DNA of 64,000 nt from a bacterium (GTDB taxonomy: Bacteria; Patescibacteriota; Minisyncoccia; Phycocordibacterales; UBA12088): NCBI GenBank assembly GCA_003252295.1, contig QKEV01000007.1:9632-73631 (forward strand). Reading direction: 5' to 3'. Position 1 is the stretch's first letter. The number at the start of each line of letters is the position of its first letter. The notes below the pieces were generated by a model, which worked only from the letters and a program-made list of their open reading frames with translations, searched no databases and was not told where the DNA came from. Both the position numbers and the translations under genes were made by a program. This document shows positions 1 to 64,000 of the stretch, one piece after another.

Positions 1-1308
1 TGGTGTGATGAGGGTGCCACCATTTGCAAGTGCGGCAAGTGCTCGTACTGCTTGAAGTGGTGTCACTTGAAAACCGTACTGACCAATAGCGGTATGGTAG
101 GTGTTTCCGATACGCCATGTTGGATCATCTGGAAACATTTCTGCTTTCCATTCTGGAGACGGAATGGTACCGCTGCGTTCACCCTCTAGTTTGATGTCCG
201 TTGTACTACCAAAACCAAACCTGCTCATATAATCTTTGATGCGTGTAATACCAAGACCCTCTTGTGTACCAAATCCTCCACCTATGTAGTAGAAGTAGAC
301 GTCTGAAGAAAACGCAATACCTGTTTTGAGGTTTACAGCACCATGTGCACGCCAGTCGTTAAAGACAGTGTACTGACCTGGGTTGTATGGGTTTGCGAGA
401 CGAAGTGCACCTGTTGAGATAAAGGTGGTTTCTGGTGTGATAATACCAGCGTCTAGTGCAGCTGCACCAAGGAATGGTTTTACAATTGAACCAGGTGTAT
501 ACTGCCCAGCAAAGGTTCGGTTGAGATATGGAGTACGAGGATCGGTATTGTACTGATTTATCAGTTCTGCATTTCCTTCAATGAGTGCACTTGGGTCATA
601 CTCAGGATAGCTCGTCATTGCCAATATCTCACCAGTGGTAACATCCATCATTATCCCTGCTCCACCATAGAATGGTATGTCGTCTGCAAGTGATTTTATA
701 AAGCCATGCAAAGCCTCTTGAAGCCGTAGGTCAATGGTGAGATGTAACGGTTTCCCTGGTGTCGGTTCTTCAAGAATACTTGTGCTCACCGTATCCATAC
801 GTGCATCTGTTTCAACTATTTTGATACCATCAGTTCCCTTAAGAATGGAGTCGTACGAGAGTTCTACACCACTTACACCCTCTATGCCTTCACGAAACAG
901 GACACCACTTCTATCACGTGCAGGCATACGTACGTAGCCAAGTATGTGACCACTTCCTGTGGTGCTTGCATAGGCACGTTCATGGAATACCTCGTATACA
1001 CCATTTTCGTAGTGCGGCACATTCCATGCAAGTTCGATACCGTTACGATCGTATATAATTCCGCGTTCTGCGAAGATGCGTGTATGACCGAGTCGGTTTC
1101 GCTCAGAGAGATCTTGGTAGTGTTCTCCATCGATAAGCATAAGTTGACTTGTTCTTCCAATGATAATGAGACCAGTGAGTGTAATGAGAAGAAGTAGTGG
1201 TCGAAGTGCTCTTGGACTGATTGGTGTGATGAGTCTACCTTCAAGGGCGTTTGGGTTGTATGAAGGAAGATTGCTCGCATCAAGAAGTATCTCCTCGGGA
1301 GATATCAT
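1..1308 (-). CDS. mrdA: Penicillin-binding protein 2-like transpeptidase (N-terminal ~436 aa; gene continues beyond window start)
   Basis: Hand translation of one open - strand frame from ATG ~1308 (MISPEEILLDASNLPSYNP...). It shows an N-terminal TM anchor, a PBP dimerisation region and transpeptidase motifs (GSIVKPF = SxxK; SSD). It is absent from the ORF track only because no stop lies inside the window. It sits directly downstream of mreBCD, as in the mreBCD-mrdA operon. Confidence 0.7.
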   Translation of the reverse strand, partial: MISPEEILLDASNLPSYNPNALEGRLITPISPRALRPLLLLITLTGLIIIGRTSQLMLIDGEHYQDLSERNRLGHTRIFAERGIIYDRNGIELAWNVPHYENGVYEVFHERAYASTTGSGHILGYVRMPARDRSGVLFREGIEGVSGVELSYDSILKGTDGIKIVETDARMDTVSTSILEEPTPGKPLHLTIDLRLQEALHGFIKSLADDIPFYGGAGIMMDVTTGEILAMTSYPEYDPSALIEGNAELINQYNTDPRTPYLNRTFAGQYTPGSIVKPFLGAAALDAGIITPETTFISTGALRLANPYNPGQYTVFNDWRAHGAVNLKTGIAFSSDVYFYYIGGGFGTQEGLGITRIKDYMSRFGFGSTTDIKLEGERSGTIPSPEWKAEMFPDDPTWRIGNTYHTAIGQYGFQVTPLQAVRALAALANGGTLITP

Positions 1309-1354
1309 AGTATTTTTCCTAATACTCTTTTTTTGTTTCCACTTCCAAAACATA

Positions 1355-1630
1355 CTAGTTATCTAAGAAGCGCACCTCTTTGGTGAGTACCCATGAGATA
1401 CTGATAGTAATGAGTAGTATCGAGGTAAAGAGGTACCCTGTATGTAAAATGGTAAAAAGTTCCTGTGGATAGAGTGCATCAAGGAGTACTCCTAAAAAAA
1501 CCAACTCATACATGCGGAAAAACAGAATACCGGTAGCAGAAAGTAAAATACAGAGCCACCAGGGTGCAAGGTATATCGTTGTAAAAGTGATAATAAAAAA
1601 AAGTATTCGAACTATGGGTGAAATTTTCAT
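1355..1630 (-). CDS. mreD: Small polytopic membrane protein, probable MreD (rod shape-determining protein)
   Basis: 91 aa and very hydrophobic. It overlaps the mreC stop by 4 nt and lies between mreC and the PBP2 gene, which is the canonical mreD position. Confidence 0.45.
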   Translation of the reverse strand: MKISPIVRILFFIITFTTIYLAPWWLCILLSATGILFFRMYELVFLGVLLDALYPQELFTILHTGYLFTSILLITISISWVLTKEVRFLDN

Positions 1631-1633
1631 ACG

Positions 1634-2554
1634 CTACTCATCACCTTCCTGTTCCTCTGTATCTTCTTCCTCTTCTCCCTCAGTACTCACCTCTTTGGGT
1701 TGTAGGGAGAGTTCAACCTGTTTTGCAGCCTCTTTGGTGTCCCAGGTGTGTGTTGTGTCAATGTAAACAAACCGAAGTTCGTACATGTTCACAGGACTCC
1801 GTAGGTATGCTGTTTTATAGGCATCTTCAGGAGAAACTTGTATTGATGCAACGGTAGCAATGGGGTGTGTTGAAAGCATCGGAAGTAGGAGTGTGTCATC
1901 TTTTTCCAACGCAACATCTCGTGGTACGGTCAGCTTCATGGTACCACTCCCATATCCAACAAGTGTTGCGTGCTGTGTTGTAGAAGCTGATTCGATCACC
2001 ACATCAATGTTTGTTGTGGGTGCAGAGAAACGTCGTGCTACTGCAGTGGTTTCAAATACCTTTGAGACATAACCAATAGCAATACCTTCAGGAGTGAGAA
2101 TGAGCATGTTGTCACGTACACCTTGTTCAGAACCAACGTCAATAATAAACACATCATGTGCTGCAAGGAGAACATTGTGGAGTATTGCGGCACTTATGTA
2201 CCCTGAAGTAGGGGCGGTGTAGCCAAGCTGCTCATGTAGTTTTTCATTATCAGCTTCAAGTGCATTGAGCATAAATGTTTCGCGTTCCAAACGAGCAAGT
2301 TCAGAACGAAGAAACGCGTTTTCGCTATATAACTGTTCTTTTGTTTGCAAGGTGAGATTTAATTCTTCTGAAAGATTTTCGAGTACAACACTTTTCAGTG
2401 ACCAAAATGGTTTTCCGATAGAATGTGACAGGTTGGTGAGTGTTTCTGATACCGATGAAGATCGTAGTAAAAAAAACAGTACCACCAAGAGCGGCACTAT
2501 GAGGAGTACGTACTTATTGATCTTTCTAACTGTTTTCAAATGTTGGTAATGCAT
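1634..2554 (-). CDS. mreC: Rod shape-determining protein MreC
   Basis: N-terminal TM, coiled-coil region, beta-rich MreC core and an acidic E/D tail; it follows mreB directly. Confidence 0.8.
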   Translation of the reverse strand: MHYQHLKTVRKINKYVLLIVPLLVVLFFLLRSSSVSETLTNLSHSIGKPFWSLKSVVLENLSEELNLTLQTKEQLYSENAFLRSELARLERETFMLNALEADNEKLHEQLGYTAPTSGYISAAILHNVLLAAHDVFIIDVGSEQGVRDNMLILTPEGIAIGYVSKVFETTAVARRFSAPTTNIDVVIESASTTQHATLVGYGSGTMKLTVPRDVALEKDDTLLLPMLSTHPIATVASIQVSPEDAYKTAYLRSPVNMYELRFVYIDTTHTWDTKEAAKQVELSLQPKEVSTEGEEEEDTEEQEGDE

Positions 2555-3587
2555 CTTCTTCTAGCAGTATATCATTGTAATCTTCAAGCTTCTCAACGAT
2601 AAATCCTGTGCCACGAACCACAGAGGTGAGAGGGTCATTTGCTACGTTGACAGGTAGTTCAAGCATTGAACTCAAGAGTTCTGGTATGCCATAAATGAGT
2701 GCACCGCCTCCAGTAAGGTTAATACCAACTTTCATGATATCAGCAACAACAGTTGGTGGACTACTCTCCAACACCTCTTTAATTCCTTCAATGATTGCAT
2801 CGATACTCACTGCAACAGCATCGCGAATATCTTCATCGGTGATAACCACTTCTTTTGGAAGACCGGTAACAAGGTCGCGACCACGAACTGGTTCTTCAAG
2901 AAGTTCATCTTGTTCCAAGAGTGCACATACAGCAAACTTCAGATCTTCGGCTGTGGTCTCGCCAATGACTATTTTAAACTCATTTCTGAGATGAGCTACT
3001 ATATCGCTATTAAGCTTATCTCCTGCTGTATGAATATTCTTTGAGGTGACAATACCATTCAAGGAAAGGATGGCGATATCAGTAGTGCCGCCACCTATGT
3101 CGACCACCATACTCGCTCGTGCCTCGTGAATAGGAAGTCGCATACCTATTGCTGCAGCAATAGCTTCTTCTACAATGTGTACTTCACGTGCTCCTGCGTT
3201 ACGTGCAGCATCTCGAACGGCGCGTGACTCAACGTTGGTGATTCCTGATGGCACACCGATAACAACACGTGGTCCAACAAGTGCACGAGTACCACGTTGT
3301 GCCTTGTTGAGGAAGTACCCAATCATTTCTTCGGTCACCTCAAAGTCTGAAATAACCCCGTTTACGAGTGGGCGCACTGCACGAATATGTTGTGGTGTTC
3401 TGCCGAGCATCTCTTTTGCCTTTGCACCAACAGCAACAACCTGACCTGTCTTCTGGTTGAGTGCAACAACAGAAGGTTCATTGATGATGATCCCCTTTCC
3501 GCGAAGGTACACCAAACTATTGGTGGTACCAAGGTCGATACCAATGTCGTTAGAAAAAGGTGCGAGTACTTTTGTAAGTAATGACAT
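2526..3587 (-). CDS. mreB: Rod shape-determining actin homologue MreB
   Basis: IGIDLGTTNS phosphate-1 motif and VVDIGGGTTD; the 353 aa align with MreB over the full length. Confidence 0.95.
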   Translation of the reverse strand: MSLLTKVLAPFSNDIGIDLGTTNSLVYLRGKGIIINEPSVVALNQKTGQVVAVGAKAKEMLGRTPQHIRAVRPLVNGVISDFEVTEEMIGYFLNKAQRGTRALVGPRVVIGVPSGITNVESRAVRDAARNAGAREVHIVEEAIAAAIGMRLPIHEARASMVVDIGGGTTDIAILSLNGIVTSKNIHTAGDKLNSDIVAHLRNEFKIVIGETTAEDLKFAVCALLEQDELLEEPVRGRDLVTGLPKEVVITDEDIRDAVAVSIDAIIEGIKEVLESSPPTVVADIMKVGINLTGGGALIYGIPELLSSMLELPVNVANDPLTSVVRGTGFIVEKLEDYNDILLEEDALPTFENS

Positions 3588-3593
3588 ATCTGT

Positions 3594-4940
3594 TTACTCC
3601 TGTGTTGTGCTATCAGCAAGCAGTTCTTCTTGTGTTAGGTTTTGTACCTCACCCGTTTTACGATCAATCACTTCAAGTGTACCAGCTTCAATTGTTTTTT
3701 CACTTATGACAACACGAACGGGTATACCTAATAGGTCACTGTCTGCAAACTTCTCACCTGGACGGACATCTCTATCATCATAGAGTACCTCAATACCTTC
3801 ATTTGTGAGCGTTTCAAAGAGTGCGTCAGCTTGTCCGACAACCTTTTCTGAGTCCCCAATGCGGATCAAATGAATCGCAAATGGTGCAATACTTGCTGGC
3901 CACACCAACCCCTTCTCGTCAGCCCATAGTTCAGCAACAGTTCCCATGAGGCGATTTGGTCCAATACCATAGCTGCCCATCACGACAAGCTGATCTTCCC
4001 CTTGTTCATCCTTATAGGTGAGGTTGTGTGCTTGTGAGAAGCGTGTACCAAGATTAAAAATGTTCCCCACCTCAATGGCTTTCTTTTCGACAAAGTCATC
4101 CTTGGTGAGCCCAAGGTCTTTGAGTACTTCATCATTGTACACTTCTTTGTTCACCGCGAGATTTTCTTTCTCACATACGTAGATAATATCTTCACCAGCA
4201 TCAGAGATGGTTTGGAATTCATGACTATACTTTGCAAAAGCACCACCACTTGCAAATGTTTTATACGTGATGCCCTCAAGACCAACGCGAACAAAGACAC
4301 GCATGTACGCAAGAGCAATCGCCTCGTAAAAACGTGCATGTTCTTCATTATCTCTTGAGAACGAGTATAGGTCTTTCATGAGAAACTCTCGAGTACGCAT
4401 GATGCCACTCTTTGCTCGCACCTCATTTCTAAACTTGTTCTGTATTTGGTATGGGTACCTTGGAAGATCACGGTATGATTGAATGTGATCTTTCATCATT
4501 TTTGTGATTGGTTCCTCATGGGTCCAACCGAGTCCTATTTCAGTACCGTTTTGCAGCTTTGATTTAAACCAAACATCAACGTTTTCATCACTCCATCGGT
4601 CTGATGCCTCCCAAACTGATTTGTCTTGTAGTGTTGAAAGACGTATTTCTTGACCACCAACACTAGCCATTTCTTCACGTATAATATCGCTCACTTTTTC
4701 AAGCACACGCAATCCAAGCGGCAGGTAGCTGTAGACACCAGCCTGTTCTTTGTAGAGAAAACCGCCACGTATGAGAAGCTGCGCATTTCGTGCCACCTCA
4801 TCAGAAGGAGCTTGCTTTCTTGTTTTAGTGAAGAGTTCTGATTGTCTCAAACCAAGTGTGTAGTCTTTTGCTGTTTTTGAATTGTTCATGTTGTGCGGTA
4901 TGAAGTAGTAAATAAGCTCCCTGGTAAGTTGTAGTACCAA
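3594..4940 (-). CDS. proS: Prolyl-tRNA synthetase (class II, short form without the INS editing domain)
   Basis: Class II aaRS motifs plus a C-terminal anticodon-binding domain, typical of ProRS. The real start is probably the internal MNNSKTAKD (~4889). Confidence 0.85.
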   Translation of the reverse strand: MVLQLTRELIYYFIPHNMNNSKTAKDYTLGLRQSELFTKTRKQAPSDEVARNAQLLIRGGFLYKEQAGVYSYLPLGLRVLEKVSDIIREEMASVGGQEIRLSTLQDKSVWEASDRWSDENVDVWFKSKLQNGTEIGLGWTHEEPITKMMKDHIQSYRDLPRYPYQIQNKFRNEVRAKSGIMRTREFLMKDLYSFSRDNEEHARFYEAIALAYMRVFVRVGLEGITYKTFASGGAFAKYSHEFQTISDAGEDIIYVCEKENLAVNKEVYNDEVLKDLGLTKDDFVEKKAIEVGNIFNLGTRFSQAHNLTYKDEQGEDQLVVMGSYGIGPNRLMGTVAELWADEKGLVWPASIAPFAIHLIRIGDSEKVVGQADALFETLTNEGIEVLYDDRDVRPGEKFADSDLLGIPVRVVISEKTIEAGTLEVIDRKTGEVQNLTQEELLADSTTQE

Positions 4941-4970
4941 TCGTACTGTAATTACTGGTGATGGTCAAAG

Positions 4971-6080
4971 CTAGAACAGTTTGATGATATCACTAGCGGT
5001 AACAAGCAGCATGAGAAGGAGGAGTATTGCAAAACCTATCTGATTGGCACGATTTGCAACAGTGGGGGGGATTGGTTTTCGTGTTGCAGCTTCTATGGCA
5101 ACAAATACGAGACGACCTCCATCGAGTGCTGGGAATGGAAAGAGGTTGATGACTGCAAGGTTGAGTGATATGTAGGCACTAAAGGTCATAAGCCAGGTAA
5201 AACCAAGAGCGACAGCATCACCAACGAGACCGACAATACCTACAGGACCAGAAACCTGCGAAAGATCCTCTTTTCCTGTAATGAGGCGGAAGAGACCATT
5301 AAGAACGTCTATGAGTGAGGAGTACGTTCGTGGTACTGCCTGTACGAGTGCATCAATAAGTCCAAGTTGTTCAGTGCCTGCAAGGATCATGGTAAAACCA
5401 AGAGCATAACGTTCCGGGTCATCAGTAATGATCCCTTTTTGTGCAGACACGGTTACCTCGATCGGCTCACCTCTTCTCATGAGTGAAAAGGTTATTGGTG
5501 TACCATTACTTTCACGTACGAATTCTGAGACAGCGCCTGGTGCGAGTGCGGTATCTGAGGTGAGTGTGTTGTTTTCGGTACTGAGTGCCCGTATCTCGTC
5601 ACTTGCCTTGAGTGCCTCGTTTGCAGGTGACTCGGTTGAGAGGGAGGAGATGTAGAGTTTAACATTGTGCATGTTGCTCTGTGCTACTTCCTCAAGAGTG
5701 GTTGCTGAGGTTGGCATACCTATCATGTAGGCGCCCGCAAAGAGTACGTACGCAAGGAGAATGTTCATGCAGACACCTGCTACAAGTACGAGTGCTTGTA
5801 TGTATTTTGGTTGCTGTACGAAGCTTCTGTTTGCATCGGGTGCTTCCGGATCGTAGTGTTCAGCTGATGGATCTTCTCCCCAGATGCGCACAAAACCACC
5901 TATTGGCAAGAGGTTGATAGTGTACTCAGTTTCCCCAAACTTTTTACCAAAAAGTTTGGGTGGAAAGCCAATACCAAACTCATCAACACGAATACCGGAC
6001 TTTTTTGCAACAATAAAGTGTCCAAACTCATGGACAAGGATAAGTATGACGAGTACTACAAAAAAGATGAGGATATTCAT
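4971..6080 (-). CDS. rseP: Site-2 protease RseP (M50 zinc metalloprotease with PDZ domain)
   Basis: HEFGH zinc motif within TM1, a central PDZ region and a C-terminal LDGG motif. Confidence 0.85.
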   Translation of the reverse strand: MNILIFFVVLVILILVHEFGHFIVAKKSGIRVDEFGIGFPPKLFGKKFGETEYTINLLPIGGFVRIWGEDPSAEHYDPEAPDANRSFVQQPKYIQALVLVAGVCMNILLAYVLFAGAYMIGMPTSATTLEEVAQSNMHNVKLYISSLSTESPANEALKASDEIRALSTENNTLTSDTALAPGAVSEFVRESNGTPITFSLMRRGEPIEVTVSAQKGIITDDPERYALGFTMILAGTEQLGLIDALVQAVPRTYSSLIDVLNGLFRLITGKEDLSQVSGPVGIVGLVGDAVALGFTWLMTFSAYISLNLAVINLFPFPALDGGRLVFVAIEAATRKPIPPTVANRANQIGFAILLLLMLLVTASDIIKLF

Positions 6081-6091
6081 GTAGTACTATA

Positions 6092-6640
6092 TTACGCTGT
6101 GAGCTCCTGCTCTTTCTTCTTTGCCATTTCCTCAAGAGTTTCATTTCCCTTCTTAATGATCTTTTCCATTTCCTCCTTTGAAGAGAATTTCTCATCTTCA
6201 GTAAGTTCACCCTCCTTCTGTTGCTTTTGAATATCGCTCCAAACTTCTTCACGATGTCTTCGAAGTGTAATACGTGCTTCCTCAAGCTTAGTGCCAGTGA
6301 GTTTTATTAATTGTTCACGTCGTTCACTAGTGAGTTCTGGAAAGCTCACACGTACACCTTTCTCATCTGAACTCAAAGTTGCACCAATACCTGCATCACG
6401 TATTGCCTGTTCGATTTGGTTTATTGAGTCGCGTTCCCATGGAGAGATGCGCAGTGTGCGAGCATCCTCTACTGAAATAGTGCCTACTTGATTGAGGGGT
6501 AGCTGACTTCCGTATGACTCAATTTTAATAGTATCTAAGAGAGCTGGTGCAGCGCGTCCTGTACGTATCGCTGAGAGCTCCTCTTTGTAGTGTTGCTGTG
6601 CTTCTTCAATAGAAGTTTTTAGTGTTTTAAAATCGTACAT
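6092..6640 (-). CDS. frr: Ribosome recycling factor
   Basis: 182 aa with full-length RRF similarity (…LDTIKIESYGSQLPLNQVGTISV…). Confidence 0.93.
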   Translation of the reverse strand: MYDFKTLKTSIEEAQQHYKEELSAIRTGRAAPALLDTIKIESYGSQLPLNQVGTISVEDARTLRISPWERDSINQIEQAIRDAGIGATLSSDEKGVRVSFPELTSERREQLIKLTGTKLEEARITLRRHREEVWSDIQKQQKEGELTEDEKFSSKEEMEKIIKKGNETLEEMAKKKEQELTA

Positions 6641-6810
6641 AAATTATGTATGTTAGTAATCTCATTGTACCAGTTGTCTCCGTAACCGTGAAGTTTAAAA
6701 TATGCGATGGTGTGGCGATATTACTCAAGCAATTAGTGTATGCTTGATGGAATGATCAGTACTATTGACTACCATGATGATACTGTTGTACTGTAACAAC
6801 AGTTTATAGG

Positions 6811-7080
6811 TTGATAACAGAAAATATTCTTGTTATGCAAAATAAAACTCTGGAGGATAAGAAAGTTATGGATCATGCTATTGCATACTGTGTTTTTAAT
6901 GTTTTTTCATATGCCACATTATCTGTTGGGATTGTGTTATCTATCATTCCAATAGGAGTGATGCTCAATGAGTCAATTGAAGGTGATGGTTTTGTACTTT
7001 TATTATTTACTTTTCCATCAGCGGTTATGTTTCTTGTGTCTTGGATGATCAGAAGTTCAGTGCTACCTGTACTGACTTAA
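6811..7080 (+). CDS. Hypothetical small membrane protein (2 TM)
   Basis: Hydrophobic 89-aa ORF. A GGAGGA Shine-Dalgarno motif precedes the internal Met at ~6868, so the true start may be there. An intrinsic terminator follows. Confidence 0.4.
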   Translation: MITENILVMQNKTLEDKKVMDHAIAYCVFNVFSYATLSVGIVLSIIPIGVMLNESIEGDGFVLLLFTFPSAVMFLVSWMIRSSVLPVLT

Positions 7081-7101
7081 CCTTGTTTCTTTAAATAACA
7101 G

Positions 7102-7140
7102 AACGGTTAGAGGTGTTATCCTCTAACCGTTTAGTTCTTA
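7102..7140 (+). terminator. Rho-independent terminator (12-bp stem AACGGTTAGAGG / CCTCTAACCGTT, T-rich tail)
   Basis: Perfect inverted repeat read directly from the sequence, 20 nt after the stop of the 6811..7080 gene. Confidence 0.6.
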
Positions 7141-7241
7141 ATGTATTGAAAAAGTGTTGGTGATCTTGCTGAAATGTTGAGTTTTGTTTTGATATATGTA
7201 ATATGGCCTCAGAACCAAAAGATAAATCAATGAGGTGATAC

Positions 7242-7715
7242 ATGGGAACAATACTAGATGAGATACAGCGAGTGTTCTTTAAAGGAATGGCCGAAGGTTG
7301 GGCACAAAACATGGAGAAGGTTGCTGTACCAGGACTTCCTGGTTACAAAAAAATTACACATGTCTTTGGAGATTATGAGGTTACGGATTGCTACTGTGTG
7401 AACCAGTCTTCAAAAAAAAGTACTGGCTTTACAACGATCGCTTTTCAAAATGATCCCGTTTGGGTTATGCACTATGGAGGATGGTATCCAAAGCATGTCA
7501 TCCCCTTTCTGAAGACCTGTCTGCAGAAAGCATACGTTGATGAAAAATGTTTTCACGGTGGTCGTGGCCCAGAACTTGTTCTAGGTGAACAGTTCAAGTA
7601 CGTAAACTGGATTGGACGGAATCACTTTCATGATTTTGAAGGGGAAGAAAAAGTGATTGATTTGGACGATAATGAACTCGGCAGTCATTGGTATCGTGGC
7701 ATGTCACTTCTGTAG
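7242..7715 (+). CDS. Hypothetical protein, DUF5680-like
   Basis: GAGGTGAT Shine-Dalgarno motif 6 nt upstream. The motifs PVWVMHYGGW and ...CFHGG resemble DUF5680-type proteins as I remember them. It is a monocistronic unit bounded by terminators. Confidence 0.4.
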   Translation: MGTILDEIQRVFFKGMAEGWAQNMEKVAVPGLPGYKKITHVFGDYEVTDCYCVNQSSKKSTGFTTIAFQNDPVWVMHYGGWYPKHVIPFLKTCLQKAYVDEKCFHGGRGPELVLGEQFKYVNWIGRNHFHDFEGEEKVIDLDDNELGSHWYRGMSLL

Positions 7716-7731
7716 TTGTTTGCAGATAGCA

Positions 7732-7774
7732 AAGGTCTAATGGTTAGATCAACCATTAGACCTTTTATTTTTTC
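7732..7774 (+). terminator. Rho-independent terminator (14-bp perfect stem AAGGTCTAATGGTT / AACCATTAGACCTT plus a T9 tract)
   Basis: Read directly; it sits between the convergent 7242..7715 (+) gene and holB (-). Confidence 0.65.
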
Positions 7775-8457
7775 TAAATACTCACCGCTAAGTGCTCTAA
7801 CAGCATTTTGAGTGAGCTTGCCCTGTCTTGCAGGTAGTTGCGTACGAAAAGTACTTCTGACAGCACCCTTTTGTTTTTCTGTATTCCTTGCTTGTAGCAG
7901 TACGTTTCAAGAGTGTTGAGAAAAAGACGAGCCCCTTCCCTATCTTTGTTTTTGATGTACTGCTGTACAAGATCAAGTCGTTCCTTAATAGTTACTTGAA
8001 GAAATGTTTTAGCGTTGGCATATTCTTCTGTGTTTGCTTGTGTGTGCGTGTGGTAGGCAAGTCGTGAACGTACTGTAGGAAGGAGTGTATGCATGCTTGG
8101 CATTACGAGTACAAAATGTGTGCTCTGTGCAGGTTCTTCGAGGAGTTTTAAGAGTGCATTTTGTGCCTCACGCAAGATGCTGTTTGTAATGAGTACAAAT
8201 ACTTGCCGTTCACCAAGCGGTGCTTGGTACGCTCTCCGCTTTAGTGTACGAGCATCTTCGATAGTAAAGCGGTCTGTTTCAAGTATTGCCACATCAGGAT
8301 TACCTTCAATTGTCATATTGAAACAGTTGGTAAGGTGATCATGTGCGACGCTGTGTGCAATTGCCCGTTCTGCTTCAAGTATGTGGGCATGATGAAGGTA
8401 ATTGCTCTTGTTCATGACATACATTGTAGCATTTTTATGGTAAGAAATAGTTATCAC
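7774..8457 (-). CDS. holB: DNA polymerase III delta-prime subunit-like (clamp-loader AAA+ fold)
   Basis: LKLLEEP box and TVRSR (the SRC-type motif of clamp-loader subunits). The likely real start is MNKSNYL... Confidence 0.65.
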   Translation of the reverse strand: MITISYHKNATMYVMNKSNYLHHAHILEAERAIAHSVAHDHLTNCFNMTIEGNPDVAILETDRFTIEDARTLKRRAYQAPLGERQVFVLITNSILREAQNALLKLLEEPAQSTHFVLVMPSMHTLLPTVRSRLAYHTHTQANTEEYANAKTFLQVTIKERLDLVQQYIKNKDREGARLFLNTLETYCYKQGIQKNKRVLSEVLFVRNYLQDRASSLKMLLEHLAVSI

Positions 8458-8526
8458 CAGTTTCCACGCTTTCCACTTCCCTGTGTAAAGTTTTCACTTT
8501 GACGTTCGCTTGGTACAATAGTCTCC

Positions 8527-9936
8527 ATGTCAGGGTCACCTGAAAAATTGCGTGTTCCTCCACAGGCTGTAGAAGCTGAAAAAGCGCTCTTGGGCTCTAT
8601 TATGCTTCGACCAGACTGTATGTTTGATGTGGGTGATGTTGTTTCTCAGGATAGTTTCTATGTAGATAAGCATCGACATATCTACAAAGCGATGCGTGAT
8701 CTATTTTCAAAGAGTGAACCGATAGATGTACTCTCCGTTTCAGCACGACTCAAAGCAAACAAAGATCTTGATCGTGTTGGTGGGAGTGCCTACCTTACAG
8801 AACTCGTGAACACGGTGCCAGCAACAGCAAATGTGCATCACTATGCCGACTTGGTTCAAAAGGCTGCGACATTGCGTTCACTCATTAGTGCTGCTGATTT
8901 TATTGCGGAGTTAGGTTTTGATGAAGGTAATGATATTGAGGAAGTGCTTGATGCAGCTGAAAAAAGGATCTACGAAATAACAAACGCTCCTGGTTTGCAT
9001 AAGTTTGTTTCTATGCAGGAATCACTCGGTGAAGCATGGGACAGGATTGATCAGTTGCATAATTCTAAAGATGAAATGCGCGGTGTTCCAACCGGCTTCA
9101 AGGATCTCGATAGTCTACTTGCTGGACTTCAGAAATCTGACCTCATTATTCTTGCTGCACGACCTTCTTTTGGTAAGACCTCTCTTGCACTTGATATTGC
9201 ACGACAGAGTGCGGTGCAGCACAACACTCCAGTTGGTATCTTTTCTCTTGAAATGAGTAGTCAGCAGTTGGTTGATCGTATGCTCGCATCTGAAGCTCGT
9301 GTTGATGCATGGAAACTGCGTACCGGAAACCTCAAGACTGATGCCGAGTTTGAAAAGATACGTGAGGCAATCGATAAGTTACAAAATGCACCAATTTTCA
9401 TAGATGATAAACCAGCGAACACAGTACTCGGTATGCGTTCAACAGCACGGCGACTCAAACGAGAACACGGATTAGGTTTGATTATTATCGATTACCTTCA
9501 GATTATGGCACCATCTGGTAAGCATACGAGTGACTCCCTCGTACAACAGGTTACTGAGCTGTCACGATCACTCAAGTCACTTGCACGTGAGCTTGATGTT
9601 CCTGTGCTCTGTCTTTCACAGTTATCACGTGCAGTTGAGCAGCGACGTGGTCGTCCACGACTCTCTGATCTCCGAGACTCAGGTAGTATCGAGCAGGATG
9701 CTGATGTAGTGATGTTTATTCATCGCGAGGATAAAATGAGCGAAGATCCTTCAGCTTCCGAGAGACCAAATATTGCTGAAATACTTGTTGAGAAACACAG
9801 AAACGGTCCTGTTGGACGAGTTGAACTCTACTTTGATGCCAAAAAGACTACCTTCCTTTCAATTGAGAAGTCAGATTTCGGGGCATTTGAAGAGGAAAAG
9901 ACTGCAAATATTGCTGGCGGTGATGAAGACTGGTAA
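8527..9936 (+). CDS. dnaB: Replicative DNA helicase DnaB (no intein)
   Basis: N-terminal DnaB domain and RecA-like core with Walker A PSFGKTS and Walker B; 469 aa. Confidence 0.95.
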   Translation: MSGSPEKLRVPPQAVEAEKALLGSIMLRPDCMFDVGDVVSQDSFYVDKHRHIYKAMRDLFSKSEPIDVLSVSARLKANKDLDRVGGSAYLTELVNTVPATANVHHYADLVQKAATLRSLISAADFIAELGFDEGNDIEEVLDAAEKRIYEITNAPGLHKFVSMQESLGEAWDRIDQLHNSKDEMRGVPTGFKDLDSLLAGLQKSDLIILAARPSFGKTSLALDIARQSAVQHNTPVGIFSLEMSSQQLVDRMLASEARVDAWKLRTGNLKTDAEFEKIREAIDKLQNAPIFIDDKPANTVLGMRSTARRLKREHGLGLIIIDYLQIMAPSGKHTSDSLVQQVTELSRSLKSLARELDVPVLCLSQLSRAVEQRRGRPRLSDLRDSGSIEQDADVVMFIHREDKMSEDPSASERPNIAEILVEKHRNGPVGRVELYFDAKKTTFLSIEKSDFGAFEEEKTANIAGGDEDW

Positions 9937-9956
9937 AACCGTGTCTTAGGAGAAAG

Positions 9957-10571
9957 ATGAACGATATCCTCACAGAACTTACTGAGCTGTTACGAAAGTT
10001 GCCTGGTATTGGACCACGTCAGGCGCGTAGGCTCGCCCTCTGGCTTGTTCGCCAAGATAAGCAATGGGTGCAGGAGTTTGCTACTGCACTTACTGGTGCA
10101 CGTAGTTCGGTTTCAGTGTGTTCCTACTGTAAACGACTACATCCTGAAGGTGGTGCTCATATGCTCTGCTCGGTATGTAGGAGTGATGCACGCAATAGCC
10201 ACCTCCTCATGCTTGTTGAAAAGGATGTAGATCTAGAAAATATTGAAAAAACAGGTGCGTACAGTGGGAGGTATTTTGTGCTTGGTGGTACTACCAGTCC
10301 TCTTGATAAAGAACCAGACAGAAAGGTTCGGATTCGAGAATTGCAGCAACTCTTAACTGAAAAAGGTTCACCAGTTGAGGAAATCATTTTTGCGCTTTCT
10401 GCAACAACTGAGGGTGAGGATACCGTACTGTACCTTGAGGGTGCGCTCAAGAATGTAGTAAAGGATAACGATATTAAACTTACAAAGCTAGGACGTGGGC
10501 TCTCAACAGGTACTGAGCTTGAGTATGTAGACAGAGATACAATGAGTTACGCACTGAAGGGTCGTGCTTAA
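9957..10571 (+). CDS. recR: Recombination protein RecR
   Basis: HhH motif (LPGIGPRQARRLA), C4 zinc finger (CSYC...CSVC) and Toprim domain. Confidence 0.95.
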   Translation: MNDILTELTELLRKLPGIGPRQARRLALWLVRQDKQWVQEFATALTGARSSVSVCSYCKRLHPEGGAHMLCSVCRSDARNSHLLMLVEKDVDLENIEKTGAYSGRYFVLGGTTSPLDKEPDRKVRIRELQQLLTEKGSPVEEIIFALSATTEGEDTVLYLEGALKNVVKDNDIKLTKLGRGLSTGTELEYVDRDTMSYALKGRA

Positions 10572-10576
10572 GCGTG

Positions 10577-12415
10577 TTACTCATCTGTATCCTGATCAAA
10601 CGTTACAACATTTGACGGTCGCAGAGGTGCATCCTGTGAAAAGCCGCGAAGGGCTCCTGAGTAGTACGCAAAGAGTTGTAGTGGAATATTCGCAAGTATT
10701 GGCGAGAAGCATTCTCTTGTGTCAGGGATAAAGATGACATCATCCGCGAAAGAGTATGCGTCCATGTTCCCTTCCGTGGTAATGGCAAGTATTGGTCCAC
10801 CTCGTTCTCGTATGAGTTCTACATCTTTACGCATAGCATCGTACACAGAATCACTCGGCATAATCGCTATCGTTGGAAATATCTCATTGAGCATAGCGAT
10901 TGGCCCATTCTTTACCTCTCCTGCAGGAAACGATTCCGCGTGTACGTAGGATACCTTTTTGAGCTTCAGTGCCCCTTCGTGCGCCGAGGCGATATTGTAC
11001 TTTCTGCCAATGAGAAGGAAGTCATCGTAACCAAGGTATTCTTCAGCTAGTTTCTTTATTTTTCTACGTTCTTTAAGTATGGTGCGAACCTTATCAGGCA
11101 GTTGCTTAATTTCAGCAATAAATTCAGCGCCACGAGCTTTACTGAGTCCACGTATTCGCGCAAGCTCCAATGTCATGAGAGCAAGTACCTCTATTTGACT
11201 AATGTACCCTTTTGTTGACCTTACACCTTGCTCAGGACCCGCATGGTTATACATACCTGTGTCTACCATTTTAGAAATAGTACTTCCTACGACATTTACG
11301 AGACCATACGTGCGTATACCAGCCTTTTTTGCAATTGCGAGAGAGTCAATGATGTCTGGGGTTTCTCCTGATTGGGAAAGTCCGAGAACAATGGTTCCAT
11401 CCTGTGCCTCCATAACCTTACGGTTTATAAATTCTGAACCATACACGACCTCAACAGGGATTTTGACGTAGTCCTCGAGCATGAGTTTGCCGATGAGCCC
11501 AGCATAGTATGATGAACCACATCCGACAATAATGAGACGCTTCAATTCACTTAGTTCTTTCATGTGTTCATCCAGTCCACCAAAACGCGCTGTTCCCTCC
11601 TGCATGATGACACGACCACGTGCGCTATTCTCAAGTACTCGAGGTAGTTCAAGAATGTCCTTCATCATATTGTGAGGTACATCTTTTCGCAAAGCAGTTT
11701 CTTTTGCTATATCTATAGTTTTTGGCTTGCGTGATAGCTTCTCGTGATCGAATGAGTATATGGTGTACCCTTGAGGGGTAACGATGGCGTACTCGCCGTC
11801 TCTCAGTTGTACGACATTACTGGTATGTCGGAGCATTGGTGCGGTTTCAGAAGCGATGATGTATTCACCATCTTTGATACCTATCGACATTTTGTTGCCC
11901 ATGCTTGCAATAACAATAGTGTCAGGCAGATTGCTAAACATGACCGCCAAGCCATAGGTGCCAACTACTTTCTCAAGTGCCTTTGCAACTGCATTGTGTG
12001 GTTTTAGACATTTTTCATACTCATCAGCAATAAGGTGTGCGAGTATCTCAGAATCAGTTTCAGATGTAAATATGTGACCTTTTTCTTGAAGCTCTTGTCG
12101 TAGCTCATCATGGTTTTCGATCATGCCGTTATGAACGATCCAGACATTTTTGTTAGTGTCAGTGAGAGGGTGTGTGTTTTCAAGACTTGGTACACCATGT
12201 GTTGCCCAACGAATATGTGCTATTCCTGCAGTACTTACGAGGTTGTCAGGTAGTATATCGACAAGACCTTCAACTTTGCCGACATTTTTATATGGACCAC
12301 TCAAAGGAAGGTATATACCAACAGAATCATACCCTTTGTACTCAACTGAACGTAATCCATCAAGGAGAATTGGAATTGCGGGTTTATACCCTGTGTAACC
12401 TACGATTGCACACAT
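10577..12415 (-). CDS. glmS: Glutamine--fructose-6-phosphate aminotransferase (GlcN-6-P synthase)
   Basis: N-terminal MCAIVGY (Cys1 nucleophile), a glutaminase domain, two SIS domains and the C-terminal ...DQDTDE; 612 aa. Confidence 0.95.
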   Translation of the reverse strand: MCAIVGYTGYKPAIPILLDGLRSVEYKGYDSVGIYLPLSGPYKNVGKVEGLVDILPDNLVSTAGIAHIRWATHGVPSLENTHPLTDTNKNVWIVHNGMIENHDELRQELQEKGHIFTSETDSEILAHLIADEYEKCLKPHNAVAKALEKVVGTYGLAVMFSNLPDTIVIASMGNKMSIGIKDGEYIIASETAPMLRHTSNVVQLRDGEYAIVTPQGYTIYSFDHEKLSRKPKTIDIAKETALRKDVPHNMMKDILELPRVLENSARGRVIMQEGTARFGGLDEHMKELSELKRLIIVGCGSSYYAGLIGKLMLEDYVKIPVEVVYGSEFINRKVMEAQDGTIVLGLSQSGETPDIIDSLAIAKKAGIRTYGLVNVVGSTISKMVDTGMYNHAGPEQGVRSTKGYISQIEVLALMTLELARIRGLSKARGAEFIAEIKQLPDKVRTILKERRKIKKLAEEYLGYDDFLLIGRKYNIASAHEGALKLKKVSYVHAESFPAGEVKNGPIAMLNEIFPTIAIMPSDSVYDAMRKDVELIRERGGPILAITTEGNMDAYSFADDVIFIPDTRECFSPILANIPLQLFAYYSGALRGFSQDAPLRPSNVVTFDQDTDE

Positions 12416-12454
12416 ATGTTTAATTTTCAGGTATAGTACCAGTTTTTTTCTTTG

Positions 12455-12490
12455 ACAGAAATAAGGAAATAATGCAAAAAGGCCGCACTA
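12455..12490 (-). terminator. Putative terminator downstream of rplU (GC hairpin GGCCGC...GCGGTC, U-run)
   Basis: Short GC stem plus a U5 tract in the 86-nt rplU-glmS spacer; the pairing is imperfect. Confidence 0.35.
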
Positions 12491-12501
12491 AGGCGGTCTT
12501 C

Positions 12502-12816
12502 TTACTTGATTTTTTTAACAGAAACTTTTGAAAAAGCTTGTCGATGACCCATACGGCGCTTGTAACGACTCTTTGACTTGAACTTCTGAATGTAAAGCTT
12601 CTTACCCTTACCTGTTTCAACAAGATCAACTTCAACAGTTGCTCCAGAGATGTATGGTGTCCCTATTTTGGTAGTTTTACCATCATCTATAAGTAAAACC
12701 TTATCAAAAGTAACAGTATCGCCATCTTTATGATCTTTAAGTTTTTCAACTGAAAAGACATCACCTTCAGCGATCTTGTACTGTTTTCCTCCTGTTTCAA
12801 TTATTGCGAATGCCAT
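12502..12816 (-). CDS. rplU: 50S ribosomal protein L21
   Basis: MAFAIIETGGKQYKIAEGD... is a full-length L21 match. There is no Shine-Dalgarno motif in front of the ATG. Confidence 0.95.
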   Translation of the reverse strand: MAFAIIETGGKQYKIAEGDVFSVEKLKDHKDGDTVTFDKVLLIDDGKTTKIGTPYISGATVEVDLVETGKGKKLYIQKFKSKSRYKRRMGHRQAFSKVSVKKIK

Positions 12817-12857
12817 AACGGAAACAAGTATGCACTAAAAACAAGATTTTAGCAAGG

Positions 12858-12892
12858 AAAAAAAGAACCCCAGTGCCTGTGTTCTGGGGTTC
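12858..12892 (-). terminator. Attenuator-like intrinsic terminator hairpin in the rplU leader (9-bp stem GAACCCCAG / CTGGGGTTC followed by U7 on the - strand)
   Basis: Perfect stem with 10-nt loop and 7 consecutive U on the - strand, located about 45 nt upstream of the rplU ATG. Confidence 0.55.
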
Positions 12893-13009
12893 AAAAGAAT
12901 GCATCATCTGCGGAGGTTATGTTTAGATGAGGTGGAAAACAATGAAGTTGTTAAGACAGTTACAGGCATTGGCAAAGGTGTACAGTGCTCCACAGGTGAT
13001 TCTGAGGTA

Positions 13010-13038
13010 ATTAAAGCAGTAAGAAATAGTATTGTCAA
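13010..13038 (-). promoter_or_regulatory. Sigma-70-type promoter (TTGACA-17 bp-TTTAAT) driving the rplU leader
   Basis: Consensus -35 with a 17-bp spacer and a 5/6 -10, read on the - strand, about 190 nt upstream of the rplU start. Confidence 0.45.
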
Positions 13039-13044
13039 TCAAAT

Positions 13045-13098
13045 TAGGTTGGTAAAAAACATATAACAAAACCGACCATTGTGCTCATATGGTCGGTT
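13045..13098 (-). terminator. Intrinsic terminator (10-bp perfect stem AACCGACCAT / ATGGTCGGTT plus a U-rich tail on the - strand)
   Basis: Read directly. It ends the transcript of rmuC and/or the 35-codon ORF that lies immediately upstream on the - strand. Confidence 0.55.
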
Positions 13099-13306
13099 AA
13101 TAGGTTTCAGCTTTTTGTCATGCTGATACATGACTGCGGCCACATGTGTGGTGAGTGCTGCGGAGGTGTGATACGGGTGGTTTTCAAGTTCAGCAATTTC
13201 CAAGTTTTGAGCACAAGTGTACCTCCTTCCTCATACCGCTTTTTCCTTTACTACACAAACAGGAACGCCAGTTCCACTATTAGGTATAACACTAGCAGAA
13301 TGATTG

Positions 13307-14356
13307 TCAATCGTCTTCTTTTTGTGGTTTTTCAAGTGAAAGTTTTTCAATCTCAGGAGAGGTTCCAGTAATACGCAAAACATCTTTGTCAATTTTACCG
13401 AGTTCACGTCCACCAGCGTTGTAGTGATTTACAACAGTGCCAAGGGTAGTTCCTAGTTTTAGGTAGTACTCATTGTAAGCGTTCATGTGGCGTCCAAGTT
13501 CTTCTACGCGTTTACGTATCTCTTTTGCACTTTCTTCTATCTCAAGAGCACGTAGTCCCTGTAGGACCGTTTGTAGGTACGCTAGGAAACTTGTTGGAGA
13601 GACAATGATAACTTTTTTATCTTTAAAAGCGTACTCAATGAGATCACGAGAATTTATGGTGCCGACACTACCGACAAGAAGGTCATAGTAAATACCTTCC
13701 GATGGAATGAACATGAAGGCAAAATCCATAGTGTTTTCAGTTGGACGAATATACTTACTCGTCTCGTCGATACGGTTCTTGAGATCCTGTTTGAACACCT
13801 TCTGTAATTTTTCTTTTTCTTGTGGATCGTCAGTTTCAATGAGTCGATTATAGTTCTCAAGTGAGAACTTTGAATCAATAGGAAGTATTTTTTCTTTTTC
13901 CAGATGTATGACAGCATCTACTATCTCACCATCGGAAAAACCGTATTGCATGGTGTAGCGGTCAGGGGGAAGCACATTCTTGAGTACTGATTCAAGATAG
14001 TACTCACCAAGTACACCACGTTGCTTAGGGTTTTTAAGGATGTTCTGGAGGTTCTGTAGTTCGTCTGCGTACGATATGACCTGCTTGTTGGTCTCATCAA
14101 GTTTTGTGAGACCAGTTGTTACCTCTCGTATAAGCTTTGATGATTCTGAGAGCTGGTTTTGTATTGAACTTTGTACCTGTTTTGAGTTTTCGTTGAGACG
14201 AGTATCAAGAGTTCGTGTTATTTCTTGAAGTTGCTGCTGTAGCATGAGTGCCTCGTTTCCATTGGTATTGTTTTTTGGTTGCTTCAATGTAAACCAAATA
14301 AGTACACCATTTATGATAAGGAGTACTAGTAATGCAATTCCTAAGTATAGTTCCAT
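13307..14356 (-). CDS. rmuC: DNA recombination protein RmuC
   Basis: N-terminal TM, a long coiled coil and the C-terminal RmuC nuclease-like domain (…FMFIPSEGIYYDLL…). Confidence 0.85.
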   Translation of the reverse strand: MELYLGIALLVLLIINGVLIWFTLKQPKNNTNGNEALMLQQQLQEITRTLDTRLNENSKQVQSSIQNQLSESSKLIREVTTGLTKLDETNKQVISYADELQNLQNILKNPKQRGVLGEYYLESVLKNVLPPDRYTMQYGFSDGEIVDAVIHLEKEKILPIDSKFSLENYNRLIETDDPQEKEKLQKVFKQDLKNRIDETSKYIRPTENTMDFAFMFIPSEGIYYDLLVGSVGTINSRDLIEYAFKDKKVIIVSPTSFLAYLQTVLQGLRALEIEESAKEIRKRVEELGRHMNAYNEYYLKLGTTLGTVVNHYNAGGRELGKIDKDVLRITGTSPEIEKLSLEKPQKEDD

Positions 14357-14392
14357 AGTTAGTATAGTAATCTACACCCCTAAAGGTGCAAG

Positions 14393-17110
14393 TTATGAAA
14401 GTAGTGTTTTCTTTTGTGCACGTATGAAGTCACGTTCAAAAAAGAAAAACTTTATGATTTCGATAGTTAATAGGTTTGCCACTCCAACCCCAATGAGTAG
14501 GGTTATCTCACCACTTGTAAGCGCTGTGGTCGAGAGAAGTATCATGAGTGGACTCCAGGTAAGGGCGAGTATGAGAAGGATGATGCTAACAACAAGCGCT
14601 GAAAGAAGGTATTTGTTTGAAAAGATGTTTATTTTCCAGATAGGTGTATCGAACGACTTGAGCGAGAAGCTGAAGAAGATTGCATCGAGTGAAAGACAGG
14701 CAAACATAATGGTGCGAAGCTCATCTTCAGGGATGTTGGTCTGTATGAGCCATAGGTAAATGCCAACAAGGAGAATGCCAGTTACCACAGAGACAAGAAT
14801 TATGAGCCTACGTAGCTTTGGTGTCAGGATACTCTTTGCACGTGCACTTCGTGGGTCACGCTTCATAGCATGAGGATCATGCCCTTCAAAAGCAAAGGAG
14901 AAACTCATGAGACCTTCTTCGACAATGTTTGCCCAGAGTATCTGTGCAGGCACGAGAGGGATAGGTCCGCCAACAATGAGTGCTCCACCAATAACAAATA
15001 TCTCACTAAATGATGTTGATAGAAGATATGCAACGATCTTTTTTAGGTTATCAATGATACGTCGTCCTTCTTCAATAGCAGCAACGATAATAGAAAAACT
15101 ATTATCAATGAGTACCAGATCGCTTGCCTCCTTTGCTACTTCTGTACCAGAACCCACTGAAACACCGATGCTTGCTGCACGAAGAGCTGGTGCATCATTG
15201 ATACCATCTCCTGTCATAGCTACTACTTCCCCATTATTCTTGAGCACCTGTGCTATACGAAGTTTATGTGCAGGTGTGGCTCGTGCTATGACACGAACTG
15301 TTTGCAGTTTTGTGTACAGTTCATTGTTGTTCAACTCCTCTATTTCATTGCCCCGAATAACAAGTGCATCACCTGGTTGTGTAATGTGTACCTGCTCTGC
15401 TATGTAGCTTGCTGTTTCTGGGTTATCACCGGTGAGCATGATGACATGGGCACCAGCGTTTTTTACACTCTCTATCGCAACTGAAACATCACTACGTACA
15501 GGGTCTTCAAAAGCAAGAAAACCAGCAAAAATAATACCCTTAAGCAGTTCAGGTGTTTCTGAGTCTGACTCTGGTATTTCATCAATACTTGCATCACGAT
15601 AGGTAATGCAGATGAGTCGCTTGCCTTGCTTTGTGTTTTCTTCAAGTGTCGCTAAAAGTTTCTTTTTTTCTGAAGCTGTTGCTTTTACCCGTTTACCATC
15701 AATACGCACAAATTGTGCGGCGTTCAAAAGTTTTTCAGGTTCGCCACTTACGATGAGGCGATTAGTTTTCTTTTTTGGGTTTTTGTGAAGTGAGGCCCCG
15801 AAGCGACGAGTTGAGGTAAACTGAAGATAATCAAGACGTGCACACTCCTCAAGAAGTTGCTCTTGCGTAACACCAGCCTCAAGGCCTGACATGACGACCG
15901 CTTTCTCAATAGGCCTGCCGTGTACGGTGAGTTTGCCAGGAGCATCTTCAGCTTCTTCGATGAACGCATCACTCATGAGTACAGCGAGCTCTAAGAGGAA
16001 CTTGTTGTCATCAAGTGGAACAATCTTTTTGTCACGAATACCTGAGAAGCTGTAGAGTCCTGTAAGCTTCATCTTTGCCTCGGTAAGCGTACCAGTCTTG
16101 TCGGTGAGGATCACCGTTGTTGCCCCAAGTGTTTCTGCTGCAAGTAGGTTTCGAACGAGTCCACCTCGTTTCAGTATGGCCTCCATTCCTATCGCAAGCA
16201 CAACGGTCACTGCCGCAGGAAGACCTGATGGTATTGTGGCAACAGCAACAGCTATAGCAATAAGTATTATATCAATAAGATCAACACCTCTCACAACACC
16301 GAGGAGCGCTATGATGAGAATAGTTGCTGCTACTACATATGAGAGAAAATGTGCCACCTTCTGGATGTTTTTCTGGAGTGGTGTTACCTGCTCTTCTATA
16401 GAGCCAAGTGAGAGTGCTATTTTACCTATTTCCGTACTGCTGCCAGTTGCAACTACGAGACCTTTTCCGTATCCGGACTCAATGAGTGTCCCCATCCATG
16501 CCATGTTGTGACGTTCTGCCAGTGGTGCATCTAGTTCAGCTATTTTTTCTGAAGATTTTGCAACTGCAAGCCATTCACCAGTGAGGGCAGCCTCGTTTAT
16601 TTTTAGGTCTTTTTCTTCAATGATGCGAATATCAGCTGGTACAAAGTATCCTCCTTGCAAGATGAGTACGTCACCCGGAACGAGGTTTTCAGCAAGAATG
16701 TTTTGCTGTTTTCCTTCACGAACAACAAGTGCATGACGTTCTTGGCTTGCGTTCAATTTTTCAAACGCTTTGTTTGCACGCTCTTCTTGTAGTGTTCCAA
16801 TAATGACGTTTATGAGTACCGCTAAAAAGATGACGAGTGAATCAATGTATGAGTCTATGTACTCAAGTTTGTAGAGAAGCAGTGTGATAATACCTGCACA
16901 CAAGAGAATAAGAACCAGAGAGCTCTTGAATTGGTTGAGTACCTTGTCAGTCAGTGTTGTTTCTTTTCCTCCAACAAGGGTATTTTTTTCGTATAAGGTG
17001 CTCCTACGCTCAACCTCATCGTGCGTGAGACCAGTTTCAAAATTTGAGGCAAGAAGTCTTCGTACTTCGTCGACAGACATGCCTTCCCATGCTTTATGTG
17101 AAGGATCCAT
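14393..17110 (-). CDS. P-type cation-transporting ATPase (P2-type, Ca2+-ATPase-like)
   Basis: TGES-type actuator motif, DKTGTLT phosphorylation motif, TGDGINDAPAL and 10 TM; 905 aa. Confidence 0.9.
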   Translation of the reverse strand: MDPSHKAWEGMSVDEVRRLLASNFETGLTHDEVERRSTLYEKNTLVGGKETTLTDKVLNQFKSSLVLILLCAGIITLLLYKLEYIDSYIDSLVIFLAVLINVIIGTLQEERANKAFEKLNASQERHALVVREGKQQNILAENLVPGDVLILQGGYFVPADIRIIEEKDLKINEAALTGEWLAVAKSSEKIAELDAPLAERHNMAWMGTLIESGYGKGLVVATGSSTEIGKIALSLGSIEEQVTPLQKNIQKVAHFLSYVVAATILIIALLGVVRGVDLIDIILIAIAVAVATIPSGLPAAVTVVLAIGMEAILKRGGLVRNLLAAETLGATTVILTDKTGTLTEAKMKLTGLYSFSGIRDKKIVPLDDNKFLLELAVLMSDAFIEEAEDAPGKLTVHGRPIEKAVVMSGLEAGVTQEQLLEECARLDYLQFTSTRRFGASLHKNPKKKTNRLIVSGEPEKLLNAAQFVRIDGKRVKATASEKKKLLATLEENTKQGKRLICITYRDASIDEIPESDSETPELLKGIIFAGFLAFEDPVRSDVSVAIESVKNAGAHVIMLTGDNPETASYIAEQVHITQPGDALVIRGNEIEELNNNELYTKLQTVRVIARATPAHKLRIAQVLKNNGEVVAMTGDGINDAPALRAASIGVSVGSGTEVAKEASDLVLIDNSFSIIVAAIEEGRRIIDNLKKIVAYLLSTSFSEIFVIGGALIVGGPIPLVPAQILWANIVEEGLMSFSFAFEGHDPHAMKRDPRSARAKSILTPKLRRLIILVSVVTGILLVGIYLWLIQTNIPEDELRTIMFACLSLDAIFFSFSLKSFDTPIWKINIFSNKYLLSALVVSIILLILALTWSPLMILLSTTALTSGEITLLIGVGVANLLTIEIIKFFFFERDFIRAQKKTLLS

Positions 17111-17226
17111 TCTTAAAGTATACTTTGAGCACGTTCTCTTCTAAAGTCTAAAGCGTAAAAACCTGTGAATTGTAAACACGTTTCGTTTGTATTTTTTTTG
17201 AGCATGGTATAATTCACAAATAAAAT

Positions 17227-17682
17227 ATGTCATTGCAAAAGAAAATAAAAGAAGACATGGTAGCAGCGATGAAGGCAAAAGATGAGGTTGGTCTACGCTC
17301 ACTTCGCATGCTTGTCTCACTCTTTACTCAGGAGCTCACTGCGACCAAGAGGACACCTCAAGATGAACTAACCGACGATGAGGTGCTCGGACTCATTAAG
17401 CGTTCATTGAAGCAGCGGCGTGAGGCTGCTGCGCAGTTTCGTGATGGTAAACGTGAGGATTTAGCAGCAAAAGAGGAAGAAGAAGCTGTTATTTTTGAAG
17501 CATACCTACCTGCTCAGCTTGATGAGGCAGCAATTATGGCAACGGTCCAGAAAAAGATGGATGAGCTCGATGTTCATGATAAGTCAGGTATGGGCAAACT
17601 TATGGGTGCGGTGATGGGAGAGTTGAAAGGTCAGGCAGATGGTGCGATAGTAAAGGAAGTCATTGAGAAACTTTTAGTATAA
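17227..17682 (+). CDS. GatB/YqeY domain protein
   Basis: Full-length similarity to the YqeY family (151 aa). Confidence 0.8.
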   Translation: MSLQKKIKEDMVAAMKAKDEVGLRSLRMLVSLFTQELTATKRTPQDELTDDEVLGLIKRSLKQRREAAAQFRDGKREDLAAKEEEEAVIFEAYLPAQLDEAAIMATVQKKMDELDVHDKSGMGKLMGAVMGELKGQADGAIVKEVIEKLLV

Positions 17683-17686
17683 ATAT

Positions 17687-18091
17687 ATGCCAGAAGGAGT
17701 ACCAAAAATGAATACACAGGAATCTAGCGAAAAAACCGTAGATAGGGATTCTGATCAATGGAAGAAAATTCAACGTGATACCAAGTCTTACTTTGGAAAG
17801 AATCAGCATGTGCTTGAGGAAGAGTACAAAGAAGAATTGAGAGCGGGAGATGTCACCTTTGATGAACTCCTTGAAAAGGAATCTGCAAGCATGGCAGACG
17901 CACTATTGGCAATGAAAAAACGTCAGCAAATGTTAGAAAAAAAGGACGCTTTTCCAACTAGTATTGATGATGAGGCGAAAAAAGAACTGCGTAGACAGGC
18001 AGCTCAAGGTGGTCTCGGTGCTGAGTCAGCAAAGAGGGTACTTGGGATGTTTGAGCAACAAGAGAAAGGCAAGAAGAGACGTGATAACTAG
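17687..18091 (+). CDS. Hypothetical charged coiled-coil protein
   Basis: K/E-rich 134-aa ORF with its own start 5 nt after yqeY; I recognise no domain. Confidence 0.45.
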   Translation: MPEGVPKMNTQESSEKTVDRDSDQWKKIQRDTKSYFGKNQHVLEEEYKEELRAGDVTFDELLEKESASMADALLAMKKRQQMLEKKDAFPTSIDDEAKKELRRQAAQGGLGAESAKRVLGMFEQQEKGKKRRDN

Positions 18092-18759
18092 TTCCTGAAA
18101 TTCAACTGTTCTATCTGTATAGCTTGTTCTAGACTAAACTCACCAACCTGTGTCCTGCACAGGTTGTTTAGTCTTGCAGGGTAGCCAAGGCGTTTGCCGA
18201 GTTCCTCTCCTAGTGAACGCACGTAGGTGCCAGATCCAACAGTAAACTCTATAGTGCAGTAGCAGCAACCATTCTTGTACTTGGGTGTATCGAGGAGTAC
18301 TGCTTTGTGTACCTCCATATCCCGCATGGGAGCGGTTACCTGCTCACCTCTACGTACTTTTTTATACAATGGCTCTCCACCACGCTTCATGGCACTGTAG
18401 AGTGATACAGGAAGGCGCAGTACACCATGTATGGTTGTAAGCACCTTCTCAATGTTTCCCCGTGTTACCTTTGAAGCATCTTTTTTTTCTACAATGGGTC
18501 CTTCAGCATCACCTGTGGTACTTTTCTCACCAATACATATTTCAGCAATATATACCTTGTCAGCGCCAATGTAGTGCTTGAGGAGCTTAGTTCCCTCACC
18601 CACACCAACAACCATGAGTCCGCTTGCGAGCGGGTCGAGTGTACCAGCATGACCAACTTTTCGCTCATGCATTCTTTTACGTACTTGCTGGACAAGTGTA
18701 AATGAGGTAATTTCCTTCGGTTTATGTAAGAGTAGTATTCCCTTTGGAGGTTCTTGCAT
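18088..18759 (-). CDS. truB: tRNA pseudouridine(55) synthase TruB
   Basis: GHAGTLDPLASG catalytic motif and a PUA-less short form of 223 aa. Confidence 0.9.
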   Translation of the reverse strand: MQEPPKGILLLHKPKEITSFTLVQQVRKRMHERKVGHAGTLDPLASGLMVVGVGEGTKLLKHYIGADKVYIAEICIGEKSTTGDAEGPIVEKKDASKVTRGNIEKVLTTIHGVLRLPVSLYSAMKRGGEPLYKKVRRGEQVTAPMRDMEVHKAVLLDTPKYKNGCCYCTIEFTVGSGTYVRSLGEELGKRLGYPARLNNLCRTQVGEFSLEQAIQIEQLNFRN

Positions 18760-18761
18760 GC

Positions 18762-19751
18762 CTACACATTACAGCAACTTGCAAAGATTTTCATCATGAA
18801 AAAGAAGTAAAGCATGAAGAACATGAGCCCTTCCCAACGGTAGAGTTTTCGTGCCAAACCCACAACAAGGAGTATTACTGAGGATGCGAGCAGTACCGGA
18901 TAACCAACAGTGAAGGTAACGGTATCGAGTGGTAGTGTTGCAAAGAGTCCAGGAATACCAACCGCAACGAGTATATTAAAGGCATTTGAGCCAAAAATAT
19001 TTCCTATTGCTATAGAAAGTTTGTTGGCACGGAGTGACTTGATGGATACCACAAGTTCAGGTAGTGAGGTACCAAGTGCTAACGCTGAAATAGTAATAAC
19101 GTCAGGTGCTATTGAGAGGAGTGTAGCTCCTTCGATAATGGTATCAACAACATACTTTGCACCAAGGATGAGACCCGCTAGGCCAATAATGAGGAGTAGG
19201 TATGGTTTGAGTACTGAGTAATGGTGAACTAATTGTAAAAAACCGTGACGTTCTTGTTGAATCTCTTCTTTTGCTGCTTCCACAACAATACCGCTCGAAT
19301 ACTCCTCTGAAAAAAGGTAGTAGAAGTAAATACAGAGCGTACCTACCAAGAGTACTGCTTCAGAAGCATGTATAGCACCATCGCGTACAGCAACCACAAA
19401 GAGTGCGCTTGATATGACAAAAAATGGTAACTCAGCACTCAAAAGATCTTTGTCGATAGTAAGTGAGCGACCAATAAATGCGAGCATACCGCCAATAAGT
19501 AGTATGTTTGCTATGTTTGAACCGATAGCGTTAGCAATGACCATACTTGGCTCATTTGCGAGCACTGCAAGAAGTGACGAGGTGAGTTCGGGTAGTGAGG
19601 TGCCAAAACCAACAATAACAACACCAATAGCAAAAGAAGAAAAGCCAAGTTGAAGACCAATGAGTTCTGCATTCTTAAGAAAAAGCTCCGCACCAACAAT
19701 CATGACTGCAGTTGCACAAGCAAATATAACTACCCATAGGAGTATTTCCAT
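18762..19751 (-). CDS. Na+/Ca2+ exchanger family antiporter (CaCA/YrbG-like)
   Basis: Two internal repeats, each carrying a GTSLPEL alpha-repeat motif, and 10 TM. Confidence 0.85.
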   Translation of the reverse strand: MEILLWVVIFACATAVMIVGAELFLKNAELIGLQLGFSSFAIGVVIVGFGTSLPELTSSLLAVLANEPSMVIANAIGSNIANILLIGGMLAFIGRSLTIDKDLLSAELPFFVISSALFVVAVRDGAIHASEAVLLVGTLCIYFYYLFSEEYSSGIVVEAAKEEIQQERHGFLQLVHHYSVLKPYLLLIIGLAGLILGAKYVVDTIIEGATLLSIAPDVITISALALGTSLPELVVSIKSLRANKLSIAIGNIFGSNAFNILVAVGIPGLFATLPLDTVTFTVGYPVLLASSVILLVVGLARKLYRWEGLMFFMLYFFFMMKIFASCCNV

Positions 19752-19858
19752 GCACCTATGCTACCGCAATGTGGGTGTATTCGCTATTGAGTAATACTCA
19801 GGTAACATGAAAGTGATATACTCAAACACAGAACGAGTACTTTTTTATGGGGTGAGAT

Positions 19859-20101
19859 ATGGGTACTGAAGCCGTTTTTGTTACATTAGCAGTATTATTT
19901 GTACTGTATGTGCTTGCTGCAATATTTATTGCGAGCAGTGGCATTAAAGTAGGTGTATGCTTGGCACTCTTTATTAACATGGCTTTTGGAGCATATGCTT
20001 TGACAGTAGCATATCAGGTTTCTTTACCAAGATTTGCCACTATAGTGTGCTGTATTGCAATAGTTTGCATCTTACTTCTTGTGCTAGTAGGAAAGCGTTA
20101 A
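19859..20101 (+). CDS. Hypothetical small membrane protein (2 TM)
   Basis: 80-aa hydrophobic ORF with a GGGGTGAG Shine-Dalgarno motif and a terminator after it. Confidence 0.45.
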   Translation: MGTEAVFVTLAVLFVLYVLAAIFIASSGIKVGVCLALFINMAFGAYALTVAYQVSLPRFATIVCCIAIVCILLLVLVGKR

Positions 20102-20110
20102 AACAAACAA

Positions 20111-20150
20111 ACAGACATGTCCCGTGTGGTCATGTCTGTTTTATGTTTTA
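20111..20150. terminator. Bidirectional intrinsic terminator (ACAGACATG / CATGTCTGT stem, T-rich on both sides)
   Basis: Read directly; it sits between convergent genes 19859..20101 (+) and 20169..20648 (-). Confidence 0.6.
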
Positions 20151-20168
20151 CGTTATATTCTGTAAGTG

Positions 20169-20648
20169 CTAGTTTGTTACCCATTCACCAAGGCCATTTG
20201 CCTCACAAGCCATTTGTGCGTACTTGATGGATTGATCATCAATCTCATTTTCAGCGTTTGGGTACATGAAAGATATCATTTCAACATTTGTACCTGCGCC
20301 GGTTCTACAGCCACCATAAGGACTTGTTGGGCATGGATCACCTGTAAAAACTCCTGTATCTGCACATGCCATTGCACCCATGTTGCCGTCTAGATATGCA
20401 GAACCCACAAGTTCGATACATACACCGTCTGTTGCAACTGCGTTACAACTGCCTGCATAGTTACCGGTAGCTTTATTCTGTTCGGTATCCTCTTCCTGTA
20501 TCGTATTTTCTAAACTTTTAACTTCGTCATCAATCGCATAACTATCAATAGCAGGTTCATCAGGTGTATTACCTGTCCTCATGAAGAGGTAACCCATTGA
20601 TCCTGCGCCAACAATAATTGCTGTTAAAAATAAATATTTCCACCACAT
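20169..20648 (-). CDS. Hypothetical Cys-rich secreted / N-terminally anchored protein (8 Cys)
   Basis: N-terminal TM/signal anchor and an extracytoplasmic Cys-rich domain. Confidence 0.55.
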   Translation of the reverse strand: MWWKYLFLTAIIVGAGSMGYLFMRTGNTPDEPAIDSYAIDDEVKSLENTIQEEDTEQNKATGNYAGSCNAVATDGVCIELVGSAYLDGNMGAMACADTGVFTGDPCPTSPYGGCRTGAGTNVEMISFMYPNAENEIDDQSIKYAQMACEANGLGEWVTN

Positions 20649-20723
20649 AGCTTATTTTTATTATTAAAATAATTAACTTTAGTATAACAAAAACCCCAGT
20701 TTGCATCCTGAGGTTTTTGTTGC

Positions 20724-20924
20724 TTAGTAGTTCACCTTTACATTTCCATTATCATCAACATCTACCGTGGTACCTCCAGCATCAACATGGGTTCCATTGT
20801 TACCTGTGGTAACTGAAGTATTGCCTGTTTTTACACTCGTACTATTGCTACCGCTTCCAAAAGCAAAATATCCCACAGCTGCTATACCTAGAACAACGAT
20901 AACAATTAAAACAACTTTATTCAT
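20724..20924 (-). CDS. Small secreted/anchored protein, truncated paralogue of the 21012..22076 gene
   Basis: Its C-terminus ...THVDAGGTTVDVDDNGNVKVNY matches ...VHVDAGGTTVDIDDSGAVNVNY of the neighbouring gene, and the 3' flank including the terminator is also duplicated. Confidence 0.5.
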   Translation of the reverse strand: MNKVVLIVIVVLGIAAVGYFAFGSGSNSTSVKTGNTSVTTGNNGTHVDAGGTTVDVDDNGNVKVNY

Positions 20925-20967
20925 AAGGGTAATGATTAGTTACAATAATTACTTTCAGTATATCAAA

Positions 20968-20999
20968 AAACCTCAGTATAAACCGAGGTTTTTTGTGCA
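20968..20999 (-). terminator. Intrinsic terminator for the 21012..22076 gene (AAAACCTC / GAGGTTTT stem plus a U-run)
   Basis: Read directly. A near-identical hairpin (20690..20722) follows the 66-aa paralogue. Confidence 0.5.
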
Positions 21000-21011
21000 A
21001 CTGTGTATTGC

Positions 21012-22076
21012 TTAGTAGTTTACATTTACAGCACCAGAATCATCGATGTCTACTGTAGTTCCTCCTGCATCAACATGTACACCATCATCACCAGCAGTTA
21101 CTGAGGTATCGCCAGTTTTTACGCTAACACCATCATCAGCTATCATGACGTTTGTGTATACATCATCAATTGCCTGTGTCGTTACATTGAGTATGCCAGC
21201 TGTTTTTATCACTGTAGCTTGTTCAGTGGTAACAGAACTATCAGTAATGCTGTAGCTTGCACCTTTTACCTGTGAAGTAATAGTTTTCTTTAATTGAGCG
21301 AGACCAGGTTTTGATGCAAGGAAGCTGTACCAAGGTAGCTTAACTGCAACATCATCTCCATTAACCTCTACTTCTGCGTCAAAGTTCATGTTGAAAAGAC
21401 CAAAGAGTTTTGCAGGCTGTGAGTAGGTCATTGATACACTATTGCCCTTAACTGAAATGTCATCAATAGTGTCATATTCGTCATCAAGCATGTTTACATA
21501 GATATCAAGATCGGCATCGTCTTGGATGTACTCAACTACCGTGTCGCCATCAAAAGAAAGAAGTGCATTTCTTGTTTGAACATCAACACCCCCCTCTGAA
21601 GCCATTACACGCAAAGTTTCCCCGTTTGCAGCGGTAGTACGTATCTGTGTTCCAGAACCAGATGATTGTACCTGTGTTCCGTAAGCATTTACCTCAGTAC
21701 CGTTGTTACCGGTTTTTACTGAAGCACCTGGTGTAGAAACATCAACACCATCATCGTCAACAGAAACATCTACATCACCTGCTGATACCTGTGTCTTGTT
21801 GCCAGTGGTGTTAACTTTTGTACCTCCTGCATTCACATTGACACCATCATCGTCAACATCAACATCAACTCCTGGAAGGTCAACATCAACATCGTCACCG
21901 TCAATATCAACATCAAAACCTGTACCACTTACATCAACTGAATCTCCATCTAGATCAATATCGAGATCACCAAAACTTCCCATCATTTGTGCATGTGCAA
22001 CAAATGTCCATGAAGAAAAAATTAGTGCAGTAATGCCAAGTAGCACGACATTAAAACGTATTGTATTGCTTATCAT
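21012..22076 (-). CDS. Secreted acidic repeat protein (VDVD/DxDxD-rich, possibly cation-binding)
   Basis: Signal peptide (…FVAHAQ) followed by many (V/I)DVD repeats, over 354 aa. Confidence 0.6.
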   Translation of the reverse strand: MISNTIRFNVVLLGITALIFSSWTFVAHAQMMGSFGDLDIDLDGDSVDVSGTGFDVDIDGDDVDVDLPGVDVDVDDDGVNVNAGGTKVNTTGNKTQVSAGDVDVSVDDDGVDVSTPGASVKTGNNGTEVNAYGTQVQSSGSGTQIRTTAANGETLRVMASEGGVDVQTRNALLSFDGDTVVEYIQDDADLDIYVNMLDDEYDTIDDISVKGNSVSMTYSQPAKLFGLFNMNFDAEVEVNGDDVAVKLPWYSFLASKPGLAQLKKTITSQVKGASYSITDSSVTTEQATVIKTAGILNVTTQAIDDVYTNVMIADDGVSVKTGDTSVTAGDDGVHVDAGGTTVDIDDSGAVNVNY

Positions 22077-22289
22077 AGTTTACTAATTATTTGTAATACA
22101 CCGAAAACCCTTTCTGTTGGAGAACAGAAAAAATTAGGGGGCCGATTGGTGATACTTTTAGTATATAGTCAAATTTGATGCCTTGCGCTAGTAGTTATAC
22201 ACATATTTGTATATAGGTTTAAAGAAAAAATTAATAGTTGTTTATGTGAGAATGCCCCACATCTGGTGATTTGATGCGGGGCATTGAAG

Positions 22290-22658
22290 TCATCTTGAGC
22301 TGATAACATGCTCAAAGGTGTCAAAAAAAACTACTGTAGAGTACAACTTAGAAAATATGAGGCTGATTTTGTAATGAATGGTCACATTATTTTTCTTGTC
22401 ATACTCAGCTTCTGAGCTGTACTCAACCACGAGATCGCTTCCAGATAAGAATTTTGCGCAGGACACACCTGGCATGCTTTGCAGGTATTCCTCCAGTATT
22501 GATCTTTCTTTCTCCGGAATAGATATACTCAATTGGTAGGTAGTGTTAACCAGTTCTTCTGTTGTGTTTGTGCTCAGGCCTTGTATGTACACATTTGCAA
22601 AACATGGCGGCGTGATGAACACAAAAATTGTTGCAATGATTAAAAGTATTCGTGACAC
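22290..22658 (-). CDS. Hypothetical small secreted protein
   Basis: Signal peptide and a Shine-Dalgarno-proximal start; 122 aa. Confidence 0.45.
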   Translation of the reverse strand: MSRILLIIATIFVFITPPCFANVYIQGLSTNTTEELVNTTYQLSISIPEKERSILEEYLQSMPGVSCAKFLSGSDLVVEYSSEAEYDKKNNVTIHYKISLIFSKLYSTVVFFDTFEHVISSR

Positions 22659-22804
22659 TATACACCTCCATGAATTTGGATTTATTGGTTACTTTGACTA
22701 CTATAACTCTATTACCATTAGTGCATGTAATACATAACATGTCAAGAGTTTTCCACATGTGACGTGAGAAAACCCAGTACTAACATCTTTTGATGTGTAT
22801 ACAC

Positions 22805-22836
22805 AAAACCCCGTTTGAAACGGGGTTTTGTACCAT
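22805..22836. terminator. Bidirectional intrinsic terminator (AAAACCCCGT / ACGGGGTTTT)
   Basis: Perfect 10-bp stem flanked by A- and T-runs, immediately downstream of the VWA gene stop. Confidence 0.65.
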
Positions 22837-22846
22837 GTTGTAAACT

Positions 22847-24157
22847 TTACTGTAAGGTTTTGAAAGTGTTCTTGTTGTTCGTGTACTGCTTTAGAATCGC
22901 CTGTTCGAGTCCATTGTAGCGTTGTGTATACATAGCATCAGCGTAGGTGACACATTCTGTTCCAACGAGTTCACTTGCATGAATATCGAGCATCATAGCA
23001 GCTTGCTCACGCTTCAACCCCATCATGCATTGATTGTAGGTGTTTGTAACGTAACCAATGTCATACACTTCTTCGATCACCCTGCCGATGGTAAAGTCAG
23101 CCTCATCAAGCATTTGGTTGTACTGGTTAAATGCCTCTTGTAGATCAAGAGCGTTCTTTACTGAGTAGTAGTCACCACCTCCAGCATTTGCAATGCTCTG
23201 TAGCTGTGCTTCATCTTCACCTGCTACATCAAATCCTATAACACTCGTCGTAATACTTGGGTCACCTGCCTTTAATGACTGCACAACACTTACTGGACTA
23301 CCACCACAGGTTTCTTCCCCATCACTCACAAGGAGTATGATATTGTTCTCTGCTTGCTTCGCAAGAAGAATGTTTTTTGCCTTGAGGAGAGAGTCTGCAA
23401 TAGGTGTCCATCCTGTTGCACTAAAGCTGTCTATCTGCTGCTTTGCCTGTGTTGCATTTACAGTGCCAAGAGGAATAACCTCTTCAATACCTACACAGGA
23501 TGTTGCCTTCTCAGCTTCAGTGTTGCCGCCCTTGTGACCATACACAACAAAACTCAAGTTGATACCACCTTCACCAGCTATAGTATCAACAAAATCTTTT
23601 GCTGCTTCTTTAGCAATATCTATCTTTGCTTTACCGTCCACCTGACCTGCCATTGATCCTGAAGCATCAAACACAAGCACAAGGTTGGTTTTTGCAACAG
23701 TATCTTCTGCGGCATACTGACCACTTCGTATTGCTGTATCTTCACATTTTGAGAAGTCAAATGCATTTGCTTCAAGAAGCTGGTTGTATGTAGCCTCACA
23801 ACCTGCTGGTGCGTCTATTGCAACAGTGTTTCCACTTGTTTGCTTTGTACCTGTAGTGGTTGTGCTGTACGAATAATCATCCATATCATCATTACCTGCA
23901 AGGAATGCAAATGCGATGCCTCCTAGAACAAGCAGTACAATAAGTACAAGTAGAATCTTTACAAAAGAATGTTTTTTCTTTGGTTCTTCTTGTTGTGGTT
24001 GTGGTATTTGTTGTGGAGGAATTTCTTGTGGTGCAGGTTGCGTATACTGTGGCTGCGCCATCGGTGTAGGGCTTACCGGTTGTTGACCGTATCCCTGGTT
24101 TCCTTCTGGTGTGTATTCATTCATATGTTCAATCAAAAGTACTGTTAAAAGTCCCAA
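22847..24157 (-). CDS. Membrane-anchored von Willebrand factor A (VWA) domain protein with a Pro/Gln-rich N-terminal tail
   Basis: MIDAS motifs DASGSM…T…SDGEET, one TM after a PQ-rich low-complexity region, and a TTG start that overlaps the upstream gene's stop. Confidence 0.8.
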   Translation of the reverse strand: MGLLTVLLIEHMNEYTPEGNQGYGQQPVSPTPMAQPQYTQPAPQEIPPQQIPQPQQEEPKKKHSFVKILLVLIVLLVLGGIAFAFLAGNDDMDDYSYSTTTTGTKQTSGNTVAIDAPAGCEATYNQLLEANAFDFSKCEDTAIRSGQYAAEDTVAKTNLVLVFDASGSMAGQVDGKAKIDIAKEAAKDFVDTIAGEGGINLSFVVYGHKGGNTEAEKATSCVGIEEVIPLGTVNATQAKQQIDSFSATGWTPIADSLLKAKNILLAKQAENNIILLVSDGEETCGGSPVSVVQSLKAGDPSITTSVIGFDVAGEDEAQLQSIANAGGGDYYSVKNALDLQEAFNQYNQMLDEADFTIGRVIEEVYDIGYVTNTYNQCMMGLKREQAAMMLDIHASELVGTECVTYADAMYTQRYNGLEQAILKQYTNNKNTFKTLQ

Positions 24158-24825
24158 TCACTAGGTTCGTCCTCACCGCTGTCCCATGAGTCACCTTCTG
24201 CTCCACTATAATTGACACCTTGTCCATAGTTTGAACTTTCCCAGTGTTCACCGTTTACACCGTCAAATACGATACCTTGTCCAAAGTTAGTGCTTTCCCA
24301 TTTGCTACCCTCACTGTTTACATACGAAACCGCTTGTCCATCATTTGAACTTTCCCAGCGCTCATTGCCACTGCCAGTAAACTCTAATGCTTGACCCTCA
24401 TTTGCAACGTACCAGGTGTTTCCATTTGTGTAGTTCCAATCTGCATCAATGTCACTTTTACTGACATTAGACATGGTGCCGTCATTTGCTGTGTAGTTGT
24501 AATTAAACATGTCATCAGACCAGCAACCACTACCATCACAGTATTCACGATTCTCATAAACCTCGCCAAAATACTCCTGCATCAATGACTCTCTGTTTGC
24601 ATTCCAGCTATCTACTAATGTGCTCCACGAAAGAATTTCATCGTTCCACTTTAGGTTTTCATCTTGTGCTTTTGAACCATCCCAACTGGCTGCGTATGCA
24701 AGCAATGCAGTTGAGGAAAAAGCAAAAATTACGCCTGTAAATAAAGCGTTTCTTGTAAATGTATTCATGTATTTAAAATACCATGTGACAGCGTCACTGG
24801 TCACATATGCAATCCACACACTCAT
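24145..24825 (-). CDS. Secreted Trp-rich repeat protein (five G..WESSN.GQ repeats), co-transcribed with the VWA gene
   Basis: Signal peptide and tandem ~15-aa W/N/G repeats; the stop overlaps the VWA start. Confidence 0.5.
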   Translation of the reverse strand: MSVWIAYVTSDAVTWYFKYMNTFTRNALFTGVIFAFSSTALLAYAASWDGSKAQDENLKWNDEILSWSTLVDSWNANRESLMQEYFGEVYENREYCDGSGCWSDDMFNYNYTANDGTMSNVSKSDIDADWNYTNGNTWYVANEGQALEFTGSGNERWESSNDGQAVSYVNSEGSKWESTNFGQGIVFDGVNGEHWESSNYGQGVNYSGAEGDSWDSGEDEPSDWDF

Positions 24826-24922
24826 TAAATCAAATTATTGTGACATATTGACATATGTAATATATATCGTATTCTAAAACACAGAACGAATTAACTAAGT
24901 AATTCAAAACTTAACGTGGAGG

Positions 24923-25393
24923 TTGGAGATGAAGGTAAAAAGATACATCATGGTGCTGTTTGTCTTTTTATTCCCAACACTGAATGCGTGTGGCCCAGGC
25001 ACTGGTAGTGCTCTTCCGGGTGCGGGGATAGGCGCAGGTGCTGGAGCTTTAATTGGTCAAGCAATAGGTCACAATACTGAAGCTACACTCATTGGTGCGG
25101 TGGTTGGCATGACCCTTGGCTATATTGTTGGTAATGAGATGGATAAGTACGACCAGCAGCAAATGTTCCAGACAATAGATCAAAACAAGTCTGGTGTACC
25201 TGCCTCATGGGAAAACCCAGACAGTGGTAACCAGTACATGGTGACACCACAACCCGCGTATACTCCTGCCGGACAACCAGACGTGGTATGTCGCAAGGCA
25301 GAAATTCTTGCCACGATTGATGGTAAGACTGAAAAAACGTATACGACTGCGTGCCGTGACGCACAGAGTGGTGAGTGGACACTGCAACAGTAA
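24923..25393 (+). CDS. Lipoprotein with glycine-zipper domain
   Basis: LNAC lipobox, a GxxxG glycine-zipper segment (GAGIGAGAGALIGQAIG) and a C-terminal domain with 2 Cys. Confidence 0.6.
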   Translation: MEMKVKRYIMVLFVFLFPTLNACGPGTGSALPGAGIGAGAGALIGQAIGHNTEATLIGAVVGMTLGYIVGNEMDKYDQQQMFQTIDQNKSGVPASWENPDSGNQYMVTPQPAYTPAGQPDVVCRKAEILATIDGKTEKTYTTACRDAQSGEWTLQQ

Positions 25394-25410
25394 ACAATCG
25401 TTCCTTTGAA

Positions 25411-25450
25411 AATGACCGTTGTGTTCTACACAACGGTCATTGTTTGTTTC
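25411..25450. terminator. Bidirectional intrinsic terminator (13-bp perfect stem AATGACCGTTGTG / CACAACGGTCATT)
   Basis: Read directly; it sits between convergent genes. Confidence 0.7.
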
Positions 25451-25453
25451 TGG

Positions 25454-26425
25454 CTATAAAATACTATTAAAAATGTAGCCGGATAGAATAATTGCAAAGG
25501 TTACAACTCCAAAGAAGGTGACGAGCAGTTGCCACTTCATTACTTTTTTGAGCATGAGACCTTCGGGAACGGAGAGTCCTACGGTGGCCATCATGAAGGC
25601 AAGTATGGTTCCAAGTGATATACCTTTCGCTACAAGAGCTTGAGCAATGGGAATCACCCCTGCGGCACTTGCGTAGAGTGGTACACCAACGAGGACAGCA
25701 ATCGGGACAGACCATACGTTATCTGCACCTACATGTGTCTCAAAAAAATCAGTTGGTACGTAACCATGGATGAATGCACCAAGTCCAACACCCACGAGTA
25801 CGTACAGGTACACCCGTTTGAAAATGGTAAATGCCTCTGAAGAAACTGATCGTATAAATGAAGAATTTTCGGTATGTTCTGTACCCAGGTTGAGCTTGTC
25901 TCCTTCAAGTGCGGTAACCCAGTCAGCAAGGTATCGTTCAAGGTTCAGCTTACCTAGGATGTAGCCGGCAATAACGCTTATTGCAATGCCGGTGAGAACA
26001 TATACTGCCGTAACTTTTGCTCCAAAGAGTCCTAAGAGCATTGCTATAACAACACCGTCAACCAAAGGTGAGCTGATGAGAAATGCCAAGGTGACACCTA
26101 GTGGAATACCACCTTTCACAAAACCTATAAAGAGAGGAACTGAGGAACAGGAGCAGAACGGTGTTACTGTTCCAAGTAGTGAAGCGATGACATACTCAAG
26201 TCCAAAGAGTTTATTTTTTGCAAGGTACTCTCTTACTTTTTCAATTGGGAAAAGAGTATTCACTGCCCCCATGAGGTGTGTGATGAGAAGCAGTAGAACA
26301 AGTATCTTTATGGTGTCGTAAACAAAAAAGTTTACTGAGGAACCCAGTCTCGAGACTGCATCCAAACCAAAGAGCTGATAGGTAAACCAGTCAGCAAACA
26401 CCTGTACTGGGTAAAACAGGTCCAT
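25454..26425 (-). CDS. arsP: Permease of the ArsP/DUF318 family (putative organoarsenical or metalloid efflux permease)
   Basis: TPFCSCSSVP motif characteristic of ArsP-type permeases, 8 TM and an arsR operon context. Confidence 0.7.
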   Translation of the reverse strand: MDLFYPVQVFADWFTYQLFGLDAVSRLGSSVNFFVYDTIKILVLLLLITHLMGAVNTLFPIEKVREYLAKNKLFGLEYVIASLLGTVTPFCSCSSVPLFIGFVKGGIPLGVTLAFLISSPLVDGVVIAMLLGLFGAKVTAVYVLTGIAISVIAGYILGKLNLERYLADWVTALEGDKLNLGTEHTENSSFIRSVSSEAFTIFKRVYLYVLVGVGLGAFIHGYVPTDFFETHVGADNVWSVPIAVLVGVPLYASAAGVIPIAQALVAKGISLGTILAFMMATVGLSVPEGLMLKKVMKWQLLVTFFGVVTFAIILSGYIFNSIL

Positions 26426-26426
26426 G

Positions 26427-26666
26427 CTACTCTGTGCCCTCGAGTAGTTCCTTTACCTCTTCAACTGAAGGCAATCCTCCAACGAGTACAGCATTGCCGT
26501 TTACCGTAAGTATGGGAGTTTTCAGGTAACCCATTTCAATGATTTTTTGAATATCGGTAATGTACTCAACTTCTGCATCAAGACTCAGTTCAGCAACTGC
26601 TTGCTTGGTGTTTTCGAATAGTGTTTTGCAGGTCATACAACCTGAACCTAAAACCTGAATGGTCAT
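26427..26666 (-). CDS. Thioredoxin-fold redox-active disulfide protein (CxxC = GCMTC)
   Basis: 79 aa, thioredoxin-like with a CMTC active site; such proteins commonly pair with DUF318 permeases. Confidence 0.7.
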   Translation of the reverse strand: MTIQVLGSGCMTCKTLFENTKQAVAELSLDAEVEYITDIQKIIEMGYLKTPILTVNGNAVLVGGLPSVEEVKELLEGTE

Positions 26667-26667
26667 G

Positions 26668-26943
26668 TTATTGAATTGTTTTAGCTAGTAACGTTTGATA
26701 ATGTTCTATCACTGCATCGTTTCGTGTGTACATGATCTTGTTTCCCAGACGTTCGCTTTCTACCAAGGAACACTCTTTGAGTACTTTGAGATGATGTGAA
26801 GCAAGGTTTTGGGAAATACCCAACTTGGGAAATATCTCACATACACATAATGAACCACATCTGAGTAGTTTAAGTATTGCCATGCGATTTACATCGTTAA
26901 TGGCTTTGAGGTATTCCGTAAGTGCAATAGTTTCAGTGGTCAT
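26668..26943 (-). CDS. arsR: ArsR/SmtB family metalloregulator
   Basis: Winged HTH and the CVCE metal-binding motif in helix 3. Confidence 0.85.
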   Translation of the reverse strand: MTTETIALTEYLKAINDVNRMAILKLLRCGSLCVCEIFPKLGISQNLASHHLKVLKECSLVESERLGNKIMYTRNDAVIEHYQTLLAKTIQ

Positions 26944-26963
26944 ATATCAATGAGTGTTGATAT
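26944..26963 (-). promoter_or_regulatory. Putative ArsR operator (7-6-7 inverted repeat ATATCAA-N6-TTGATAT abutting the arsR ATG)
   Basis: Perfect inverted repeat overlapping a candidate -10 (TAGTAT) and the start of the transcript. The mRNA would be leaderless or nearly so, because no Shine-Dalgarno motif is present. Confidence 0.3.
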
Positions 26964-27185
26964 ACTACCACAGGTAAAACTATGGTGTCATGTGTATAAA
27001 AGGAGGCAAGTGAAAATTTATCTCACTATTTCAGAAATTCATAGTACACTTAAAACACTGTTCTACTCAATATTCTTTTTTGTTTTTGCGTACAAAATTT
27101 ACAAGCACAAACTCGCTGATAATGTTGAGAAACCTCTAATATTCTAGTTACATAACTAGAATAAAAAGTTACTTCCTATGCACCT

Positions 27186-28220
27186 CTACTTCCCTACTTT
27201 GACTGCGTTTTCAATGAGTTCTTGTGAAAAACCTTGAGGTATCTTCCCTGTTTGTGCGTATTCGTATAGTGCTAGCTTGAAAATAGCACCAAGTGCAGAT
27301 GATATTACCGAAATACAAATCATAGAAATGATAGTGAGTGCTATGACTGGAAACACAACTTCAGCGATAGGTGCAAAAATGATGACTACTACACCGAGTA
27401 TAAGAATAAAAAAGGTAATAAGACCAAAAAAGAGACCAACACCAATATTTATAATGATAGTCTCACCCCATGTTTTTCGTATTGTTGTAGCAGAAACTTT
27501 GAACGAATCAAGAACTGAAGCTTTCCCAATAACAAGAGCGGGAAGACTGAAGTACGTAAGAATATTCCAAGCAGCACCCAAAAGTGCAACAATGATTTTA
27601 CCGATAAGTTTAGAACGATCAGCTATGGCACGCAGAACCACACCGACTGTTGCAGAAATGAGTGACCAAACGAATATCTTACCAACTGCTTGTTGTGCAC
27701 CACGGATACCGTCACTAAAAGTGAGGTCAGAACCATTCATACGACCGTGCGCAATGATGTATATTCCTGCTTGAAAAAAGTTCACGATAAAGAACATCAT
27801 TGTGTAGTAAACGAGTGCTACCACGTAATCTAACGTGCCAACTTGTGTACTCGTGTCATTAAAGGCATTAATGTCAGATTGCATTATGAATACGAAGAAC
27901 AGGAGGGCAAATGTAACAAAAGCAATGATTGAAACTATGCTTGATAAGATTGGAAACCAGAGTATCTCCTTGTCTTGTTTAAGTAGTCCCCATGACTGCA
28001 TCACAACCATTTTACTTCCTCTAAACTTACCTATCTTCTGAGTGGTAGGCTGTGTACTTTGTTCGTAAGGTGTAAAGGGTTCTTGTGGTTGTTCCATGGT
28101 TTGTTGAGTTGAGTTTTGCTCTGGAGGCATACTTAAAAATTTAGTATATAAAGTTATAATAAGTATATCGAAAACACCAAACTTGCATACCATTTTTAAT
28201 GGTGCTTGGTGATAACTCAT
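27186..28220 (-). CDS. Hypothetical polytopic membrane protein with a Q/P-rich N-terminus
   Basis: About 6-7 TM helices; the probable start is MPPEQNST…; I recognise no catalytic motif. Confidence 0.5.
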   Translation of the reverse strand: MSYHQAPLKMVCKFGVFDILIITLYTKFLSMPPEQNSTQQTMEQPQEPFTPYEQSTQPTTQKIGKFRGSKMVVMQSWGLLKQDKEILWFPILSSIVSIIAFVTFALLFFVFIMQSDINAFNDTSTQVGTLDYVVALVYYTMMFFIVNFFQAGIYIIAHGRMNGSDLTFSDGIRGAQQAVGKIFVWSLISATVGVVLRAIADRSKLIGKIIVALLGAAWNILTYFSLPALVIGKASVLDSFKVSATTIRKTWGETIIINIGVGLFFGLITFFILILGVVVIIFAPIAEVVFPVIALTIISMICISVISSALGAIFKLALYEYAQTGKIPQGFSQELIENAVKVGK

Positions 28221-28259
28221 GATATGAGGTTACTGAAGAGAATACTATTCTAGTAGTGT

Positions 28260-29507
28260 TTACACAGGAAACAGGAACCTGCGCACGAGTATCGTTGCGT
28301 GCATCTGGTGCTGGGTAACGTCTATTCGTAGTTCGGGTTCATCTTTTCTGTTCATTACTCCTCCGTATCCATTTGAATCCAGTAAACTCTTCATGTCTGT
28401 GTTTTGAAGGAGGTATGAGTTTGGGTTTGGACCACCCACTTGCCATGAGATGAGCTTCATCATACCCTCGTTAATGACTGCTCCTAACTTCTCCTGTGCA
28501 GCATTGTTCATGGTGAGTCGAGCAAGTTCCCAGGCTACCGCAATACCTTCGTATGCGTACCCAGTGTTTTTTGTACGTTCAAGCGTTTTGTGTGTATCAA
28601 TCATCCAGTACGCAAGGTCTATAGTGCGCTCAGCGTATGGTTCAACTCCTTCCCAACCTGATGTGTAAATCTCATAGAACGACATTGAACTCCATTGGTA
28701 AAAACCTTTCGTTGTTGCACTGTCTGGATCCATCTCCAGAGCATCAAGTACGTTTAAGGTGTACATATGTTCTGCTGATTCCAAAATACGGTCAGAGAGC
28801 TCAGTGTAGCCAGCGTACTTCGCAGCTTTCGTGAGTGCCAGAAGTGATTCTCCATCAAAGTAGGGTGAAGGAGAACCACTTCCTGTTCCGTCTTCGTGTG
28901 AGTACGATGAGTAGAACTGCCCGTTTTCCATTCGTAGTGAAAGTAGGAAGGTGAGGTACTCATCAAGCATAGTTTTGTACTCCTCCCGTTCCTCCTCAGT
29001 AAGGTCAGTTTGCAAAAATTCTGTTAATGATAAACACATGAGTGCAATGGTGCCTGTACTTCCACTCCAATCACTTGGATAGAGTACGTAGCGTCCTCCT
29101 TCTTCTGTCATGTGTGAACGTGAGGAAAAGTATGCCAACCCCTTTTTGAGTGCGGCTTTTGTTGCGTCACTAGGGTGTTCCTTATGGATGAGTGCTATAC
29201 CCCAGAGAGCACCAGCTTGGCGTACCTGGTTGTCTTGGTTAGAGAATGTGTCAGTGAGAAAGTTGTATTCATATACAAAGTTCCCCTCTTCTTCTTGGTT
29301 TTTCAAGAGAAATGCTGTTCCAGCAGCTAGTGATTCATCCAAGAGTGAAGCTGTGAGTATGCCACTGTATTGTAATGTTGAATTATTGTTAGTACTGCTT
29401 TCGTTTGCCCCTGAAAACTGCTTAACAGTGAAAAAAAGAAGCAAACACGCAATAGCAAGTAAAACAACAACATTTAGTTTTTTTGAAATATTTTTCATGT
29501 AATTCAA
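28260..29507 (-). CDS. Hypothetical secreted protein, possibly alpha/alpha-toroid (prenyltransferase/squalene-oxidase-repeat-like) fold
   Basis: Signal anchor and repeated aromatic/Gly-rich segments (QAGALWGIA, YAYEGIAVAW). The fold assignment is a guess. Confidence 0.4.
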   Translation of the reverse strand: MNYMKNISKKLNVVVLLAIACLLLFFTVKQFSGANESSTNNNSTLQYSGILTASLLDESLAAGTAFLLKNQEEEGNFVYEYNFLTDTFSNQDNQVRQAGALWGIALIHKEHPSDATKAALKKGLAYFSSRSHMTEEGGRYVLYPSDWSGSTGTIALMCLSLTEFLQTDLTEEEREEYKTMLDEYLTFLLSLRMENGQFYSSYSHEDGTGSGSPSPYFDGESLLALTKAAKYAGYTELSDRILESAEHMYTLNVLDALEMDPDSATTKGFYQWSSMSFYEIYTSGWEGVEPYAERTIDLAYWMIDTHKTLERTKNTGYAYEGIAVAWELARLTMNNAAQEKLGAVINEGMMKLISWQVGGPNPNSYLLQNTDMKSLLDSNGYGGVMNRKDEPELRIDVTQHQMHATILVRRFLFPV

Positions 29508-29682
29508 GTAATAAGCTTTGAATGTTCAGTTTACTTCCCTGATACATTGAGCAGATCCTATACGTTTTGTATTGTATCTATTTTTTTAATTCAGTAAACT
29601 GTTTTTACTGATTCCATCGTGCTCTAAACATGGTGTGTCTATTGAACCCTAAACCCTTGACTTTTCGGAAAATATTGGCATA

Positions 29683-32600
29683 TTGAGGGTGTTTTTAAAT
29701 TTATGGTGTTTCGGGGCTTTTGGTGCTGAAATGCCGCCAATATTCACTATTGTTATGGGAAAACTACACACGAGAACGATAAACAATATAAGCACTGCCC
29801 TTTTAGTGCTTACTGCTGCATTTGGTCTGATATTTACCGTAAATGTTGGCACAGTGCATGCAAGTACGGTTACGCCGACAGAGCTTACTGAACTCTACGT
29901 TTCCCTTGCAATAATACCTGCTGAAAATGCAGACGATGCATATGGTGTTATTACTGATGCACCTGATGACTTTGACCTTGTAGAACTTACTGAGCTCTAC
30001 ATAGCACTTGATGCTATTCCTGCAGAACATGCATATGATGCTCGAGCGATAGTTACTGTCCCAGATGCTTCCATAAACACTCGTACACTTACCCTTTCTC
30101 CAGAAAGTCCTACTGCCTCAGTAATCGCCTTTGATGAGATCAATCTCACTAGGGATGTACTCGTTTTTGCGTTTGAGATTACCGCTGATGAACCGATGGA
30201 TGTATACGAAGTACCTATTCAGATAGAAACCGGCACAAAAAATATATGGGATGTTATTGATGACACGTACCTATACGTTAACGGAACGCAGCATCGTGAT
30301 TACTTTACCAGCGGTTGCAGTGATACGAACTCATGCGTCATGACATTTGATATGGCTGCTGGCGAGCTAGTTGATGATGGTATGCCGATGACTCTGTACC
30401 ACTATGTAGACTTGAGAGAAAGTATGGGGGGTGGCTATGACAATGGAGAAACCATACAAGCGTCGATAAACCAAGCACAGGCAGATGAGATTGCTAGTCA
30501 AACACTCTCTATTACCTACCCTCCTGAAGAGCTTGCTGAGTTGCTCATAAACGCAGGGTTTGTTCCTAGTGGTAACGCAGATAACGCAAGAACCATTGCT
30601 CGAATACAGAGTACTATGCGCTCTACAGAACTTGTTGAGCTTTACATTTCTCTAGGAATCATACCCGACTATGAAGTTGAGCCAGTGCAAGCATTTCTGG
30701 TGAATGATGATTTTTATGACCACGGGATCTTTGTGGGTACTGCGGTAGGTGCTAAGCACACACTTCTCTCTGAAGGACTGTTTGCTGAAATTGTCTCCAC
30801 TGATGAAAACGTCGAGTCTAATGGTCTCACGGATGATTCCCTTGGTGTGTTTGAAGTTAAGTTTGACGTTACTGCGTTTGGAGGTGATTTTTACCTAGCT
30901 TCCACCTCAGCAGCTGTAACGTATCAAATCGAAAACAGTAATGGTCAAGAAGTTACAAGTACTACATATAGTGTGCTTAGTTCGACTGCGAACAAGGAAG
31001 CTAATGGTAACTACAAAATTAGTGAAGGTGACACAGAAACCTTTACACTCACAACCCATGTTCAAGTAAATACGTATGGCTACTACCGTCTTGTGCTTGA
31101 TTCTGTAGAGTACAGCGACACCAATTCCGGAACTGTTAGCAACATAAGCCATGCAGTTGAACCGGTCTCAGACTTCACGACCAACTACATATTCATAAAT
31201 GATGGTGTGGATATAGTTGATATAATTCCTCCAAGCATTACCTCAGTAATCATCTCAAACGAAACAATTTCACCAAACGATGATGGGGTAAAAGATAGTA
31301 CGACAGTAGACCTCACCTTTTCAGAGATTGTAGCCGCTTCCAAGGTACAGATCGTTTCAGAAACTGGGACAGCTGTACACGAATCAACCATGACGGACAC
31401 TGACTCACTTACTCTCGAATGGAGTGGGCGTAATGACCTACACAATACCGTTGAAGACGGTGGGTACGTTATTAATGTGACTATAATAGATTACTCTAGT
31501 AATACAACAAACGAAGATGTTGCAACTATTACCATAGACAACACTGCTCCAGTCATAACACTTATTGGATCATCAACTATCACACTCAATGTGGGTGATA
31601 CCTTCAGTGACCCAGGAGCTACAGCAGTAGACGATGTTGATGGTGATATTTCAGAAAAGATTGTAGTCGGTGGTGACACAATAAACACCGGAACGACGAG
31701 CACCTCAACTATTATCTACAGTGTTAGTGATGCTGCTGGTAACATCGCAAGTACTACGCGACTGGTTGTTGTAGTAGCGGTAGAAACGAATGACAATACA
31801 ACAGAAGATGATGAGATTAATGATGGTGCAACGGATGATGACGCAACAGATGACAGTGCAAATGATACTGGCACTACGACGGACGATAGTGTAACGAATG
31901 ATGACTCAACAAGTGATAACACATCAACAGATAGCAGTAACACGACAACCAGTCGTTCAAGTGGCGGCGGCGGAGGTGGCGGTTCTTCACGTGACCGTAG
32001 TGCTCCAAAGTATACTTCTATTACCATTAATGGTGGCAATGAAGGAACTTCAAACAGACTTGTAACCCTAGCACTCACAGCAACTGATAAGAGTGATCCG
32101 ATAACGGTTCAGGTGAGTAATGTGAATGAGTTTAATGATGACGGTGAGTGGTTAGCAATGAAAGAAACAATGTCTTGGATTCTTGGAGAAGGAAATGGAG
32201 AAAAGAATGTGTACGTGCGCTTTAAAGATGGTAAAGGTAACATTTCTGATGTGATTAGTGCTGAAATATGGCTCGTTGAAAAAGAAGGTACACCTTCACA
32301 AATAACAACCCCTACCCTGCAAACATCCGGTTCTGTCTATGGAGCAAGCACGTTCAAGTTTGTAAACAACTTTGGTTTTGGGACAAGGAGTAGTGATGTA
32401 GTTGAGCTCCAAAAAATACTAAGGAGTGAAGGTTTCTTTACGTACCCTACAAACACTGGCTACTACGGTTCTGTAACCCAGACTGCTGTACGAGCATACC
32501 AAATCCATTATGGTATTAGTTCTACCGGCAACGTTGACTCGCTTACACGTACACAGCTCAACAGTAGTACACGAGGAGTACAAGCTGAAGGAGAGATAAG

Positions 32601-32691
32601 TCTACAGTCATTCGTACAGCTCCTCTTGGCGATAGGTATCATTCCGCAAGAAAAAGCCGAAGTAGCTCTATCTGCAATTGCAGGGATGTAA
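29683..32691 (+). CDS. Large surface protein with Ig-like/DUF5011-like domains, a poly-Gly/Thr linker and a C-terminal peptidoglycan-binding domain (PG_binding_1)
   Basis: Signal peptide (probable start MGKLHTRT… ~29755), four repeats of a TELxELY(I/V)xL(A/G)IIP motif, GGGGGGGSS, and a C-terminal SSDVVELQKIL…YGSVTQTAVRAYQ PG-binding fold. Confidence 0.7.
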   Translation: MRVFLNLWCFGAFGAEMPPIFTIVMGKLHTRTINNISTALLVLTAAFGLIFTVNVGTVHASTVTPTELTELYVSLAIIPAENADDAYGVITDAPDDFDLVELTELYIALDAIPAEHAYDARAIVTVPDASINTRTLTLSPESPTASVIAFDEINLTRDVLVFAFEITADEPMDVYEVPIQIETGTKNIWDVIDDTYLYVNGTQHRDYFTSGCSDTNSCVMTFDMAAGELVDDGMPMTLYHYVDLRESMGGGYDNGETIQASINQAQADEIASQTLSITYPPEELAELLINAGFVPSGNADNARTIARIQSTMRSTELVELYISLGIIPDYEVEPVQAFLVNDDFYDHGIFVGTAVGAKHTLLSEGLFAEIVSTDENVESNGLTDDSLGVFEVKFDVTAFGGDFYLASTSAAVTYQIENSNGQEVTSTTYSVLSSTANKEANGNYKISEGDTETFTLTTHVQVNTYGYYRLVLDSVEYSDTNSGTVSNISHAVEPVSDFTTNYIFINDGVDIVDIIPPSITSVIISNETISPNDDGVKDSTTVDLTFSEIVAASKVQIVSETGTAVHESTMTDTDSLTLEWSGRNDLHNTVEDGGYVINVTIIDYSSNTTNEDVATITIDNTAPVITLIGSSTITLNVGDTFSDPGATAVDDVDGDISEKIVVGGDTINTGTTSTSTIIYSVSDAAGNIASTTRLVVVVAVETNDNTTEDDEINDGATDDDATDDSANDTGTTTDDSVTNDDSTSDNTSTDSSNTTTSRSSGGGGGGGSSRDRSAPKYTSITINGGNEGTSNRLVTLALTATDKSDPITVQVSNVNEFNDDGEWLAMKETMSWILGEGNGEKNVYVRFKDGKGNISDVISAEIWLVEKEGTPSQITTPTLQTSGSVYGASTFKFVNNFGFGTRSSDVVELQKILRSEGFFTYPTNTGYYGSVTQTAVRAYQIHYGISSTGNVDSLTRTQLNSSTRGVQAEGEISLQSFVQLLLAIGIIPQEKAEVALSAIAGM

Positions 32692-32746
32692 GATACATAC
32701 AACCTCCCATCTCAGTATATGAGGGTAGTGCGAGTATACTGTATAC

Positions 32747-33610
32747 ATGCAGCGCATTCTTTTGAGAATGTTAGTACCACTCACCGTTGTCGGGCTTTGC
32801 GTCTTTACGGTGCGTCACTTTTCTCACACAGATACACAAACATATACTGATGTTGTGTCCAATGGTGACGACGCATCTTTGGTCTCTACCTATTCTTCAA
32901 CGACACCTGACACCTTGTTTGTTGCAGGTGCTACTGTGCATGTACCCATTGCTGTGTACCACAGCATACGCAACACTTCACCTGATGAGACACTGGAGGT
33001 TCGAAGGTTCACTATTCCACCTGCTGTCTTTGATGAGCAAATGCACTACCTGTATGAAAACAATTTCCACCCCATCACGTTTGCTATGCTTTACGAAGCA
33101 CTCACCTACGGTACACCGTTACCATTGAAACCAGTGATACTATCTTTTGATGATGGATGGGCTACTCAGTACATAGAAGCACTACCGGTGCTTCAAAAGT
33201 ATGATTTTACCGCAACATTTTTTCTATACCCAAATGTTATTGAACATGAAAACTATATGACGTGGGATGAGGTGCGCGTGCTGCATGAGGCAGGCATGGA
33301 AATAGGGTCACACTCAAAGTCACATCAGTACATGACAAGACAAGACGCTGAAGAACAGATGTTTGAAGTAACGCAGAGTAAAAAAATTCTTGAGGAAAAG
33401 TTAGATAGTAAAGTCGAAACCTTTGCATACCCTTATGGTTTGTTTAATGCTGATATGCAAGACATGCTAAAAGATGCCGGGTACACCACTGCGCGTGGGC
33501 TAGACACCGGTGTCACACACAGCCAAGAGAGTTTGTACGAACTTCCGAGCTACCTCATTCGTAACGATTTTAACGATTTTAAATACTTTGTGAACCAAAC
33601 AGAAAAGTGA
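32747..33610 (+). CDS. Polysaccharide deacetylase (NodB homology domain), TM-anchored
   Basis: LSFDDGW (the TFDDG motif), HSKSH His motif and an N-terminal TM. Confidence 0.85.
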   Translation: MQRILLRMLVPLTVVGLCVFTVRHFSHTDTQTYTDVVSNGDDASLVSTYSSTTPDTLFVAGATVHVPIAVYHSIRNTSPDETLEVRRFTIPPAVFDEQMHYLYENNFHPITFAMLYEALTYGTPLPLKPVILSFDDGWATQYIEALPVLQKYDFTATFFLYPNVIEHENYMTWDEVRVLHEAGMEIGSHSKSHQYMTRQDAEEQMFEVTQSKKILEEKLDSKVETFAYPYGLFNADMQDMLKDAGYTTARGLDTGVTHSQESLYELPSYLIRNDFNDFKYFVNQTEK

Positions 33611-33640
33611 TGAGATGGTGTGTACAGTACTTTTAAATCA

Positions 33641-33672
33641 AAAAAGCTCTTTGGTGTTCACCAAAGAGGCTT
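33641..33672. terminator. Hairpin terminator between the deacetylase (+) and a small - strand ORF (T6 run on the - strand side)
   Basis: CTCTTTGGTG / CACCAAAGAG stem read directly. Confidence 0.45.
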
Positions 33673-33694
33673 AATGAAATTCTGTAAAAGTTGG

Positions 33695-33871
33695 TTATTG
33701 TTTTTTATCCAGGCTCATTGCCTGTTCAACTGCATCAGTCACCTTTTTTACAGACGTGTTTAAAAATGTAACGAAATTTGCCATTAACACTAACACAAAT
33801 ACAACGGTCAAAACGGCCGAACTGCATTTAACAATGAGTTCTGATTGTCCTGCATTTGAAAATCTTGACAT
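33695..33871 (-). CDS. Candidate 58-aa membrane microprotein
   Basis: ATG 5 nt after a GGGGGT Shine-Dalgarno motif, one TM helix (VLTVVFVLVLMANFVTFL) and a terminator hairpin just downstream. It is below the ORF-track cutoff. Confidence 0.35.
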   Translation of the reverse strand: MSRFSNAGQSELIVKCSSAVLTVVFVLVLMANFVTFLNTSVKKVTDAVEQAMSLDKKQ

Positions 33872-33994
33872 GTTACCCCCATTTTTTTGTTTTTGTCTTT
33901 AACCACAGTTCTTTACAAGGTACTAAATTAAAAATCTGAGTATGATTATACTCATTAAGTACCGGTATCGAAAAATGCGTATGGTGCATAACTT

Positions 33995-34174
33995 CTACTT
34001 CTTCCAATCTTCTATCACGAGTTTTTTGCCATGTTTTTTGACCACCACTTTCTGTTTCTCGCGCCAGCCAAGCTCGCGTATAAACTCAATAGGTAGTGAG
34101 ACAACAATTGTGCGACCACTACCCACCTTACTTAGTTTACGCACATTTCGTTCATCTAATGATCTTCGTGCCAT
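33995..34174 (-). CDS. Candidate 59-aa AbrB/MazE/SpoVT-type (swapped-hairpin) DNA-binding protein
   Basis: Hand translation gives MARRSLDERNVRKLSKVGSGRTIVVSLPIEFIRELGWREKQKVVVKKHGKKLVIEDWKK, which is the AbrB/MazE pattern (…GGS..VTLPKEW.ELG…). It is below the track cutoff. Confidence 0.4.
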   Translation of the reverse strand: MARRSLDERNVRKLSKVGSGRTIVVSLPIEFIRELGWREKQKVVVKKHGKKLVIEDWKK

Positions 34175-34191
34175 ATAAATTTATTCTAGCA

Positions 34192-34229
34192 CTGCTCATG
34201 AATTAACTCTAGAATTAATTCATGAGCAG
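34192..34229. repeat. 15-bp perfect inverted repeat CTGCTCATGAATTAA-N8-TTAATTCATGAGCAG
   Basis: Read directly. It lies 18 bp upstream of the AbrB-like start and just outside the AT-rich islet boundary. Confidence 0.8.
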
Positions 34230-34383
34230 GTTTGTAAAGAAAAGGTGACTGACCCCTTTTCTTGAAATTATTACAATTTTCTTCATAAATACAGTATATC
34301 AACACTTTATATAAATTGCGTTACAAAAACATTTATCAACCCCATTAGACATAATTATAATCAGATAATATTATTTTCTTTAT

Positions 34384-34971
34384 ATGGGAATAATGTCCTT
34401 AAAGTTACCTATAGTAATTATTGGTCCAATGTGCGTAGGAAAGACTACTGTATCTAAGCTTGTCTCAAGAAAACTTTCTATACCATACTGCTCTCTTGAT
34501 TCAGTGCGCTGGTACTATTATCTAAAAAGTGGTATGGATATCCTGGAAGATGATATTAACAAAGAAAAAAGCTTTGAGGAGTTACTGAGGTCAAGAAGTG
34601 AATATGATACCACTGTTGTTGAAAGAGTATTTTCTGACTTTAAGAACTATGTATTAGATTTTGGTATATCACATGCTTTCCAAGAAAACGCACACAACAA
34701 AGATAAACTATCTGCAATAGTTCAGAAAAATAGAAATTCATTTCTACTTATCCCAAGTACTGATGTTGAAGTGAGTGCTAGTATTCTGAATGAAAGGTTA
34801 AAAGAATTTAGAAATAGTCCAGATATAGAGGATATAATGCAGTTTAATATCAAAACCATAGAAACTTTTTTAGAAACTTATACTAACTCCAAAGTGCTAT
34901 TTACAAAAGACAAGACTCCTAAGCAAGTGTCGCAAGAATTAATTGATTCACTATTTTATAAAGGAACTTAA
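34384..34971 (+). CDS. P-loop kinase, shikimate-kinase-like fold (substrate unknown)
   Basis: Walker A GPMCVGKTT followed by ...SLDSV, matching the GxMGxGKTT…DxD pattern of shikimate- or gluconate-kinase-like NMP-kinase-fold enzymes. Confidence 0.55.
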   Translation: MGIMSLKLPIVIIGPMCVGKTTVSKLVSRKLSIPYCSLDSVRWYYYLKSGMDILEDDINKEKSFEELLRSRSEYDTTVVERVFSDFKNYVLDFGISHAFQENAHNKDKLSAIVQKNRNSFLLIPSTDVEVSASILNERLKEFRNSPDIEDIMQFNIKTIETFLETYTNSKVLFTKDKTPKQVSQELIDSLFYKGT

Positions 34972-35089
34972 AGATCCGAATTATTGGGGACAGGCACAAT
35001 ATTTTATTGTTTTTTATGGTGTAATAATCCTCATCTCCTTTCATCTATTCTACGCCTAAATTACTAAACTACAACACGTTCGTCGTCGG

Positions 35090-35326
35090 TTGTTGTACAC
35101 AGTAATGACTATAGAAGAAAATTGCTTAGAAGAAAGTTTGAGGTTATACGAGATAGACAATGTCTGGTATGCAGTTGGAGTTATGTGTGCTGCTAAAGGA
35201 GGTAAATTGTTACCGCATAATCAAGAACGTAAAATTAATCAGGAACACTTCAGGGTATTAGAAGAAGAGGTTCCTTTTGAATCAGTCTACAATGTGCGTG
35301 TAGAAGACTTTTTTTATGAAAAGTAA
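35090..35326 (+). CDS. Hypothetical 78-aa protein
   Basis: ORF with moderate complexity; it contains R-x5-H (RKINQEH), but that is too little to call HEPN. Confidence 0.3.
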   Translation: MLYTVMTIEENCLEESLRLYEIDNVWYAVGVMCAAKGGKLLPHNQERKINQEHFRVLEEEVPFESVYNVRVEDFFYEK

Positions 35327-35392
35327 AAAATAAAAGGGTCAGGAGGATTTATTTTTAAATAAACAGGAACAGGTACTATTTCTCTATCAGAA

Positions 35393-35827
35393 CTACTTAC
35401 CTTTAACCACCTCTTTAAGCATAAGCAACTTCTTTCTATCTTTTTCCCTATTCATCTTTTTATACGTCTCATACTCTGACTGCAGAGACATGCATGGTAT
35501 AGGCACATCATACTTGTTCACAGTGACTACATGCTTCATAAAATCATGAGGACGTAAACCCTTAGGTTCATCTGAAGCAAAGTTAATCTCAACATCATCA
35601 ACACAGAACACTAGCTCAAGGTACCCGTGTTTATTTATTATCGGAGTATTGAATATTTCTGCTACAGCAAGTATCCCCTCCTTATCAGTAAGAAAATCGA
35701 CATCAGAAGGTTCAGTGTGTATTCCCTGAAACTTAAGGTTAAGCGTACCTATAAGAACATAGTTAATATGTTGTAACTTTTCTGTAATAGTTTTAAATAT
35801 CTTTGCTAAGACAACATCATCCATCAT
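35393..35827 (-). CDS. Small nucleotidyltransferase (MNT / ANT(2'')-Lnu-like minimal NTase fold)
   Basis: VLIGTLNLKFQGIHTEPSDVDFL fits the NTase signature hG[GS]x9-13Dh[DE]h; 144 aa. Confidence 0.5.
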   Translation of the reverse strand: MMDDVVLAKIFKTITEKLQHINYVLIGTLNLKFQGIHTEPSDVDFLTDKEGILAVAEIFNTPIINKHGYLELVFCVDDVEINFASDEPKGLRPHDFMKHVVTVNKYDVPIPCMSLQSEYETYKKMNREKDRKKLLMLKEVVKGK

Positions 35828-35882
35828 ATATACATATTAATACAGCAAGCCATACTCACACTAAGAAGTAAACAAAAATCGA

Positions 35883-36118
35883 ACCCCGATTGCCGCCGTG
35901 AAAACCCGAAGACGTGCCCAAGCACGTCTATCGGACCTTGCAGAGAGAGTTTCTGATGCTTACCCCGCCCCACGGCGGGGTGAATGAAGAAACTATCCTG
36001 CAAGGAGGACAGTCTATAAGACAGTCAAATGACATCGCCTTTACAAGGGCAATCGGATCATACTCCTTGGAGTCTCACAACTAAAAACCACCTCAAGTGC
36101 AACAAGAGGTGGTTTTTA
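35883..36118 (+). ncRNA. Unclassified structured RNA candidate with an intrinsic terminator
   Basis: A GC-rich (~55%) segment in an AT-rich, coding-free region. It has a long-range closing helix CCGAUUGCC (35886) / GGCAAUCGG (36048). Within it lie nested hairpins GACGUGC-CCAA-GCACGUC and CCUUGCAG…AGUUUCU…CCCCGCC-CCAC-GGCGGGG…AGAAACU…CUGCAAGG. It ends in a perfect terminator AAAACCACCUC-N11-GAGGUGGUUUUUAG (36084..36118). Confidence 0.3.
36084..36118. terminator. Intrinsic terminator (11-bp perfect stem AAAACCACCTC / GAGGTGGTTTT, T-runs on both sides)
   Basis: Read directly. Confidence 0.65.
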
Positions 36119-36126
36119 GTTGTGAT

Positions 36127-36185
36127 GTGACCCAATAGCGTGGCTTTCAGAACTGTATGAGAATAAAGTTAATATCAGTAACTCT
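36127..36185 (+). repeat. Repeat B copy 1 (GTGACCCAATAGCGTGGCTTTCAGAACTGTATGAG…), about 85% identical to 37001..37060
   Basis: Aligned by eye; it begins with the GTGACCC core shared with the tRNA-Glu 3' end. Confidence 0.6.
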
Positions 36186-36206
36186 ATTAAAGATTTAGAA
36201 AATATT

Positions 36207-36235
36207 TTAACCCCAACTTAGTTGTTGGGGTTAAG
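36207..36235 (-). terminator. Terminator of the NT5C gene (TTAACCCCAAC / GTTGGGGTTAA perfect stem)
   Basis: Read directly, 20 nt downstream of the stop on the - strand. Confidence 0.5.
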
Positions 36236-36254
36236 CACTTCTGCTTGAGTGTTA

Positions 36255-36833
36255 TTATAGTACTTGAATGATTTCATCCCACGAAGAGACTCTTCTGATA
36301 TTTTTCAAAACGTTGGAATGTTTATTCCAAGGGCAATCAAACAACAATACCTGTATCGCATTTTCTGCACAATCTACTGCATGTTTAGTGTGATCTTCAA
36401 CCATTACGGTAATTCCAAGTTCCTTACATATTTTAGATTTTTTTTCACTTTTTCCATTTAAGCTGTATGAATTAGTAAAATAAATATCTAAAAATAAACC
36501 TGGAAAATGTTTTTCAATCCACTCTTTTGTTTGTTCAATCATATTGTCTCTTCTCCCAGTAATTGCAAACAGCTCAACACCACCTTCTTTCAACTTGTTC
36601 AGAGAAGTGACCGACTTAATCACAGGTAGAATTTTATTACAATGACTTTGGTCTTCAAAAAACATATCAACCTTACGAACCGCTTCTTCTTTTGAACCAC
36701 CCCAAACTTTCCAAAAATCATAGGAAGTGAAATCATTTTTTGATAGATTTCCTCCAAATGTTTCATTATGAAAGCGCGCAAGTGTTGGAACAAAATCTGC
36801 GATCACATCATCTATATCAATACCGATTTTCAT
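36255..36833 (-). CDS. 5'(3')-deoxyribonucleotidase (HAD superfamily, NT5C/YorS-like)
   Basis: N-terminal DIDDVIAD HAD motif I and a GGGAG Shine-Dalgarno motif; full-length similarity to NT5C-type nucleotidases. Confidence 0.7.
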   Translation of the reverse strand: MKIGIDIDDVIADFVPTLARFHNETFGGNLSKNDFTSYDFWKVWGGSKEEAVRKVDMFFEDQSHCNKILPVIKSVTSLNKLKEGGVELFAITGRRDNMIEQTKEWIEKHFPGLFLDIYFTNSYSLNGKSEKKSKICKELGITVMVEDHTKHAVDCAENAIQVLLFDCPWNKHSNVLKNIRRVSSWDEIIQVL

Positions 36834-36940
36834 ATTTATTCTCCCTTTTAAATATGATTAACATGCAGGATGTATTTTCTAAGGTATTTCTAACATTTGT
36901 ATAAAATAAAGCAAACTGAAAATCAGAAGTTCCTGATTAG

Positions 36941-37007
36941 ACATGAAAGTTCTGAACACCCTATGTGGTGCTCTAAAATACATTGAAAAATATAGCTTTA
37001 AAATCTG
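36941..37007 (+). repeat. Repeat A copy 1 (66 nt), an exact duplicate of 38411..38476
   Basis: AGTTCTGAACACCCTATGTGGTGCTCTAAAATACATTGAAAAATATAGCTTTAAAATCTGTGACC occurs twice. Confidence 0.85.
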
Positions 37008-37060
37008 TGACCCATTAGCGTGGCTTTCAGAGTTGTATGAGGTAAAAGTGTAATCAGTCA
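37001..37060 (+). repeat. Repeat B copy 2
   Basis: GTGACCCATTAGCGTGGCTTTCAGAGTTGTATGAG…. Confidence 0.6.
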
Positions 37061-37144
37061 ACTTTTGGTTTTAGTTGTTACATAGCACATTTCTACAACC
37101 ATCTACGCAGAAACACTTGTACACTCGACCTGTATAGGTCTTTT

Positions 37145-37579
37145 GTGTATTCTGAATGTATGACATGTAAAGAAAAAGCAACAACGTATGTACAGTCGCA
37201 AAAGTCTTTACATTTATATCCTCGTGTGCAAGATGCTTTTGAAGAAGTGTTATGTTCATTGTCTGAAGCAGAACTTGATTGGGTTTGTGGCAATTTAGAA
37301 TTGATGGTTTTACACGAACAAGCAGTTGCACAAGTGATGCATTTTGATCCAAAAAAAGCCGCTTTTGCGGTGATGCAATTCACATTTTATGACGACATGC
37401 CTGGCGAGGTGTTGCGATGGGTAATAGCACATGAACTGGGGCATGCTATGCAAAAAAGAAATTGGAGAGAGGGTGATGGAACAGGTTTGGAAGAGGATGC
37501 AGATATTTGTGCTGAACAGTGGGGTTATCTGAAGACAAAAGAGATTGAAGAGTATCTACGTAAGAGGAGAGAAAATTAA
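37145..37579 (+). CDS. Putative HExxH zinc metallopeptidase (ImmA/IrrE- or SprT-like minimal domain)
   Basis: VIAHELGHAM motif in a 144-aa protein. Confidence 0.45.
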   Translation: MYSECMTCKEKATTYVQSQKSLHLYPRVQDAFEEVLCSLSEAELDWVCGNLELMVLHEQAVAQVMHFDPKKAAFAVMQFTFYDDMPGEVLRWVIAHELGHAMQKRNWREGDGTGLEEDADICAEQWGYLKTKEIEEYLRKRREN

Positions 37580-37811
37580 GACTGTTTTATAGAAAAACTT
37601 CATCTCAACTATGCCTGTTATCTGGATATTTGTTAGAGATTAAAGGGTTCAGGTAGTTTTATCTGACACAATTCTAGAGTTAAAAAACACATAATAAATC
37701 ACGTGTTTTTTGTTTTACTTGCTTAAATGGATGTGTTTAGAACACATGATTAGTACTATTGATAATTTGATTCCAAACAACATGAATATCTTTCTGTTTA
37801 CTCCATATATT

Positions 37812-38396
37812 CTATATTTTTTTTCTTAAAATTTGATGCTGAGGATAACCTTCGTCCGTTAATCCATAAGGCATAAGATCTGCACATTCCACGTTGAGTA
37901 GTACGGTCAAAGCTTCCTTTATTGTGTTGTATTTTTCTTTACCAAGCTTCTCTTCTTCGGTGACTCCAAAACGATACCAAGTGTAAAAGTGCCACAGTTC
38001 ATGCATTATATTTTTTCGAACAGTTTCCCTTGGGACAGTTACATACAAAAAATTATTTTCAATACTGTAAGGGTTTCTGTTGTTTACGGTTAAATAGGCT
38101 GTTATGTCTTGAGGCAACGTAACACCAAAAATTGCTTCTGCTCTTTTGTAATACTCGTTTGCTATTTGTAACCACTCTGTCAAATATTTTTCAATATATG
38201 TTTTGATGTTTACATTATGTCCCAGTAAATATTCATCAATGAAATTTGAAACAGTTTCCTCAGTCTGATTTTCACCATATTTTGTGATCAGCAGTTCATA
38301 AACCTTTGTTGGATTTGGGTTGTTGTTTGAGCTCTTACCTTTGTTGAGTAAACACCAAATATCTCTTTCTTTGTTGTATTCAAAAATAAGTTTCAT
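37812..38396 (-). CDS. Hypothetical protein with an HExxH motif (NIMHELWHFY)
   Basis: 194 aa. Repeat A copy 2 lies 15 bp upstream of its start. Confidence 0.4.
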   Translation of the reverse strand: MKLIFEYNKERDIWCLLNKGKSSNNNPNPTKVYELLITKYGENQTEETVSNFIDEYLLGHNVNIKTYIEKYLTEWLQIANEYYKRAEAIFGVTLPQDITAYLTVNNRNPYSIENNFLYVTVPRETVRKNIMHELWHFYTWYRFGVTEEEKLGKEKYNTIKEALTVLLNVECADLMPYGLTDEGYPQHQILRKKI

Positions 38397-38410
38397 AACA
38401 AAAGTATATC

Positions 38411-38476
38411 AGTTCTGAACACCCTATGTGGTGCTCTAAAATACATTGAAAAATATAGCTTTAAAATCTGTGACCC
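38411..38476 (+). repeat. Repeat A copy 2 (66 nt, exact), fused to a tRNA-Glu 3'-end-like sequence
   Basis: See copy 1. Here the repeat continues into CCACGGAGA…. Confidence 0.85.
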
Positions 38477-38650
38477 CACGGAGACGCTTCGCTATCGAAC
38501 TCGCTCCCTATGGTCGCTCTCATAAAACCCACGGTTTTATGATATTCCTCCACGGGAAACCAGCAGGTTTCCCGACCCCTTCCGCTGTTCGATTCTCCGA
38601 CAAAATCTAAGCAACAAAAAATACCCTAGTAAAAAACTAGAGTATTTTTT
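38470..38650 (-). pseudogene. Scrambled tRNA-Glu-derived fragments (degenerate att-site/tRNA remnant), not a functional tRNA
   Basis: A 17-nt direct repeat CTGTGACCCCACGGAGA matches the tRNA-Glu 3' end. Next to it are a T-arm-like segment carrying a 9-nt insertion and an oppositely oriented TTCGATTCTCCG fragment. No acceptor-stem pairing is possible. Confidence 0.4.
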
Positions 38651-38657
38651 GTCGCTG

Positions 38658-38729
38658 TGACCCCACGGAGAATCGAACTCCGATTACCAGGATGAAAACC
38701 TGGCGTCCTAGCCGTTAGACGATGGGGCC
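38658..38729 (-). tRNA. tRNA-Glu (anticodon UUC)
   Basis: GGCCCCATCGTCTAACGGCTAGGACGCCAGGTTTTCATCCTGGTAATCGGAGTTCGATTCTCCGTGGGGTCA folds as a canonical 72-nt cloverleaf: a 7-bp acceptor (one G-U pair), a 4-bp D-stem, a 5-bp anticodon stem, the anticodon loop UUUUCAU, T-loop TTCGATT and discriminator A. CCA is not encoded. Confidence 0.85.
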
Positions 38730-38805
38730 ATTTGTTGTTGCATGATTCTACAATATTTTCAGTAATTTTCAAAGTATTTTGCTGTTTACGTAAAAAATAT
38801 ATATA

Positions 38806-38840
38806 TTGACAATTTAAATATACATGCTTTAATAAAAATA
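38806..38840 (+). promoter_or_regulatory. Putative sigma-70 promoter (TTGACA-17 bp-TTAATA/TAATAA) for the 38876 gene
   Basis: Read directly; a strong AGGGAGGGG Shine-Dalgarno motif precedes the ATG. Confidence 0.35.
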
Positions 38841-38875
38841 GAATGGGTCAATAATTAAGCATAGGGAGGGGTGAT

Positions 38876-39328
38876 ATGAATACGATAGTGGAAAAAATTT
38901 TAAAGAAGCTTGAAAGGTGTGAAAGTTTTACTGCTATGTATCCAGTTGAACAGTGGCATGTTTTAGGTATTCCTATTGCTATTCAGGAGACGATTAATAG
39001 AATTGATGTTAACTCAGATGCTTCCCTTGTAACACTGCTGGATGCCGTGATACACGCAAACGAGCAGTTTGAGAAATGGGTTGATAATGAGTGGTGTGCA
39101 ATTAGTTATCATGATCCAAGGTATATTAAAATCAGACGAGTAGCTAAACTGCAGAAACTCTGTGACCATCACATTGATATCCTTCGGTGTTCAAACGTGG
39201 TAACAGAATTTTTAATGTTATCGCTCGTTACGCAGTTTGGCAGTCGTATGCAAAATCTGTGGCAAGAGAACCTGCTCACCATTTCAAACGTGTTATTGCT
39301 TGAGCCGGAGCTGATATTTGGCTACTAA
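38876..39328 (+). CDS. Hypothetical protein
   Basis: 150-aa ORF with a strong Shine-Dalgarno motif and a terminator after it; I recognise no domain. Confidence 0.5.
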   Translation: MNTIVEKILKKLERCESFTAMYPVEQWHVLGIPIAIQETINRIDVNSDASLVTLLDAVIHANEQFEKWVDNEWCAISYHDPRYIKIRRVAKLQKLCDHHIDILRCSNVVTEFLMLSLVTQFGSRMQNLWQENLLTISNVLLLEPELIFGY

Positions 39329-39335
39329 ACACTCG

Positions 39336-39370
39336 AAACGCCCTTGGCAGTATGCCAAGGGCGTTTTCTC
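39336..39370 (+). terminator. Intrinsic terminator (12-bp perfect stem AAACGCCCTTGG / CCAAGGGCGTTT)
   Basis: Read directly. Confidence 0.6.
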
Positions 39371-39378
39371 AATATAAG

Positions 39379-39406
39379 TTGACAGTACTTATTATGGGTA
39401 TATACT
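39379..39406 (+). promoter_or_regulatory. Sigma-70 promoter (TTGACA-16 bp-TATACT) for the DUF5320/DUF134 pair
   Basis: Read directly. Confidence 0.45.
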
Positions 39407-39439
39407 CATAATAATATTATAAACATAACAAAAAGTAAC

Positions 39440-39655
39440 ATGCCTAATTTTGACAAAACAGGTCCAACCGGCAATGGCCCAACAGGGTTTGGTCGTGGTG
39501 GATGTAACTGTAGAGACGGTAACACTACTCCCTGCCCACAAGGACGTGGGTTTGGAGTAGCAGCTCAAGATATGACTCTTGATGAAGAGGAGAAGATGCT
39601 TGAGGAACGTCTTATTGCCATTCGTAAGGTAAAAACTGAGCAAAAGGAAGCGTAG
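39440..39655 (+). CDS. DUF5320-like small protein (Gly/Pro-rich N-terminus, C-terminal coiled coil)
   Basis: MPNFDKTGPTGNGPTGFGRGGC… resembles the MPRGDGTGP.G.GP.TGRG motif of DUF5320 as I remember it. Confidence 0.45.
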   Translation: MPNFDKTGPTGNGPTGFGRGGCNCRDGNTTPCPQGRGFGVAAQDMTLDEEEKMLEERLIAIRKVKTEQKEA

Positions 39656-39656
39656 T

Positions 39657-39929
39657 ATGCCTAGACCTCGTTTACGACGACACATGTGTGGTACACCAGC
39701 GGTAAAGTTTTACAAGCCTGCCGGTGTCCCACTTCGTGGTATGCAGGTTGAGGAGCTCACCCATGAGGAATGGGAAGCACTTCGTCTTCGCTACATAGAG
39801 AAGCTCGACCAGACCACATCAGCTGAGCGTATGGAAACCTCTCAGAGTACATTGCAACGCATACTTGCAAGTGCTCATGAAAAAGTATGTACAGCTATTG
39901 TGACAGGTAAGGCGGTTCGCGTGGAGTAG
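39657..39929 (+). CDS. DUF134/UPF0251 family putative DNA-binding protein
   Basis: MPRPRLRRHMCGTPAVKFYKPAGVP…LTHEEWEALRL… matches the DUF134 consensus (MPRP…FKP.G.P…LT.EE.EA.RL). Confidence 0.55.
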   Translation: MPRPRLRRHMCGTPAVKFYKPAGVPLRGMQVEELTHEEWEALRLRYIEKLDQTTSAERMETSQSTLQRILASAHEKVCTAIVTGKAVRVE

Positions 39930-39962
39930 ACACTCTCAGTGTATAAATGAGACAATATTGCT

Positions 39963-40580
39963 ATGAGTAAAAAAGTGCTCATAGCAATTTTTATTTTCCT
40001 CCTTATATTTTTCTATATGGTTTTTCATGATACCCACACGGTAACTGACTTCCCTACCCGAAGTGGCCCTATTGTTGCATTTGGTGACTCACTTACTGAA
40101 GGATATGGAACAACAAAAGGTCACAACTACGTTGATATTCTTGCTCAGCGTATTGGTGAAGAGATCATCAACATGGGTGTTTCTGGTAATACAACTACTG
40201 ATGCCCTGCTTCGCATGGACGAGCTCGTTGCACAAGAGCCACGCTTAGTAATACTACTTTTGGGTGGTAATGATACTTTGCGACAAATGCCAGCTGAGCT
40301 CACTGAACAAAACCTCCGAGACATTATCGAAACACTTCATGACGAGGGTACGGCTGTGCTTCTTGTGGGAGTTTCAGGTGGTTTTGCCAATGCACAACGC
40401 TACGCAGATATGTTTGAAGAACTTGCTGATGAGTATGAACTCGCGTTTGTTCCCAATATACTCAAAGGTCTCATTGGTAGGAGTGAGTACATGTACGATG
40501 CTATACACCCTAATGACACTGGTCATGTAAAAATGGCGGACAGAATAGAACCTGAGCTGAGAATGCTTATTGAGAAGTGA
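39963..40580 (+). CDS. SGNH/GDSL hydrolase (TesA-like arylesterase/lipase), TM-anchored
   Basis: Block I FGDSLTEG, block III GGNDT and block V DAIHPN. Confidence 0.8.
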   Translation: MSKKVLIAIFIFLLIFFYMVFHDTHTVTDFPTRSGPIVAFGDSLTEGYGTTKGHNYVDILAQRIGEEIINMGVSGNTTTDALLRMDELVAQEPRLVILLLGGNDTLRQMPAELTEQNLRDIIETLHDEGTAVLLVGVSGGFANAQRYADMFEELADEYELAFVPNILKGLIGRSEYMYDAIHPNDTGHVKMADRIEPELRMLIEK

Positions 40581-40594
40581 GAACTCCGCTTAAA

Positions 40595-41416
40595 TTAGAT
40601 AAAGAGAAATACCACGAACGCAAGTACTATTCGATAAATCACAAACACATGTAGCGTGTGGTTCTTGAGAAAACGTAGTAAATAGTGGATGCAGAGAAGT
40701 CCAGATGAAAAAGCAACAAGTGAAGCAAAAAGTATAATGAACCATTCACTTTGTGGAAGCCCTGCTTCACCAAGTTCTATGAGTTTCAGTAACCCTGCAC
40801 CAAAAATAACTGGAATAGAAAGTAGGAAGGCAAAACGTGCAGATTGTTCCCTGCTGAGACCCATGAGCATACCACCTGAGATGGTGGCACCTGAGCGTGA
40901 CATACCTGGTAAGAGTGCAAGTGACTGGAAGAAGCCAACAGTGGTGGCAGTTTTTACAGTGAGTTCTTTGTGTTTGGTAAATCTTTTTGTGACACGTTCT
41001 GCGTAAAGGAAAAGCAGTGAGCCAAGTATGAGTATCCATGCCACAAACTTTGGTTCACGGAAAATTGTTTCTATTTTACTTTCAAGCAACAAACCAAGAA
41101 CAACAGCTGGTATGGTGCCGACAATGAGTCCATACAGTAGTGTTTTGTTACTTGTTTCAACCTCTTTTCTTCTGAGCAGGTCAAACAATGACTGGAGCAG
41201 TTTATAGATATCTTTTCTGAAGTAGATGAGGACCGCGAGAACTGTTGCAAAGTGTAGGGTAGCATCAACCGCAAGACCTGGGTCTGTTTCCATACCGAGT
41301 AGTTCATGTGCAATAACCAGGTGTCCTGTTGAGGAAACCGGTAGAAATTCTGTTACACCTTGCAGTAGGCCAAGTATGAGTGCGTCAATGTATGTCATAC
41401 GGTATAAATGGTACAC
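40595..41416 (-). CDS. uppP: Undecaprenyl-diphosphatase UppP/BacA
   Basis: TEFLPVSSTGHL motif and 8 TM. Confidence 0.9.
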   Translation of the reverse strand: MYHLYRMTYIDALILGLLQGVTEFLPVSSTGHLVIAHELLGMETDPGLAVDATLHFATVLAVLIYFRKDIYKLLQSLFDLLRRKEVETSNKTLLYGLIVGTIPAVVLGLLLESKIETIFREPKFVAWILILGSLLFLYAERVTKRFTKHKELTVKTATTVGFFQSLALLPGMSRSGATISGGMLMGLSREQSARFAFLLSIPVIFGAGLLKLIELGEAGLPQSEWFIILFASLVAFSSGLLCIHYLLRFLKNHTLHVFVIYRIVLAFVVFLFI

Positions 41417-41447
41417 TATAGAGTATCAGTAAACCAAACATTTAACC

Positions 41448-42347
41448 ATGTTACAGAAATATCGTTTTATTGTCTTTACCTTTTTTGTTTGTCTTGCGGT
41501 CATTGGTCTTGTGTATGCAAAGTACCATGGTATTGCAAAAGATGCAGAACAAGAGCAAGAAGCTGCGGCTGAACAAGCTGCACTTGAAGATTTAAGCTTT
41601 GTGCGTGGTATACAACCTGACGATCATATTCTTGGCAACCCCAAGGCACCTATTGTATTTTTTGTATACTCTGATTTTGGTTGTACGTACTGTAAGGATT
41701 ACCATAAAACAATGCGACTTTTGACGCAGGTGTATGGAGGTGATGGAAAAATGGCTTGGGTCTTTAGACATTTACCGTATGTGCAGCTTCATCCAGAAGC
41801 ACCAATGTATGCGCTCGCAAGCGAGTGTGTTGCTTCAGAACTTGGTAATGATGCGTTTTGGGCATACACCAATCTTCTATTTGAAAATGCTGACCCACTC
41901 AACCCACTTAGTGCAAGTACGCTCGTGGAGCTTGCAGCAAGTGTTGGTGTAAACAGACAAACATTTGTTACCTGTATGCGTTCAAATGAACTTATGGATG
42001 GTGTACAAGAGGATTTTGAGGAAGGTATGACTGCAGGTGCGCAAGGTACACCATATACTATCGTTGAAACACCAGATGGTCGCTTTGTGTATCAAGGTGC
42101 ACAACCGTACCGTGTTCTTGCGATAGCTCTACAAGATGCGGTTCGTGCCTATGGTGTTAATGAAATTATGTCACCAGACAAATCATCCTCTGTTGGTCGT
42201 GAATACATGAATGATTTTGATGCAATGTTCGCAAGTACTACAGCAAGTACTAGTTCTAGTACACCAACCCCAACTCCTACACCTGTGACAACCCCTGCAC
42301 CAAGCTCAGGTGCAGGTAGTATTCTTGATGGCATTATCACAGACTAG
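41448..42347 (+). CDS. DsbA-like thiol:disulfide oxidoreductase, membrane-anchored
   Basis: N-terminal TM, thioredoxin fold with CTYC active site, and a C-terminal Pro/Thr-rich linker. Confidence 0.75.
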   Translation: MLQKYRFIVFTFFVCLAVIGLVYAKYHGIAKDAEQEQEAAAEQAALEDLSFVRGIQPDDHILGNPKAPIVFFVYSDFGCTYCKDYHKTMRLLTQVYGGDGKMAWVFRHLPYVQLHPEAPMYALASECVASELGNDAFWAYTNLLFENADPLNPLSASTLVELAASVGVNRQTFVTCMRSNELMDGVQEDFEEGMTAGAQGTPYTIVETPDGRFVYQGAQPYRVLAIALQDAVRAYGVNEIMSPDKSSSVGREYMNDFDAMFASTTASTSSSTPTPTPTPVTTPAPSSGAGSILDGIITD

Positions 42348-45300
42348 TTCTTTTCACTAGTATCCATCATGTCTCGAAGTGCACATGCACTACACTCAGG
42401 ATCACCACAACGTTCATCCCAGAATGAAAGTGATGTTATTTTTTGAGCTATGTCACGTATGGTTGTTTTGAGCTCCTCAACCTCAACATTGGTGATCTCA
42501 AACACCTCTTTCTTGTAGTTACCACTTGCCATTGGTTCAAGAAAATCAAGAACAGCTTCCTTCATGCGATACTGTCCTTCATTGAACGTATCGAGAAGTA
42601 GTTTATAAAAAACAAGCTGACGTTTATAACCACCACTGCCTGGTGTGTTTTTTGCACTCTGTGTGGTACCCTCTATCTCATTGCGACTCCTAGGCTTACC
42701 TGTTTTGTAGTCGACAACTCGCACCTCGTGACAACGATCATCAAGACACATAAGGGTGTCAAACTTACCAGTGAGACGTATAGTATTATCAAGTAGAACC
42801 CCACGCACCAAGAGTTCATTTTTTGTTTTTTCTTCCCATGTGCCAGAGTACTTGCTGTGCCACCCAGTGAGTGACGCAGTCATTTCTTTTATGATCCGTT
42901 CAAGTGTTTGTTGGTCAATATCTGCCTCCTCCATGTACTTTGCAAAGGAATCAGTAAGGAACTGTGCGGGCGTATCAGGGTTTCTATTTCTCATGTTAAA
43001 GAAGTCTTCCAGTGCATGGTGTACAGCAGTACCTTTCTGTTGTTGTGCAGTTGGAACAAACTGTGTATGAAAAAAACTTTCATAGAACCATCTCCATGGA
43101 CAGGTTAAAAAGTTGTTGACTGCTGTTGCAGAAAGTCCTCGTTCTTCAAACGCACTCTTAACAAACTCAAGATACTTTTCACGACCATGTCTTCCTTGTC
43201 GTTCAACAAAGAGTGGTGGACGCTTTCCTGCATAGCCAAGTTCAATCCCCGTTTTGTAGGTTTTGCAGTCCTCTGTAATCTCTTCGATAAACTGTGTCGG
43301 AACACGATCACGACCATCAGGTGACCGTGCTGCGTAACTGATGAATACATCTTTGCGGGCGCGTGTTATTGCCACATAGAAGAGACGACGTTCATCATCA
43401 GTATCGTCGTCGATTAAAACAGTAGCACCGCTCCGGTATGGAAGTGTGAAGTATGACCCTTTCCGTTTGCCACCCCAGTGTCCGTCGTAGCTATTAATGA
43501 TATACACGTAGTCAAACTCAAGACCTTTTGCCTTATGTGCTGTCATGAGTCGTACAGAGTTTGGTACCTGACGTGACTTAGCTTCAAGGGTGAGGTTGTG
43601 CTCCTCCAGTATGCGCAGGAACACCTCATAGTCATCAAGTGTAAAGAATGGGTTTCGATAAACATGTGATTTCATTTCATCAAAAAGGCGCACCAGTTTA
43701 TCAAACTTCTCTGCATGGAATGATGAATTTTGTATGTGCTCAAGGAGACCTGACTCACGTACTACTGTTTCAAAGAGAATGAGGAAAGGTTCATTTTCAG
43801 CTATCGATTTCCAACGTTTTATTTTTTTTGCGAGCAACGCAATCGCTTCCGGTTTGGTGTACTCGCACATACCAGGTTTTGTAAGTACTTCAAAAACAGA
43901 AACCTTTTCCTTTTGTGCCGTTTTGAGTATGGTGAAGACATCTTGTACGTCGATACCGAGAAAGTGTATGAAGAGTAGCTTTGCAAGACAGTCGTCATCG
44001 GTGAGGTCAGCAATGCTTCGTAAGAGCATATTGAGCTTTCGAATGTCTGGATCATCAAGTACTCCATGACCAGATTCAATGAGAAATGGAATATTGAGGC
44101 GTTCAAAATAGTCAGCAATTGACTCAACGTCTCTATTGTTTCTGAATAGGACTGCTATTTCGTGCGCGGGAACCCCTTCTTGTATTTGTGCTTTTATTGA
44201 CTCTGCGAGATAGAGAAGCTCTTCATCGTCAGCGTCAAACGTGTATATTTTTGCAGAAATGTCCTGGTTTTTTTGAGGCTGTGTATAAGCAATGAGTGGT
44301 GCATCAATGGTGTCTTTGTTTTTCTTTATAAGTGAGTGTGCAGCATCAAGAACACCTTGATGGCTTCGGTAGTTTGTCTCAAGAGTGATTCTCGTGACAT
44401 TGGTGAACATCTTTTCAAAGTAGAGAAAGTTTGAAAGTGAAGCGCCTTGAAAACGAAAAATTGCCTGCTTTTCATCACCAACCACAAAGAGGTTTGGAGA
44501 ATCAAAGTAGGTTGCTAAAAGTTCTAGAATACGGTTTTGTGCACCATTGGTATCTTGATGTTCATCAACAAGAAAGTACTGGTACTCTTCTTGCAGTTCA
44601 CGGAGAAAGTCTTCATGAGTATCCATTGCCTCAATCAGCATGAGGAGTGAGTCGTCAAAATCATATCGTTTCCTTCGTGCAAGTTCATCTTGGTAGCGTC
44701 CAAAAAGGTAGCTGAGCTCTTCATTTTTTTCTATGGTACGTTGCTCCTTCTGACAGGCCCCTTTCATTTTTCCCTTATGTGCCCCTTTAGTATGGTAGAG
44801 GTCATCCCTGCTTTGAAAAGTAGTTCGTTCCTGTTCTACCCACTCAGCAAATGTCTTAGGTGTAAGTCCTTCGCGTTTGAGACTTGAGAGTGCACTGATT
44901 ATTTTAGGGACATTGTGATACGGTTCATTGATCGGTTTAAGTATTTCAAAGTGTCCACCGTCAATGATGCTACGAACAATATCAATACGTTCTACTTCAC
45001 TACAGTTACTTCTTCCTATGATCTGCTCAAAGCGTTCCGGATAGGTGTCGATGAGATGGTTAGCAAAGCTGTGAAAGGTAAAGATGGAAACTTGGTAACC
45101 ATCACTTCCTATTATTGACACGAGACGCTTGCGCATGTTTGCAGCAGCAGCGTTAGTAAAAGTGAGTGCTAGTATAGCATCAGCAGGAACATCACTGTTC
45201 TTGAGGATGTTTGCAATGCGTAATGTGAGAATTTGTGTTTTCCCTGTCCCTGGACCTGCAATAACCATGACAGGACCCTCAGTGGTATCTACTGCACGCT

Positions 45301-45358
45301 TTTGTTCACGGTTGAGCATGCTGTAGAGGCGATCAAACTCTTTTGAGGTATTCTGCAT
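42344..45358 (-). CDS. UvrD/PcrA-like SF1 helicase fused to a C-terminal PD-(D/E)xK RecB-family nuclease with Fe-S cysteines (AddA/Cas4-like)
   Basis: Helicase motifs (AGPGTGKT, DExQD-like VDEHQDTN) and a C-terminal nuclease motif VVDYKTGKP. Cys residues (CHEVRV…CGDPECSAC) match the Cas4/AddB Fe-S cluster pattern. Confidence 0.8.
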   Translation of the reverse strand: MQNTSKEFDRLYSMLNREQKRAVDTTEGPVMVIAGPGTGKTQILTLRIANILKNSDVPADAILALTFTNAAAANMRKRLVSIIGSDGYQVSIFTFHSFANHLIDTYPERFEQIIGRSNCSEVERIDIVRSIIDGGHFEILKPINEPYHNVPKIISALSSLKREGLTPKTFAEWVEQERTTFQSRDDLYHTKGAHKGKMKGACQKEQRTIEKNEELSYLFGRYQDELARRKRYDFDDSLLMLIEAMDTHEDFLRELQEEYQYFLVDEHQDTNGAQNRILELLATYFDSPNLFVVGDEKQAIFRFQGASLSNFLYFEKMFTNVTRITLETNYRSHQGVLDAAHSLIKKNKDTIDAPLIAYTQPQKNQDISAKIYTFDADDEELLYLAESIKAQIQEGVPAHEIAVLFRNNRDVESIADYFERLNIPFLIESGHGVLDDPDIRKLNMLLRSIADLTDDDCLAKLLFIHFLGIDVQDVFTILKTAQKEKVSVFEVLTKPGMCEYTKPEAIALLAKKIKRWKSIAENEPFLILFETVVRESGLLEHIQNSSFHAEKFDKLVRLFDEMKSHVYRNPFFTLDDYEVFLRILEEHNLTLEAKSRQVPNSVRLMTAHKAKGLEFDYVYIINSYDGHWGGKRKGSYFTLPYRSGATVLIDDDTDDERRLFYVAITRARKDVFISYAARSPDGRDRVPTQFIEEITEDCKTYKTGIELGYAGKRPPLFVERQGRHGREKYLEFVKSAFEERGLSATAVNNFLTCPWRWFYESFFHTQFVPTAQQQKGTAVHHALEDFFNMRNRNPDTPAQFLTDSFAKYMEEADIDQQTLERIIKEMTASLTGWHSKYSGTWEEKTKNELLVRGVLLDNTIRLTGKFDTLMCLDDRCHEVRVVDYKTGKPRSRNEIEGTTQSAKNTPGSGGYKRQLVFYKLLLDTFNEGQYRMKEAVLDFLEPMASGNYKKEVFEITNVEVEELKTTIRDIAQKITSLSFWDERCGDPECSACALRDMMDTSEKN

Positions 45359-45442
45359 GGAGAGAGTATAGCACGGAGCAGAAAAGTTTTTTTAATTACA
45401 TAAATACACCCTGAGATGTCTCAGGGTGTATTGTGATTTTTA

Positions 45443-46888
45443 CTAGTAGTTACGTAGGCAACGTGCCATTTCGTGATGCCGTATTTTCTCAATAGCTTTT
45501 GCTTCAATTTGTCGAATACGTTCACGGGTAACACCAAACTCACGACCGACCTCTTCAAGGGTATGGTAAATACCATCCTCCAGTCCGTGCCGAAGCACAA
45601 GAATCTTACGTTCTTTTGGAGATAGGAAGTCGAGTATTGTGTGTAGCTGTTCAGTGAGGATCTTATGTGCGGTATCCTGATCCGGACTATCCATCGTCTC
45701 ATCTTTAATGAAGTCACGGAGTACACTTCTGTCGTCGTCTGCGTCACCTACAGGACTTTCAAGCGAGATGGTATCCTGACTGATCTTTTCAATGAGGTAT
45801 ATCTTGTCTACCTCTATACCCATTTCGATAGCAACTTCCTCCTGCGACGGGTCACGACCAAGGTCTTGTGAAAGTCGTCTGAACACTTGCTTGTACTTAG
45901 TGATCGTTTCTACCATGTGCACTGGAATACGAATAGTTCTTGACTGATCAGCGAGTGCGCGTGTTATCGCCTGTCGTATCCACCAAGTGGCATAGGTAGA
46001 GAACTTGTACCCCTTTGTATAGTCAAACTTATCTACTGCTTTAAAGAGTCCGATATTACCCTCCTGAATAAGGTCAAGGAGTGTAAGATCAGGACTTCTA
46101 CCAATGTAGCGTTTTGCAATAGAAACAACGAGTCGCAGGTTTGATCGAGCAAGTAAGTTTCTTGCCTCTTCTTCACCTTCCATGACGCGTTTTGCCAATG
46201 CACGTTCCTCTTGTACGTTCAAAAGATGGTACTGTCCTATCTCACGAAGGTACATTTGTATGGAATCATGAGCAGAGTTTCGTGCATGTCGGTGGTATGT
46301 GTTCTTTTCACTTGGTGTGAGGATCTTTTCATCACTCAAAATGTTACCACCTTCAATAACATCAATGCTTGCTGCATTGAGCTTATCGTACAGGTCATCC
46401 AGTAAGGTAATGTCATCTTCAATTCGAGGAAACTCACGAAGTATCTCGTCATAGATAACATAACCACGCTCTCTTCCTTTTTGGAGGAGATTTTCAACCT
46501 TATTATGCTGTTCTTGTTGTTTAGGTGAAAGTTTTACTGTTGCTTTCTTTTTAGCAACAGCTTTCTTTGGAGCTGCTTTCTTTGGCACACTCTTTTTAGC
46601 GACTTGCTTTGCTTTAGCCGCTTTTTCCTTCACAACTTTTTTGAGCTGTTTACCGGTCAATTTCTTTTTTTTGACCGCCGCCACCTTTTTGGTTGCAGCT
46701 CGTCCCGCTTTAGCGGTAGTATTCTTTTTTTTCGCGACAGGCCTTTTGGTCTTTACTGTCGCCTTTGTTTTTGTAACCTTTTTAGCTGCCTGTGCAGCTT
46801 TTGTTTTGGTTACTGTTTTTTTTACAGACGCCTTTTTGGCGACCGTTTTTTTGGACGCTTTTTTCTTATGTAATGTTTTAGCAGCCAT
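45443..46888 (-). CDS. rpoD: RNA polymerase sigma-70 factor RpoD with a histone-H1-like Lys/Ala-rich N-terminal extension
   Basis: Regions 1.2-4.2 are conserved (…[21 protein letters not shown]…). About 125 N-terminal residues consist of AKK/TKK repeats. Confidence 0.9.
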
Positions 46889-46920
46889 GTGTAATGGTTA
46901 CGATGAGTATATAGTACTCT

Positions 46921-48654
46921 TTACATATGTTCAAGTGTCTCCTTAAGTTTTGAAAGCCCTGTGACTTCTTTGATGAGTAATTCAGTTTCTTGTGTATCGT
47001 TGCGTGCTTCTGCTTCACGGAGTCTACGCATGAGGTCAGCAAGTTTTTCTACCATGGTCATTTTAGAAAGTTCTTTACTGAGTTCTGTGAGTCGACCAAG
47101 TGGTGACTCAGGTTGCTCACAAATGATTTCTGCTTGCATTGCGAGCGTTTCCTTTTCCTCAGTATATTTGGAAAGTAAGTCTGCATATGAAAGATGCATG
47201 GACTCTTCAAGTTTTGATACTTCATCAGTGGTGACATCTTTTTTTTCTAAGCCATCCTGCCAAAAAAGAATACCTGCTATTGTTTTTTCTAGATCTTTTT
47301 TTCTAGAAAAAGTGTTTTTTTGTACTTCAGGTCTCTGACCTTGTGTACCTCTTGGCACACCGTAGCTAGTGGCACTTTTTAGAGTACGTATATCGGTGTA
47401 CACCGCTTCTTCAGGTATACCTAGCATGTTTGCAACTCGTTGAACAAAGTGTGCCTGATCAGTGGCACTCTGTATAAGTGCCACGTACGGGTATACTAAG
47501 TTCTGTGCTTCAAGGAGTAACTTCCTGTTATCCCATGATGCTTCTCTTGACCTATCGATAAGTGTTGTGAGGTAAAAGTCTACTATATGCACTGCTCCTT
47601 TGATTGCTTCCTTCCATGCTGAAACGTCTTCAAGGATACAGTCAGCTGGATCTTTACCTAGGGGAACCTTTGCAACCTTGAGGTCGATACCTCGCTTGAG
47701 TGCTAAGATTGCCGCTCTTCCACTCGAAGCAATACCGGCAGGGTCAGCATCAAAGGCAGTTACAATTTTTTTTGTAAGTCGGTCTATAAGGGTAAGGTGT
47801 TGCTCCGTAAGTCCTGTGCCTGAGACAGCTACAGTGTTACCGTATCCAGCTTGATGACACATGACAATATCCATTTGTCCCTCAACAAGAATTGCAAAAT
47901 CATACTTTCGTATGTGCTGTTTTGCCTTATCGTAGCCATACAGTATCCTGCTTTTATCAAAAAGTTGTGTTTCAGGAGAGTTGAGGTACTTTGCATTGTT
48001 TTTATCCTCAGCGGCTTCACCAAATATTCTGCCACTAAATGCAACAACCCTACCTGTGCTGTCCATGATAGGAAATATGATGCGTGAGCGAAAACGGTCA
48101 TAGTACCTACCACTCTCACCTTTTTTTATGAGACCAGCACGTTCCATTTCTGTTTCTGTGTACTTCATTCTGGTAAGGTGCTCATGAAGTGCCTGCCAAA
48201 CTGCCGGAGCATAGCCAAGTCGAAAACTTCGCATGGTTGCCATTTCAAGACCACGTTTTTGTAGGTAATCTTGGGCAGGTTTTTCTTCACTAAGTTTTGT
48301 TTCAAAAAAGCGACATGCTTCTTCCGTTATTGCATAGAGACGGTCACGTGCATCACGTGATGCTTGATGTTCATGTTGCAACTGTACACCTGCTTTATCA
48401 GCAAGAATTTTCAAGGCGCCTTTAAAATCAACACCTTCCATTTTTTGTACAAAGGAAAATATGTCGCCACCCTGACTCGTAGAAAAGTCGTAGTACATTC
48501 CCTTATCTGGACTGACAAAGAAGCTTGGTGTTTTTTCATTAGTAAAAGGAGAAAGTCCTTTATAGTTTTTTCCTGCTTTTGTGAGTTTTGCGTACTGACC
48601 AACAACATCAACAATGTTGAGTTTATCTTTGATTTCCTGCACTTGGTCGCTCAT
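46921..48654 (-). CDS. dnaG: DNA primase DnaG (zinc-ribbon ligands substituted)
   Basis: Toprim/RNA-polymerase core motifs (EGQMD…, DADPAG) are present. The N-terminal zinc-binding domain is recognisable, but C-H-C-C is replaced by S-T-D-T (SPFTNEKTPSF…YYDFSTSQGG). Confidence 0.9.
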   Translation of the reverse strand: MSDQVQEIKDKLNIVDVVGQYAKLTKAGKNYKGLSPFTNEKTPSFFVSPDKGMYYDFSTSQGGDIFSFVQKMEGVDFKGALKILADKAGVQLQHEHQASRDARDRLYAITEEACRFFETKLSEEKPAQDYLQKRGLEMATMRSFRLGYAPAVWQALHEHLTRMKYTETEMERAGLIKKGESGRYYDRFRSRIIFPIMDSTGRVVAFSGRIFGEAAEDKNNAKYLNSPETQLFDKSRILYGYDKAKQHIRKYDFAILVEGQMDIVMCHQAGYGNTVAVSGTGLTEQHLTLIDRLTKKIVTAFDADPAGIASSGRAAILALKRGIDLKVAKVPLGKDPADCILEDVSAWKEAIKGAVHIVDFYLTTLIDRSREASWDNRKLLLEAQNLVYPYVALIQSATDQAHFVQRVANMLGIPEEAVYTDIRTLKSATSYGVPRGTQGQRPEVQKNTFSRKKDLEKTIAGILFWQDGLEKKDVTTDEVSKLEESMHLSYADLLSKYTEEKETLAMQAEIICEQPESPLGRLTELSKELSKMTMVEKLADLMRRLREAEARNDTQETELLIKEVTGLSKLKETLEHM

Positions 48655-48694
48655 AGGTAGCTCTATGGTACACGTGAGAAGGTGATTTCACAAC

Positions 48695-48723
48695 AAAAAA
48701 TGCACCTAGTAGGTGCATTTTTT
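48695..48723. terminator. Bidirectional intrinsic terminator (AAAAATGCACCT / AGGTGCATTTTT)
   Basis: Read directly; it sits between the dnaG start region and the upstream pilin-like gene. Confidence 0.6.
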
Positions 48724-48749
48724 GTAATAATTTGTAGTTTAGTAACGGT

Positions 48750-49121
48750 TTATATGTTAACCGATGGAATATCAATTGTTCCGCCAACCTCAACGCCTAC
48801 CATCTCTGCAAGAATATCTACTAATCCCCAAACAGAAACCATAACGAATAGTGCGAAAATACCCCAAACCATTTTACGTTTACCTTCAGCAGCTGCTTCT
48901 GAATCACCAGATGCAATGATAAATTGCACGAGACCCCAAATGAAAAAGAGTAAGCCAAGTGCGATTGCAAGTGGGATCAACTGGGTTATTAGTTCAGCGA
49001 TCGCTTGTACTCCATTATCTATGTACGATAAATCAGGGCTTTGTGCGTACGTTAGACTAAATGGAAAAATAGCCATTCCAGCAACGATAAGTAAGCTTTG
49101 TGTTATATTTTTCATATTCAT
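48750..49121 (-). CDS. VirB2/TrbC-like pilin-like small membrane protein (signal peptide plus two hydrophobic helices)
   Basis: Signal peptide ending …TYAQS, then two TM segments separated by a short charged loop, in 123 aa. This is the T4SS-pilin architecture; no other T4SS genes are in the window. Confidence 0.3.
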   Translation of the reverse strand: MNMKNITQSLLIVAGMAIFPFSLTYAQSPDLSYIDNGVQAIAELITQLIPLAIALGLLFFIWGLVQFIIASGDSEAAAEGKRKMVWGIFALFVMVSVWGLVDILAEMVGVEVGGTIDIPSVNI

Positions 49122-49159
49122 GTACTCTATACTAGCACATTAATTAATAATTGTCAACA

Positions 49160-49798
49160 CTACTGTGTGTAGAAATCAATAATTTGATTTGCTATTGCTT
49201 TATCGTCATCCATGGTAGGAAGTGCCCTGTTTTCATCGTAAAGACAGGTTTCTGGGTTCCATTGATCCTCACATGCGTAAAGTCGCGGGTTAAAGATCGA
49301 GTAAGTTACTACCACATCATCCTCAGAGAAGAAAACATACCCACTCCCCATGGTGAGCATAGCGCTAGTATCCTCATCCTCTTCCAGCTTTCTAAACGAA
49401 ACATATACATCATGGCCATTTTTGTTGTACTGTTCTGAAAGCCCAACTCGCGAAGGCGACTGGTAGCGTGCCCACGCCTTTTCTTTCAAAAGAGGCATAT
49501 CATCTTTATCAACGTTTTGCACAAGAACAGTTAGTGCTAACCTTCCTTGTTCATCATAGTATTGTCCCTGTGTAGAGGTGACCTCGAATGAAGCAGATTC
49601 CTCATCAGTAGGACCAATGGTTATGGTGTATGGTTCATCTACATCTTCACTAGATGTAAGCATCATGGTATATGATCCACTGAATGTCGGTCGTAAAAAT
49701 GCTGATAATGCACCCTCTTTTGGTATAAATGATTTTGCTAAAAAACCTACTAAGAGTAATGTAAGAACCGCAAGTGTGATAGCTACGATGTTTTTCAT
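49160..49798 (-). CDS. Hypothetical secreted/anchored protein
   Basis: N-terminal signal anchor; 212 aa. Confidence 0.5.
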   Translation of the reverse strand: MKNIVAITLAVLTLLLVGFLAKSFIPKEGALSAFLRPTFSGSYTMMLTSSEDVDEPYTITIGPTDEESASFEVTSTQGQYYDEQGRLALTVLVQNVDKDDMPLLKEKAWARYQSPSRVGLSEQYNKNGHDVYVSFRKLEEDEDTSAMLTMGSGYVFFSEDDVVVTYSIFNPRLYACEDQWNPETCLYDENRALPTMDDDKAIANQIIDFYTQ

Positions 49799-49885
49799 AT
49801 GGAGTAATATACCACGAAATATGTTGATTTTTTATAAACCTTGTTGATATACATGGTATGCTAAGTATGATTAAAGAAAACAAAA

Positions 49886-50209
49886 ATGAGTACTATGATC
49901 TTAACAACTACTGAGTATGTGCCTGGAAGGGAGACCTCTGAGGTGCTTGGTATTGCACGTGGCAGTACGGTACGCGCTCGCAATATCGGAAGAGACATTA
50001 CCGCTATGTTCAAAAATATCGTTGGTGGTGAGTTGGATGAGTATACCAAGTTGCAAGCTGATGCACGTGAACAAGCGTTGCAAAGGATGGAGCTTGATGC
50101 TGTTAAACTCGGAGCTGATGCAGTACTAAACGTACGTATAACTACCTCTATTATCACACAGGGTGCAGCCGAAATTCTTGCATACGGCACTGCAGTTAAA
50201 CTTCGTTAG
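49886..50209 (+). CDS. ybjQ: YbjQ/UPF0145 family protein
   Basis: 107 aa with full-length YbjQ similarity. Confidence 0.8.
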   Translation: MSTMILTTTEYVPGRETSEVLGIARGSTVRARNIGRDITAMFKNIVGGELDEYTKLQADAREQALQRMELDAVKLGADAVLNVRITTSIITQGAAEILAYGTAVKLR

Positions 50210-50210
50210 T

Positions 50211-50321
50211 ATGTTTGTCGATATTATCCTTCTTGTAGCATTCCTTGCTGGAATTGCATACTTTTATCAAAAGAAAAAGAAAGTTGAGGATGAAGAAACA
50301 TTCGAAAAAAGGAGTAACTAG
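50211..50321 (+). CDS. Candidate 36-aa single-TM microprotein translationally coupled to ybjQ
   Basis: TAG-T-ATG stop/start junction; the sequence MFVDIILLVAFLAGIAYFYQKKKKVEDEETFEKRSN; its stop is embedded in a terminator hairpin. Confidence 0.3.
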   Translation: MFVDIILLVAFLAGIAYFYQKKKKVEDEETFEKRSN

Positions 50322-50340
50322 CGTTACTCCTTTTTCTTTG
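50305..50340 (+). terminator. Intrinsic terminator (AAAAAGGAGTAAC / GTTACTCCTTTTT)
   Basis: Read directly. Confidence 0.6.
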
Positions 50341-50359
50341 ATCTTTATGTTGTTTGTAT

Positions 50360-51613
50360 TTAACGATTTGCAGTTCTGAATGATCGTATTGATCCAAGTT
50401 TTATAACATCATTTCCTTCACTATCTTCATATTCAACACCAATTGCGTAGTAGTGTGTCGTATACAAATCTAGACCTTCAAGTGTGTACTCGTATTCATC
50501 GTACTTATCAAGGTCATCATCAAGTAATACCTTTTGAAGATCATCTCCTCTTTCACGAATGTCGTCGTATTGCTCTTCGTAACGGACATCGTTAAGTTCG
50601 TCTCGATCCTCTCCGTATATCAGGAAGGTAATACCGTTCCTGTAATCATTCATGTCAACATAACCTGATATGGTTGCATTGTGTACCTCAACATCAGTTG
50701 CACTTCCTGTTGTGACAATTGGCTTTTCATCTTCTATATCACGTCTGGTGGTAAAGTATTTTGTCACACCATAAGTCTTCTCTCCATAGTCATCTTCTGC
50801 AACAGCCCGGAAGTAGTACTTCTCTTCATCACGAAGTCCCTGAATGGTGATTTCGACATTTCTACCGTCATCTTCATGTTGTACAACAGTTCGTGTGTCT
50901 TTATCTAGATCATCTTCATCATCACCATACTCAAACCATACGTACGCCACATCTTCCTTGTTGAAGGATATGGTTGCACGAAGTGTTGCCCTATTTTCAT
51001 CAATATTTGTTGCTGAAGAGGTGACAACATCGATTACTGCATCACTCTTTGTAATATCAATGCCGGTAGTAAATGATTTTATTGATCCGTAGCTAATGTT
51101 GCCATCCTCATCAATTGCCGCTGCGCGATAGTAGTATTTTGTTTCAGAATCAAGATCCTGTGCTTTTATGTTAAAGTTACCGTTTCCATCAACTGACTTT
51201 TTGAGAACATTAAGTATAACCCGTTCTGAAAGGTCGTATTTGCTGGTACCGTAATCAAACCATGGTCGTGCTCGGTCAGAACGGTTAAAGTCAATATCAC
51301 CTACAAGTCGTACACTTGTTGCACCAACATCTGTAGCAGTACGTGTGTCTACCTCTACTCGATTACTTACTGAAGTATTTTCAATTACAGAAATGCTTCT
51401 ACTGGTGGTATCTTCATCGATACCGTGTGCAATACGCCATGCTTCCATGTACGCTTTCACGTAACGTACATACTCAGTGTACGTAGCAAAGGTCCTTCCG
51501 TTATAGGTATAGCTTGCTGAAGTTACTGCAGGTACAGCCATAGAACAGAATAGGACTGAAATGATTGCTATTTGTGATAAATATTTTTTCATAAAATGGT
51601 TAATCTTTGTCAT
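50360..51613 (-). CDS. Secreted protein with three fibronectin-III-like ~95-aa repeats
   Basis: Signal peptide and three repeats ending …YY(Y/F)RA(A/V)A.D..G…SFTT. Confidence 0.6.
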   Translation of the reverse strand: MTKINHFMKKYLSQIAIISVLFCSMAVPAVTSASYTYNGRTFATYTEYVRYVKAYMEAWRIAHGIDEDTTSRSISVIENTSVSNRVEVDTRTATDVGATSVRLVGDIDFNRSDRARPWFDYGTSKYDLSERVILNVLKKSVDGNGNFNIKAQDLDSETKYYYRAAAIDEDGNISYGSIKSFTTGIDITKSDAVIDVVTSSATNIDENRATLRATISFNKEDVAYVWFEYGDDEDDLDKDTRTVVQHEDDGRNVEITIQGLRDEEKYYFRAVAEDDYGEKTYGVTKYFTTRRDIEDEKPIVTTGSATDVEVHNATISGYVDMNDYRNGITFLIYGEDRDELNDVRYEEQYDDIRERGDDLQKVLLDDDLDKYDEYEYTLEGLDLYTTHYYAIGVEYEDSEGNDVIKLGSIRSFRTANR

Positions 51614-51746
51614 GTTATCTTTATATAATACTACAAATATGCATATATGTCAATGTGAAAGAGTGATACAGATCGTTGCGTAGTAACTAAGGCAGGTTAA
51701 GGTACAAATCATTACATATCTGCATTTACACAACTAACATATAAAC

Positions 51747-52307
51747 ATGAAAAGAATTATTAAACTTTCAGGTGCATCACTTGCCCTACTCTTCTTTTTA
51801 GCAGCATCAGCAACTACCGCAGAAGCATACGTTGAGCAAACTGCGCAGCGAGCTATTGAAAATGCTGGGCGTGCAAGTCAAGGTATGCAAGGTGGTGGCT
51901 TTGTACATATAGGAGGATTACTAACAAAAGGAGAGATTGATACGTATCGCAAAAGAAAAAAGAGTGAATTGGATGAAATGACTGATGAGGAACGTGCTGA
52001 GTACTTCAAAGATCAGGAAGCAATGCGTGATGCTATTCGGGATGAACAAGCTGCCGCTTTTGAGGATTTTCTTGGTATAGACAAAGATGAGTTGCGCGAG
52101 CTTCGCAGAGACGGTGTAACACTTACAGAAATATTGGAAGAACAAGATATTACGGAGACTGAAGCAGAAGAGTTTTTAACTGAACGAGCTGAAGATAAGA
52201 TTGATTACTTGACTGAACAGTATGATTTGAGTGATGTTGAAATAGACGCACTGCTTGAACGAGTTGATGATCATGTAGCAGAGGTTCTTGACCATTGGTA
52301 CAACTAG
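51747..52307 (+). CDS. Hypothetical secreted acidic protein
   Basis: Signal peptide and a D/E-rich helical sequence. Confidence 0.5.
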   Translation: MKRIIKLSGASLALLFFLAASATTAEAYVEQTAQRAIENAGRASQGMQGGGFVHIGGLLTKGEIDTYRKRKKSELDEMTDEERAEYFKDQEAMRDAIRDEQAAAFEDFLGIDKDELRELRRDGVTLTEILEEQDITETEAEEFLTERAEDKIDYLTEQYDLSDVEIDALLERVDDHVAEVLDHWYN

Positions 52308-52323
52308 GTAACATTAGATATAA

Positions 52324-52352
52324 AGACCTGTATAGAATTTGTACAGGTCTTT
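52324..52352. terminator. Bidirectional terminator (AGACCTGTA / TACAGGTCT)
   Basis: Read directly. Confidence 0.55.
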
Positions 52353-52372
52353 ATGTATTTAAGTACGTATAC

Positions 52373-52639
52373 TTAAAAAGTAGCAATGATATGAAGACGA
52401 GCAAGTGCTATACCAAGCCAGATGACAAGTACAAGGTAGTAGGCAGTCCATCCTTTTGTGATAGGTAAAAAGCTGCCAAAGATGGTGTACCGCTTGTTGA
52501 GTATAGTGCCATAGCCACTCCAAGCGATGAGGTTTGCAACAATAGCATCTACGAGTACGAGGTAGTACAAAATTGTTTCAAGTGTGAATTCCATATTTAA
52601 ATATATATTTAAATACGTATTAAAATATATATTTAGCAA
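52373..52639 (-). CDS. Hypothetical small membrane protein (probable start MEFTLE…)
   Basis: 2-3 TM; 73-88 aa. Confidence 0.35.
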   Translation of the reverse strand: MLNIYFNTYLNIYLNMEFTLETILYYLVLVDAIVANLIAWSGYGTILNKRYTIFGSFLPITKGWTAYYLVLVIWLGIALARLHIIATF

Positions 52640-52720
52640 AGCATACTTAGCTCATCTTGAGAAGTAGGTGCTGTGTACAGTTAGAGCGCCCAGTATAGCC
52701 TATAACGGTATACTTTATAC

Positions 52721-53989
52721 ATGACACTTCGCTCACTACGCGTTGGTTTTTTCCTTGCACTGCGGTACCTAAAGCGTAGCTCTCTTTGGACCTCACTTTT
52801 GGTCATGGTGATTATGCTTCTTACATTTCTCAATGTAGTCGTAGTGCGTGGTGTACTCGTGGGACTCCCCGTGGGTGCTACTGCTACGTATGCGAGAGAG
52901 TATGCGGGTGATATTCTCATTACTGCATTGCCGGATCAGCGTCACATTGACCGGTCAGTCCTAGTAGCAAATACACTTAGTTCACTTTCCGGTTTCAAGG
53001 CTTATACAGGCAGGTATCTCACCGCAGCAACAGTGCATGCCAACTTTCAGGAGTTGCCAAAAACAGGACACCTTGCTGATACAGTAACGGTAACTGCTGT
53101 TGGTGTAGTACCTGAAGATGAAGATACAGTAACAAATATTAGTGGACTTATGGCTGAAGGAAGGTTTCTCACTGATACAGATCTTAAAGGGGTTGTGATG
53201 GGAGATCAGCTTTTAGAGCAGTATGCAGGAGGTGGCCCTGAGTCAGGTGGTACCCCTGAAACGTCAGGGACACTTGAGAATGTACATCCTGGAACAAAGG
53301 TGCGTATTACCATAAATGGTATCACAGGTGAGTACACGGTTGTTGGGGTACTTGATGGTAAGGTGGGAGAAAATGCACGCAGAATCTTTATGCATGAACA
53401 GCAGCTTCGCAGTATTTTGAATCGCAGTGAGGATAAAAAAGATGAGATTGCTGTACGGCTCAAAGATGGTGTCGATAATGTTGCTTGGCGTGATGCATTC
53501 AAGAATTTGGGTATGGTGAACTATGCAACCATACAGGTACCCGGTGAGGCACAGGGACACTTCCTTGATGAGGTGACACAAACCTTTAGTCTCCTAGGCG
53601 ACGGTGTTGGTTTTGTTGGTGTTGTGGTTGCCGCTATTACGGTCTTCATTATGATCTTTGTTATTGCGCTCAATAGGCAAAAAGAGATTGGCATTTTGAA
53701 AGGTATAGGTATAAATCGTTTAGCTATACAGTCATCGTATGTTTTCCTTGCACTGTTTTATGCAACAGTAGGTATCTGTCTTGGTATCTTATTGCTCTAT
53801 TTTGTAATTGCACCATACATTGCAGTGCATCCAATCGACTTCCCTTTTTCAGATGGTGTGCTCGTTGCTCCTCTGTTTGACACCTTGATTCGTTCACTTG
53901 TACTCATTGTCACTACGCTTTTTGCAGGGTACTTGCCCGCCCGAATGATAGTGCAGAAAAATACCATTAATGCAATTTTGGGACGTTAG
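52721..53989 (+). CDS. ABC transporter permease, FtsX/MacB-like
   Basis: N-terminal TM, a large periplasmic domain and a C-terminal FtsX 3-TM bundle (…GILKGIGINR…). Confidence 0.8.
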   Translation: MTLRSLRVGFFLALRYLKRSSLWTSLLVMVIMLLTFLNVVVVRGVLVGLPVGATATYAREYAGDILITALPDQRHIDRSVLVANTLSSLSGFKAYTGRYLTAATVHANFQELPKTGHLADTVTVTAVGVVPEDEDTVTNISGLMAEGRFLTDTDLKGVVMGDQLLEQYAGGGPESGGTPETSGTLENVHPGTKVRITINGITGEYTVVGVLDGKVGENARRIFMHEQQLRSILNRSEDKKDEIAVRLKDGVDNVAWRDAFKNLGMVNYATIQVPGEAQGHFLDEVTQTFSLLGDGVGFVGVVVAAITVFIMIFVIALNRQKEIGILKGIGINRLAIQSSYVFLALFYATVGICLGILLLYFVIAPYIAVHPIDFPFSDGVLVAPLFDTLIRSLVLIVTTLFAGYLPARMIVQKNTINAILGR

Positions 53990-53990
53990 T

Positions 53991-54662
53991 ATGGATAAAC
54001 CAATTATACAAACAGTTGATCTTGTAAAACGATACCAGGTAGGTGAAGTGGTAACTAAGGCAGTGAACGGTGTTTCCATAGAGGTGTACAAAGGTGAGTT
54101 TGTTGCTATAGACGGTAAGTCCGGTTCAGGAAAGAGTACCCTTCTCCATCTGCTTAGTCTGCTCGATAGACCCACATCTGGGCAGGTACTGGTAAATGGT
54201 GACGATACGGCGCACTACAGTCGCCCACGGCGTGTGGATATACGTCTCAATAGGTTTGGGTACGTGTTTCAGGATTATGCACTCATACCGGAGCTTACAG
54301 CGCTTGAGAACGTCATGTTGCCATACTTTATGGACACCGGATGCCTCCATGATTGTCTGCATATCGGAGAAGGTTTGCTTGAACGTGTGGGTTTGAAGAA
54401 TCGACTTCATAACCGTCCAGCGCAGCTCTCTGGAGGCGAACAGCAGCGTGTTTCTATTGCCCGAGCACTTGTGAACAAACCTGAGGTTTTTTTTGCTGAT
54501 GAGCCAACAGCAAATCTTGATTCAGATACCAGTGAGACCATTATCAGTATCATCGAGGAGTTGCATCAGCAAGGAATCACCGTCCTCATGGTGACTCATG
54601 AGCCACAGTTTGCACAACGTGCTGAGCGCATCATTACCATGTCTGACGGTAGAGTTGTGTAA
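53991..54662 (+). CDS. ABC transporter ATP-binding protein (MacB/LolD-type)
   Basis: Walker A GKSGSGKST, signature LSGGEQQRVSIARAL and Walker B FFADEPT. The start is MDKPIIQT, overlapping the permease stop. Confidence 0.9.
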   Translation: MDKPIIQTVDLVKRYQVGEVVTKAVNGVSIEVYKGEFVAIDGKSGSGKSTLLHLLSLLDRPTSGQVLVNGDDTAHYSRPRRVDIRLNRFGYVFQDYALIPELTALENVMLPYFMDTGCLHDCLHIGEGLLERVGLKNRLHNRPAQLSGGEQQRVSIARALVNKPEVFFADEPTANLDSDTSETIISIIEELHQQGITVLMVTHEPQFAQRAERIITMSDGRVV

Positions 54663-54847
54663 GAATTATGTAATACCGACGTCATCGATAGTGATGGAAC
54701 GACATCAGCTACAAAAGAATATTTGTACACCAGCCATTTTTATGGATGGTTTTTCTGCGTTCGTAATGATTGGGAACCAGAAAACCCTTTTGTTTAGCCA
54801 TGATGTCTTAACTACCTAAAGTTTACAAACATTCATTTCTTGAGACC

Positions 54848-54880
54848 TCTCGGCTAAACAAAAGCCGAGATTTTGTTTTA
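54848..54880 (+). terminator. Intrinsic terminator (TCTCGGCT / AGCCGAGA plus a T-run)
   Basis: Read directly, about 185 nt after the ABC ATPase stop. Confidence 0.5.
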
Positions 54881-54914
54881 GTACGTTCTTTGAAAATTCA
54901 AAAAGGAGAAAGAA

Positions 54915-56150
54915 ATGGATAGTCTAAAGAGGAAACGGTTAGAAAGGAATATTCGGTTGTACTACTTGTATGAAATACTCATTGACCCTTGGTTCTTTGG
55001 TGTGGTGCTTATATCTTCGCTGCAACAACTAGCAGGAATGACCCTAAGTCAGATCTTTTTTATGGAGTCAGTTGTCATGCTGATCTATACGGGTACAGAA
55101 ATACCATCAGGTGCTTTCGCTGATTACGTAGGAAGAAAGTATGCAATACTGATCGGTGCTATTTTTGTAACGATTGGCATGTGTTGGTTTGCAACAATGG
55201 ACTCTTTGGTTGATGCTTGGATCGGAAATATTATTTTTTCGTGCGGTCTTTCAATGTGTTCAGGGGCGGATAGGGCATTCATTAGTGATACTCTTCATAT
55301 GTTAGGTAGAGGGTCAGAACTCACAAAGATCCAAGGAAGAGCAAATGGGATTGGATTATTTGTAATTGCATGGACCTCGCTTGTCGGTGGCTTTTTAGCT
55401 GAGGTGAGTATGCGTTTACCATTATATCTTTCAATACCATGCTTGGTAATGTCGATTATTTGTATCAGTTTCTTTACAGAACCAAAAAAACTGGACAGTA
55501 TCAGTGTGGTAAATCAGAGGGTAAGGAAGCATGTATTTATAGTTGTTCTTCAAACATGCATTGGTGTATGGAGGTTGATGATCAAGAGTCTTTTCTTTGT
55601 TGCAAATAACAAGAAGGTAAAGTGGATCATTGGTTTTTTTACACTACTGACAGTTTCTTCTAAGATATGGTTCTATAACTATAATCCCTATTTTGAACTC
55701 GTGGGATTAGAGTATCGCTACTTCGGTGTTCTATTTTGTACTCTAAATCTTGTTGCGTGTTCAGCAAGTTTTTTTGCACATAAGGTACAAAACTTACTGA
55801 AAGAGAAACATGTACTCATTCTACTGCTTTGTATTATCTGCATCCCAATTATTTTAATGGGACTTATGGTGAGCAAAGTAATGACTAGTTTGATACTGTT
55901 TCAAAACGTTGCAAGAGGACTCATGGGGCCGTTACATATCAGCATGATCGATATTCATTTGACACCTGAGAATAAAGCAACGGTACAATCTATCAGTACA
56001 GCAACACGTGGTGTTGCTGAGTGCATAGTAATGGCACTCTATGGCATTACGCTTAGTAATCTTGGGGTGAGTTCTTCTCTTGTAGTACTCGGTGTCACTA
56101 CATTGTTGCTTGGTGTAGTAAGTATACACAAGTACAAAAGTTATTTTTGA
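54915..56150 (+). CDS. MFS transporter
   Basis: 12 TM, MFS loop motifs and an AAAGGAGAAAG Shine-Dalgarno motif. Confidence 0.8.
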   Translation: MDSLKRKRLERNIRLYYLYEILIDPWFFGVVLISSLQQLAGMTLSQIFFMESVVMLIYTGTEIPSGAFADYVGRKYAILIGAIFVTIGMCWFATMDSLVDAWIGNIIFSCGLSMCSGADRAFISDTLHMLGRGSELTKIQGRANGIGLFVIAWTSLVGGFLAEVSMRLPLYLSIPCLVMSIICISFFTEPKKLDSISVVNQRVRKHVFIVVLQTCIGVWRLMIKSLFFVANNKKVKWIIGFFTLLTVSSKIWFYNYNPYFELVGLEYRYFGVLFCTLNLVACSASFFAHKVQNLLKEKHVLILLLCIICIPIILMGLMVSKVMTSLILFQNVARGLMGPLHISMIDIHLTPENKATVQSISTATRGVAECIVMALYGITLSNLGVSSSLVVLGVTTLLLGVVSIHKYKSYF

Positions 56151-56170
56151 AAATATCTCGGCGTTTAGTA

Positions 56171-56206
56171 AAAAGAGTGGTCAGGTGACCACTCTTTTGT
56201 TTTTTC
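56171..56206. terminator. Bidirectional intrinsic terminator (12-bp perfect stem AAAAGAGTGGTC / GACCACTCTTTT)
   Basis: Read directly. Confidence 0.7.
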
Positions 56207-56220
56207 TATAGTAGTATTTG

Positions 56221-57120
56221 TTACTTACCAAGTAACGTTATCGTATTTTCAATACCTTTCAAATTCTTTTCCCACTCTAGTGTTTCGTGAGTAGCAAGCT
56301 CAACAGTGATTGCTGGTATGCCAATACTTGCAAGCCATCCTTCCGCATCACCAGTTACTGGATAGGCATCAAAAGTTGCAACTGACTTGTACCCTGCTGC
56401 AGTCGCATACGAGTTCATGAGGTCAATGGTGCCTGGGAGTATGCCGTTTTCACATTCTGAAGCATAAACAGCGTTTGATTGACTGTGCCAAAAGATAACA
56501 CCATCTGGTTGGTAGGTTTCCACGTATCCCTTAAGCGCAAGTGCTTCAGGTTCTGAAAACGCACTCGTACCAGCACTTACTTCGTTACCCCTCCAGGTAC
56601 TTTTCGGTTGCCACTTACAAGCAAAGTTCCTGTTGAGGTCAACATTGTTTGCATTGAAGCGCCCTGTTCCTATTGTTTGATCTTCATAGAGTACATCTGT
56701 TTGCGTAAACCTACCCTCTTTGTGCGTCACCATGTAGACACCATCTGGATTGAGTACCGGTATGATTGATACAGTCACGTTGTCTGGCAGTTCATTGATG
56801 TGTAATTCAAGGTAGTCCATGTAGTCGTACGCAAGCAGTGCGCTGTTCCACTCGTAACCACCGTGAATAGCTCCTACAAAGAGAATATGCCGTTCACCGG
56901 TACCATACTCGTATGCTGTAATAGGTCTTCCTTCTACTGACTGTCCAATCGTGGTGATACGAGTCTTTTCTAGTGCTGGTATTTCATCAACTACTACTGG
57001 TGTAAGCTCAACTGTTTCCGGGAGAGGTTTAGTCTTTAGAAACAATTGGAACATAGCAAATCCGAGAGCAATAATTACACCAATTGCTACCAATATATGT
57101 GCTTTTTTCAACCCCATCAT
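56221..57120 (-). CDS. M14-family zinc carboxypeptidase-like protein, membrane-anchored (paralogue 1)
   Basis: HGGYEWN (HxxE zinc motif), NPDG and DLNRNF; N-terminal TM. Confidence 0.8.
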   Translation of the reverse strand: MMGLKKAHILVAIGVIIALGFAMFQLFLKTKPLPETVELTPVVVDEIPALEKTRITTIGQSVEGRPITAYEYGTGERHILFVGAIHGGYEWNSALLAYDYMDYLELHINELPDNVTVSIIPVLNPDGVYMVTHKEGRFTQTDVLYEDQTIGTGRFNANNVDLNRNFACKWQPKSTWRGNEVSAGTSAFSEPEALALKGYVETYQPDGVIFWHSQSNAVYASECENGILPGTIDLMNSYATAAGYKSVATFDAYPVTGDAEGWLASIGIPAITVELATHETLEWEKNLKGIENTITLLGK

Positions 57121-58052
57121 TACTGCTGTGCGTAGAGGTTAATAAGTGCATCTACACCCGCCTTATTCTTTGACCATTCAGTATCGGTGTGGTTTGTGAG
57201 CAACACACTAATTGCAGGAGTGCCTTGTTTAGCGAGCCAGTTTGTTATGTCACCGGTTGTAACATAAAAGTCAAACTCGTCAAACGCAGGGTAACCGGAT
57301 GCATTTGCGTACGTGTTGAGTATTGTTTCTGTGCCTGAAAGTACGCCATTGTGACAGTTAGAAGCGTACACACCACCAGCTGAGCTGAAGTATGCCACCA
57401 CTGCTACTGGATCAGTGTTTACTATGTAGTCTGCAACAGCTTTTGCTTCCGGCTCTGAAAGGATAGCTGTACCTGCATCAACAGTTTTATCTTGCCAGAT
57501 ACCCGTACTCTGCCAATCACAGTCAAAGTTTCTATTTATATCAACATTGTCACCGTTAAAGCGTCCAGGTACTGTTGCTGCTGCATCAGTCGGAACATCA
57601 CTCTGTGAGAAACGTTCTGTAGTACCAACCACTTCCTTGAGACCATCTGGGTTGAGTACAGGAACAACTGTAACTTTTATGTTTTCAGGTATAACGTCAG
57701 GATTTGCATCAAGGTAATCCATGAGTTGGTATGAGAGAAGAATAGTGTTCCATTCATAACCACCATGCATGCCTCCAATGAAGAGTAATTCAGTGTCACC
57801 CGTGCCATAGTGGTACGCAGTTATCGGGTAGCCGTTAACAGAGTAACCGATGATGGTTGTTTTGCTCTGCACTGGTGCTGGATCGCCGACTGGTATCTCA
57901 ACTACAGGCTCAGGGTCACTGAGTGGCTGTGCACCACCCAAAAGTGTGCCATCATCCTGTTGGCTCACCGTGGCAGTGTCTTTAATAAAAAATAGGTAGT
58001 AGCCTCCTCCAATAGCTAAAAGTACTATGAGGGCAAATATAATTTTCTTCAT
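57120..58052 (-). CDS. M14-family zinc carboxypeptidase-like protein, membrane-anchored (paralogue 2)
   Basis: Same motifs (HGGYEWN, NPDG, DINRNF), about 45% identical to the downstream copy. Confidence 0.8.
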   Translation of the reverse strand: MKKIIFALIVLLAIGGGYYLFFIKDTATVSQQDDGTLLGGAQPLSDPEPVVEIPVGDPAPVQSKTTIIGYSVNGYPITAYHYGTGDTELLFIGGMHGGYEWNTILLSYQLMDYLDANPDVIPENIKVTVVPVLNPDGLKEVVGTTERFSQSDVPTDAAATVPGRFNGDNVDINRNFDCDWQSTGIWQDKTVDAGTAILSEPEAKAVADYIVNTDPVAVVAYFSSAGGVYASNCHNGVLSGTETILNTYANASGYPAFDEFDFYVTTGDITNWLAKQGTPAISVLLTNHTDTEWSKNKAGVDALINLYAQQ

Positions 58053-58095
58053 ACGCTATAAGTATACGCGGTCAAAATAGCGAATGCAAAGAGGG

Positions 58096-58302
58096 CTATA
58101 CAATACTGTTCAGGGTGTCGAGGTAGGTATTGAAAACCATTGGTGCAATAAACATGATGGCTATGAGTGGTAGCACAAAGGTGATCACTGTTGCCCATAG
58201 CATTATTTGGAAGTATCTCCTTGTCTTCTCAACAGAAGTGTAAATCTCTTTGAGGATCTTATCCTGCTCCTCGATTTTCTTATGTAGTTCTTCAATTTCC
58301 AT
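58096..58302 (-). CDS. Hypothetical small membrane protein
   Basis: 68 aa: an N-terminal coiled coil followed by one TM. Confidence 0.4.
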   Translation of the reverse strand: MEIEELHKKIEEQDKILKEIYTSVEKTRRYFQIMLWATVITFVLPLIAIMFIAPMVFNTYLDTLNSIV

Positions 58303-58363
58303 ATGTGTTTGTATTATACTCCCATAGACCCAATGTAAAACCGCCCTCTACTACCAAGGGCGG

Positions 58364-58783
58364 TTACTCTTTCTTGCTTGCCGCAAGATGTTTATTTACT
58401 ACACCAAGGTTTGCAGGTGTTTCCTCGACCATGTATCGCATGACATCAGGCATTTTGGGGTTTATTTTCGTCAGGTAGCGCATCCAATCACATAAATGCT
58501 GTGTTTGCATGATTATATGCTTACGACGAAACGCTTCATACACAAACATGTTTGGTGCATTTTCTATACGTTCACTCAAGTCCGGTGTCATCGTATCAGC
58601 ACCGACAAACATATGTATCTGCTCTACAAAATAGTGATGTTTAACTTTTTCTTTAATCATTTCTCTCAGACGTTTGATCTCAGAATATGCCTCCTCGTTA
58701 TTTTGTATTGAGACTATATGACAATATATCTTTTTTATTTTGATTTCGTCTTCAATTCTTTTTGTGTCTTTCTCATTGTTCAC
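58364..58783 (-). CDS. Hypothetical protein
   Basis: 139-aa ORF; I recognise no domain. Confidence 0.45.
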   Translation of the reverse strand: MNNEKDTKRIEDEIKIKKIYCHIVSIQNNEEAYSEIKRLREMIKEKVKHHYFVEQIHMFVGADTMTPDLSERIENAPNMFVYEAFRRKHIIMQTQHLCDWMRYLTKINPKMPDVMRYMVEETPANLGVVNKHLAASKKE

Positions 58784-58882
58784 CTGAACCCCCTTTTTTG
58801 TAGTTTTCTAAAAAAATAGTACAACATTATTTAAATATGGCAAGTGTATACCCAGATGTGTAGATAATGTATTGCAAATAGT

Positions 58883-58908
58883 AAAAGCAGTCACATGTGA
58901 CTGCTTTT
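58883..58908. terminator. 26-bp perfect palindrome / bidirectional terminator (AAAAGCAGTCACATGTGACTGCTTTT)
   Basis: Read directly, 30 nt downstream of the transporter gene stop. Confidence 0.6.
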
Positions 58909-58938
58909 ACTGCTACTGTTTTGTGTATGAAGAAGTAC

Positions 58939-60237
58939 TTACACAAGATTAAAGTAGTACATTGCAGTTACTGCTCCCGTTGCAACAACGAGTGATACAA
59001 GAGTTGCTGGTAATCCATACTGCATCCAGTTTTTGAAAGTAATAGGAGTATCAGTTTCCTCTGATTTGCTCATAACAATAACACCAGCTGATGAACCGAT
59101 TGGGGTACCATTACCACCAAAACCAACTCCAAAGACAAGTGCCCACCAGAGAAGGTTTACATCAATACCATCCTTTGCGAGAAATGCAATAATTGGAATC
59201 ATAGCGACTGTAAATGGAATGTTGTCAACAATAGCGCTCAGAATAGCAGAAACCCAGAGAATAATGATTGCAGTAAGTAGTAAGTTACTTTCAGCTGTGC
59301 CAGTTATAAACTCACCAATCTTAGCGAGCACCTCAGTATGTTCCAGACCACCGACTATAATGAAGAGCGATGCAAAAAAGAGGAGTACGGATAGCTCAGT
59401 TTTAATGATAATCTCATGTGGGTCATCTTTTGCTCGAATAACAAGAAGTGCAATTGCAGCACCCATGAGTGCAACAACAGATGGCTCAAGGTGTAGTGCA
59501 CTGTGTACAAAGAAGAGTGCTATGACACCACCAAATACAGCAAGCAACTGCTTGAGCATTTTCATATCCTCAATTGCTTCGGTTGGGTCCATTTCCATAA
59601 GTCGACTCACATCTTTTGGTTCAGTTGCAAGTTGCTCTTTGAAGACAAATTTAAAAAGAAGCAATATTGCCGCAAGACCTGCGAGTGCAACAGGAAGAGA
59701 GTAGAGAAGGAAGGTGTTAAAACCAAAACCTGCTGCTGAACCGATCATAATATTTGGTGGATCTCCAACGAGCGTACCTGCACCACCAACATTCGAAAGG
59801 ATTGCTTCAGCAAGAAGTAATGGTAGTGGTGATATGCCAATGAGACGTGAAATAACAATCGTGATTGGTGTAATAAGGATGATGGTGGTGACATTGTCGA
59901 GCACCATTGAGAGGAAGGCGGTTAGTAGACCAAGTGCCAAGAGTAGCTTCCATGGATTCCCTTTTGTTTTTCTTGCTACGTAGATACCAAGAAACTGGAA
60001 AACACCCGTTTGTTCTAAGAGTGCAACGAGCATCATCATGCCAAAGAGAAGCCCAATAGTGTTATAGTCAACAGCTTCAACTGCAAGATCCATGTTGTAA
60101 AAGCCCATAAAGGTGCCCACAACAACCATGGTCACTGCTCCAGCGAGTGCAATAACAGCACGGTGTATTTTTTCTGTAAGAATAAAGAAGAACGTTACAG
60201 CAAAAATAACCACGCTCACAATCTGTGTAAGTTCCAT
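58939..60237 (-). CDS. Ion-transporter superfamily permease (ArsB/NhaD/SLC13-like)
   Basis: About 11 TM with two hairpin-loop motifs (…LDNVTT…, …GGNGTPIGSSAG…), in an operon with a CBS protein. Confidence 0.65.
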   Translation of the reverse strand: MELTQIVSVVIFAVTFFFILTEKIHRAVIALAGAVTMVVVGTFMGFYNMDLAVEAVDYNTIGLLFGMMMLVALLEQTGVFQFLGIYVARKTKGNPWKLLLALGLLTAFLSMVLDNVTTIILITPITIVISRLIGISPLPLLLAEAILSNVGGAGTLVGDPPNIMIGSAAGFGFNTFLLYSLPVALAGLAAILLLFKFVFKEQLATEPKDVSRLMEMDPTEAIEDMKMLKQLLAVFGGVIALFFVHSALHLEPSVVALMGAAIALLVIRAKDDPHEIIIKTELSVLLFFASLFIIVGGLEHTEVLAKIGEFITGTAESNLLLTAIIILWVSAILSAIVDNIPFTVAMIPIIAFLAKDGIDVNLLWWALVFGVGFGGNGTPIGSSAGVIVMSKSEETDTPITFKNWMQYGLPATLVSLVVATGAVTAMYYFNLV

Positions 60238-60248
60238 ACGCGTTTATG

Positions 60249-60755
60249 TTAGCAAGAGGTATCCTTGCAAAATTCTTCTAAATTATTCTCTATGTTGAGA
60301 AATGCTGCGAGCACCTGCTTAATTTCAGTACGTGTAAGCAATCCTACTGGCTTATTTTCATCATCAACCACAATAATTCTACCCTGTGCGTTTATGCAGG
60401 AAAGTACCGTTGCCTCGAGAAGGTTTGCATCAGGGTGTACGGTAACATCTTTCGTGTTAATGAAGTTTGAAATTGAAGTTGAAGCAGACTTTAATGTATC
60501 TTCACGAAGCATTGCCGTGTCAGCAAAGTGTGCCGCTGTTGGATCCTGCTCTATGTAATCAGGTAGTATTGCACGAATAATGTCGAGCGTACTCACGCCA
60601 CCAAGTAATGCACCGTTGTCATCAACGACAACAGCGATGTTACTCTTCCCTTTTATGAGTGCTTCGAGAGCATGTGAGAGTTCTGCGTCCTTCTGTATGA
60701 TTACAGCATCACGCATGAGATCACGAACCTTGTACTCTTTTCCGTCTATCGTCAT
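60249..60755 (-). CDS. CBS domain pair protein
   Basis: Two CBS motifs in 168 aa. Confidence 0.8.
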   Translation of the reverse strand: MTIDGKEYKVRDLMRDAVIIQKDAELSHALEALIKGKSNIAVVVDDNGALLGGVSTLDIIRAILPDYIEQDPTAAHFADTAMLREDTLKSASTSISNFINTKDVTVHPDANLLEATVLSCINAQGRIIVVDDENKPVGLLTRTEIKQVLAAFLNIENNLEEFCKDTSC

Positions 60756-60860
60756 AGTGTTTTGTTACTGGATAATACTCAGCAACAATACAATAGCTGT
60801 AGTAAGATTCAACCTTGCTATACACAACCTTGTGAGGTCTGTGTAGTATTCATTACAAAA

Positions 60861-61547
60861 CTAGTTGTTTACAATTTCAGTAAAGGTGATGTTTGTAGGT
60901 GGAGTGAAGTGTGACTCGTTTATAACTTTTGCATCACATTTTACTCTGCTGTTTGTGTTCAGGTATGTGAGCATTTTGCTATATGGTGTGTACCCAGTGA
61001 GTACTACATAACCATCAACATTCCTAGGTATAGTGATACCTTCACGTTCACCATCTATCCAAAAGTACGATTCAGTTGGTTTGTAGATAGTGATATAGGT
61101 TGCATCTTTTGTTTTGACTTCCGTGCGTACTACGTTGAGTAGTTGCACTGCAACACCCTCATTGCCATCACTATCGATCCATGTGCAGCGTCTGGAGTCA
61201 TCACCAGCCAATGTGTCACTCACGTATGCATCATTATTCTCTACAACCTTTGTAGTGTTGTTGGTAGGTGTTGGTGTGGTGGTAACTGTCTTTGATGCTG
61301 GTGATGTAGTGACGGGAGTCGTGTTTTCTGCAGGTGGTGTAACATTTTGTTCTGTTGGAGTAGTTACCGTATCACTTGTGTTTTCTATGACTGCGTCGGT
61401 GGTGGTTGACTCAGCGCTATTCAGAATAAGGTCGTTCGTGTCCACTGGTGCTGTTGCCTGCTTTGTTGTATTGAACACTAGTAAGATCACAATCAGTACT
61501 GTAAGACCGATGATAATATATAGTTTTTGTTTTTGCTGGTTTATCAT
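60861..61547 (-). CDS. Hypothetical secreted protein with a Thr/Pro-rich linker
   Basis: Signal anchor, a TTPVTTSPASKTVTTTPTPT linker and a C-terminal domain with 2 Cys. Confidence 0.5.
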   Translation of the reverse strand: MINQQKQKLYIIIGLTVLIVILLVFNTTKQATAPVDTNDLILNSAESTTTDAVIENTSDTVTTPTEQNVTPPAENTTPVTTSPASKTVTTTPTPTNNTTKVVENNDAYVSDTLAGDDSRRCTWIDSDGNEGVAVQLLNVVRTEVKTKDATYITIYKPTESYFWIDGEREGITIPRNVDGYVVLTGYTPYSKMLTYLNTNSRVKCDAKVINESHFTPPTNITFTEIVNN

Positions 61548-61593
61548 AGTATTAAAATACTAGCATAGTATTCTGTAAAAAGGAGAATTTAGT

Positions 61594-62019
61594 CTACTTA
61601 TTTTTATTAGTGTCAGCTTCCCGTAACCACGCAAGTGCGGCACGCTTTGTTTTGAAAAGCTTCATGTTTGTACGACCGGTAATGTAGATAGACATTTCAA
61701 GTACTGCTTGAGAAAATGTATTAGCTCCAAAAATAGCAGTACGTGTGACATACTGCTTGTTGTGTCTTAGTAACTTATGAAGTTCTCCGGAACAATGAAC
61801 GCTTACTTTATCAACATGGGTACAATCCATAATAGTGAGAACACGATCAGGTGTTTTTTTGTGTACCTCACGTAGTGTCTTTTTGACAAGTTTACCCCAC
61901 TTTGCAAGCTCATCAACTGTTGATTCGTCAATATTTCCACGCAGCCCAAGTGAGACGATACCATCAGGACGCATAGTGCAAGTGTACTCTACTACACTGT
62001 CCCTAGGGTGTTTTTTCAT
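61594..62019 (-). CDS. Hypothetical protein, possibly STAS (anti-sigma-antagonist-like) fold
   Basis: Weak pattern resemblance (…VLTIMDCTHVDKVSV…); the call is uncertain. Confidence 0.3.
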   Translation of the reverse strand: MKKHPRDSVVEYTCTMRPDGIVSLGLRGNIDESTVDELAKWGKLVKKTLREVHKKTPDRVLTIMDCTHVDKVSVHCSGELHKLLRHNKQYVTRTAIFGANTFSQAVLEMSIYITGRTNMKLFKTKRAALAWLREADTNKNK

Positions 62020-62063
62020 ACATTTATAGTATAACTACTGTGTAAATTACAGCAAGAAAATAA

Positions 62064-64000
62064 TTAGACTCGCTGCGCTGTCGGTATGTGATGCATTTTT
62101 ACTTTTTTGTTGTGTTCAATAATTTTATAGGTATATACCTTTGCAAAATCATTGAAAAGCCACCAGGCAAATGCATAGAGCCAAATGTACATCGCGTACT
62201 TCCAACCAAGTGGTTCCATGAAGATGCCATATACAGCGAAAAGTGTTCCAATAATACGGGTCGTAAATGCAGGTAGAAAGAACTTGAGTGATGGGTATGG
62301 TTTATGCCAAAAATGCTTTTTTCCTGTACGAGTAAGGTACAGAGTTGAGTGACCTGCGACGTCGAGCTTAAGGAAAAGGAATGCCTGAATGAGTGCAAGT
62401 GGGTATGCATGTATAGTGAGCCAATAAAAAAGTGCAAATGATGAAATGACACCAGTTATACCAAGAACAATTGAAACGATAATGACTTCACGCATATTCC
62501 ACCTCTGTACCGTTCTGGTGACTGGTGCGTTGTCATAAGCAATCATCATGACGGGTACATCGTTCAGGAGTGCTAAGATCACGATCATTGTTGCCGTGAG
62601 TGGATAAAAATCAAATACGAGTATTGAAAGTGATAAGAAAAGTATGATGCGTATTGTTTCAGCTATTCTAAAAGTTGCGTAACCCTTCATACGTTCAAAG
62701 GTCATACGTGCAGTACGAATAGCTTTGTGTATCACTGAAAGCCCTGGTTCTAAGAGTACAAGATCAGCAGCAGCACGTGCAGCTTCAGTGGCACTTGCAA
62801 CAGCTATACCAACATCTGCCTTTTTAAGTGCTGGTGCATCGTTCACACCATCACCTGTCATTGCAACAATATGGTTATTTTTTTGAAGCTTTTCGATAAT
62901 GAGGTACTTATCTTCTGGTAGCACCTCAGAAAATGCGTCAGCACGTTCTATGGTCTGTATGATATCTGACTCATGTTGGCGTATGAATCCTTCCTGCAGT
63001 TCAACGTTTTGCATTTGATACTGCACATCACGAGCCACTTTCTTTCCAAACAGTGCGGCATCCTCATCAGACATTTCGGCACCCATGCGTTGTGTTAAGT
63101 GTTGAGCGATAATGCTTCCTAGTATCTCGTACTCGCGATATGCATCACCAACACGAAGTTCATTGGTATCAATTATTTTTGTTCCAATACTCAACTTCTC
63201 GGCAATTTGTCGTGCAATAGCAGTATTGTCACCAGTAAGCATTTTTATAGACACACCACTGTTTTTTATAGCATGAACGATTTTTTTTGAGTCAGGGTGT
63301 AGTGGGTCATACATGGGTATGAGTCCAAGAATCGTAAAATGCTCATCGTTGTTGTAACGAGCAGCTACTGCAAGTGTACGGTAACCTTTTTCAGCAAGTG
63401 CTAGGACGGTGTCAGATGCATCCTTTTGTATGGCAACATCACCAGTGTGTTGGAGAACTACCTGCGGTGCACCTTTGATAATAGCAACTGATTCATGTCC
63501 ATTTCGTAAAACATGCGCCTCAGTGTGCTTCTTGATCGGATCAAACGGTGTAAAGTCTTGTGTTTCAAAAGTCTTCAGATAACTATCAGTAAAATGTGTT
63601 GAAAAGTATTCAAAGATAGGTGTTTCTATTGGATCGTTGTTTTCTTTTGAACTTGCAAGCAGTGCATAACCGCAAAGATCTTCTTCAGTATAGTCGTAGT
63701 AAGTAATGAGCGACTCAACAGTCATTATGTTTTGTGTAAGCGTACCCGTCTTGTCCGTGCAGAGCACATCTATACTTGCAAGTTCCTCAATAGCAGAAAT
63801 GTTTCGAACGATTGCTTTCATTTTTGAAATAGCAACAGCACCCACTGCCATAGTGACTGACAAAACTGCTGGGAGTGCAACTGGAATTGAAGCAATGAGG
63901 AGTACAAGTACAAAATGTAATGTCTCAACAACAGGATCGCCTCTGTTTATAGAAACTGCAAAAACAATGAGGGCGAGAATACCTGTGAAAGCTGTTAAAA
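62064..64000 (-). CDS. P-type ATPase, P3A (plasma-membrane H+-ATPase)-like; C-terminal ~640 aa, the N-terminus lies beyond the window end
   Basis: The frame stays open past the track's internal Met up to position 64000 (…IPVALPAVLSVTMAVGA…). It carries DKTGTLT, MLTGDN, GDGVNDAPALKKADVGIAV and the LNDVPVMMIAYDN TM region. Confidence 0.85.
   Translation of the reverse strand, partial: LTAFTGILALIVFAVSINRGDPVVETLHFVLVLLIASIPVALPAVLSVTMAVGAVAISKMKAIVRNISAIEELASIDVLCTDKTGTLTQNIMTVESLITYYDYTEEDLCGYALLASSKENNDPIETPIFEYFSTHFTDSYLKTFETQDFTPFDPIKKHTEAHVLRNGHESVAIIKGAPQVVLQHTGDVAIQKDASDTVLALAEKGYRTLAVAARYNNDEHFTILGLIPMYDPLHPDSKKIVHAIKNSGVSIKMLTGDNTAIARQIAEKLSIGTKIIDTNELRVGDAYREYEILGSIIAQHLTQRMGAEMSDEDAALFGKKVARDVQYQMQNVELQEGFIRQHESDIIQTIERADAFSEVLPEDKYLIIEKLQKNNHIVAMTGDGVNDAPALKKADVGIAVASATEAARAAADLVLLEPGLSVIHKAIRTARMTFERMKGYATFRIAETIRIILFLSLSILVFDFYPLTATMIVILALLNDVPVMMIAYDNAPVTRTVQRWNMREVIIVSIVLGITGVISSFALFYWLTIHAYPLALIQAFLFLKLDVAGHSTLYLTRTGKKHFWHKPYPSLKFFLPAFTTRIIGTLFAVYGIFMEPLGWKYAMYIWLYAFAWWLFNDFAKVYTYKIIEHNKKVKMHHIPTAQRV

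Follow-up and report, generated by a model that had tools for sequence, protein, structure and literature searches.

The region described here lies in a window of 64,000 nucleotides, the whole stretch of DNA that was analysed, on a 154 kb contig of a CPR/Patescibacteria-type chromosome. Downstream of a tRNA-Glu(UUC) gene it carries three small enzyme genes, which encode a shikimate-kinase-fold P-loop kinase, a minimal nucleotidyltransferase (NTase) and an NT5C-family nucleotidase, and these are accompanied by two putative metalloproteases, a structured non-coding element and a series of tRNA-derived repeats (Table 1). The three open reading frames were confirmed, motifs included, where the original prediction had placed them, and the superfamily and fold labels given to their products were borne out by Pfam and by sequence and fold comparison with the PDB. 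The GC content is 0.30–0.34 across the kinase, the NT5C gene and the second HExxH gene against 0.41–0.46 in the backbone, with the kinase being the lowest of the region (0.30–0.33), and it is 0.40 for the NTase and the adjacent structured region. The collections searched hold no close relative of this genome.

Table 1. Features of the region downstream of tRNA-Glu(UUC), in window coordinates.
Feature	Position	Strand	Details
AbrB/MazE-type small DNA-binding protein	33995..34174	-	59 aa; PF04014 at 4e-6, above cutoff
Perfect 19+19 bp palindrome	34192..34229	.	Inverted repeat I7 between AbrB-like gene and kinase; 95–100% complementary, zero spacer
Shikimate-kinase-fold P-loop kinase	34384..34971	+	195 aa; IGPMCVGKTT Walker A; outside the repeat-bounded cassettes
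Small ORF downstream of kinase	35090..35326	+	73–78 aa; called as a gene on contig L001 too
TM1012-family minimal NTase	35393..35827	-	144 aa; IGTLNLKFQG...PSDVDF; GC ~0.40
GC-rich, strongly structured non-coding element	35845..36072	.	z = -6.4 and -9.6 without terminator
Perfect 20-bp hairpin, predicted bidirectional intrinsic terminator	36075..36125	.	Inverted repeat I3, 100% complementary
Junction C	36126..36169	.	Core TGTGACCC and Rb copy 1; degenerate T-loop-to-3'-end tRNA-Glu copy; distal end of NT5C cassette
Cassette S3	36126-37005		880 bp; NT5C only; own upstream region and terminator
NT5C-family HAD 5'(3')-(deoxy)ribonucleotidase	36255..36833	-	192 aa; GIDIDDV; sole gene of S3
Junction A	36948..37049	.	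Ra (66 nt), core, Rb copy 2; attP-like junction between the two tandem cassettes
Cassette S2	37006-38467		1462 bp; two HExxH proteins
Small HExxH putative metalloprotease (AHELGH)	37145..37579	+	In S2; weak M60, Lit and MXAN_6640-type HExxH matches only
Small HExxH/SprT-like putative metalloprotease (MHELWH)	37812..38396	-	In S2; weak SprT-like match
Junction B	38411..38500	.	Ra copy 2, core, partial tRNA-Glu 3' end
tRNA-Glu(UUC), array anchor	38657..38729	-	Promoter-like site 38745-38772; terminator 38610-38656

The AF2 model of the kinase (pLDDT 93.8) finds its best PDB matches among shikimate kinases (TMq 0.58–0.66, 14–21% identity), and the protein has the P-loop NMP-kinase-like fold that is also found in shikimate, gluconate and adenylate kinases, Fap7 and Desulfovibrio-type homoserine kinase. 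Its family conserves the Walker A loop, an Asp that follows strand 2 (D39) and a loop rich in glycine (DFGxxH), which compares with the GGG of shikimate kinase. In the protein itself the DxD motif has Ser in place of its first Asp, and the shikimate-binding Arg residues are not confidently mappable. Low identity and moderate fold similarity set the protein apart from AroK/AroL, as do motifs of its own (RW.YY, LLLPS.D and YT..KTP) and its stand-alone position; no aro gene was found among the window ORFs scanned, namely those of the islet and the ~30 largest. In Pfam it passes the AAA_18 cutoff (1.3e-7). An AroK/AroL identity was rejected at curated thresholds, as the SKI match (2e-3) reaches 18.7 bits against a cutoff of 22.1, and the best NCBIfam shikimate kinase match 26 bits against 180, at the lower end of equivalog cutoffs of 180–215 bits; other members of the family score likewise.

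This family numbers 447 cluster representatives, GTDB species genomes contain 232 of its loci, and all 80 of the genome loci listed are non-CPR. These 80 loci share no conserved neighbour, the commonest neighbour cluster occurring in nine, and the nearest relative of the kinase among 1.84 billion representatives is 42% identical. Within a widespread, uncurated branch of the shikimate/gluconate/NMP-kinase fold the kinase stands alone; judging by its fold, its substrate is probably a nucleotide or the hydroxyl of a small molecule. With its very low GC content and no close relatives, it seems to have been acquired separately. On its left, at the edge of the low-GC stretch, lies the divergent AbrB-like gene, which also accompanies the kinase on Logan contig L001, and the palindrome in the interval between the two is a possible operator. 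The small downstream ORF has no family match in Pfam, NCBIfam, PADLOC or PHROG searches.

The NTase meets the PDB entries of Thermotoga maritima TM1012 (2EWR/2FCL/4HX0) both in sequence (E=2e-9 over residues 6-131) and in fold (TMq 0.78–0.81), so that it resembles this family over the whole domain; the two proteins share their size and the GS/DxD minimal core, but just 21–23% identity. TM1012, which has no assigned function, was the closest template for modelling the NTase domains of fukutin and FKRP (Kuchta et al. 2009, PMC2794190), and the continuing lack of a function for the TM1012-type family is a point of some value. The catalytic residues G27-T28, D42/D44 and E80, as expected of Pol-beta-type NTases, are invariant in three relatives. 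With this intact GS...DxD...E set the protein is, by fold and motif, a minimal Pol-beta-type nucleotidyltransferase; it lies outside the cassettes and is probably an old resident of the lineage. A relative on contig L002 (48% identity) is flanked by HtpX and DnaG in five samples of one other lineage, and RpoD, DnaG and ArsP are 54%, 44% and 48% identical between the same genomes. The near-backbone GC content and this dnaG-adjacent relative at core-like divergence, seen in one lineage, indicate that the NTase is probably resident. The low-GC stretch is composite and not, as first proposed, a single horizontally acquired islet.

The NT5C protein matches PF06941 over residues 3-191 (1.2e-14, 55 bits against a cutoff of 24.8), and its HAD motif I, D6-I-D8-D-V, is the DxDxV of the cytosolic and mitochondrial 5'(3')-deoxyribonucleotidases of that family. 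Unlike these enzymes in general, its relatives form a CPR-centred subfamily (44–69% identity), and no solved structure was detected for it by sequence search. Most likely it dephosphorylates (deoxy)nucleoside monophosphates for nucleoside salvage. The relatives adjoin genes of nucleic-acid repair and catabolism, either a pair of HhH-GPD genes (in three lineages) or SNase together with Exo_endo_phos, and these nuclease and glycosylase neighbours would be compatible with dNMP phosphatase activity. The closest relative (69%) shares its contig with a NikA-like mobilisation protein. As the original prediction had cautioned, no substrate can be assigned from sequence to the kinase, the NTase or the NT5C protein.

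The same prediction had treated the three genes as a functional set, yet homologues of two of them were never found within 8 kb of each other in 99 loci. Both partner families are absent from all 80 kinase-family loci, all 14 NT5C loci and all five NTase loci; 94 of the loci were compared by tblastn, and five NT5C loci (L117-L121) were judged from their listed gene families. For the kinase this result rests on members about 30% identical, because the contexts of its two closest relatives (42% and 37%, on ENA/Logan contigs) are missing. The neighbourhoods of the homologues proved to be unrelated, an outcome that the prediction itself had named as counting against it. Moreover, the kinase lies on the opposite strand and is convergent with the NTase, and the NTase and NT5C have between them the structured element, the bidirectional terminator and junction C, which is att-like (36126). 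The three genes are independent accessory genes and do not form one unit or pathway.

These observations bear on the two roles that had been suggested for the set. One is that the kinase and the NTase, with or without NT5C, are a resistance determinant that combines an O-phosphotransferase with an O-nucleotidyltransferase. Kinases of this fold act on small-molecule hydroxyls (shikimate, gluconate, homoserine), and two plasmids carry kinase-family genes among GNATs, GrpB, MBL, DinB, TetR/MarR/MerR regulators and efflux genes, but none of these neighbours recurs in the 80 kinase loci. The NTase shares its small fold with ANT(2'')-Ia, a neighbour of the second tier (TMq 0.61–0.65), and with the tRNA-NTase toxin MenT1 (TMq 0.70; 0.61–0.71 for the pair); nevertheless, identities are 10–13% (10–11% for ANT(2'')-Ia), and the NTase has neither an antitoxin partner nor a resistance-gene context, while its true family has no known role. 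Assignment to ANT(2'')/Lnu was rejected, since the weak PF10706 match covers the C-terminal part only and scores 17.3 bits against a cutoff of 21, and NCBIfam gives nothing at E<=0.1. The curated models of NCBIfam are the basis of NCBI protein naming, and they yield no APH- or CPT-type match for the kinase, only the far-sub-threshold ones. Furthermore, one weak archaeal match to the NTase was found in 72,556 plasmids, and the convergent kinase and NTase genes are not co-transcribed. A resistance determinant is thus very unlikely.

The other suggested role is a dNMP-pool-manipulating module of phage or anti-phage origin, in which a nucleotidase, a nucleotide kinase and an NTase would act together. 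The NT5C protein does match phrog_420 (4e-30) and has a weak match to the PHROG of a phage 5'-3' deoxyribonucleotidase, the NTase is close in fold to the MenT toxins, and a defence-like cassette occurs in a related array, which is described below. On the other hand, PADLOC returned nothing significant, with VakA (5.7e-4) as its best match for the kinase and no match for the NTase or NT5C; neither the kinase nor the NTase has a relative on IMG/VR contigs, and the lone phage match of NT5C is 26% identical. Neither phage structural nor replication genes are present, and the NT5C relatives occupy stable chromosomal slots between the DNA glycosylases in three lineages. Such a module is highly improbable, also considering that the three families do not co-occur. 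None of the three proteins has a curated-threshold match to a resistance, defence or phage functional family.

Part of the region is an array anchored by the tRNA gene. The 3' end of tRNA-Glu recurs in four partial copies, all in one orientation, which mark off two integrase-less cassettes, S2 and S3, whose interiors are unrelated to each other and whose ends are common to both, with Rb at the left and Ra at the right on the plus strand. The core TGTGACCC occurs four times on this strand, in the orientation of the tRNA copies (36126, 37006, 38469 and 38656). Its sole other occurrence in the window, on the opposite strand at 33305 inside a polysaccharide deacetylase gene, is taken as chance. 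The 66-nt Ra is an exact repeat, the copy at junction A being 100% identical to 38411-38476, and the two copies of the 44-nt Rb are 86% identical. Junction B shares an exact 17-nt repeat with the 3' end of the real tRNA (chance expectation 0.08), and its aligned T-loop-to-acceptor copy has a 9-nt insertion. The NT5C gene has its own terminator at 36207-36234, and its cassette is found alone on Logan contig L007. Of the three enzyme genes, NT5C alone is in a small mobile-looking cassette, and both the kinase and the NTase lie outside S2 and S3. The hairpin that abuts junction C probably flanked the attachment site originally. The adjoining structured element has no Rfam match and contains a tRNA-Glu-like fragment at ~35877-35937 on the minus strand (z = 4.1).

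The layout of tRNA-Glu, NT5C cassette and partial tRNA copies is independently replicated in Kaiserbacteria. Contig L008 carries a tRNA-Glu(CUC) followed by a 908-bp cassette with an NT5C gene 55% identical to the one described here, and four partial tRNA copies are present in each of L008, L009 and L010. The sister strain L010 has an additional cassette upstream of the same NT5C cassette, which shows that cassette content varies between strains. The Kaiserbacteria array also takes up a cassette with DUF2726 and an AAA_15/21 ATPase, the defence-like one mentioned above.

The S2/S3 footprint was probably left by successive site-specific integrations at the tRNA-derived attachment site. No tyrosine or serine recombinase is encoded among the islet ORFs and the ~30 largest ORFs of the window, and none is listed in L008-L010. 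As the islet encodes none, the recombinase would act in trans. The same gap is compatible with the view that nothing here is mobile, in which case all three genes would serve housekeeping or salvage and be inherited vertically, and the repeats would stem from local duplication of a region with a promoter and the tRNA terminator. Ra lies directly upstream of both minus-strand cassette genes, so rather than an att arm it may represent a promoter or other regulatory stretch that was duplicated; in addition, the divergence and context of the NTase are core-like, and in Wolfebacteria-type genomes NT5C occupies a syntenic chromosomal position. However, such duplication has to contend with the low GC content of the kinase and NT5C, the exclusively non-CPR loci and distant relatives of the kinase, both ends and a tRNA-derived core shared by cassettes of unrelated cargo, the same architecture with strain-level cassette gain in Kaiserbacteria, and the NikA-like companion of the closest NT5C relative. 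A wholly immobile origin is hence unlikely.

The preferred reading, with a probability of roughly 0.7, is that the kinase, the NTase and NT5C are three independent single-gene accessory functions that lie side by side by chance in a variable stretch of chromosome downstream of tRNA-Glu(UUC) in a CPR/Patescibacteria-type organism. The original prediction is supported in its folds, its caution on substrates and, for part of the segment, in horizontal acquisition, to which the low GC content, the adjoining tRNA, the partial-tRNA direct repeats and the Kaiserbacteria cassette all point; the set, its resistance or phage role and the single islet were not supported. This is a useful negative result, since the co-located genes should not be annotated as one resistance or defence module. 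The kinase, for its part, defines a sizeable uncharacterised branch that is routinely mis-annotated as 'shikimate kinase'.

CPR genomes have few recognisable mobile elements. The tRNA-Glu arrays suggest how these ultra-small genomes might swap single accessory genes. A tentative and rather doubtful extension is that CPR/Patescibacteria harbour a distinct class of integrase-less cassettes of 0.9–1.5 kb and one or two genes, with their own regulatory signals and Ra/Rb-type ends, which a trans-acting recombinase shuffles in and out of tRNA-Glu 3'-end arrays. If so, this would represent integron-like gene capture on a tRNA attachment site, with NT5C as recurrent cargo across ~45%-diverged lineages, and the neighbouring structured RNA of ~230 nt, with its tRNA-Glu-like portion, could belong to the system. 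The class of mechanism has already been described in other streamlined bacteria, and no long-standing question is settled here.

Integron cassettes are likewise short, mostly single-gene and recombinase-less, and they combine shared recombination-site-like ends with unrelated cargo. An integron array was nonetheless rejected, as the junctions do not fold into attC-like hairpins (z ~0, from +0.8 to -0.7) and no integrase was found among the ORFs scanned: the core is tRNA-derived and not GTTRRRY, intI and attI are absent, and the cassettes come with a terminator and an upstream region of their own. The build-up of integrative elements at tRNA genes, a further example of which is the tandem accretion of ICEs and CIMEs, offers another parallel. 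It is known from the genomic islands and tycheposons of Prochlorococcus (Hackl et al., bioRxiv 10.1101/2020.12.28.424599). The arrays described here differ from tycheposons in their tiny units (0.9–1.5 kb, one or two genes), which lack integrase, replication and excision genes, in having no visible integrase-bearing element, in their CPR-like host, and in that the window's active attachment site lies 187 bp downstream of the functional tRNA gene, in a partial copy of it. As in tycheposons, a full tRNA and same-orientation partial copies bound unrelated cargo, both in the window and in L008-L010, successive insertions have occurred at one tRNA site, the array includes degenerate remnants as well as cargo that lacks mobility genes, and newer arrivals displace older ones away from the tRNA, as seen in L010 compared with L008. 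The array is a case of tRNA-hotspot accretion, a process of an already known kind.

The three small-enzyme genes around which the original prediction was built, encoding a P-loop kinase, a nucleotidyltransferase (NTase) and an NT5C-type deoxyribonucleotidase, are present exactly as proposed, in both position and motif. They lie in a low-GC segment, the islet, where GC falls to 0.33-0.37 between 34 and 39 kb (1-kb windows) compared with about 0.42 elsewhere in the window. At 500-nt resolution the minima fall on the kinase (0.30-0.33), NT5C (0.32-0.34) and the second of two neighbouring HExxH genes (0.32), the NTase with its adjoining non-coding element reaches 0.40, and the backbone is at 0.41-0.46. 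Outside the islet the window is ordinary chromosome, encoding MreB/MreC, ProRS, an M50 peptidase, DnaB, GlmS, RmuC, a P-type ATPase, DnaG, RpoD, a UvrD/PD-(D/E)XK helicase-nuclease, UppP and DsbA-like proteins. No syntenic relatives were recovered by a kinase pattern scan of GTDB genomes, or with UppP as an anchor in JGI metagenomes, where the best match had 47% identity.

Features of the islet and of the window around it, in + strand order; junctions A, B and C are att-like sites, and the core is an 8-nt tRNA-derived sequence
Feature	Position	Strand	Description
Direct repeat	20720-21125		118 nt, 75% identity, spacing 288; 354-aa ORF without Pfam match nearby
226-aa ORF	24145-24825		No Pfam match; three internal 32-nt repeats, 57-nt spacing (24219-24364)
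Hydrophobic ORF	33695-33871		58 aa; comes after the AbrB/MazE-type gene
AbrB/MazE-type gene region	33995-34229		59-aa protein; gene divergent from kinase
Palindrome	34192-34229		Perfect, 38 bp; separates AbrB/MazE-type gene from kinase
Kinase	34384-34971	+	195 aa; Walker A loop IGPMCVGKTT
NTase	35393-35827	-	144 aa; IGTLNLKFQG...PSDVDF
Structured element	35845-36072		GC-rich, ~230 nt, non-coding; directly upstream of NTase start
tRNA-Glu-like stretch	35877-35937	-	Inside structured element
Terminator hairpin	36075-36125		Perfect, 20 bp, bidirectional
Junction C			Core-Rb
S3 cassette	36126-37005		880 bp; NT5C
Rb repeat	36126-36169 and 37006-37049		44 nt, 86% identity; core at its start
NT5C terminator	36207-36234		
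NT5C	36255-36833	-	192 aa; N-terminus MKIGIDIDDV
Ra repeat	36948-37013 and 38411-38476		66 nt, exact; core at its end
Junction A			Ra-core-Rb
S2 cassette	37006-38467		1462 bp; two HExxH genes
First HExxH gene	37145-37579		AHELGH; small, convergent with second
Second HExxH gene	37812-38396		MHELWH; small, convergent with first
Junction B	38468-38500		Ra-core-partial tRNA
S1 segment	38485-38654		170 bp; includes the tRNA's own terminator
tRNA-Glu(UUC)	38657-38729	-	Sole tRNA in window; right edge of low-GC stretch
DUF5320-like and DUF134 pair	39440-39929		71 aa and 90 aa (sigma-70 region-4-like HTH); adjacent, directly right of low-GC stretch

The right part of the islet is organized by repeats of the tRNA-Glu 3' end. 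A 17-mer, CTGTGACCCCACGGAGA, occurs in the gene (38655) and again at 38468, with 0.08 chance matches expected, and the core, TGTGACCC, is present at 36126 and 37006 as well, which makes four copies, each on the + strand. The only other core copy in the window is a lone opposite-strand match at 33305, inside a polysaccharide deacetylase gene, which was taken as chance. Read in the orientation of the tRNA, Rb is a degenerate copy extending from the T-loop to the 3' end, and junction B is a better tRNA copy than Rb, with a 9-nt insertion. The S2 and S3 cassettes have an identical end structure and unrelated interiors, and junction A between them takes the form expected for an attP-type joint of tandem insertions. 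An independent run assembled in Logan breaks at the repeats: one contig of 945 bp holds the NT5C cassette, and another of 2965 bp covers the stretch from the deacetylase to the NTase. The HExxH proteins of S2 resemble M60, Lit and SprT-type metallopeptidases only weakly. S1, whose fold is moderate (z = -3.0), also holds two tight hairpins and a further T-arm-like fragment in the opposite orientation, GTTCGATTCTCCG on the + strand.

Integron-like attC sites were considered for the junctions and rejected, since single-stranded DNA folding gave no hairpin signal (z about 0). A third, older cassette carrying the kinase and the NTase was rejected: Smith-Waterman comparison of the junction sequences with 33000-36125 found no degenerate junction left of 36126 (z<2), which places both genes outside the repeat-bounded cassettes. 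A 20-nt repeat, D4 (34282 / 38392), was judged to be an AT-rich chance match.

A comparable arrangement is found in Candidatus Kaiserbacteria. In one strain (L008, GCA_020428685.1) tRNA-Glu(CUC) is followed after 210 bp by an NT5C homologue (55% identity), whose orientation with respect to the tRNA is that seen in the window; further copies of the tRNA 3' end at 2219, 3657 and 3871, together with a 28-nt copy at 3566, delimit a 908-bp NT5C cassette. In a sister strain (L010, Logan SRR17893159) a partial-tRNA copy takes the place of the tRNA before the same cassette, and upstream of that copy lies a different segment (1-4020) encoding DUF2726 and an AAA_15/AAA_21 ATPase. This is a putative defence-like pair, which suggests that the tRNA-Glu array also captures putative defence cargo. 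Such a difference between the two strains is what one would see if each new insertion displaced the earlier ones further from the tRNA. All nine tRNA copies, when aligned, share the form GTTCY-RAAW...GG.TCAC.

The NTase probably has a different history. In five metagenome samples a relative with 48% identity is flanked by HtpX on one side and DnaG-RpoD on the other; the RpoD, DnaG and ArsP of that organism share 54%, 44% and 48% identity with their counterparts in the window. The genes for NTase, DnaG, RpoD, an HTH protein, thioredoxin and ArsP are contiguous in the relative and all lie inside 23 kb in the window. Because of the core-like divergence, the shared genes and the near-backbone GC, this one comparison speaks for vertical inheritance plus rearrangement rather than for a recent acquisition, and the NTase is probably resident in the lineage. 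Its sequence matches TM1012 of Thermotoga maritima (2EWR/4HX0, E=2e-9), and its AF2 model (pLDDT 89.8) superposes on that structure at TMq 0.78-0.81, followed in a second tier by the MenT1 toxin (0.70) and ANT(2'')-Ia (0.61-0.65) at 10-13% identity. TM1012 has been described only as a putative NTase, and it was the closest template used by Kuchta et al. for modelling the NTase domains of fukutin and FKRP (PMC2794190). Only two relatives were found, 47-49% identical; both retain the catalytic G-T, DxD and E80 unchanged. A MenT-like toxin was rejected, as there is no partner gene. The adjacent structured element has a very strong predicted multi-branched fold (z = -6.4 on the - strand, -9.6 on the + strand); it matched nothing in Rfam, at gathering or at E<=1, and blastn against all fetched loci returned same-sample Logan contigs only.

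The kinase is shikimate-kinase-like, as originally proposed, at the level of fold: the nearest structures to its AF2 model (61 family members, pLDDT 93.8) are shikimate kinases (TMq 0.58-0.66, 14-21% identity), closely followed by Fap7, adenylate, CMP and gluconate kinases. It is not AroK. Only the generic AAA_18 model of Pfam scores above threshold, with SKI below, and the NCBIfam shikimate-kinase equivalogs give 26 bits against cutoffs of at least 180; profile matches to solved structures and Pfam run mainly through the N-terminal P-loop region, and family members also match a Desulfovibrio-type homoserine kinase model weakly. A word-indexed search returned the kinase alone, and exhaustive phmmer over 1.84 billion representatives gave 447 relatives (E<=1e-3), none more than 42% identical. 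Their usual length is about 190 aa, and a subgroup of about 370 aa carries the domain twice in tandem; GPxxxGK[ST], LD..RW.YY, DFGAGH, LLLPS.D, an Arg near position 138 and YT..KTP are conserved. Members from cultured organisms, such as Rhodocytophaga rosea WP_162445955.1 and those on Priestia megaterium plasmids, are auto-annotated as shikimate kinase and score far under the curated thresholds. Pattern scanning of the GTDB species genomes yielded 232 confirmed loci, of which the best 80 belong to Cyanobacteria, Anaerolineae/Chloroflexota, Bacillota (Priestia, Paenibacillus, Geomicrobium), Spirochaetia and others, with no candidate phyla radiation (CPR) member among them.

Among 72,556 plasmids the kinase family occurs on four, annotated as 'shikimate kinase' or 'AAA family ATPase'. 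Its neighbours on the Priestia and Synechocystis plasmids (GNAT, GrpB, MBL, DinB, TetR/MarR/MerR, SDR, P450 and efflux genes) hint at a xenobiotic-modifying role, which stays a mere lead because the Priestia neighbours (GrpB, GNAT, MBL, DinB) do not recur at the 80 genome loci. In the islet, the AbrB/MazE-type protein may act as a local regulator and the palindrome as an operator. A toxin-antitoxin pairing of this protein with the kinase was rejected, given that the genes are divergent and that none of the 80 kinase loci has an AbrB homologue nearby.

Over its full length NT5C scores above the PF06941 gathering threshold, and it also matches phrog_420 (4e-30). It has 25 relatives of 30-69% identity, the named ones in Candidatus Kaiserbacteria, Wolfebacteria and other CPR genomes, which makes a CPR/Patescibacteria-type organism the most likely host of the window; the closest relative (69%) lies on a 4.3-kb contig that also encodes a NikA-like mobilisation protein. 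Outside the array loci NT5C is stably chromosomal. Three Wolfebacteria-type lineages (L011-L014, L120) conserve the order DUF3850 / HhH-GPD glycosylase / NT5C / HhH-GPD glycosylase, with RuvC and YebC near, which suggests a repair- or salvage-linked role for the subfamily. Other relatives adjoin SNase and Exo_endo_phos nucleases, or NUDIX and pyruvate kinase, and these chromosomal contexts are compatible with a nucleotidase of nucleotide salvage or one associated with repair. In another locus (L121, 7573-8262) a 44%-identical relative closes a glycosyltransferase cluster and stops 15 bp short of tRNA-Ser(UGA), without partial-tRNA repeats.

Local anatomy, zero co-occurrence, and functional libraries and annotated collections all argue against a module. 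The kinase is convergent with the NTase, and NT5C has its own terminator and is separated from the NTase by the structured element, the bidirectional hairpin and an att-like junction. In tblastn searches with 61 kinase-family members, 4 NTases and 26 NT5Cs, neither NTase nor NT5C was found within 8 kb of any of the best 80 of the 232 kinase loci, nor kinase or NTase in the first nine NT5C loci, nor kinase or NT5C in five NTase loci; Pfam lists of five later NT5C loci contained neither the kinase nor the NTase family. The proposed functional set therefore dissolves into separate units whose families never co-occur at the loci examined. Gene-neighbourhood analysis, suggested as a check, found no conserved partner for the kinase family either, with no cluster in more than 9 of the 80 loci (676 neighbour proteins). 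An antibiotic-resistance role is not borne out: the NTase falls below the threshold of the Pfam ANT(2'') model, has no NCBIfam match, and found a single weak archaeal match among the 72,556 plasmids. The phage or anti-phage alternative fares no better, as PADLOC gave no significant match, IMG/VR scans with the kinase and NTase were empty, and NT5C had one phage match at 26% identity. A viral origin was rejected on the same IMG/VR scans, which were also empty for Ra.

To conclude, the original prediction is partly supported: its fold labels hold, and so does horizontal origin in part, for which the cassettes with tRNA-derived ends and the low GC speak, with the probably resident NTase speaking against it; no support was found for a functional set, a resistance role or a phage module. 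The enzymatic functions of the kinase, NTase and NT5C are those we infer. The cassettes would arise by successive integrations at tRNA-Glu, a mechanism that we likewise infer, and mobility is indicated by the comparison of the Kaiserbacteria strains only. In Prochlorococcus, islands grow by successive integrations at one tRNA site, with partial tRNA copies separating the elements and degenerate remnants left behind (bioRxiv 10.1101/2020.12.28.424599). The footprint in the window matches this description; however, its units are very small, its host is most likely of CPR type, and neither the islet nor the scanned ORFs of the window include a recombinase. It belongs to the tRNA-site accretion already described, of which it is at most a variant.

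Follow-up and report, generated by a model that had tools for sequence, protein, structure and literature searches.

The described systems closest to the locus analysed here are bacterial small RNAs (sRNAs) that converge on a neighbouring gene and end at a bidirectional Rho-independent terminator. Like them, the element at this locus is a discrete non-coding unit of about 200–250 nt with a compact fold and ends in a stem followed by a U-tract, and the symmetry of its A-tract and U-tract would serve both convergent units; its short single-stranded blocks are conserved while its helices covary. Unlike them, it forms a closed four-way junction and has more than 60 pairs, which exceeds the structure of a typical base-pairing sRNA.

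The element can also be compared with riboswitch aptamers and other junction RNAs (the four-way-junction cobalamin class, the raiA motif), with which it has in common a multi-helix junction closed by a helix P1, conserved purine-rich junction strands, variable peripheral helices and a terminator directly downstream. It differs from them in that it has no downstream gene on the same strand and no Rfam aptamer match, and no antiterminator alternative was found. With T-box leaders it shares a link to a specific tRNA, a terminator at the 3' end and a Glu codon followed by A in the 5' block (GAA-A in the window, GAG-A in the homologue L060 described below). However, it matches no Rfam T-box model, contains neither a T-box sequence nor an antiterminator bulge and has no downstream gene on the + strand, and the bases of its "codon" are paired within helix P2, where the change is compensated on the other strand; a T-box identity was rejected on these grounds. 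As to the context only, the surroundings recall CIME-like arrays at tRNA sites, in which direct repeats of a tRNA 3' end bound the modules and the old end and terminator are displaced distally. The differences are that there is no integrase, that the modules are single-gene units with a repeated 66-nt upstream segment, and that the structured element appears to predate the insertions and not to be part of them.

The Patescibacteria (CPR) have tiny genomes; to our knowledge almost no regulatory RNA has been described in them, and we know of no established sRNA biology in genomes of this type. An RNA of about 200 nt that is strongly structured, covaries and lies outside all Rfam families offers this group a concrete candidate for a new class of RNA, and its position against tRNA-Glu, being conserved, is a starting point for the search for further members and for functional tests. 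With two members it is still a candidate class, and such a class would be no surprise for the field.

Structure of the Element

The window analysed in this work is a bacterial DNA stretch of 64,000 nt (GCA_003252295.1 QKEV01000007.1:9632-73631), and all coordinates refer to it unless stated otherwise. An initial annotation, made from the sequence alone, had pointed to a GC-rich, highly structured RNA candidate at 35883–36118. Folding gave the same picture: the region 35886–36056 folds as a closed four-way junction (P1/P2, P3, P4, P5), followed by the hairpin P6 and by a terminator hairpin. The following features were recognised.

35886–36056, + strand: core four-way junction, closed by P1 and P2; its minimum-free-energy structure is also the centroid
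35886–35894 / 36048–36056, + strand: helix P1, CCGAUUGCC / GGCAAUCGG, strands 153 nt apart
35896–35910, + strand: 5' conserved block CCGTGAAAACCCGAA, covering the 5' strand of P2 and the junction; its counterpart in L060 is CCGTGAGAGCCTGAA
35898–35902 / 36040–36044, + strand: short helix P2, GUGAA / UUUAC, immediately inside P1
35906–35934, + strand: hairpin P3 of 12 bp with a CCAA loop and one bulged A; it contains GACGUGC-CCAA-GCACGUC
35936–36005, + strand: long hairpin P4 in three segments with the tip CCCCGCC-CCAC-GGCGGGG; the lower 17 bp are common with L060
35960–35983, + strand: GC-rich tip of P4, UUACCCCGCC-CCAC-GGCGGGGUGA, present in the window only and absent from L060
36006–36033, + strand: most conserved block, P5 and the single-stranded CAAAUGAC
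36008–36026, + strand: hairpin P5, GUCU-AUA-AGAC, with an A/A mismatch
36062–36073, + strand: small hairpin P6, CUCC-UU-GGAG, between the core and the terminator
36075–36125, both strands: bidirectional intrinsic terminator, a perfect 20-bp stem (36075–36094 / 36106–36125) with an 11-nt loop

Thus, the long-range closing helix, the GACGUGC-CCAA-GCACGUC hairpin and the three-segment hairpin that had been proposed by eye correspond to P1, P3 and P4. Together with its terminator, the + strand folds at -121 kcal/mol, compared with -61.6 +/- 4.7 kcal/mol for dinucleotide shuffles (z = -12.6); for the 195-nt core alone, with identical minimum-free-energy and centroid structures, z = -9.6. No shuffle matched the native folding energy, either for the core or for the core with the terminator. 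The 63 predicted pairs of the window copy comprise 60 Watson-Crick and three G-U pairs, with no mismatch. A reading of the P4 internal loop as a K-turn or C/D box was rejected, as the sequence does not fit it.

The GC content amounts to 50.4% over 35883–36118 and to 53.8% in the core, compared with 33–34% in the flanks and 41% in the whole window. The contrast with a context of about 33% GC therefore stands, while the figure of about 55% first given for the stretch was somewhat too high. Each of the six frames is interrupted by two to five stop codons and the longest ORF has 56–59 aa, in agreement with the view that the span contains no credible ORF. A word-based protein search with the overlapping 56-aa ORF gave no match, and the exact translations of element ORFs that were tested, including one of 33 aa discussed below, were absent from a collection of 15 billion proteins.

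The terminator deserves separate mention. It was described as a textbook intrinsic terminator, and a terminator it indeed appears to be: in both the window and the L060 copies a GC-rich stem is followed by a U-run. The one-directional textbook form does not apply, since an A5 tract upstream mirrors the U5 tract downstream, both tracts are paired within the stem (U5 inside its 3' arm), and this symmetry suggests that the terminator is bidirectional. A simple terminator scan did not flag the hairpin 36075–36125, which is explained by its 11-nt loop and by the location of the U-run within an extended stem. An integron attC site was considered for 36075–36125 and rejected: by eye, TCACAAC / GTTGTGA does not fit RYYYAAC...GTTRRRY, and no integrase is present.

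A Homologue With Compensatory Changes

Scanning of metagenome contigs with the 3' two-thirds of the window tRNA-Glu yielded 11 loci. One of them, L060 (a metagenome contig of an uncultured bacterium), carries a tRNA-Glu identical to that of the window and, at 1463–1635, a homologue of the element. There the element converges on the tRNA, and the hairpin at 1636–1676 directly abuts the intact tRNA-Glu. The homologue was matched by nhmmer (E = 5e-7) and, over its full length (L060:1463–1623), by a covariance model with the window sequence as its only source (56 bits, E ~1e-15 to 6e-15). Folded independently, L060 forms the same junction with P1 to P6, and the fold z-scores of this copy are -7.6 and -4.8; low folding energy thus characterises both copies.

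MAFFT alignment of the two copies revealed two conserved blocks, CCGTGArArCCyGAA and AGGACAGTCTrTAAGACAnnCAAATG. The second block is nearly identical in L060, the remainder of the element is about 50–60% identical, and the sequences of P3 and P4 are unrelated. The place of P3 is taken in L060 by a 9-bp hairpin of unrelated sequence (CUGAAAUGU / AUAUUUCAG), and that of P6 by GGCUC-ACC-GAGCC. The two copies also differ in their left flanks, which are unrelated, and the L060 element has different genes as neighbours.

Base pairing was compared in two alignments, one derived from the covariance model and the other made by hand and fitted to the structure. In the model-derived alignment pairing holds in 96.4% of the cells, and 14 pairs have both partners changed; none of 500 shuffles reached this value, and slid partners gave zero to two such pairs. 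The 51 pairs common to both copies in the hand-made alignment divide into 18 compensatory pairs, three with a change in one partner, 29 identical ones and one A-C mismatch. Pairs changed on both sides occur in P1 (four), P2 (one) and P4 (six, with 100% of the P4 cells paired). Helices are thus kept through compensatory changes, and the proposed covariation check on a homologue came out in favour of the RNA, with 14–18 pairs changed on both sides in one pairwise comparison, since only two members are known. The option of a novel sRNA, raised in the initial annotation, has thereby gained comparative support. Taken together, these data show that the element is a genuine conserved folded non-coding element, absent from Rfam 15.

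We then summarise the distribution of the element and its relation to known families. At gathering thresholds, Rfam 15 detected only the tRNA-Glu(UUC) in the whole window and nothing on the element, which agrees with the earlier statement that it belongs to no recognisable family. At E<=10, scans of the element and of its L060 homologue gave nothing but noise of microRNA, snoRNA or terminator type that scored far below threshold, and the two copies had no family in common; ARAGORN found no tRNA or tmRNA at the element. SRP RNA, RNase P RNA, 6S RNA, tmRNA and Y RNA were rejected, as no model matches and the topology does not fit. No match to the element was obtained by blastn in phage and plasmid records, nor in IMG/VR with four exact element patterns that included the conserved P5 block. 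The 20-mer CGATTGCCGCCGTGAAAACC had eight matches among GTDB species representatives, all of them chance matches inside protein genes (it encodes AIAAVKT). A 22-mer from the 3' end of the element found nothing in metagenome contigs, where the source contig itself was also unmatched. No third member was detected by the model R2 over 57 sources (489 kb), nor a homologue at the ten remaining tRNA-Glu loci; look-ups of the right-flank genes by exact match revealed no alternative strain context, and a literature search found nothing relevant to the element. Judging from the sequences, the element represents a putative new family with two known members, and the outcome of the GTDB 20-mer scan and of the searches in IMG/VR, phages, plasmids and the ten tRNA-Glu loci indicates that this family is narrow.

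Organization of the tRNA-Glu Locus

In L060 the element and the tRNA-Glu are uninterrupted neighbours, while in the window they are separated by about 2.5 kb with the following organization.

38657–38729, - strand: tRNA-Glu(UUC), detected by Rfam 15 and ARAGORN
36126–38656, - strand: insert of about 2.5 kb between the element and tRNA-Glu, composed of three modules, each beginning with TGTGACCC
36126–36133, - strand: TGTGACCC, an apparent 8-nt relic of the tRNA-Glu 3' acceptor end beside the old terminator
36126–37005: module 1, with the NT5C gene
37006–38467: module 2, with genes for two HExxH proteins
38468–38656: module 3, with a second structured segment and the present tRNA terminator
36948–37013 and 38411–38476: repeat D1 (66 nt, 100%), at the right end of modules 1 and 2
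36126–36169 and 37006–37049: repeat D2 (44 nt, 86%), at the left end of modules 1 and 2, beginning with TGTGACCC
38468–38484: repeat D8 (17 nt, 100%), an exact copy of the tRNA-Glu 3' end

The sequence TGTGACCC is the antisense of the tRNA-Glu acceptor end and stands immediately after the hairpin 36075–36125. This junction, the hairpin followed by TGTGACCCCACGGAG, recurs at the intact tRNA of L060 and at position 38655 of the window, where the 3' end of the present tRNA-Glu likewise abuts a terminator hairpin of its own (38610–38656). In addition, the window hairpin shares about 70% identity in its 5' arm with the hairpin of L060 that abuts the intact tRNA-Glu. By these sequence relationships, the hairpin 36075–36125 can be recognised as the putative ancestral terminator once common to the element and tRNA-Glu. 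As the L060 locus is uninterrupted, the ancestral unit would have consisted of the element, the shared terminator and tRNA-Glu, split in the window by cassettes. The element thus appears to be linked to tRNA-Glu and not to its protein-coding neighbours, a linkage, through the tRNA 3' end and the terminator, that had been missed in the earlier reading of the locus.

Since every module starts with a copy of the tRNA end, the modules seem to have been added successively at the 3' end of tRNA-Glu. No integrase was found in 36126–38656, and the cassette-end repeats D1 and D2 had no match in IMG/VR; the array looks like cassettes mobilised in trans. The locus thus displays, at base-pair resolution, the accretion of cassettes at the 3' end of a tRNA where no integrase is resident. 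It should be mentioned that two minus-strand genes, encoding NT5C and a 194-aa HExxH protein, have the 66-nt D1 segment upstream of them.

Between the present tRNA-Glu terminator (38610–38656) and the 17-nt copy of the tRNA 3' end, there is another segment that is GC-rich and structured (38485–38605; z = -8.1) and has no Rfam match; it holds a T-loop fragment in inverted orientation, GTTCGATTCTCCG. In the loci L054 and L057, a related insert has a 12-bp closing helix that consists of inverted T-arm copies (CGGAGAAUCGAA / UUCGAUUCUCCG). The stretch from tRNA-Glu to tRNA-Val in L054 (2697–4037, about 1.3 kb) contains no ORF above 87 aa; it is packed with hairpins, with repeat units of 38 and 65 nt and with copies of the tRNA-Glu 3' end that occur in either orientation. 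This mosaic suggests that, in this lineage, the tRNA-Glu locus is a hotspot of rearrangement.

The 5' edge of the element itself resembles the tRNA:

35877–35906, - strand: 30-mer identical at 24/30 positions to window tRNA-Glu positions 36–65 (anticodon loop to T loop)

The identity of this 30-mer to a CAAT-variant tRNA-Glu is 26/30, and it overlaps the 5' strands of P1 and P2. The resemblance is significant (blastn-short E = 0.007; 0/2000 shuffles reach the score), and nhmmer aligns the 30-mer to the loci L037/L034; its anticodon-stem part (GGCGG) differs in type from the resident tRNA. The right end of the element is also similar to tRNA-Glu (p ~0.009), mostly as the complement of the 5' resemblance through P1, so that it does not count as independent evidence. 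No significant resemblance to tRNA-Glu was found in the L060 copy, which indicates that it is not a property of the family. We therefore rejected the possibility that the whole family is tRNA-derived or a tRNA gene, as the resemblance of the window copy to antisense tRNA-Glu is confined to its 5' 30 nt and no tRNA model matches. The 30-mer probably reflects local recombination or gene conversion at the hotspot, and part of the closing helix could be a recombination scar.

Genes Flanking the Element

Two protein-coding genes flank the element in the window.

35393–35827, - strand: nucleotidyltransferase-like (NTase) gene, 144 aa
36255–36833, - strand: NT5C-type nucleotidase gene, 192 aa, with its own terminator at 36234–36207

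As both are on the minus strand, they are not the two convergent islet genes that had been described. The NTase-like protein matches the aminoglycoside 2''-adenylyltransferase family at sub-threshold level only, and its gene lies in a low-GC islet together with a P-loop kinase-like gene and the NT5C-type nucleotidase gene. A near-perfect 38-bp palindrome without spacer (34192–34229, CTGCTCATGAATTAACTCT / AGAATTAATTCATGAGCAG), probably an operator, adjoins a small minus-strand gene (33995–34174) with weak MazE/AbrB-like similarity.

The element lies 55–60 nt upstream of the NTase start codon on the minus strand, and it had been suggested to act there as a cis-acting 5' leader or riboswitch of this gene. 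Relatives of the NTase are few (three among 5.8 billion protein clusters), and its homologues with 47–49% identity have upstream gaps of 55–100 nt behind unrelated genes, without the element. The L060 copy in turn has no NTase neighbour. The extended -10-like sequence TGTATTAAT, read from the sequence of the 55-nt spacer, lies downstream of the element, and on the minus strand the element is followed by neither a terminator nor an SD-sequestering platform. The relatives of NT5C come from Kaiserbacteria- and Wolfebacteria-type CPR bacteria, an origin that places the organism of the window, and the three whose contigs were examined (69%, 61% and 59% identity) have no element beside them. The element thus travels neither with NTase genes nor with NT5C. 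Homologues of both flanking genes without the element led us to reject the leader or riboswitch reading, which we regard as barely credible.

Discussion

We consider it fairly probable that the element is the gene for an independent structured small non-coding RNA of the + strand, sharing an ancestral terminator with tRNA-Glu. The RNA would be about 195 nt long, or about 245 nt with the terminator, and would be transcribed independently from the + strand. In the ancestral state, kept in L060, the element would converge on tRNA-Glu(UUC) with a terminator common to both; in the window, three integrase-less cassettes at the 3' end of tRNA-Glu would have moved the element 2.5 kb off, and the old terminator with the 8-nt tRNA stub would have been displaced together with it. 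As a working guess, the conserved P5 hairpin and the single-stranded CAAAUG next to it may allow the RNA to act in trans, either as a scaffold that binds proteins or as a base-pairing regulator, while the variable P3 and P4 arms may be structural spacers.

The evidence on the functional strand is modest and leans towards the + strand. In the hand-made alignment this strand has five G-U pairs versus one A-C opposition, and its unpaired bases are A-rich. The paired A-tract and U-tract of the hairpin in both genomes further imply that a second transcription unit converges on it. An opposite arrangement, in which the minus strand is functional as a structured 3' extension made when transcription of tRNA-Glu reads through the hairpin, or as a processed co-transcript, seems unlikely to us. 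It would account for the slightly better single-sequence fold of the minus strand in the window (-124.6 versus -121 kcal/mol) and in L060 (-80.1 versus -78.6), and the A-C opposition in P1 of L060 would become G-U. Overall, the two strands hardly differ in folding energy, the values for the alignment being -61.7 for the + strand and -57.7 for the minus strand. The sole clear promoter nearby is that of tRNA-Glu (38745–38772, - strand), a near-consensus sigma-70-type sequence (TTGAAA, 16 nt, TAGAAT) about 15 nt before the 5' end, from which this CPR-like organism appears to use conventional promoters. On the + strand, a consensus scan of the window found no sigma-70-like promoter upstream of the element, although the consensus may not suit this organism; upstream of the L060 element there is one chance-level site, 90 nt away. 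On the other hand, a minus-strand element would stand behind a strong terminator, and the roughly 15 nt between them could not accommodate a promoter. The window copy now has two terminators ahead of it (36234–36207 and 36125–36075) and is 2.5 kb from the tRNA, and yet it has 0 mismatches in 63 pairs. Moreover, the five G-U pairs of the + strand would turn into A-C mismatches, and the L060 element, read on the minus strand, is not followed by a terminator and runs into the end of a convergent ORF.

Another explanation dispenses with a functional RNA altogether: inverted tRNA-Glu fragments, left by repeated site-specific recombination, would form a structure or scar at the DNA level, possibly still in use as a recombination site. 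The 30-mer 35877–35906 is a significant antisense copy of tRNA-Glu positions 36–65, P1 is built from the tRNA segment GGYAATCGG on both strands, and the locus is pieced together from repeats and copies of the tRNA 3' end. The segment 38485–38605 (z = -8.1) and the L054 insert are both closed by inverted T-arm copies, and L054 has 1.3 kb of similar non-coding mosaic. A scar would be expected to decay, yet 50 of the 51 shared pairs are kept at about 55% sequence identity; P3–P6 bear most of the compensatory changes and do not resemble the tRNA, the conserved P5/CAAAUG block has no tRNA counterpart, and the resemblance is missing from the L060 copy. We give this explanation little probability. 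It is quite improbable that the RNA is a CPR-specific partner of tRNA-Glu, a riboregulator kept tail-to-tail with the tRNA that acts on it or on its precursor by read-through antisense transcription or direct pairing. With G-U pairs allowed, pairing is possible in both copies between the conserved block GUGARARCC and the anticodon loop GGUUUUCAU, and 30 nt of the window copy are near-complementary to tRNA-Glu; this reading is not favoured because the same bases are explained by helix P2. An orphan riboswitch-like sensor of the + strand, whose terminator decides on read-through into the antisense of tRNA-Glu, would have the aptamer-like layout seen here, in which a P1-closed domain is followed by a short hairpin and a terminator, as well as the conserved, purine-rich junction nucleotides, and in L060 read-through would run antisense to tRNA-Glu. 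However, no alternative antiterminator pairing was found, no ligand class is suggested, no Rfam aptamer matches, and the window element is still intact although cassettes now stand in place of its downstream target, so that we hold such a sensor to be very improbable. An mRNA for a protein of about 30–33 aa with a structured 5' part, akin to those type I toxin mRNAs that have a bidirectional terminator in common with a convergent partner, has a very small chance of being correct. A conserved AUG opens a frame of 33 aa in the window (36029–36130) and of 30 aa in L060, both reaching UGA inside or just past the terminator; AAGGAGG stands ahead of the P5 hairpin in the window, and the long-range closing helix between the 5' and 3' parts of the element recalls the hok and fst mRNAs. 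Against this, the two peptides share no similarity (BLASTP of the 33-aa versus the 30-aa peptide, nothing at E<=100), are polar and have no membrane helix, unlike the conserved small hydrophobic peptides of type I toxins; the frame crosses the terminator stem of 20 bp, L060 has a weak SD-like sequence, and the translations tested are missing from the 15-billion-protein collection.

Two Logan contigs of the run SRR7216773 (L007 and L001, two samples) end at positions 35906 and 36033, about 30 nt inside each edge of the element. With k = 31, such ends point to a branch of the assembly graph, which suggests a variant or a second copy of the element core in the SRR7216773 community.

Follow-up and report, generated by a model that had tools for sequence, protein, structure and literature searches.

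The bacterial DNA primase DnaG is regarded as defined by its Cys-His-Cys-Cys (CHC2) zinc site, which is taken to be nearly universal; the Pfam domain that contains the site is named after CHC2, and reviews call the set highly conserved (PMC6163395, PMC2978363). The DnaG encoded in the window, i.e. the whole stretch of 64,000 nucleotides analyzed here, raises the question of whether a primase can work when its ribbon has lost every zinc ligand, and of what could hold such a ribbon together. A first-pass annotation had identified the gene as dnaG and its N-terminal domain as a CHC2 zinc-ribbon homologue, and had proposed that the domain was kept but unable to coordinate zinc, from which a change in template recognition, or another factor compensating for the loss, was inferred. 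An alignment, a structure prediction and a survey of the lineage were suggested, and an upstream start restoring CHCC was named as the finding that would overturn the claim.

The gene is located at 46921..48654 on the minus strand and encodes a protein of 577 aa, with MSDQVQEIKDKLNIVDVVGQYAKLTKAGKNYKGLSPFTNEKTPSFFVSPDKGMYYDFSTSQGGDIFSF as N-terminus, in which TIGR01391, Pfam, AF2 and Foldseek delimit the three domains of a bacterial DNA primase (ribbon, RNA polymerase/Toprim, and C-terminal helical). It matched the NCBIfam equivalog TIGR01391 (dnaG) at full length and above the curated cut-off (403.4 versus 283.6 bits, E 1e-120), residues 4-411 aligning with positions 6-414 of the 414 in the profile. 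Pfam matches to Zn_ribbon_DnaG, DNAG_N (PF08275, E 1.6e-43), Toprim_2 (E 1.6e-16) and Toprim_4 were also obtained, so that all DnaG domains were found and the identification of the gene stands. The AF2 model of the whole protein had a mean pLDDT of 90.2 and recovered Aquifex aeolicus DnaG (2AU3) in Foldseek with an E-value of 2e-30.

Alignment and structure comparison placed the RNA polymerase domain, Toprim included, at residues ~100-430 (47365..48357, minus strand). This domain superposed on those of S. aureus and B. subtilis with TM values of 0.86-0.90 and rmsd of 2.4-2.9 Å, and on those of E. coli, M. tuberculosis and P. aeruginosa with TM values of 0.79-0.86. Its acidic motifs E258-G-Q-M-D262, D302-A-D304 and D335-P-A-D338 (EGxxD, DxD and DPxD) are intact, as is K222-Y-L-N-S-P-E-T229, and in an alignment of 39 sequences E258, D262, D302, D304, D335, D338 and the 222-229 motif are all invariant columns. 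A linker predicted by AF2 to be disordered (residues 431-447) precedes the all-helical C-terminal domain (residues ~450-577; 46921..47307, minus strand), which was assigned from AF2, position and architecture and which presumably binds the DnaB helicase; the helices are predicted with confidence over residues 451-576. The sole sequence match to the DnaB_bind family (PF10410) was weak (17.8 bits versus a cut-off of 20.6, E 0.0042) and covered residues 382-416, inside the RNA polymerase domain and not the helical C-terminus. The expected partner, the replicative helicase gene dnaB, is present at 8527..9936 on the plus strand (Pfam DnaB_C, E 1.8e-101; DnaB, E 1e-33).

The surroundings of dnaG are those of a classical locus. 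The gene is immediately upstream of rpoD on the same strand (sigma-70; 45443..46888, minus strand; Pfam Sigma70 r1.1, r1.2, r2, r3 and r4), separated from it by 32 nucleotides, and this pair was also found in eight related loci. Of ten loci retrieved, none was identical to the window, and the closest, from Parcubacteria group bacterium GW2011_GWA2_43_11, showed 60% identity. No conserved gene beside dnaG other than the dnaG-rpoD pair was detected in the related loci. The rpoD product of the window carries a Lys/Ala-rich N-terminal extension of about 125 aa. On the 5′ side, a palindromic terminator hairpin (48693..48725), flanked by runs of A and of T, bounds the dnaG region and separates it from an upstream pilin-like gene. 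The protein is the normal replicative DnaG primase of this tiny, uncultured member of the Parcubacteria/Paceibacterota, and is very probably active.

The N-terminal domain (residues 1-93; 48376..48654, minus strand) was assigned as zinc-ribbon-like by PF01807, AF2 and superposition on 1D0Q, but is devoid of metal ligands. PF01807 (Zn_ribbon_DnaG, "CHC2 zinc finger") matched residues 3-95 over positions 4-96 of its 98 (100.9 bits, E 3.5e-29), which upholds the homology claimed in the first-pass annotation, the ribbon fold itself coming from the model. In phmmer searches, residues 1-371 aligned with 2AU3 from Aquifex aeolicus and residues 4-93 with 1D0Q, the zinc-binding domain of G. stearothermophilus, in both cases without gaps in the ribbon. 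A MAFFT alignment that included the E. coli DnaG N-terminus, with C, H, C and C at positions 40, 43, 61 and 64, placed on these positions S35 (codon TCT, 48550..48552), T38 (ACT, 48541..48543), D56 (GAC, 48487..48489, at the end of strand beta4) and T59 (ACG, 48478..48480), all on the minus strand and corresponding to ligand positions 1 to 4. Furthermore, S58 (TCT) stands where CFGC has Gly between ligands 3 and 4. Alignment with DnaG of model and related organisms thus gave all four ligand positions as replaced, from C, H, C, C to S, T, D, T, exactly as the initial reading of the sequence had it. Since residues 1-93 contain neither Cys nor His, a structural Zn(Cys3His) site is impossible; the earlier statement that the domain is retained was borne out.

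Other places for the missing site were also considered. The remaining Cys of the protein (114, 266, 339 and 512) are scattered over the domains and none is invariant, or nearly so, in relatives. A six-frame HMM search of the 64 kb window for a second zinc-ribbon domain, using a profile of the zinc-binding domain, retrieved only dnaG (E 8.8e-70; next E 0.67). A genome-wide avoidance of zinc or cysteine was rejected as well: RecR (9957..10571, plus strand), which served as internal control, has an intact Cys4 zinc finger in its sequence (C55-x-x-C58...C71-x-x-C74), and an M50 protease in the window keeps HEFGH. One of two M14 carboxypeptidase paralogues in the window has a match to H-x-x-E (HINE).

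The predicted structure of the ribbon was canonical, superposing on 1D0Q with an rmsd of 1.3 Å over 92 columns (TM 0.85, 46% identity) in a model from AlphaFold, which is unable to place metals and leans toward the fold of the family, and from an input alignment in which 38 of the 39 rows were zinc-less. Mean pLDDT per block was 79 over residues 1-10 and 88-93 over residues 11-90. The ribbon is the domain of lowest entropy in the protein: mean column entropies of ribbon, RNA polymerase domain and C-terminal domain were 0.77, 1.53 and 2.52 bits in the ligand-free class and 1.09, 2.02 and 2.80 bits in the CHCC class, so the ligand-free class is no looser than the CHCC one. Among 39 relatives (45-66% identical to the window protein), 25 of the 90 N-terminal residues were invariant.

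The replacement residues are themselves conserved. Ser occupies position 35 in 100% of the ligand-free class and in 98% of the class with a single Cys, and Asp occupies position 56 in 100% of the ligand-free class, where the one-Cys class still has Cys. Position 58 is Ser in 96-98% of zinc-less sequences versus Gly in 100% of CHCC sequences, and almost all of the zinc-less sequences have Ser or Thr at position 59. Position 38, the former His, drifts in zinc-less relatives (K/R/N/G/S/T/A). A pairing of K/R at this second ligand position with the Asp at the third was rejected: K/R was found in ~50% of the Asp class versus 19%, and the pairing is not general because Thr stands there in the window protein and Ser in the Saccharibacteria type. 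Outside the ligand columns and Gly58, the scaffold PF-x-x-EKTPSF-x-VSP...Y-x-F...GGD-x-F-x-F is essentially alike in CHCC and zinc-less proteins. By these counts and entropies, the zinc-less state has become fixed in a large share of the Paceibacteria/Parcubacteria, where purifying selection on it is strong.

The survey of the lineage showed how far this state extends. The nearest 120 homologues, all from Parcubacteria/Paceibacterota MAGs, comprised 117 proteins without the ligand set, one with CHCC and two truncated at the N-terminus; the 117 followed either S-x-D-S/T or, with a single Cys, S-x-C-S/T. When these 120 were pooled with the best 150 cluster representatives at 50% identity, the resulting 265 proteins included 98 with no ligand, 98 with only the third Cys and 67 with CHCC. 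Homologues of the ribbon domain number about 29,000 in all. DnaG of the Saccharibacteria type showed S-S/T-D-S in 120 of 120 sequences, and a neighbouring group of Patescibacteria (with Campbell-, Zambryski- and Pacebacteria names) had CHCC in 119 of 119. What had been treated as a peculiarity of one protein is lineage-wide instead, involving hundreds of clusters and at least two origins.

The evidence on origins came from neighbour-joining (NJ) trees, which are simple distance trees. In the one built on the RNA polymerase domain only, the Paceibacteria-like proteins of all three ligand states formed one clade in 98 of 100 bootstraps, and a grouping of all zinc-less proteins together appeared in 0 of 100. 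As the tree of the catalytic core splits the two zinc-less groups, the ligands were lost on at least two occasions, each time in favor of the same residues. A single origin was thus rejected on this smaller, bootstrapped tree, whose support extends to the separation of Saccharibacteria-type from Paceibacteria-type proteins only and not to the number or order of events within the latter, where the three ligand states are not cleanly nested. A larger NJ tree of 227 sequences, with interspersed ligand states and 31 parsimony changes, was judged too poorly resolved and was not used. Transfer of the ribbon domain between the two zinc-less groups was also discarded, there being no excess identity between them outside the ligand columns. 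On this phylogenetic evidence, the Saccharibacteria-type DnaG reached S-x-D-S independently. The loss in Paceibacteria/Parcubacteria probably passed through an intermediate with only the third Cys.

Loss of the ligands alone would be expected to do harm. Template-directed priming was abolished in zinc-ligand mutants of phage T7 primase and human PrimPol, according to references cited in PMC6163395 and to PMC4027207, and from these defects a plain ligand loss should do damage if nothing makes up for it. Since hundreds of relatives have fixed the change and it originated separately in Saccharibacteria, the protein has the look of a natural primase that works without zinc. We consider it likely that the window DnaG is an active primase whose ribbon is metal-free and is held in its fold by a polar network of Ser, Asp and Ser/Thr instead of zinc. 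The Zn(Cys3His) center would have been replaced by side chains unable to bind zinc, and Asp56 would tie the two former zinc knuckles together by hydrogen-bonding with Ser35, Ser58, Thr59 and backbone amides. The ribbon would keep its part in template binding and in the selection of initiation sites, acting on the RNA polymerase domain. The selective reason may have been zinc economy or the avoidance of oxidation-sensitive thiols.

A more far-reaching proposal, which we hold to be possible although doubtful, is that the Ser/Asp/Ser-Thr cluster is an adaptive, convergent solution for zinc-independent chromosome priming in two major lineages of Patescibacteria, in which Asp56 contacts the template or Mg2+ and initiation sites are recognized differently. 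D56 adjoins M53 and Y54, whose two positions on beta4 determine the trinucleotide specificity of the S. aureus and E. coli primases (PMC2978363). The pair at these positions is MY in 74 of 99 ligand-free sequences. By class, ligand-free proteins of the Paceibacteria type have MY, those of the Saccharibacteria type have IW, and CHCC relatives have TY or SY for the most part.

This difference between classes also speaks for a change of function, namely that the loss of zinc changed or relaxed template recognition, or made the ribbon purely regulatory or a site of protein interaction, with DnaB or another factor selecting the sites. We regard such a change as unlikely: normal CHCC primases, too, differ in the beta4 pair from class to class (PMC2978363), the remaining conserved positions of the ribbon are unchanged between CHCC and zinc-less proteins, and no conserved partner gene is found next to dnaG. 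The earlier inference, be it of a change in template recognition or of a factor that compensates, is not supported, given a scaffold shared with CHCC proteins and a beta4 pair that is occupied and conserved; as for compensation by another factor, only the dnaG-rpoD pair is conserved beside dnaG.

In place of a metal-free network, the ribbon could still be stabilized by a metal if the carboxylate of Asp56 and the hydroxyls of Ser35, Ser58 and Thr59 bound an abundant, hard cation such as Mg2+, Mn2+ or Ca2+. Asp and Ser/Thr are typical ligands of hard cations, primase already operates with Mg2+ or Mn2+, and the replacement is non-random, the same Asp plus Ser/Thr set having been fixed independently in two lineages. 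Yet a single carboxylate with hydroxyls makes a weak site, the second ligand position is unconstrained, and the one-Cys class (S-x-C-S/T, 98 sequences) lacks the carboxylate and conserves its ribbon equally well. A swap of metals is, in consequence of these points, quite improbable.

Decay of the primase in the manner of metazoan Twinkle, with priming lost and replication primed by another enzyme, appears very improbable. In animal Twinkle the loss of ribbon cysteines is reported to accompany the loss of primase activity (PMC3610141), and our view covers 64 kb of the genome, beyond which a second primase might be encoded; against this, the catalytic acidic residues are invariant, the ribbon is the most conserved domain, the dnaG-rpoD operon is canonical, no other primase-like ORF was found within the 64 kb window, and the state has become fixed in hundreds of lineages whose genomes are very small. 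With its invariant catalytic motifs, the window DnaG is not a member of the degenerate, Twinkle-type modules. Finally, we give practically no credence to an artefact, whether from faulty sequencing or assembly, a misplaced start codon or a pseudogene. Nothing was found in its favor, and it is already refuted by an uninterrupted 577-aa ORF that aligns end to end with relatives, by records of the identical protein from three sources, by the same substitutions in hundreds of independent assemblies, and by in-frame stops 11 codons before the ATG and further up; these stops rule out the upstream start restoring CHCC, and a missing N-terminal segment is further disfavored by profiles that already align from residue 1-4 and by the terminator hairpin upstream.

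A metal-free, active primase would provide a natural test of whether zinc in primase is a structural staple only or has a DNA-sensing role. If the zinc-less primases have ordinary activity, zinc would be shown to be dispensable for the ribbon fold of primase; if the convergent reading with Asp56 contacts is true, a natural system would be available that splits the structural from the proposed DNA-sensing role of zinc. The substitutions C→S, C→D, G→S and C→S/T offer a minimal recipe for a zinc-free version of a CHCC primase, and the ligand state is a sequence marker that separates large clades of Patescibacteria. The finding is relevant, too, to metal economy in ultra-small bacterial symbionts and to strategies for DnaG inhibitors aimed at the zinc site. 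No prior description of a zinc-less DnaG ribbon was found in a literature search, subscription-only papers aside.

Compared with canonical DnaG (E. coli, G. stearothermophilus, A. aeolicus; 1D0Q, 2AU3; PF01807 + PF08275 + Toprim), the window protein has the same three-domain architecture and shares the ribbon scaffold PF..EKTPSF.VSP...F...GGD.F.F, the catalytic motifs and the dnaG-rpoD operon, but it has Ser, Thr, Asp and Thr plus Ser where the canonical enzymes have Cys, His, Cys and Cys plus Gly. Loss of zinc-ribbon cysteines with function kept is reportedly known from the C-minus ribosomal protein paralogues described by Makarova and colleagues in 2001. Zinc-ribbon cysteines were lost repeatedly in such zinc-independent paralogues, which kept their function, and this is read as zinc sparing (PMC5912738). 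The C-minus forms of L31, L33, L36, S14 and S18 usually accompany a zinc-binding copy and are induced when zinc is limiting, whereas the window has only one dnaG, which is constitutively zinc-less, and its RecR keeps the zinc site. In E. coli topoisomerase I, domains D8 and D9 have lost the Cys and kept the ribbon fold, ssDNA binding being reported for the C-terminal domains collectively (PMC10969213). D8 and D9 resemble the ribbon described here in being small, with four strands, and in belonging to a DNA enzyme of the Toprim family; they are, however, extra repeats beside three intact zinc ribbons, and in the window DnaG the only ribbon is the zinc-less one. Metazoan Twinkle and the 56-kDa form of T7 gp4, both distantly similar to the window DnaG in Foldseek, carry a DnaG-type module whose zinc motif is lost or absent (PMC3610141). 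Template-directed priming has been lost in both and the catalytic residues of Twinkle have decayed, whereas the window DnaG keeps its catalytic residues as well as its ribbon scaffold.

The dnaG gene (46921-48654, minus strand) encodes a protein of 577 amino acids that qualifies as a genuine DnaG in all respects tested except the CHC2 ligand set after which the family is named. The NCBIfam dnaG equivalog TIGR01391 (model length 414 positions) matched residues 4-411 with an E-value of 1e-120, and Pfam recognized Zn_ribbon_DnaG (PF01807, residues 3-95, E 3.5e-29), DNAG_N (E 1.6e-43) and Toprim_2/4. In phmmer searches against the PDB, Aquifex aeolicus DnaG (2AU3) paired with residues 1-371 (E 1.2e-60) and the G. 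stearothermophilus zinc-binding domain (1D0Q) with residues 4-93 (E 2.7e-21), the ribbon being gap-free in both alignments. These alignments, together with a MAFFT alignment to the E. coli N-terminus (ligands C40, H43, C61 and C64), placed S35, T38, D56 and T59 (codons TCT, ACT, GAC and ACG) at the four zinc-ligand positions, with S58 in place of the glycine of the CFGC knuckle. Given these positions, and since inspection of residues 1-93 revealed neither cysteine nor histidine, the statement of the first-pass annotation that all four ligands are replaced is exact.

That the true zinc-binding domain lies elsewhere, for example behind an upstream start adding a CHCC segment, was ruled out. An in-frame stop lies 11 codons 5' of the dnaG ATG, with further stops beyond, and a palindromic hairpin terminator (48693-48725) follows the T4SS-pilin-like gene and precedes dnaG. 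Family profiles reach the protein from residues 1-4, and when all six frames of the window were searched with an HMM of 265 zinc-binding domains, dnaG was the only gene found (E 8.8e-70; next best match, E 0.67), with no second such domain. Comparison of related loci likewise revealed no small conserved neighbour gene beside dnaG able to supply a zinc module.

In order to survey the substitution, we classified homologues as CHCC (full ligand set), one-Cys (S-x-C-S/T, third cysteine kept) or ligand-free (S-x-D-S/T). Among the best 120 homologues (100-45% identity; the named ones from Parcubacteria, Paceibacterota or Patescibacteria MAGs), about 80 were ligand-free, about 37 one-Cys and a single 'Lloydbacteria' protein CHCC. 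Pooling these with the best 150 of 29,246 matches to residues 1-99, drawn from 1.84 billion 50%-identity cluster representatives, gave 265 proteins (98 ligand-free, 98 one-Cys, 67 CHCC). The one-Cys class (P0076-P0118 and others) keeps a lone conserved Cys3 in an otherwise ligand-free ribbon of Paceibacteria DnaG, which could be a vestige or redox-related. All 120 Saccharibacteria-type proteins (P0225, used as query, and P0266-P0384) read S-S/T-D-S, with no one-Cys or CHCC member and the hallmark motif IWHDFSS; complete genomes exist for this group, given that several of its members lie on contigs about 1.1 Mb in length. A neighbouring Patescibacteria group (Campbellbacteria, Zambryskibacteria and 'Pacebacteria' names) was CHCC in 119 of 119 proteins, none ligand-free or one-Cys. 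As read from these alignments, the ligand state is sharply uniform within clades, the pattern of a fixed evolutionary change. An artefact is excluded by the clade-wide recurrence of the same substitutions and by the presence of the identical protein in three sources (NCBI, JGI and Logan; 154-kb contig).

The ribbon is the least variable part of DnaG in the ligand-free class, where mean column entropy rises from 0.77 bits in the ribbon to 1.53 in the polymerase and 2.52 in the C-terminal domain (1.09, 2.02 and 2.80 in the CHCC class), and 25 of 90 N-terminal positions were invariant over 39 relatives (45-66% identity to the window protein). Outside the ligand positions and Gly58, the three classes share the consensus PF..EKTPSF.VSP...Y.F...GGD.F.F...EG.DF..AL..LA..AG. 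Fixation extends to the replacement residues (S35, 100%; D56, 100%; S58, 98%; S/T59); the former histidine position 38 drifts, being K, R, N, G, S, T or A. AlphaFold2, supplied with a 39-row alignment containing 38 zinc-less sequences, gave a model with a mean pLDDT of 90.2 (ribbon 88-93). In Foldseek superpositions, its N-terminal domain fitted 1D0Q to 1.3 A across 92 columns (TM 0.85) and its core fitted solved RNA polymerase domains (TM 0.79-0.90). Alignment and predicted fold thus bear out the first-pass annotation on ligand loss, found here to be lineage-wide, and on retention of the domain, for which a canonical ribbon fold is predicted here.

A neighbour-joining tree was built from the catalytic core alone (residues 100-430, ribbon left out; 48 representatives, 100 bootstraps). 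Bootstrap support for a single clade of Paceibacteria-like proteins, with every ligand state included, was 98 of 100, and a grouping of all zinc-less proteins was never recovered (0 of 100). Core identity of the query's group was 0.47 to its CHCC neighbours versus 0.32 to the Saccharibacteria type. Outside the ligand columns, ribbon identity was 0.58 between the two zinc-less groups versus 0.61-0.70 to the query's own neighbours, with no excess similarity between the former. On this sequence evidence the ligands were lost at least twice, each time ending in S-x-D-S with Gly58 replaced by serine. The separation of the Saccharibacteria and Paceibacteria types in the core tree speaks for convergence of the two losses on identical replacement residues. 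Inside the Paceibacteria-like clade, tree resolution is insufficient for ordering the losses; the large class keeping only Cys3 suggests a path from CHCC through S-x-C-S/T to S-x-D-S/T.

The organism, by its motifs, still uses zinc. RecR (9957-10571, plus strand) retains an intact Cys4 finger (CxxC...CxxC), so the ligand loss is specific to DnaG; an M50 protease keeps HEFGH, and the first of two tandem M14 zinc-carboxypeptidase paralogues (56221-58052, minus strand) has an H-x-x-E match (HINE at residue 107). The second may be an inactive copy because a regular-expression search found no H-x-x-E in it. Together with dnaB (8527-9936, plus strand) and a DNA polymerase III delta'-like gene (7774-8457, minus strand), recR forms a replication/repair cluster (7774-10571) about 37 kb from dnaG. 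Directly 5' of dnaG, the gene of a small T4SS-pilin-domain membrane protein (48750-49121, minus strand; PF18895, E 2.4e-10) is common only to the closest relatives (same position in loci L001-L003 and L010). On the other side, rpoD (sigma-70; 45443-46888, minus strand) starts 32 nt 3' of dnaG, a classical pair conserved in eight related loci (L001-L005, L007-L009). RpoD carries an N-terminal extension of about 125 residues before region 1.1, nearly all Lys, Ala, Thr and Val with histone-H1-like KKAxKK-type repeats, and over its full length, with the tail, shares 79-80% identity with its counterparts in three related loci of Parcubacteria (L001-L003). Immediately 3' of rpoD on the same strand, 42344-45358 encodes a 1004-residue protein that joins an AddA/PcrA-like UvrD helicase to a C-terminal PD-(D/E)XK nuclease and has a CxxC close to its C-terminus (residue 989). 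A secreted-looking protein of 417 residues (50360-51613, minus strand) has internal repeats of about 100 residues with recurring YYYRA.A.D..G...YG....F.T motifs and weak matches to purple acid phosphatase N-terminal/FN3-like domains. Between 34001 and 38000 the G+C content falls to 0.35 (about 0.42 elsewhere) and short ORFs (50-195 residues) are packed, possibly a foreign or fast-evolving island; 37145-37579, the one ORF scanned there, gave a sub-threshold Pfam match.

From sequence and model together, this DnaG is probably an active primase whose ribbon carries no metal. Its zinc-ribbon-like fold would stand without metal, a polar cluster taking over from the tetrahedral site that once tied the two knuckles together. 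Ligand atoms of a Cys3His site lie within about 4 A of one another, so Asp56 could plausibly accept hydrogen bonds from the hydroxyls of Ser35, Ser58 and Thr59 and from knuckle backbone amides. Selection may have favoured sparing zinc, or doing without oxidation-prone thiolates, in ultra-small, host-dependent cells. Replacement of zinc by a hard cation on the Asp/Ser/Thr set is possible but a weak reading, as the one-Cys class has no carboxylate. An altered template specificity or regulatory role of the ribbon is improbable; ligand loss by itself implies neither. The two beta4 residues directly before the third ligand govern trinucleotide specificity (E. coli F58/Y59, S. aureus I56/C57; Larson et al., PMC2978363); M53/Y54 correspond to them in this protein, and the MY pair recurs in 74 of 99 ligand-free sequences. 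Ligand loss with domain retention stands from the first-pass annotation, but not its corollary of altered template recognition or compensation by another factor, as the ribbon consensus, apart from the ligand positions and Gly58, equals that of CHCC proteins and no conserved neighbour gene beyond rpoD was found. The highly constrained ribbon and the invariant catalytic motifs of the polymerase domain (E258-G-Q-M-D262, D302-x-D304, D335-P-x-D338, KYLNSPET) contradict a primase that has died as in Twinkle.

According to reviews, the three cysteines and one histidine of the primase zinc site are highly conserved and what zinc does there is unsettled (PMC6163395, PMC2978363); no description of a zinc-ligand-free DnaG was found in the openly searchable full-text literature. 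As a gene, this dnaG is ordinary. What is surprising is a primase ribbon that is fully zinc-less, lineage-wide and convergent, and with it the old question of what zinc contributes to primases can be tested directly. Loss of zinc-ribbon cysteines is already known as a general phenomenon in other proteins: ribbons that stay folded and functional without their cysteines have a precedent in domains D8 and D9 of E. coli topoisomerase I, which retain the zinc ribbon fold with the cysteines lost (PMC10969213), and a second in zinc-independent ribosomal protein paralogues (PMC5912738).
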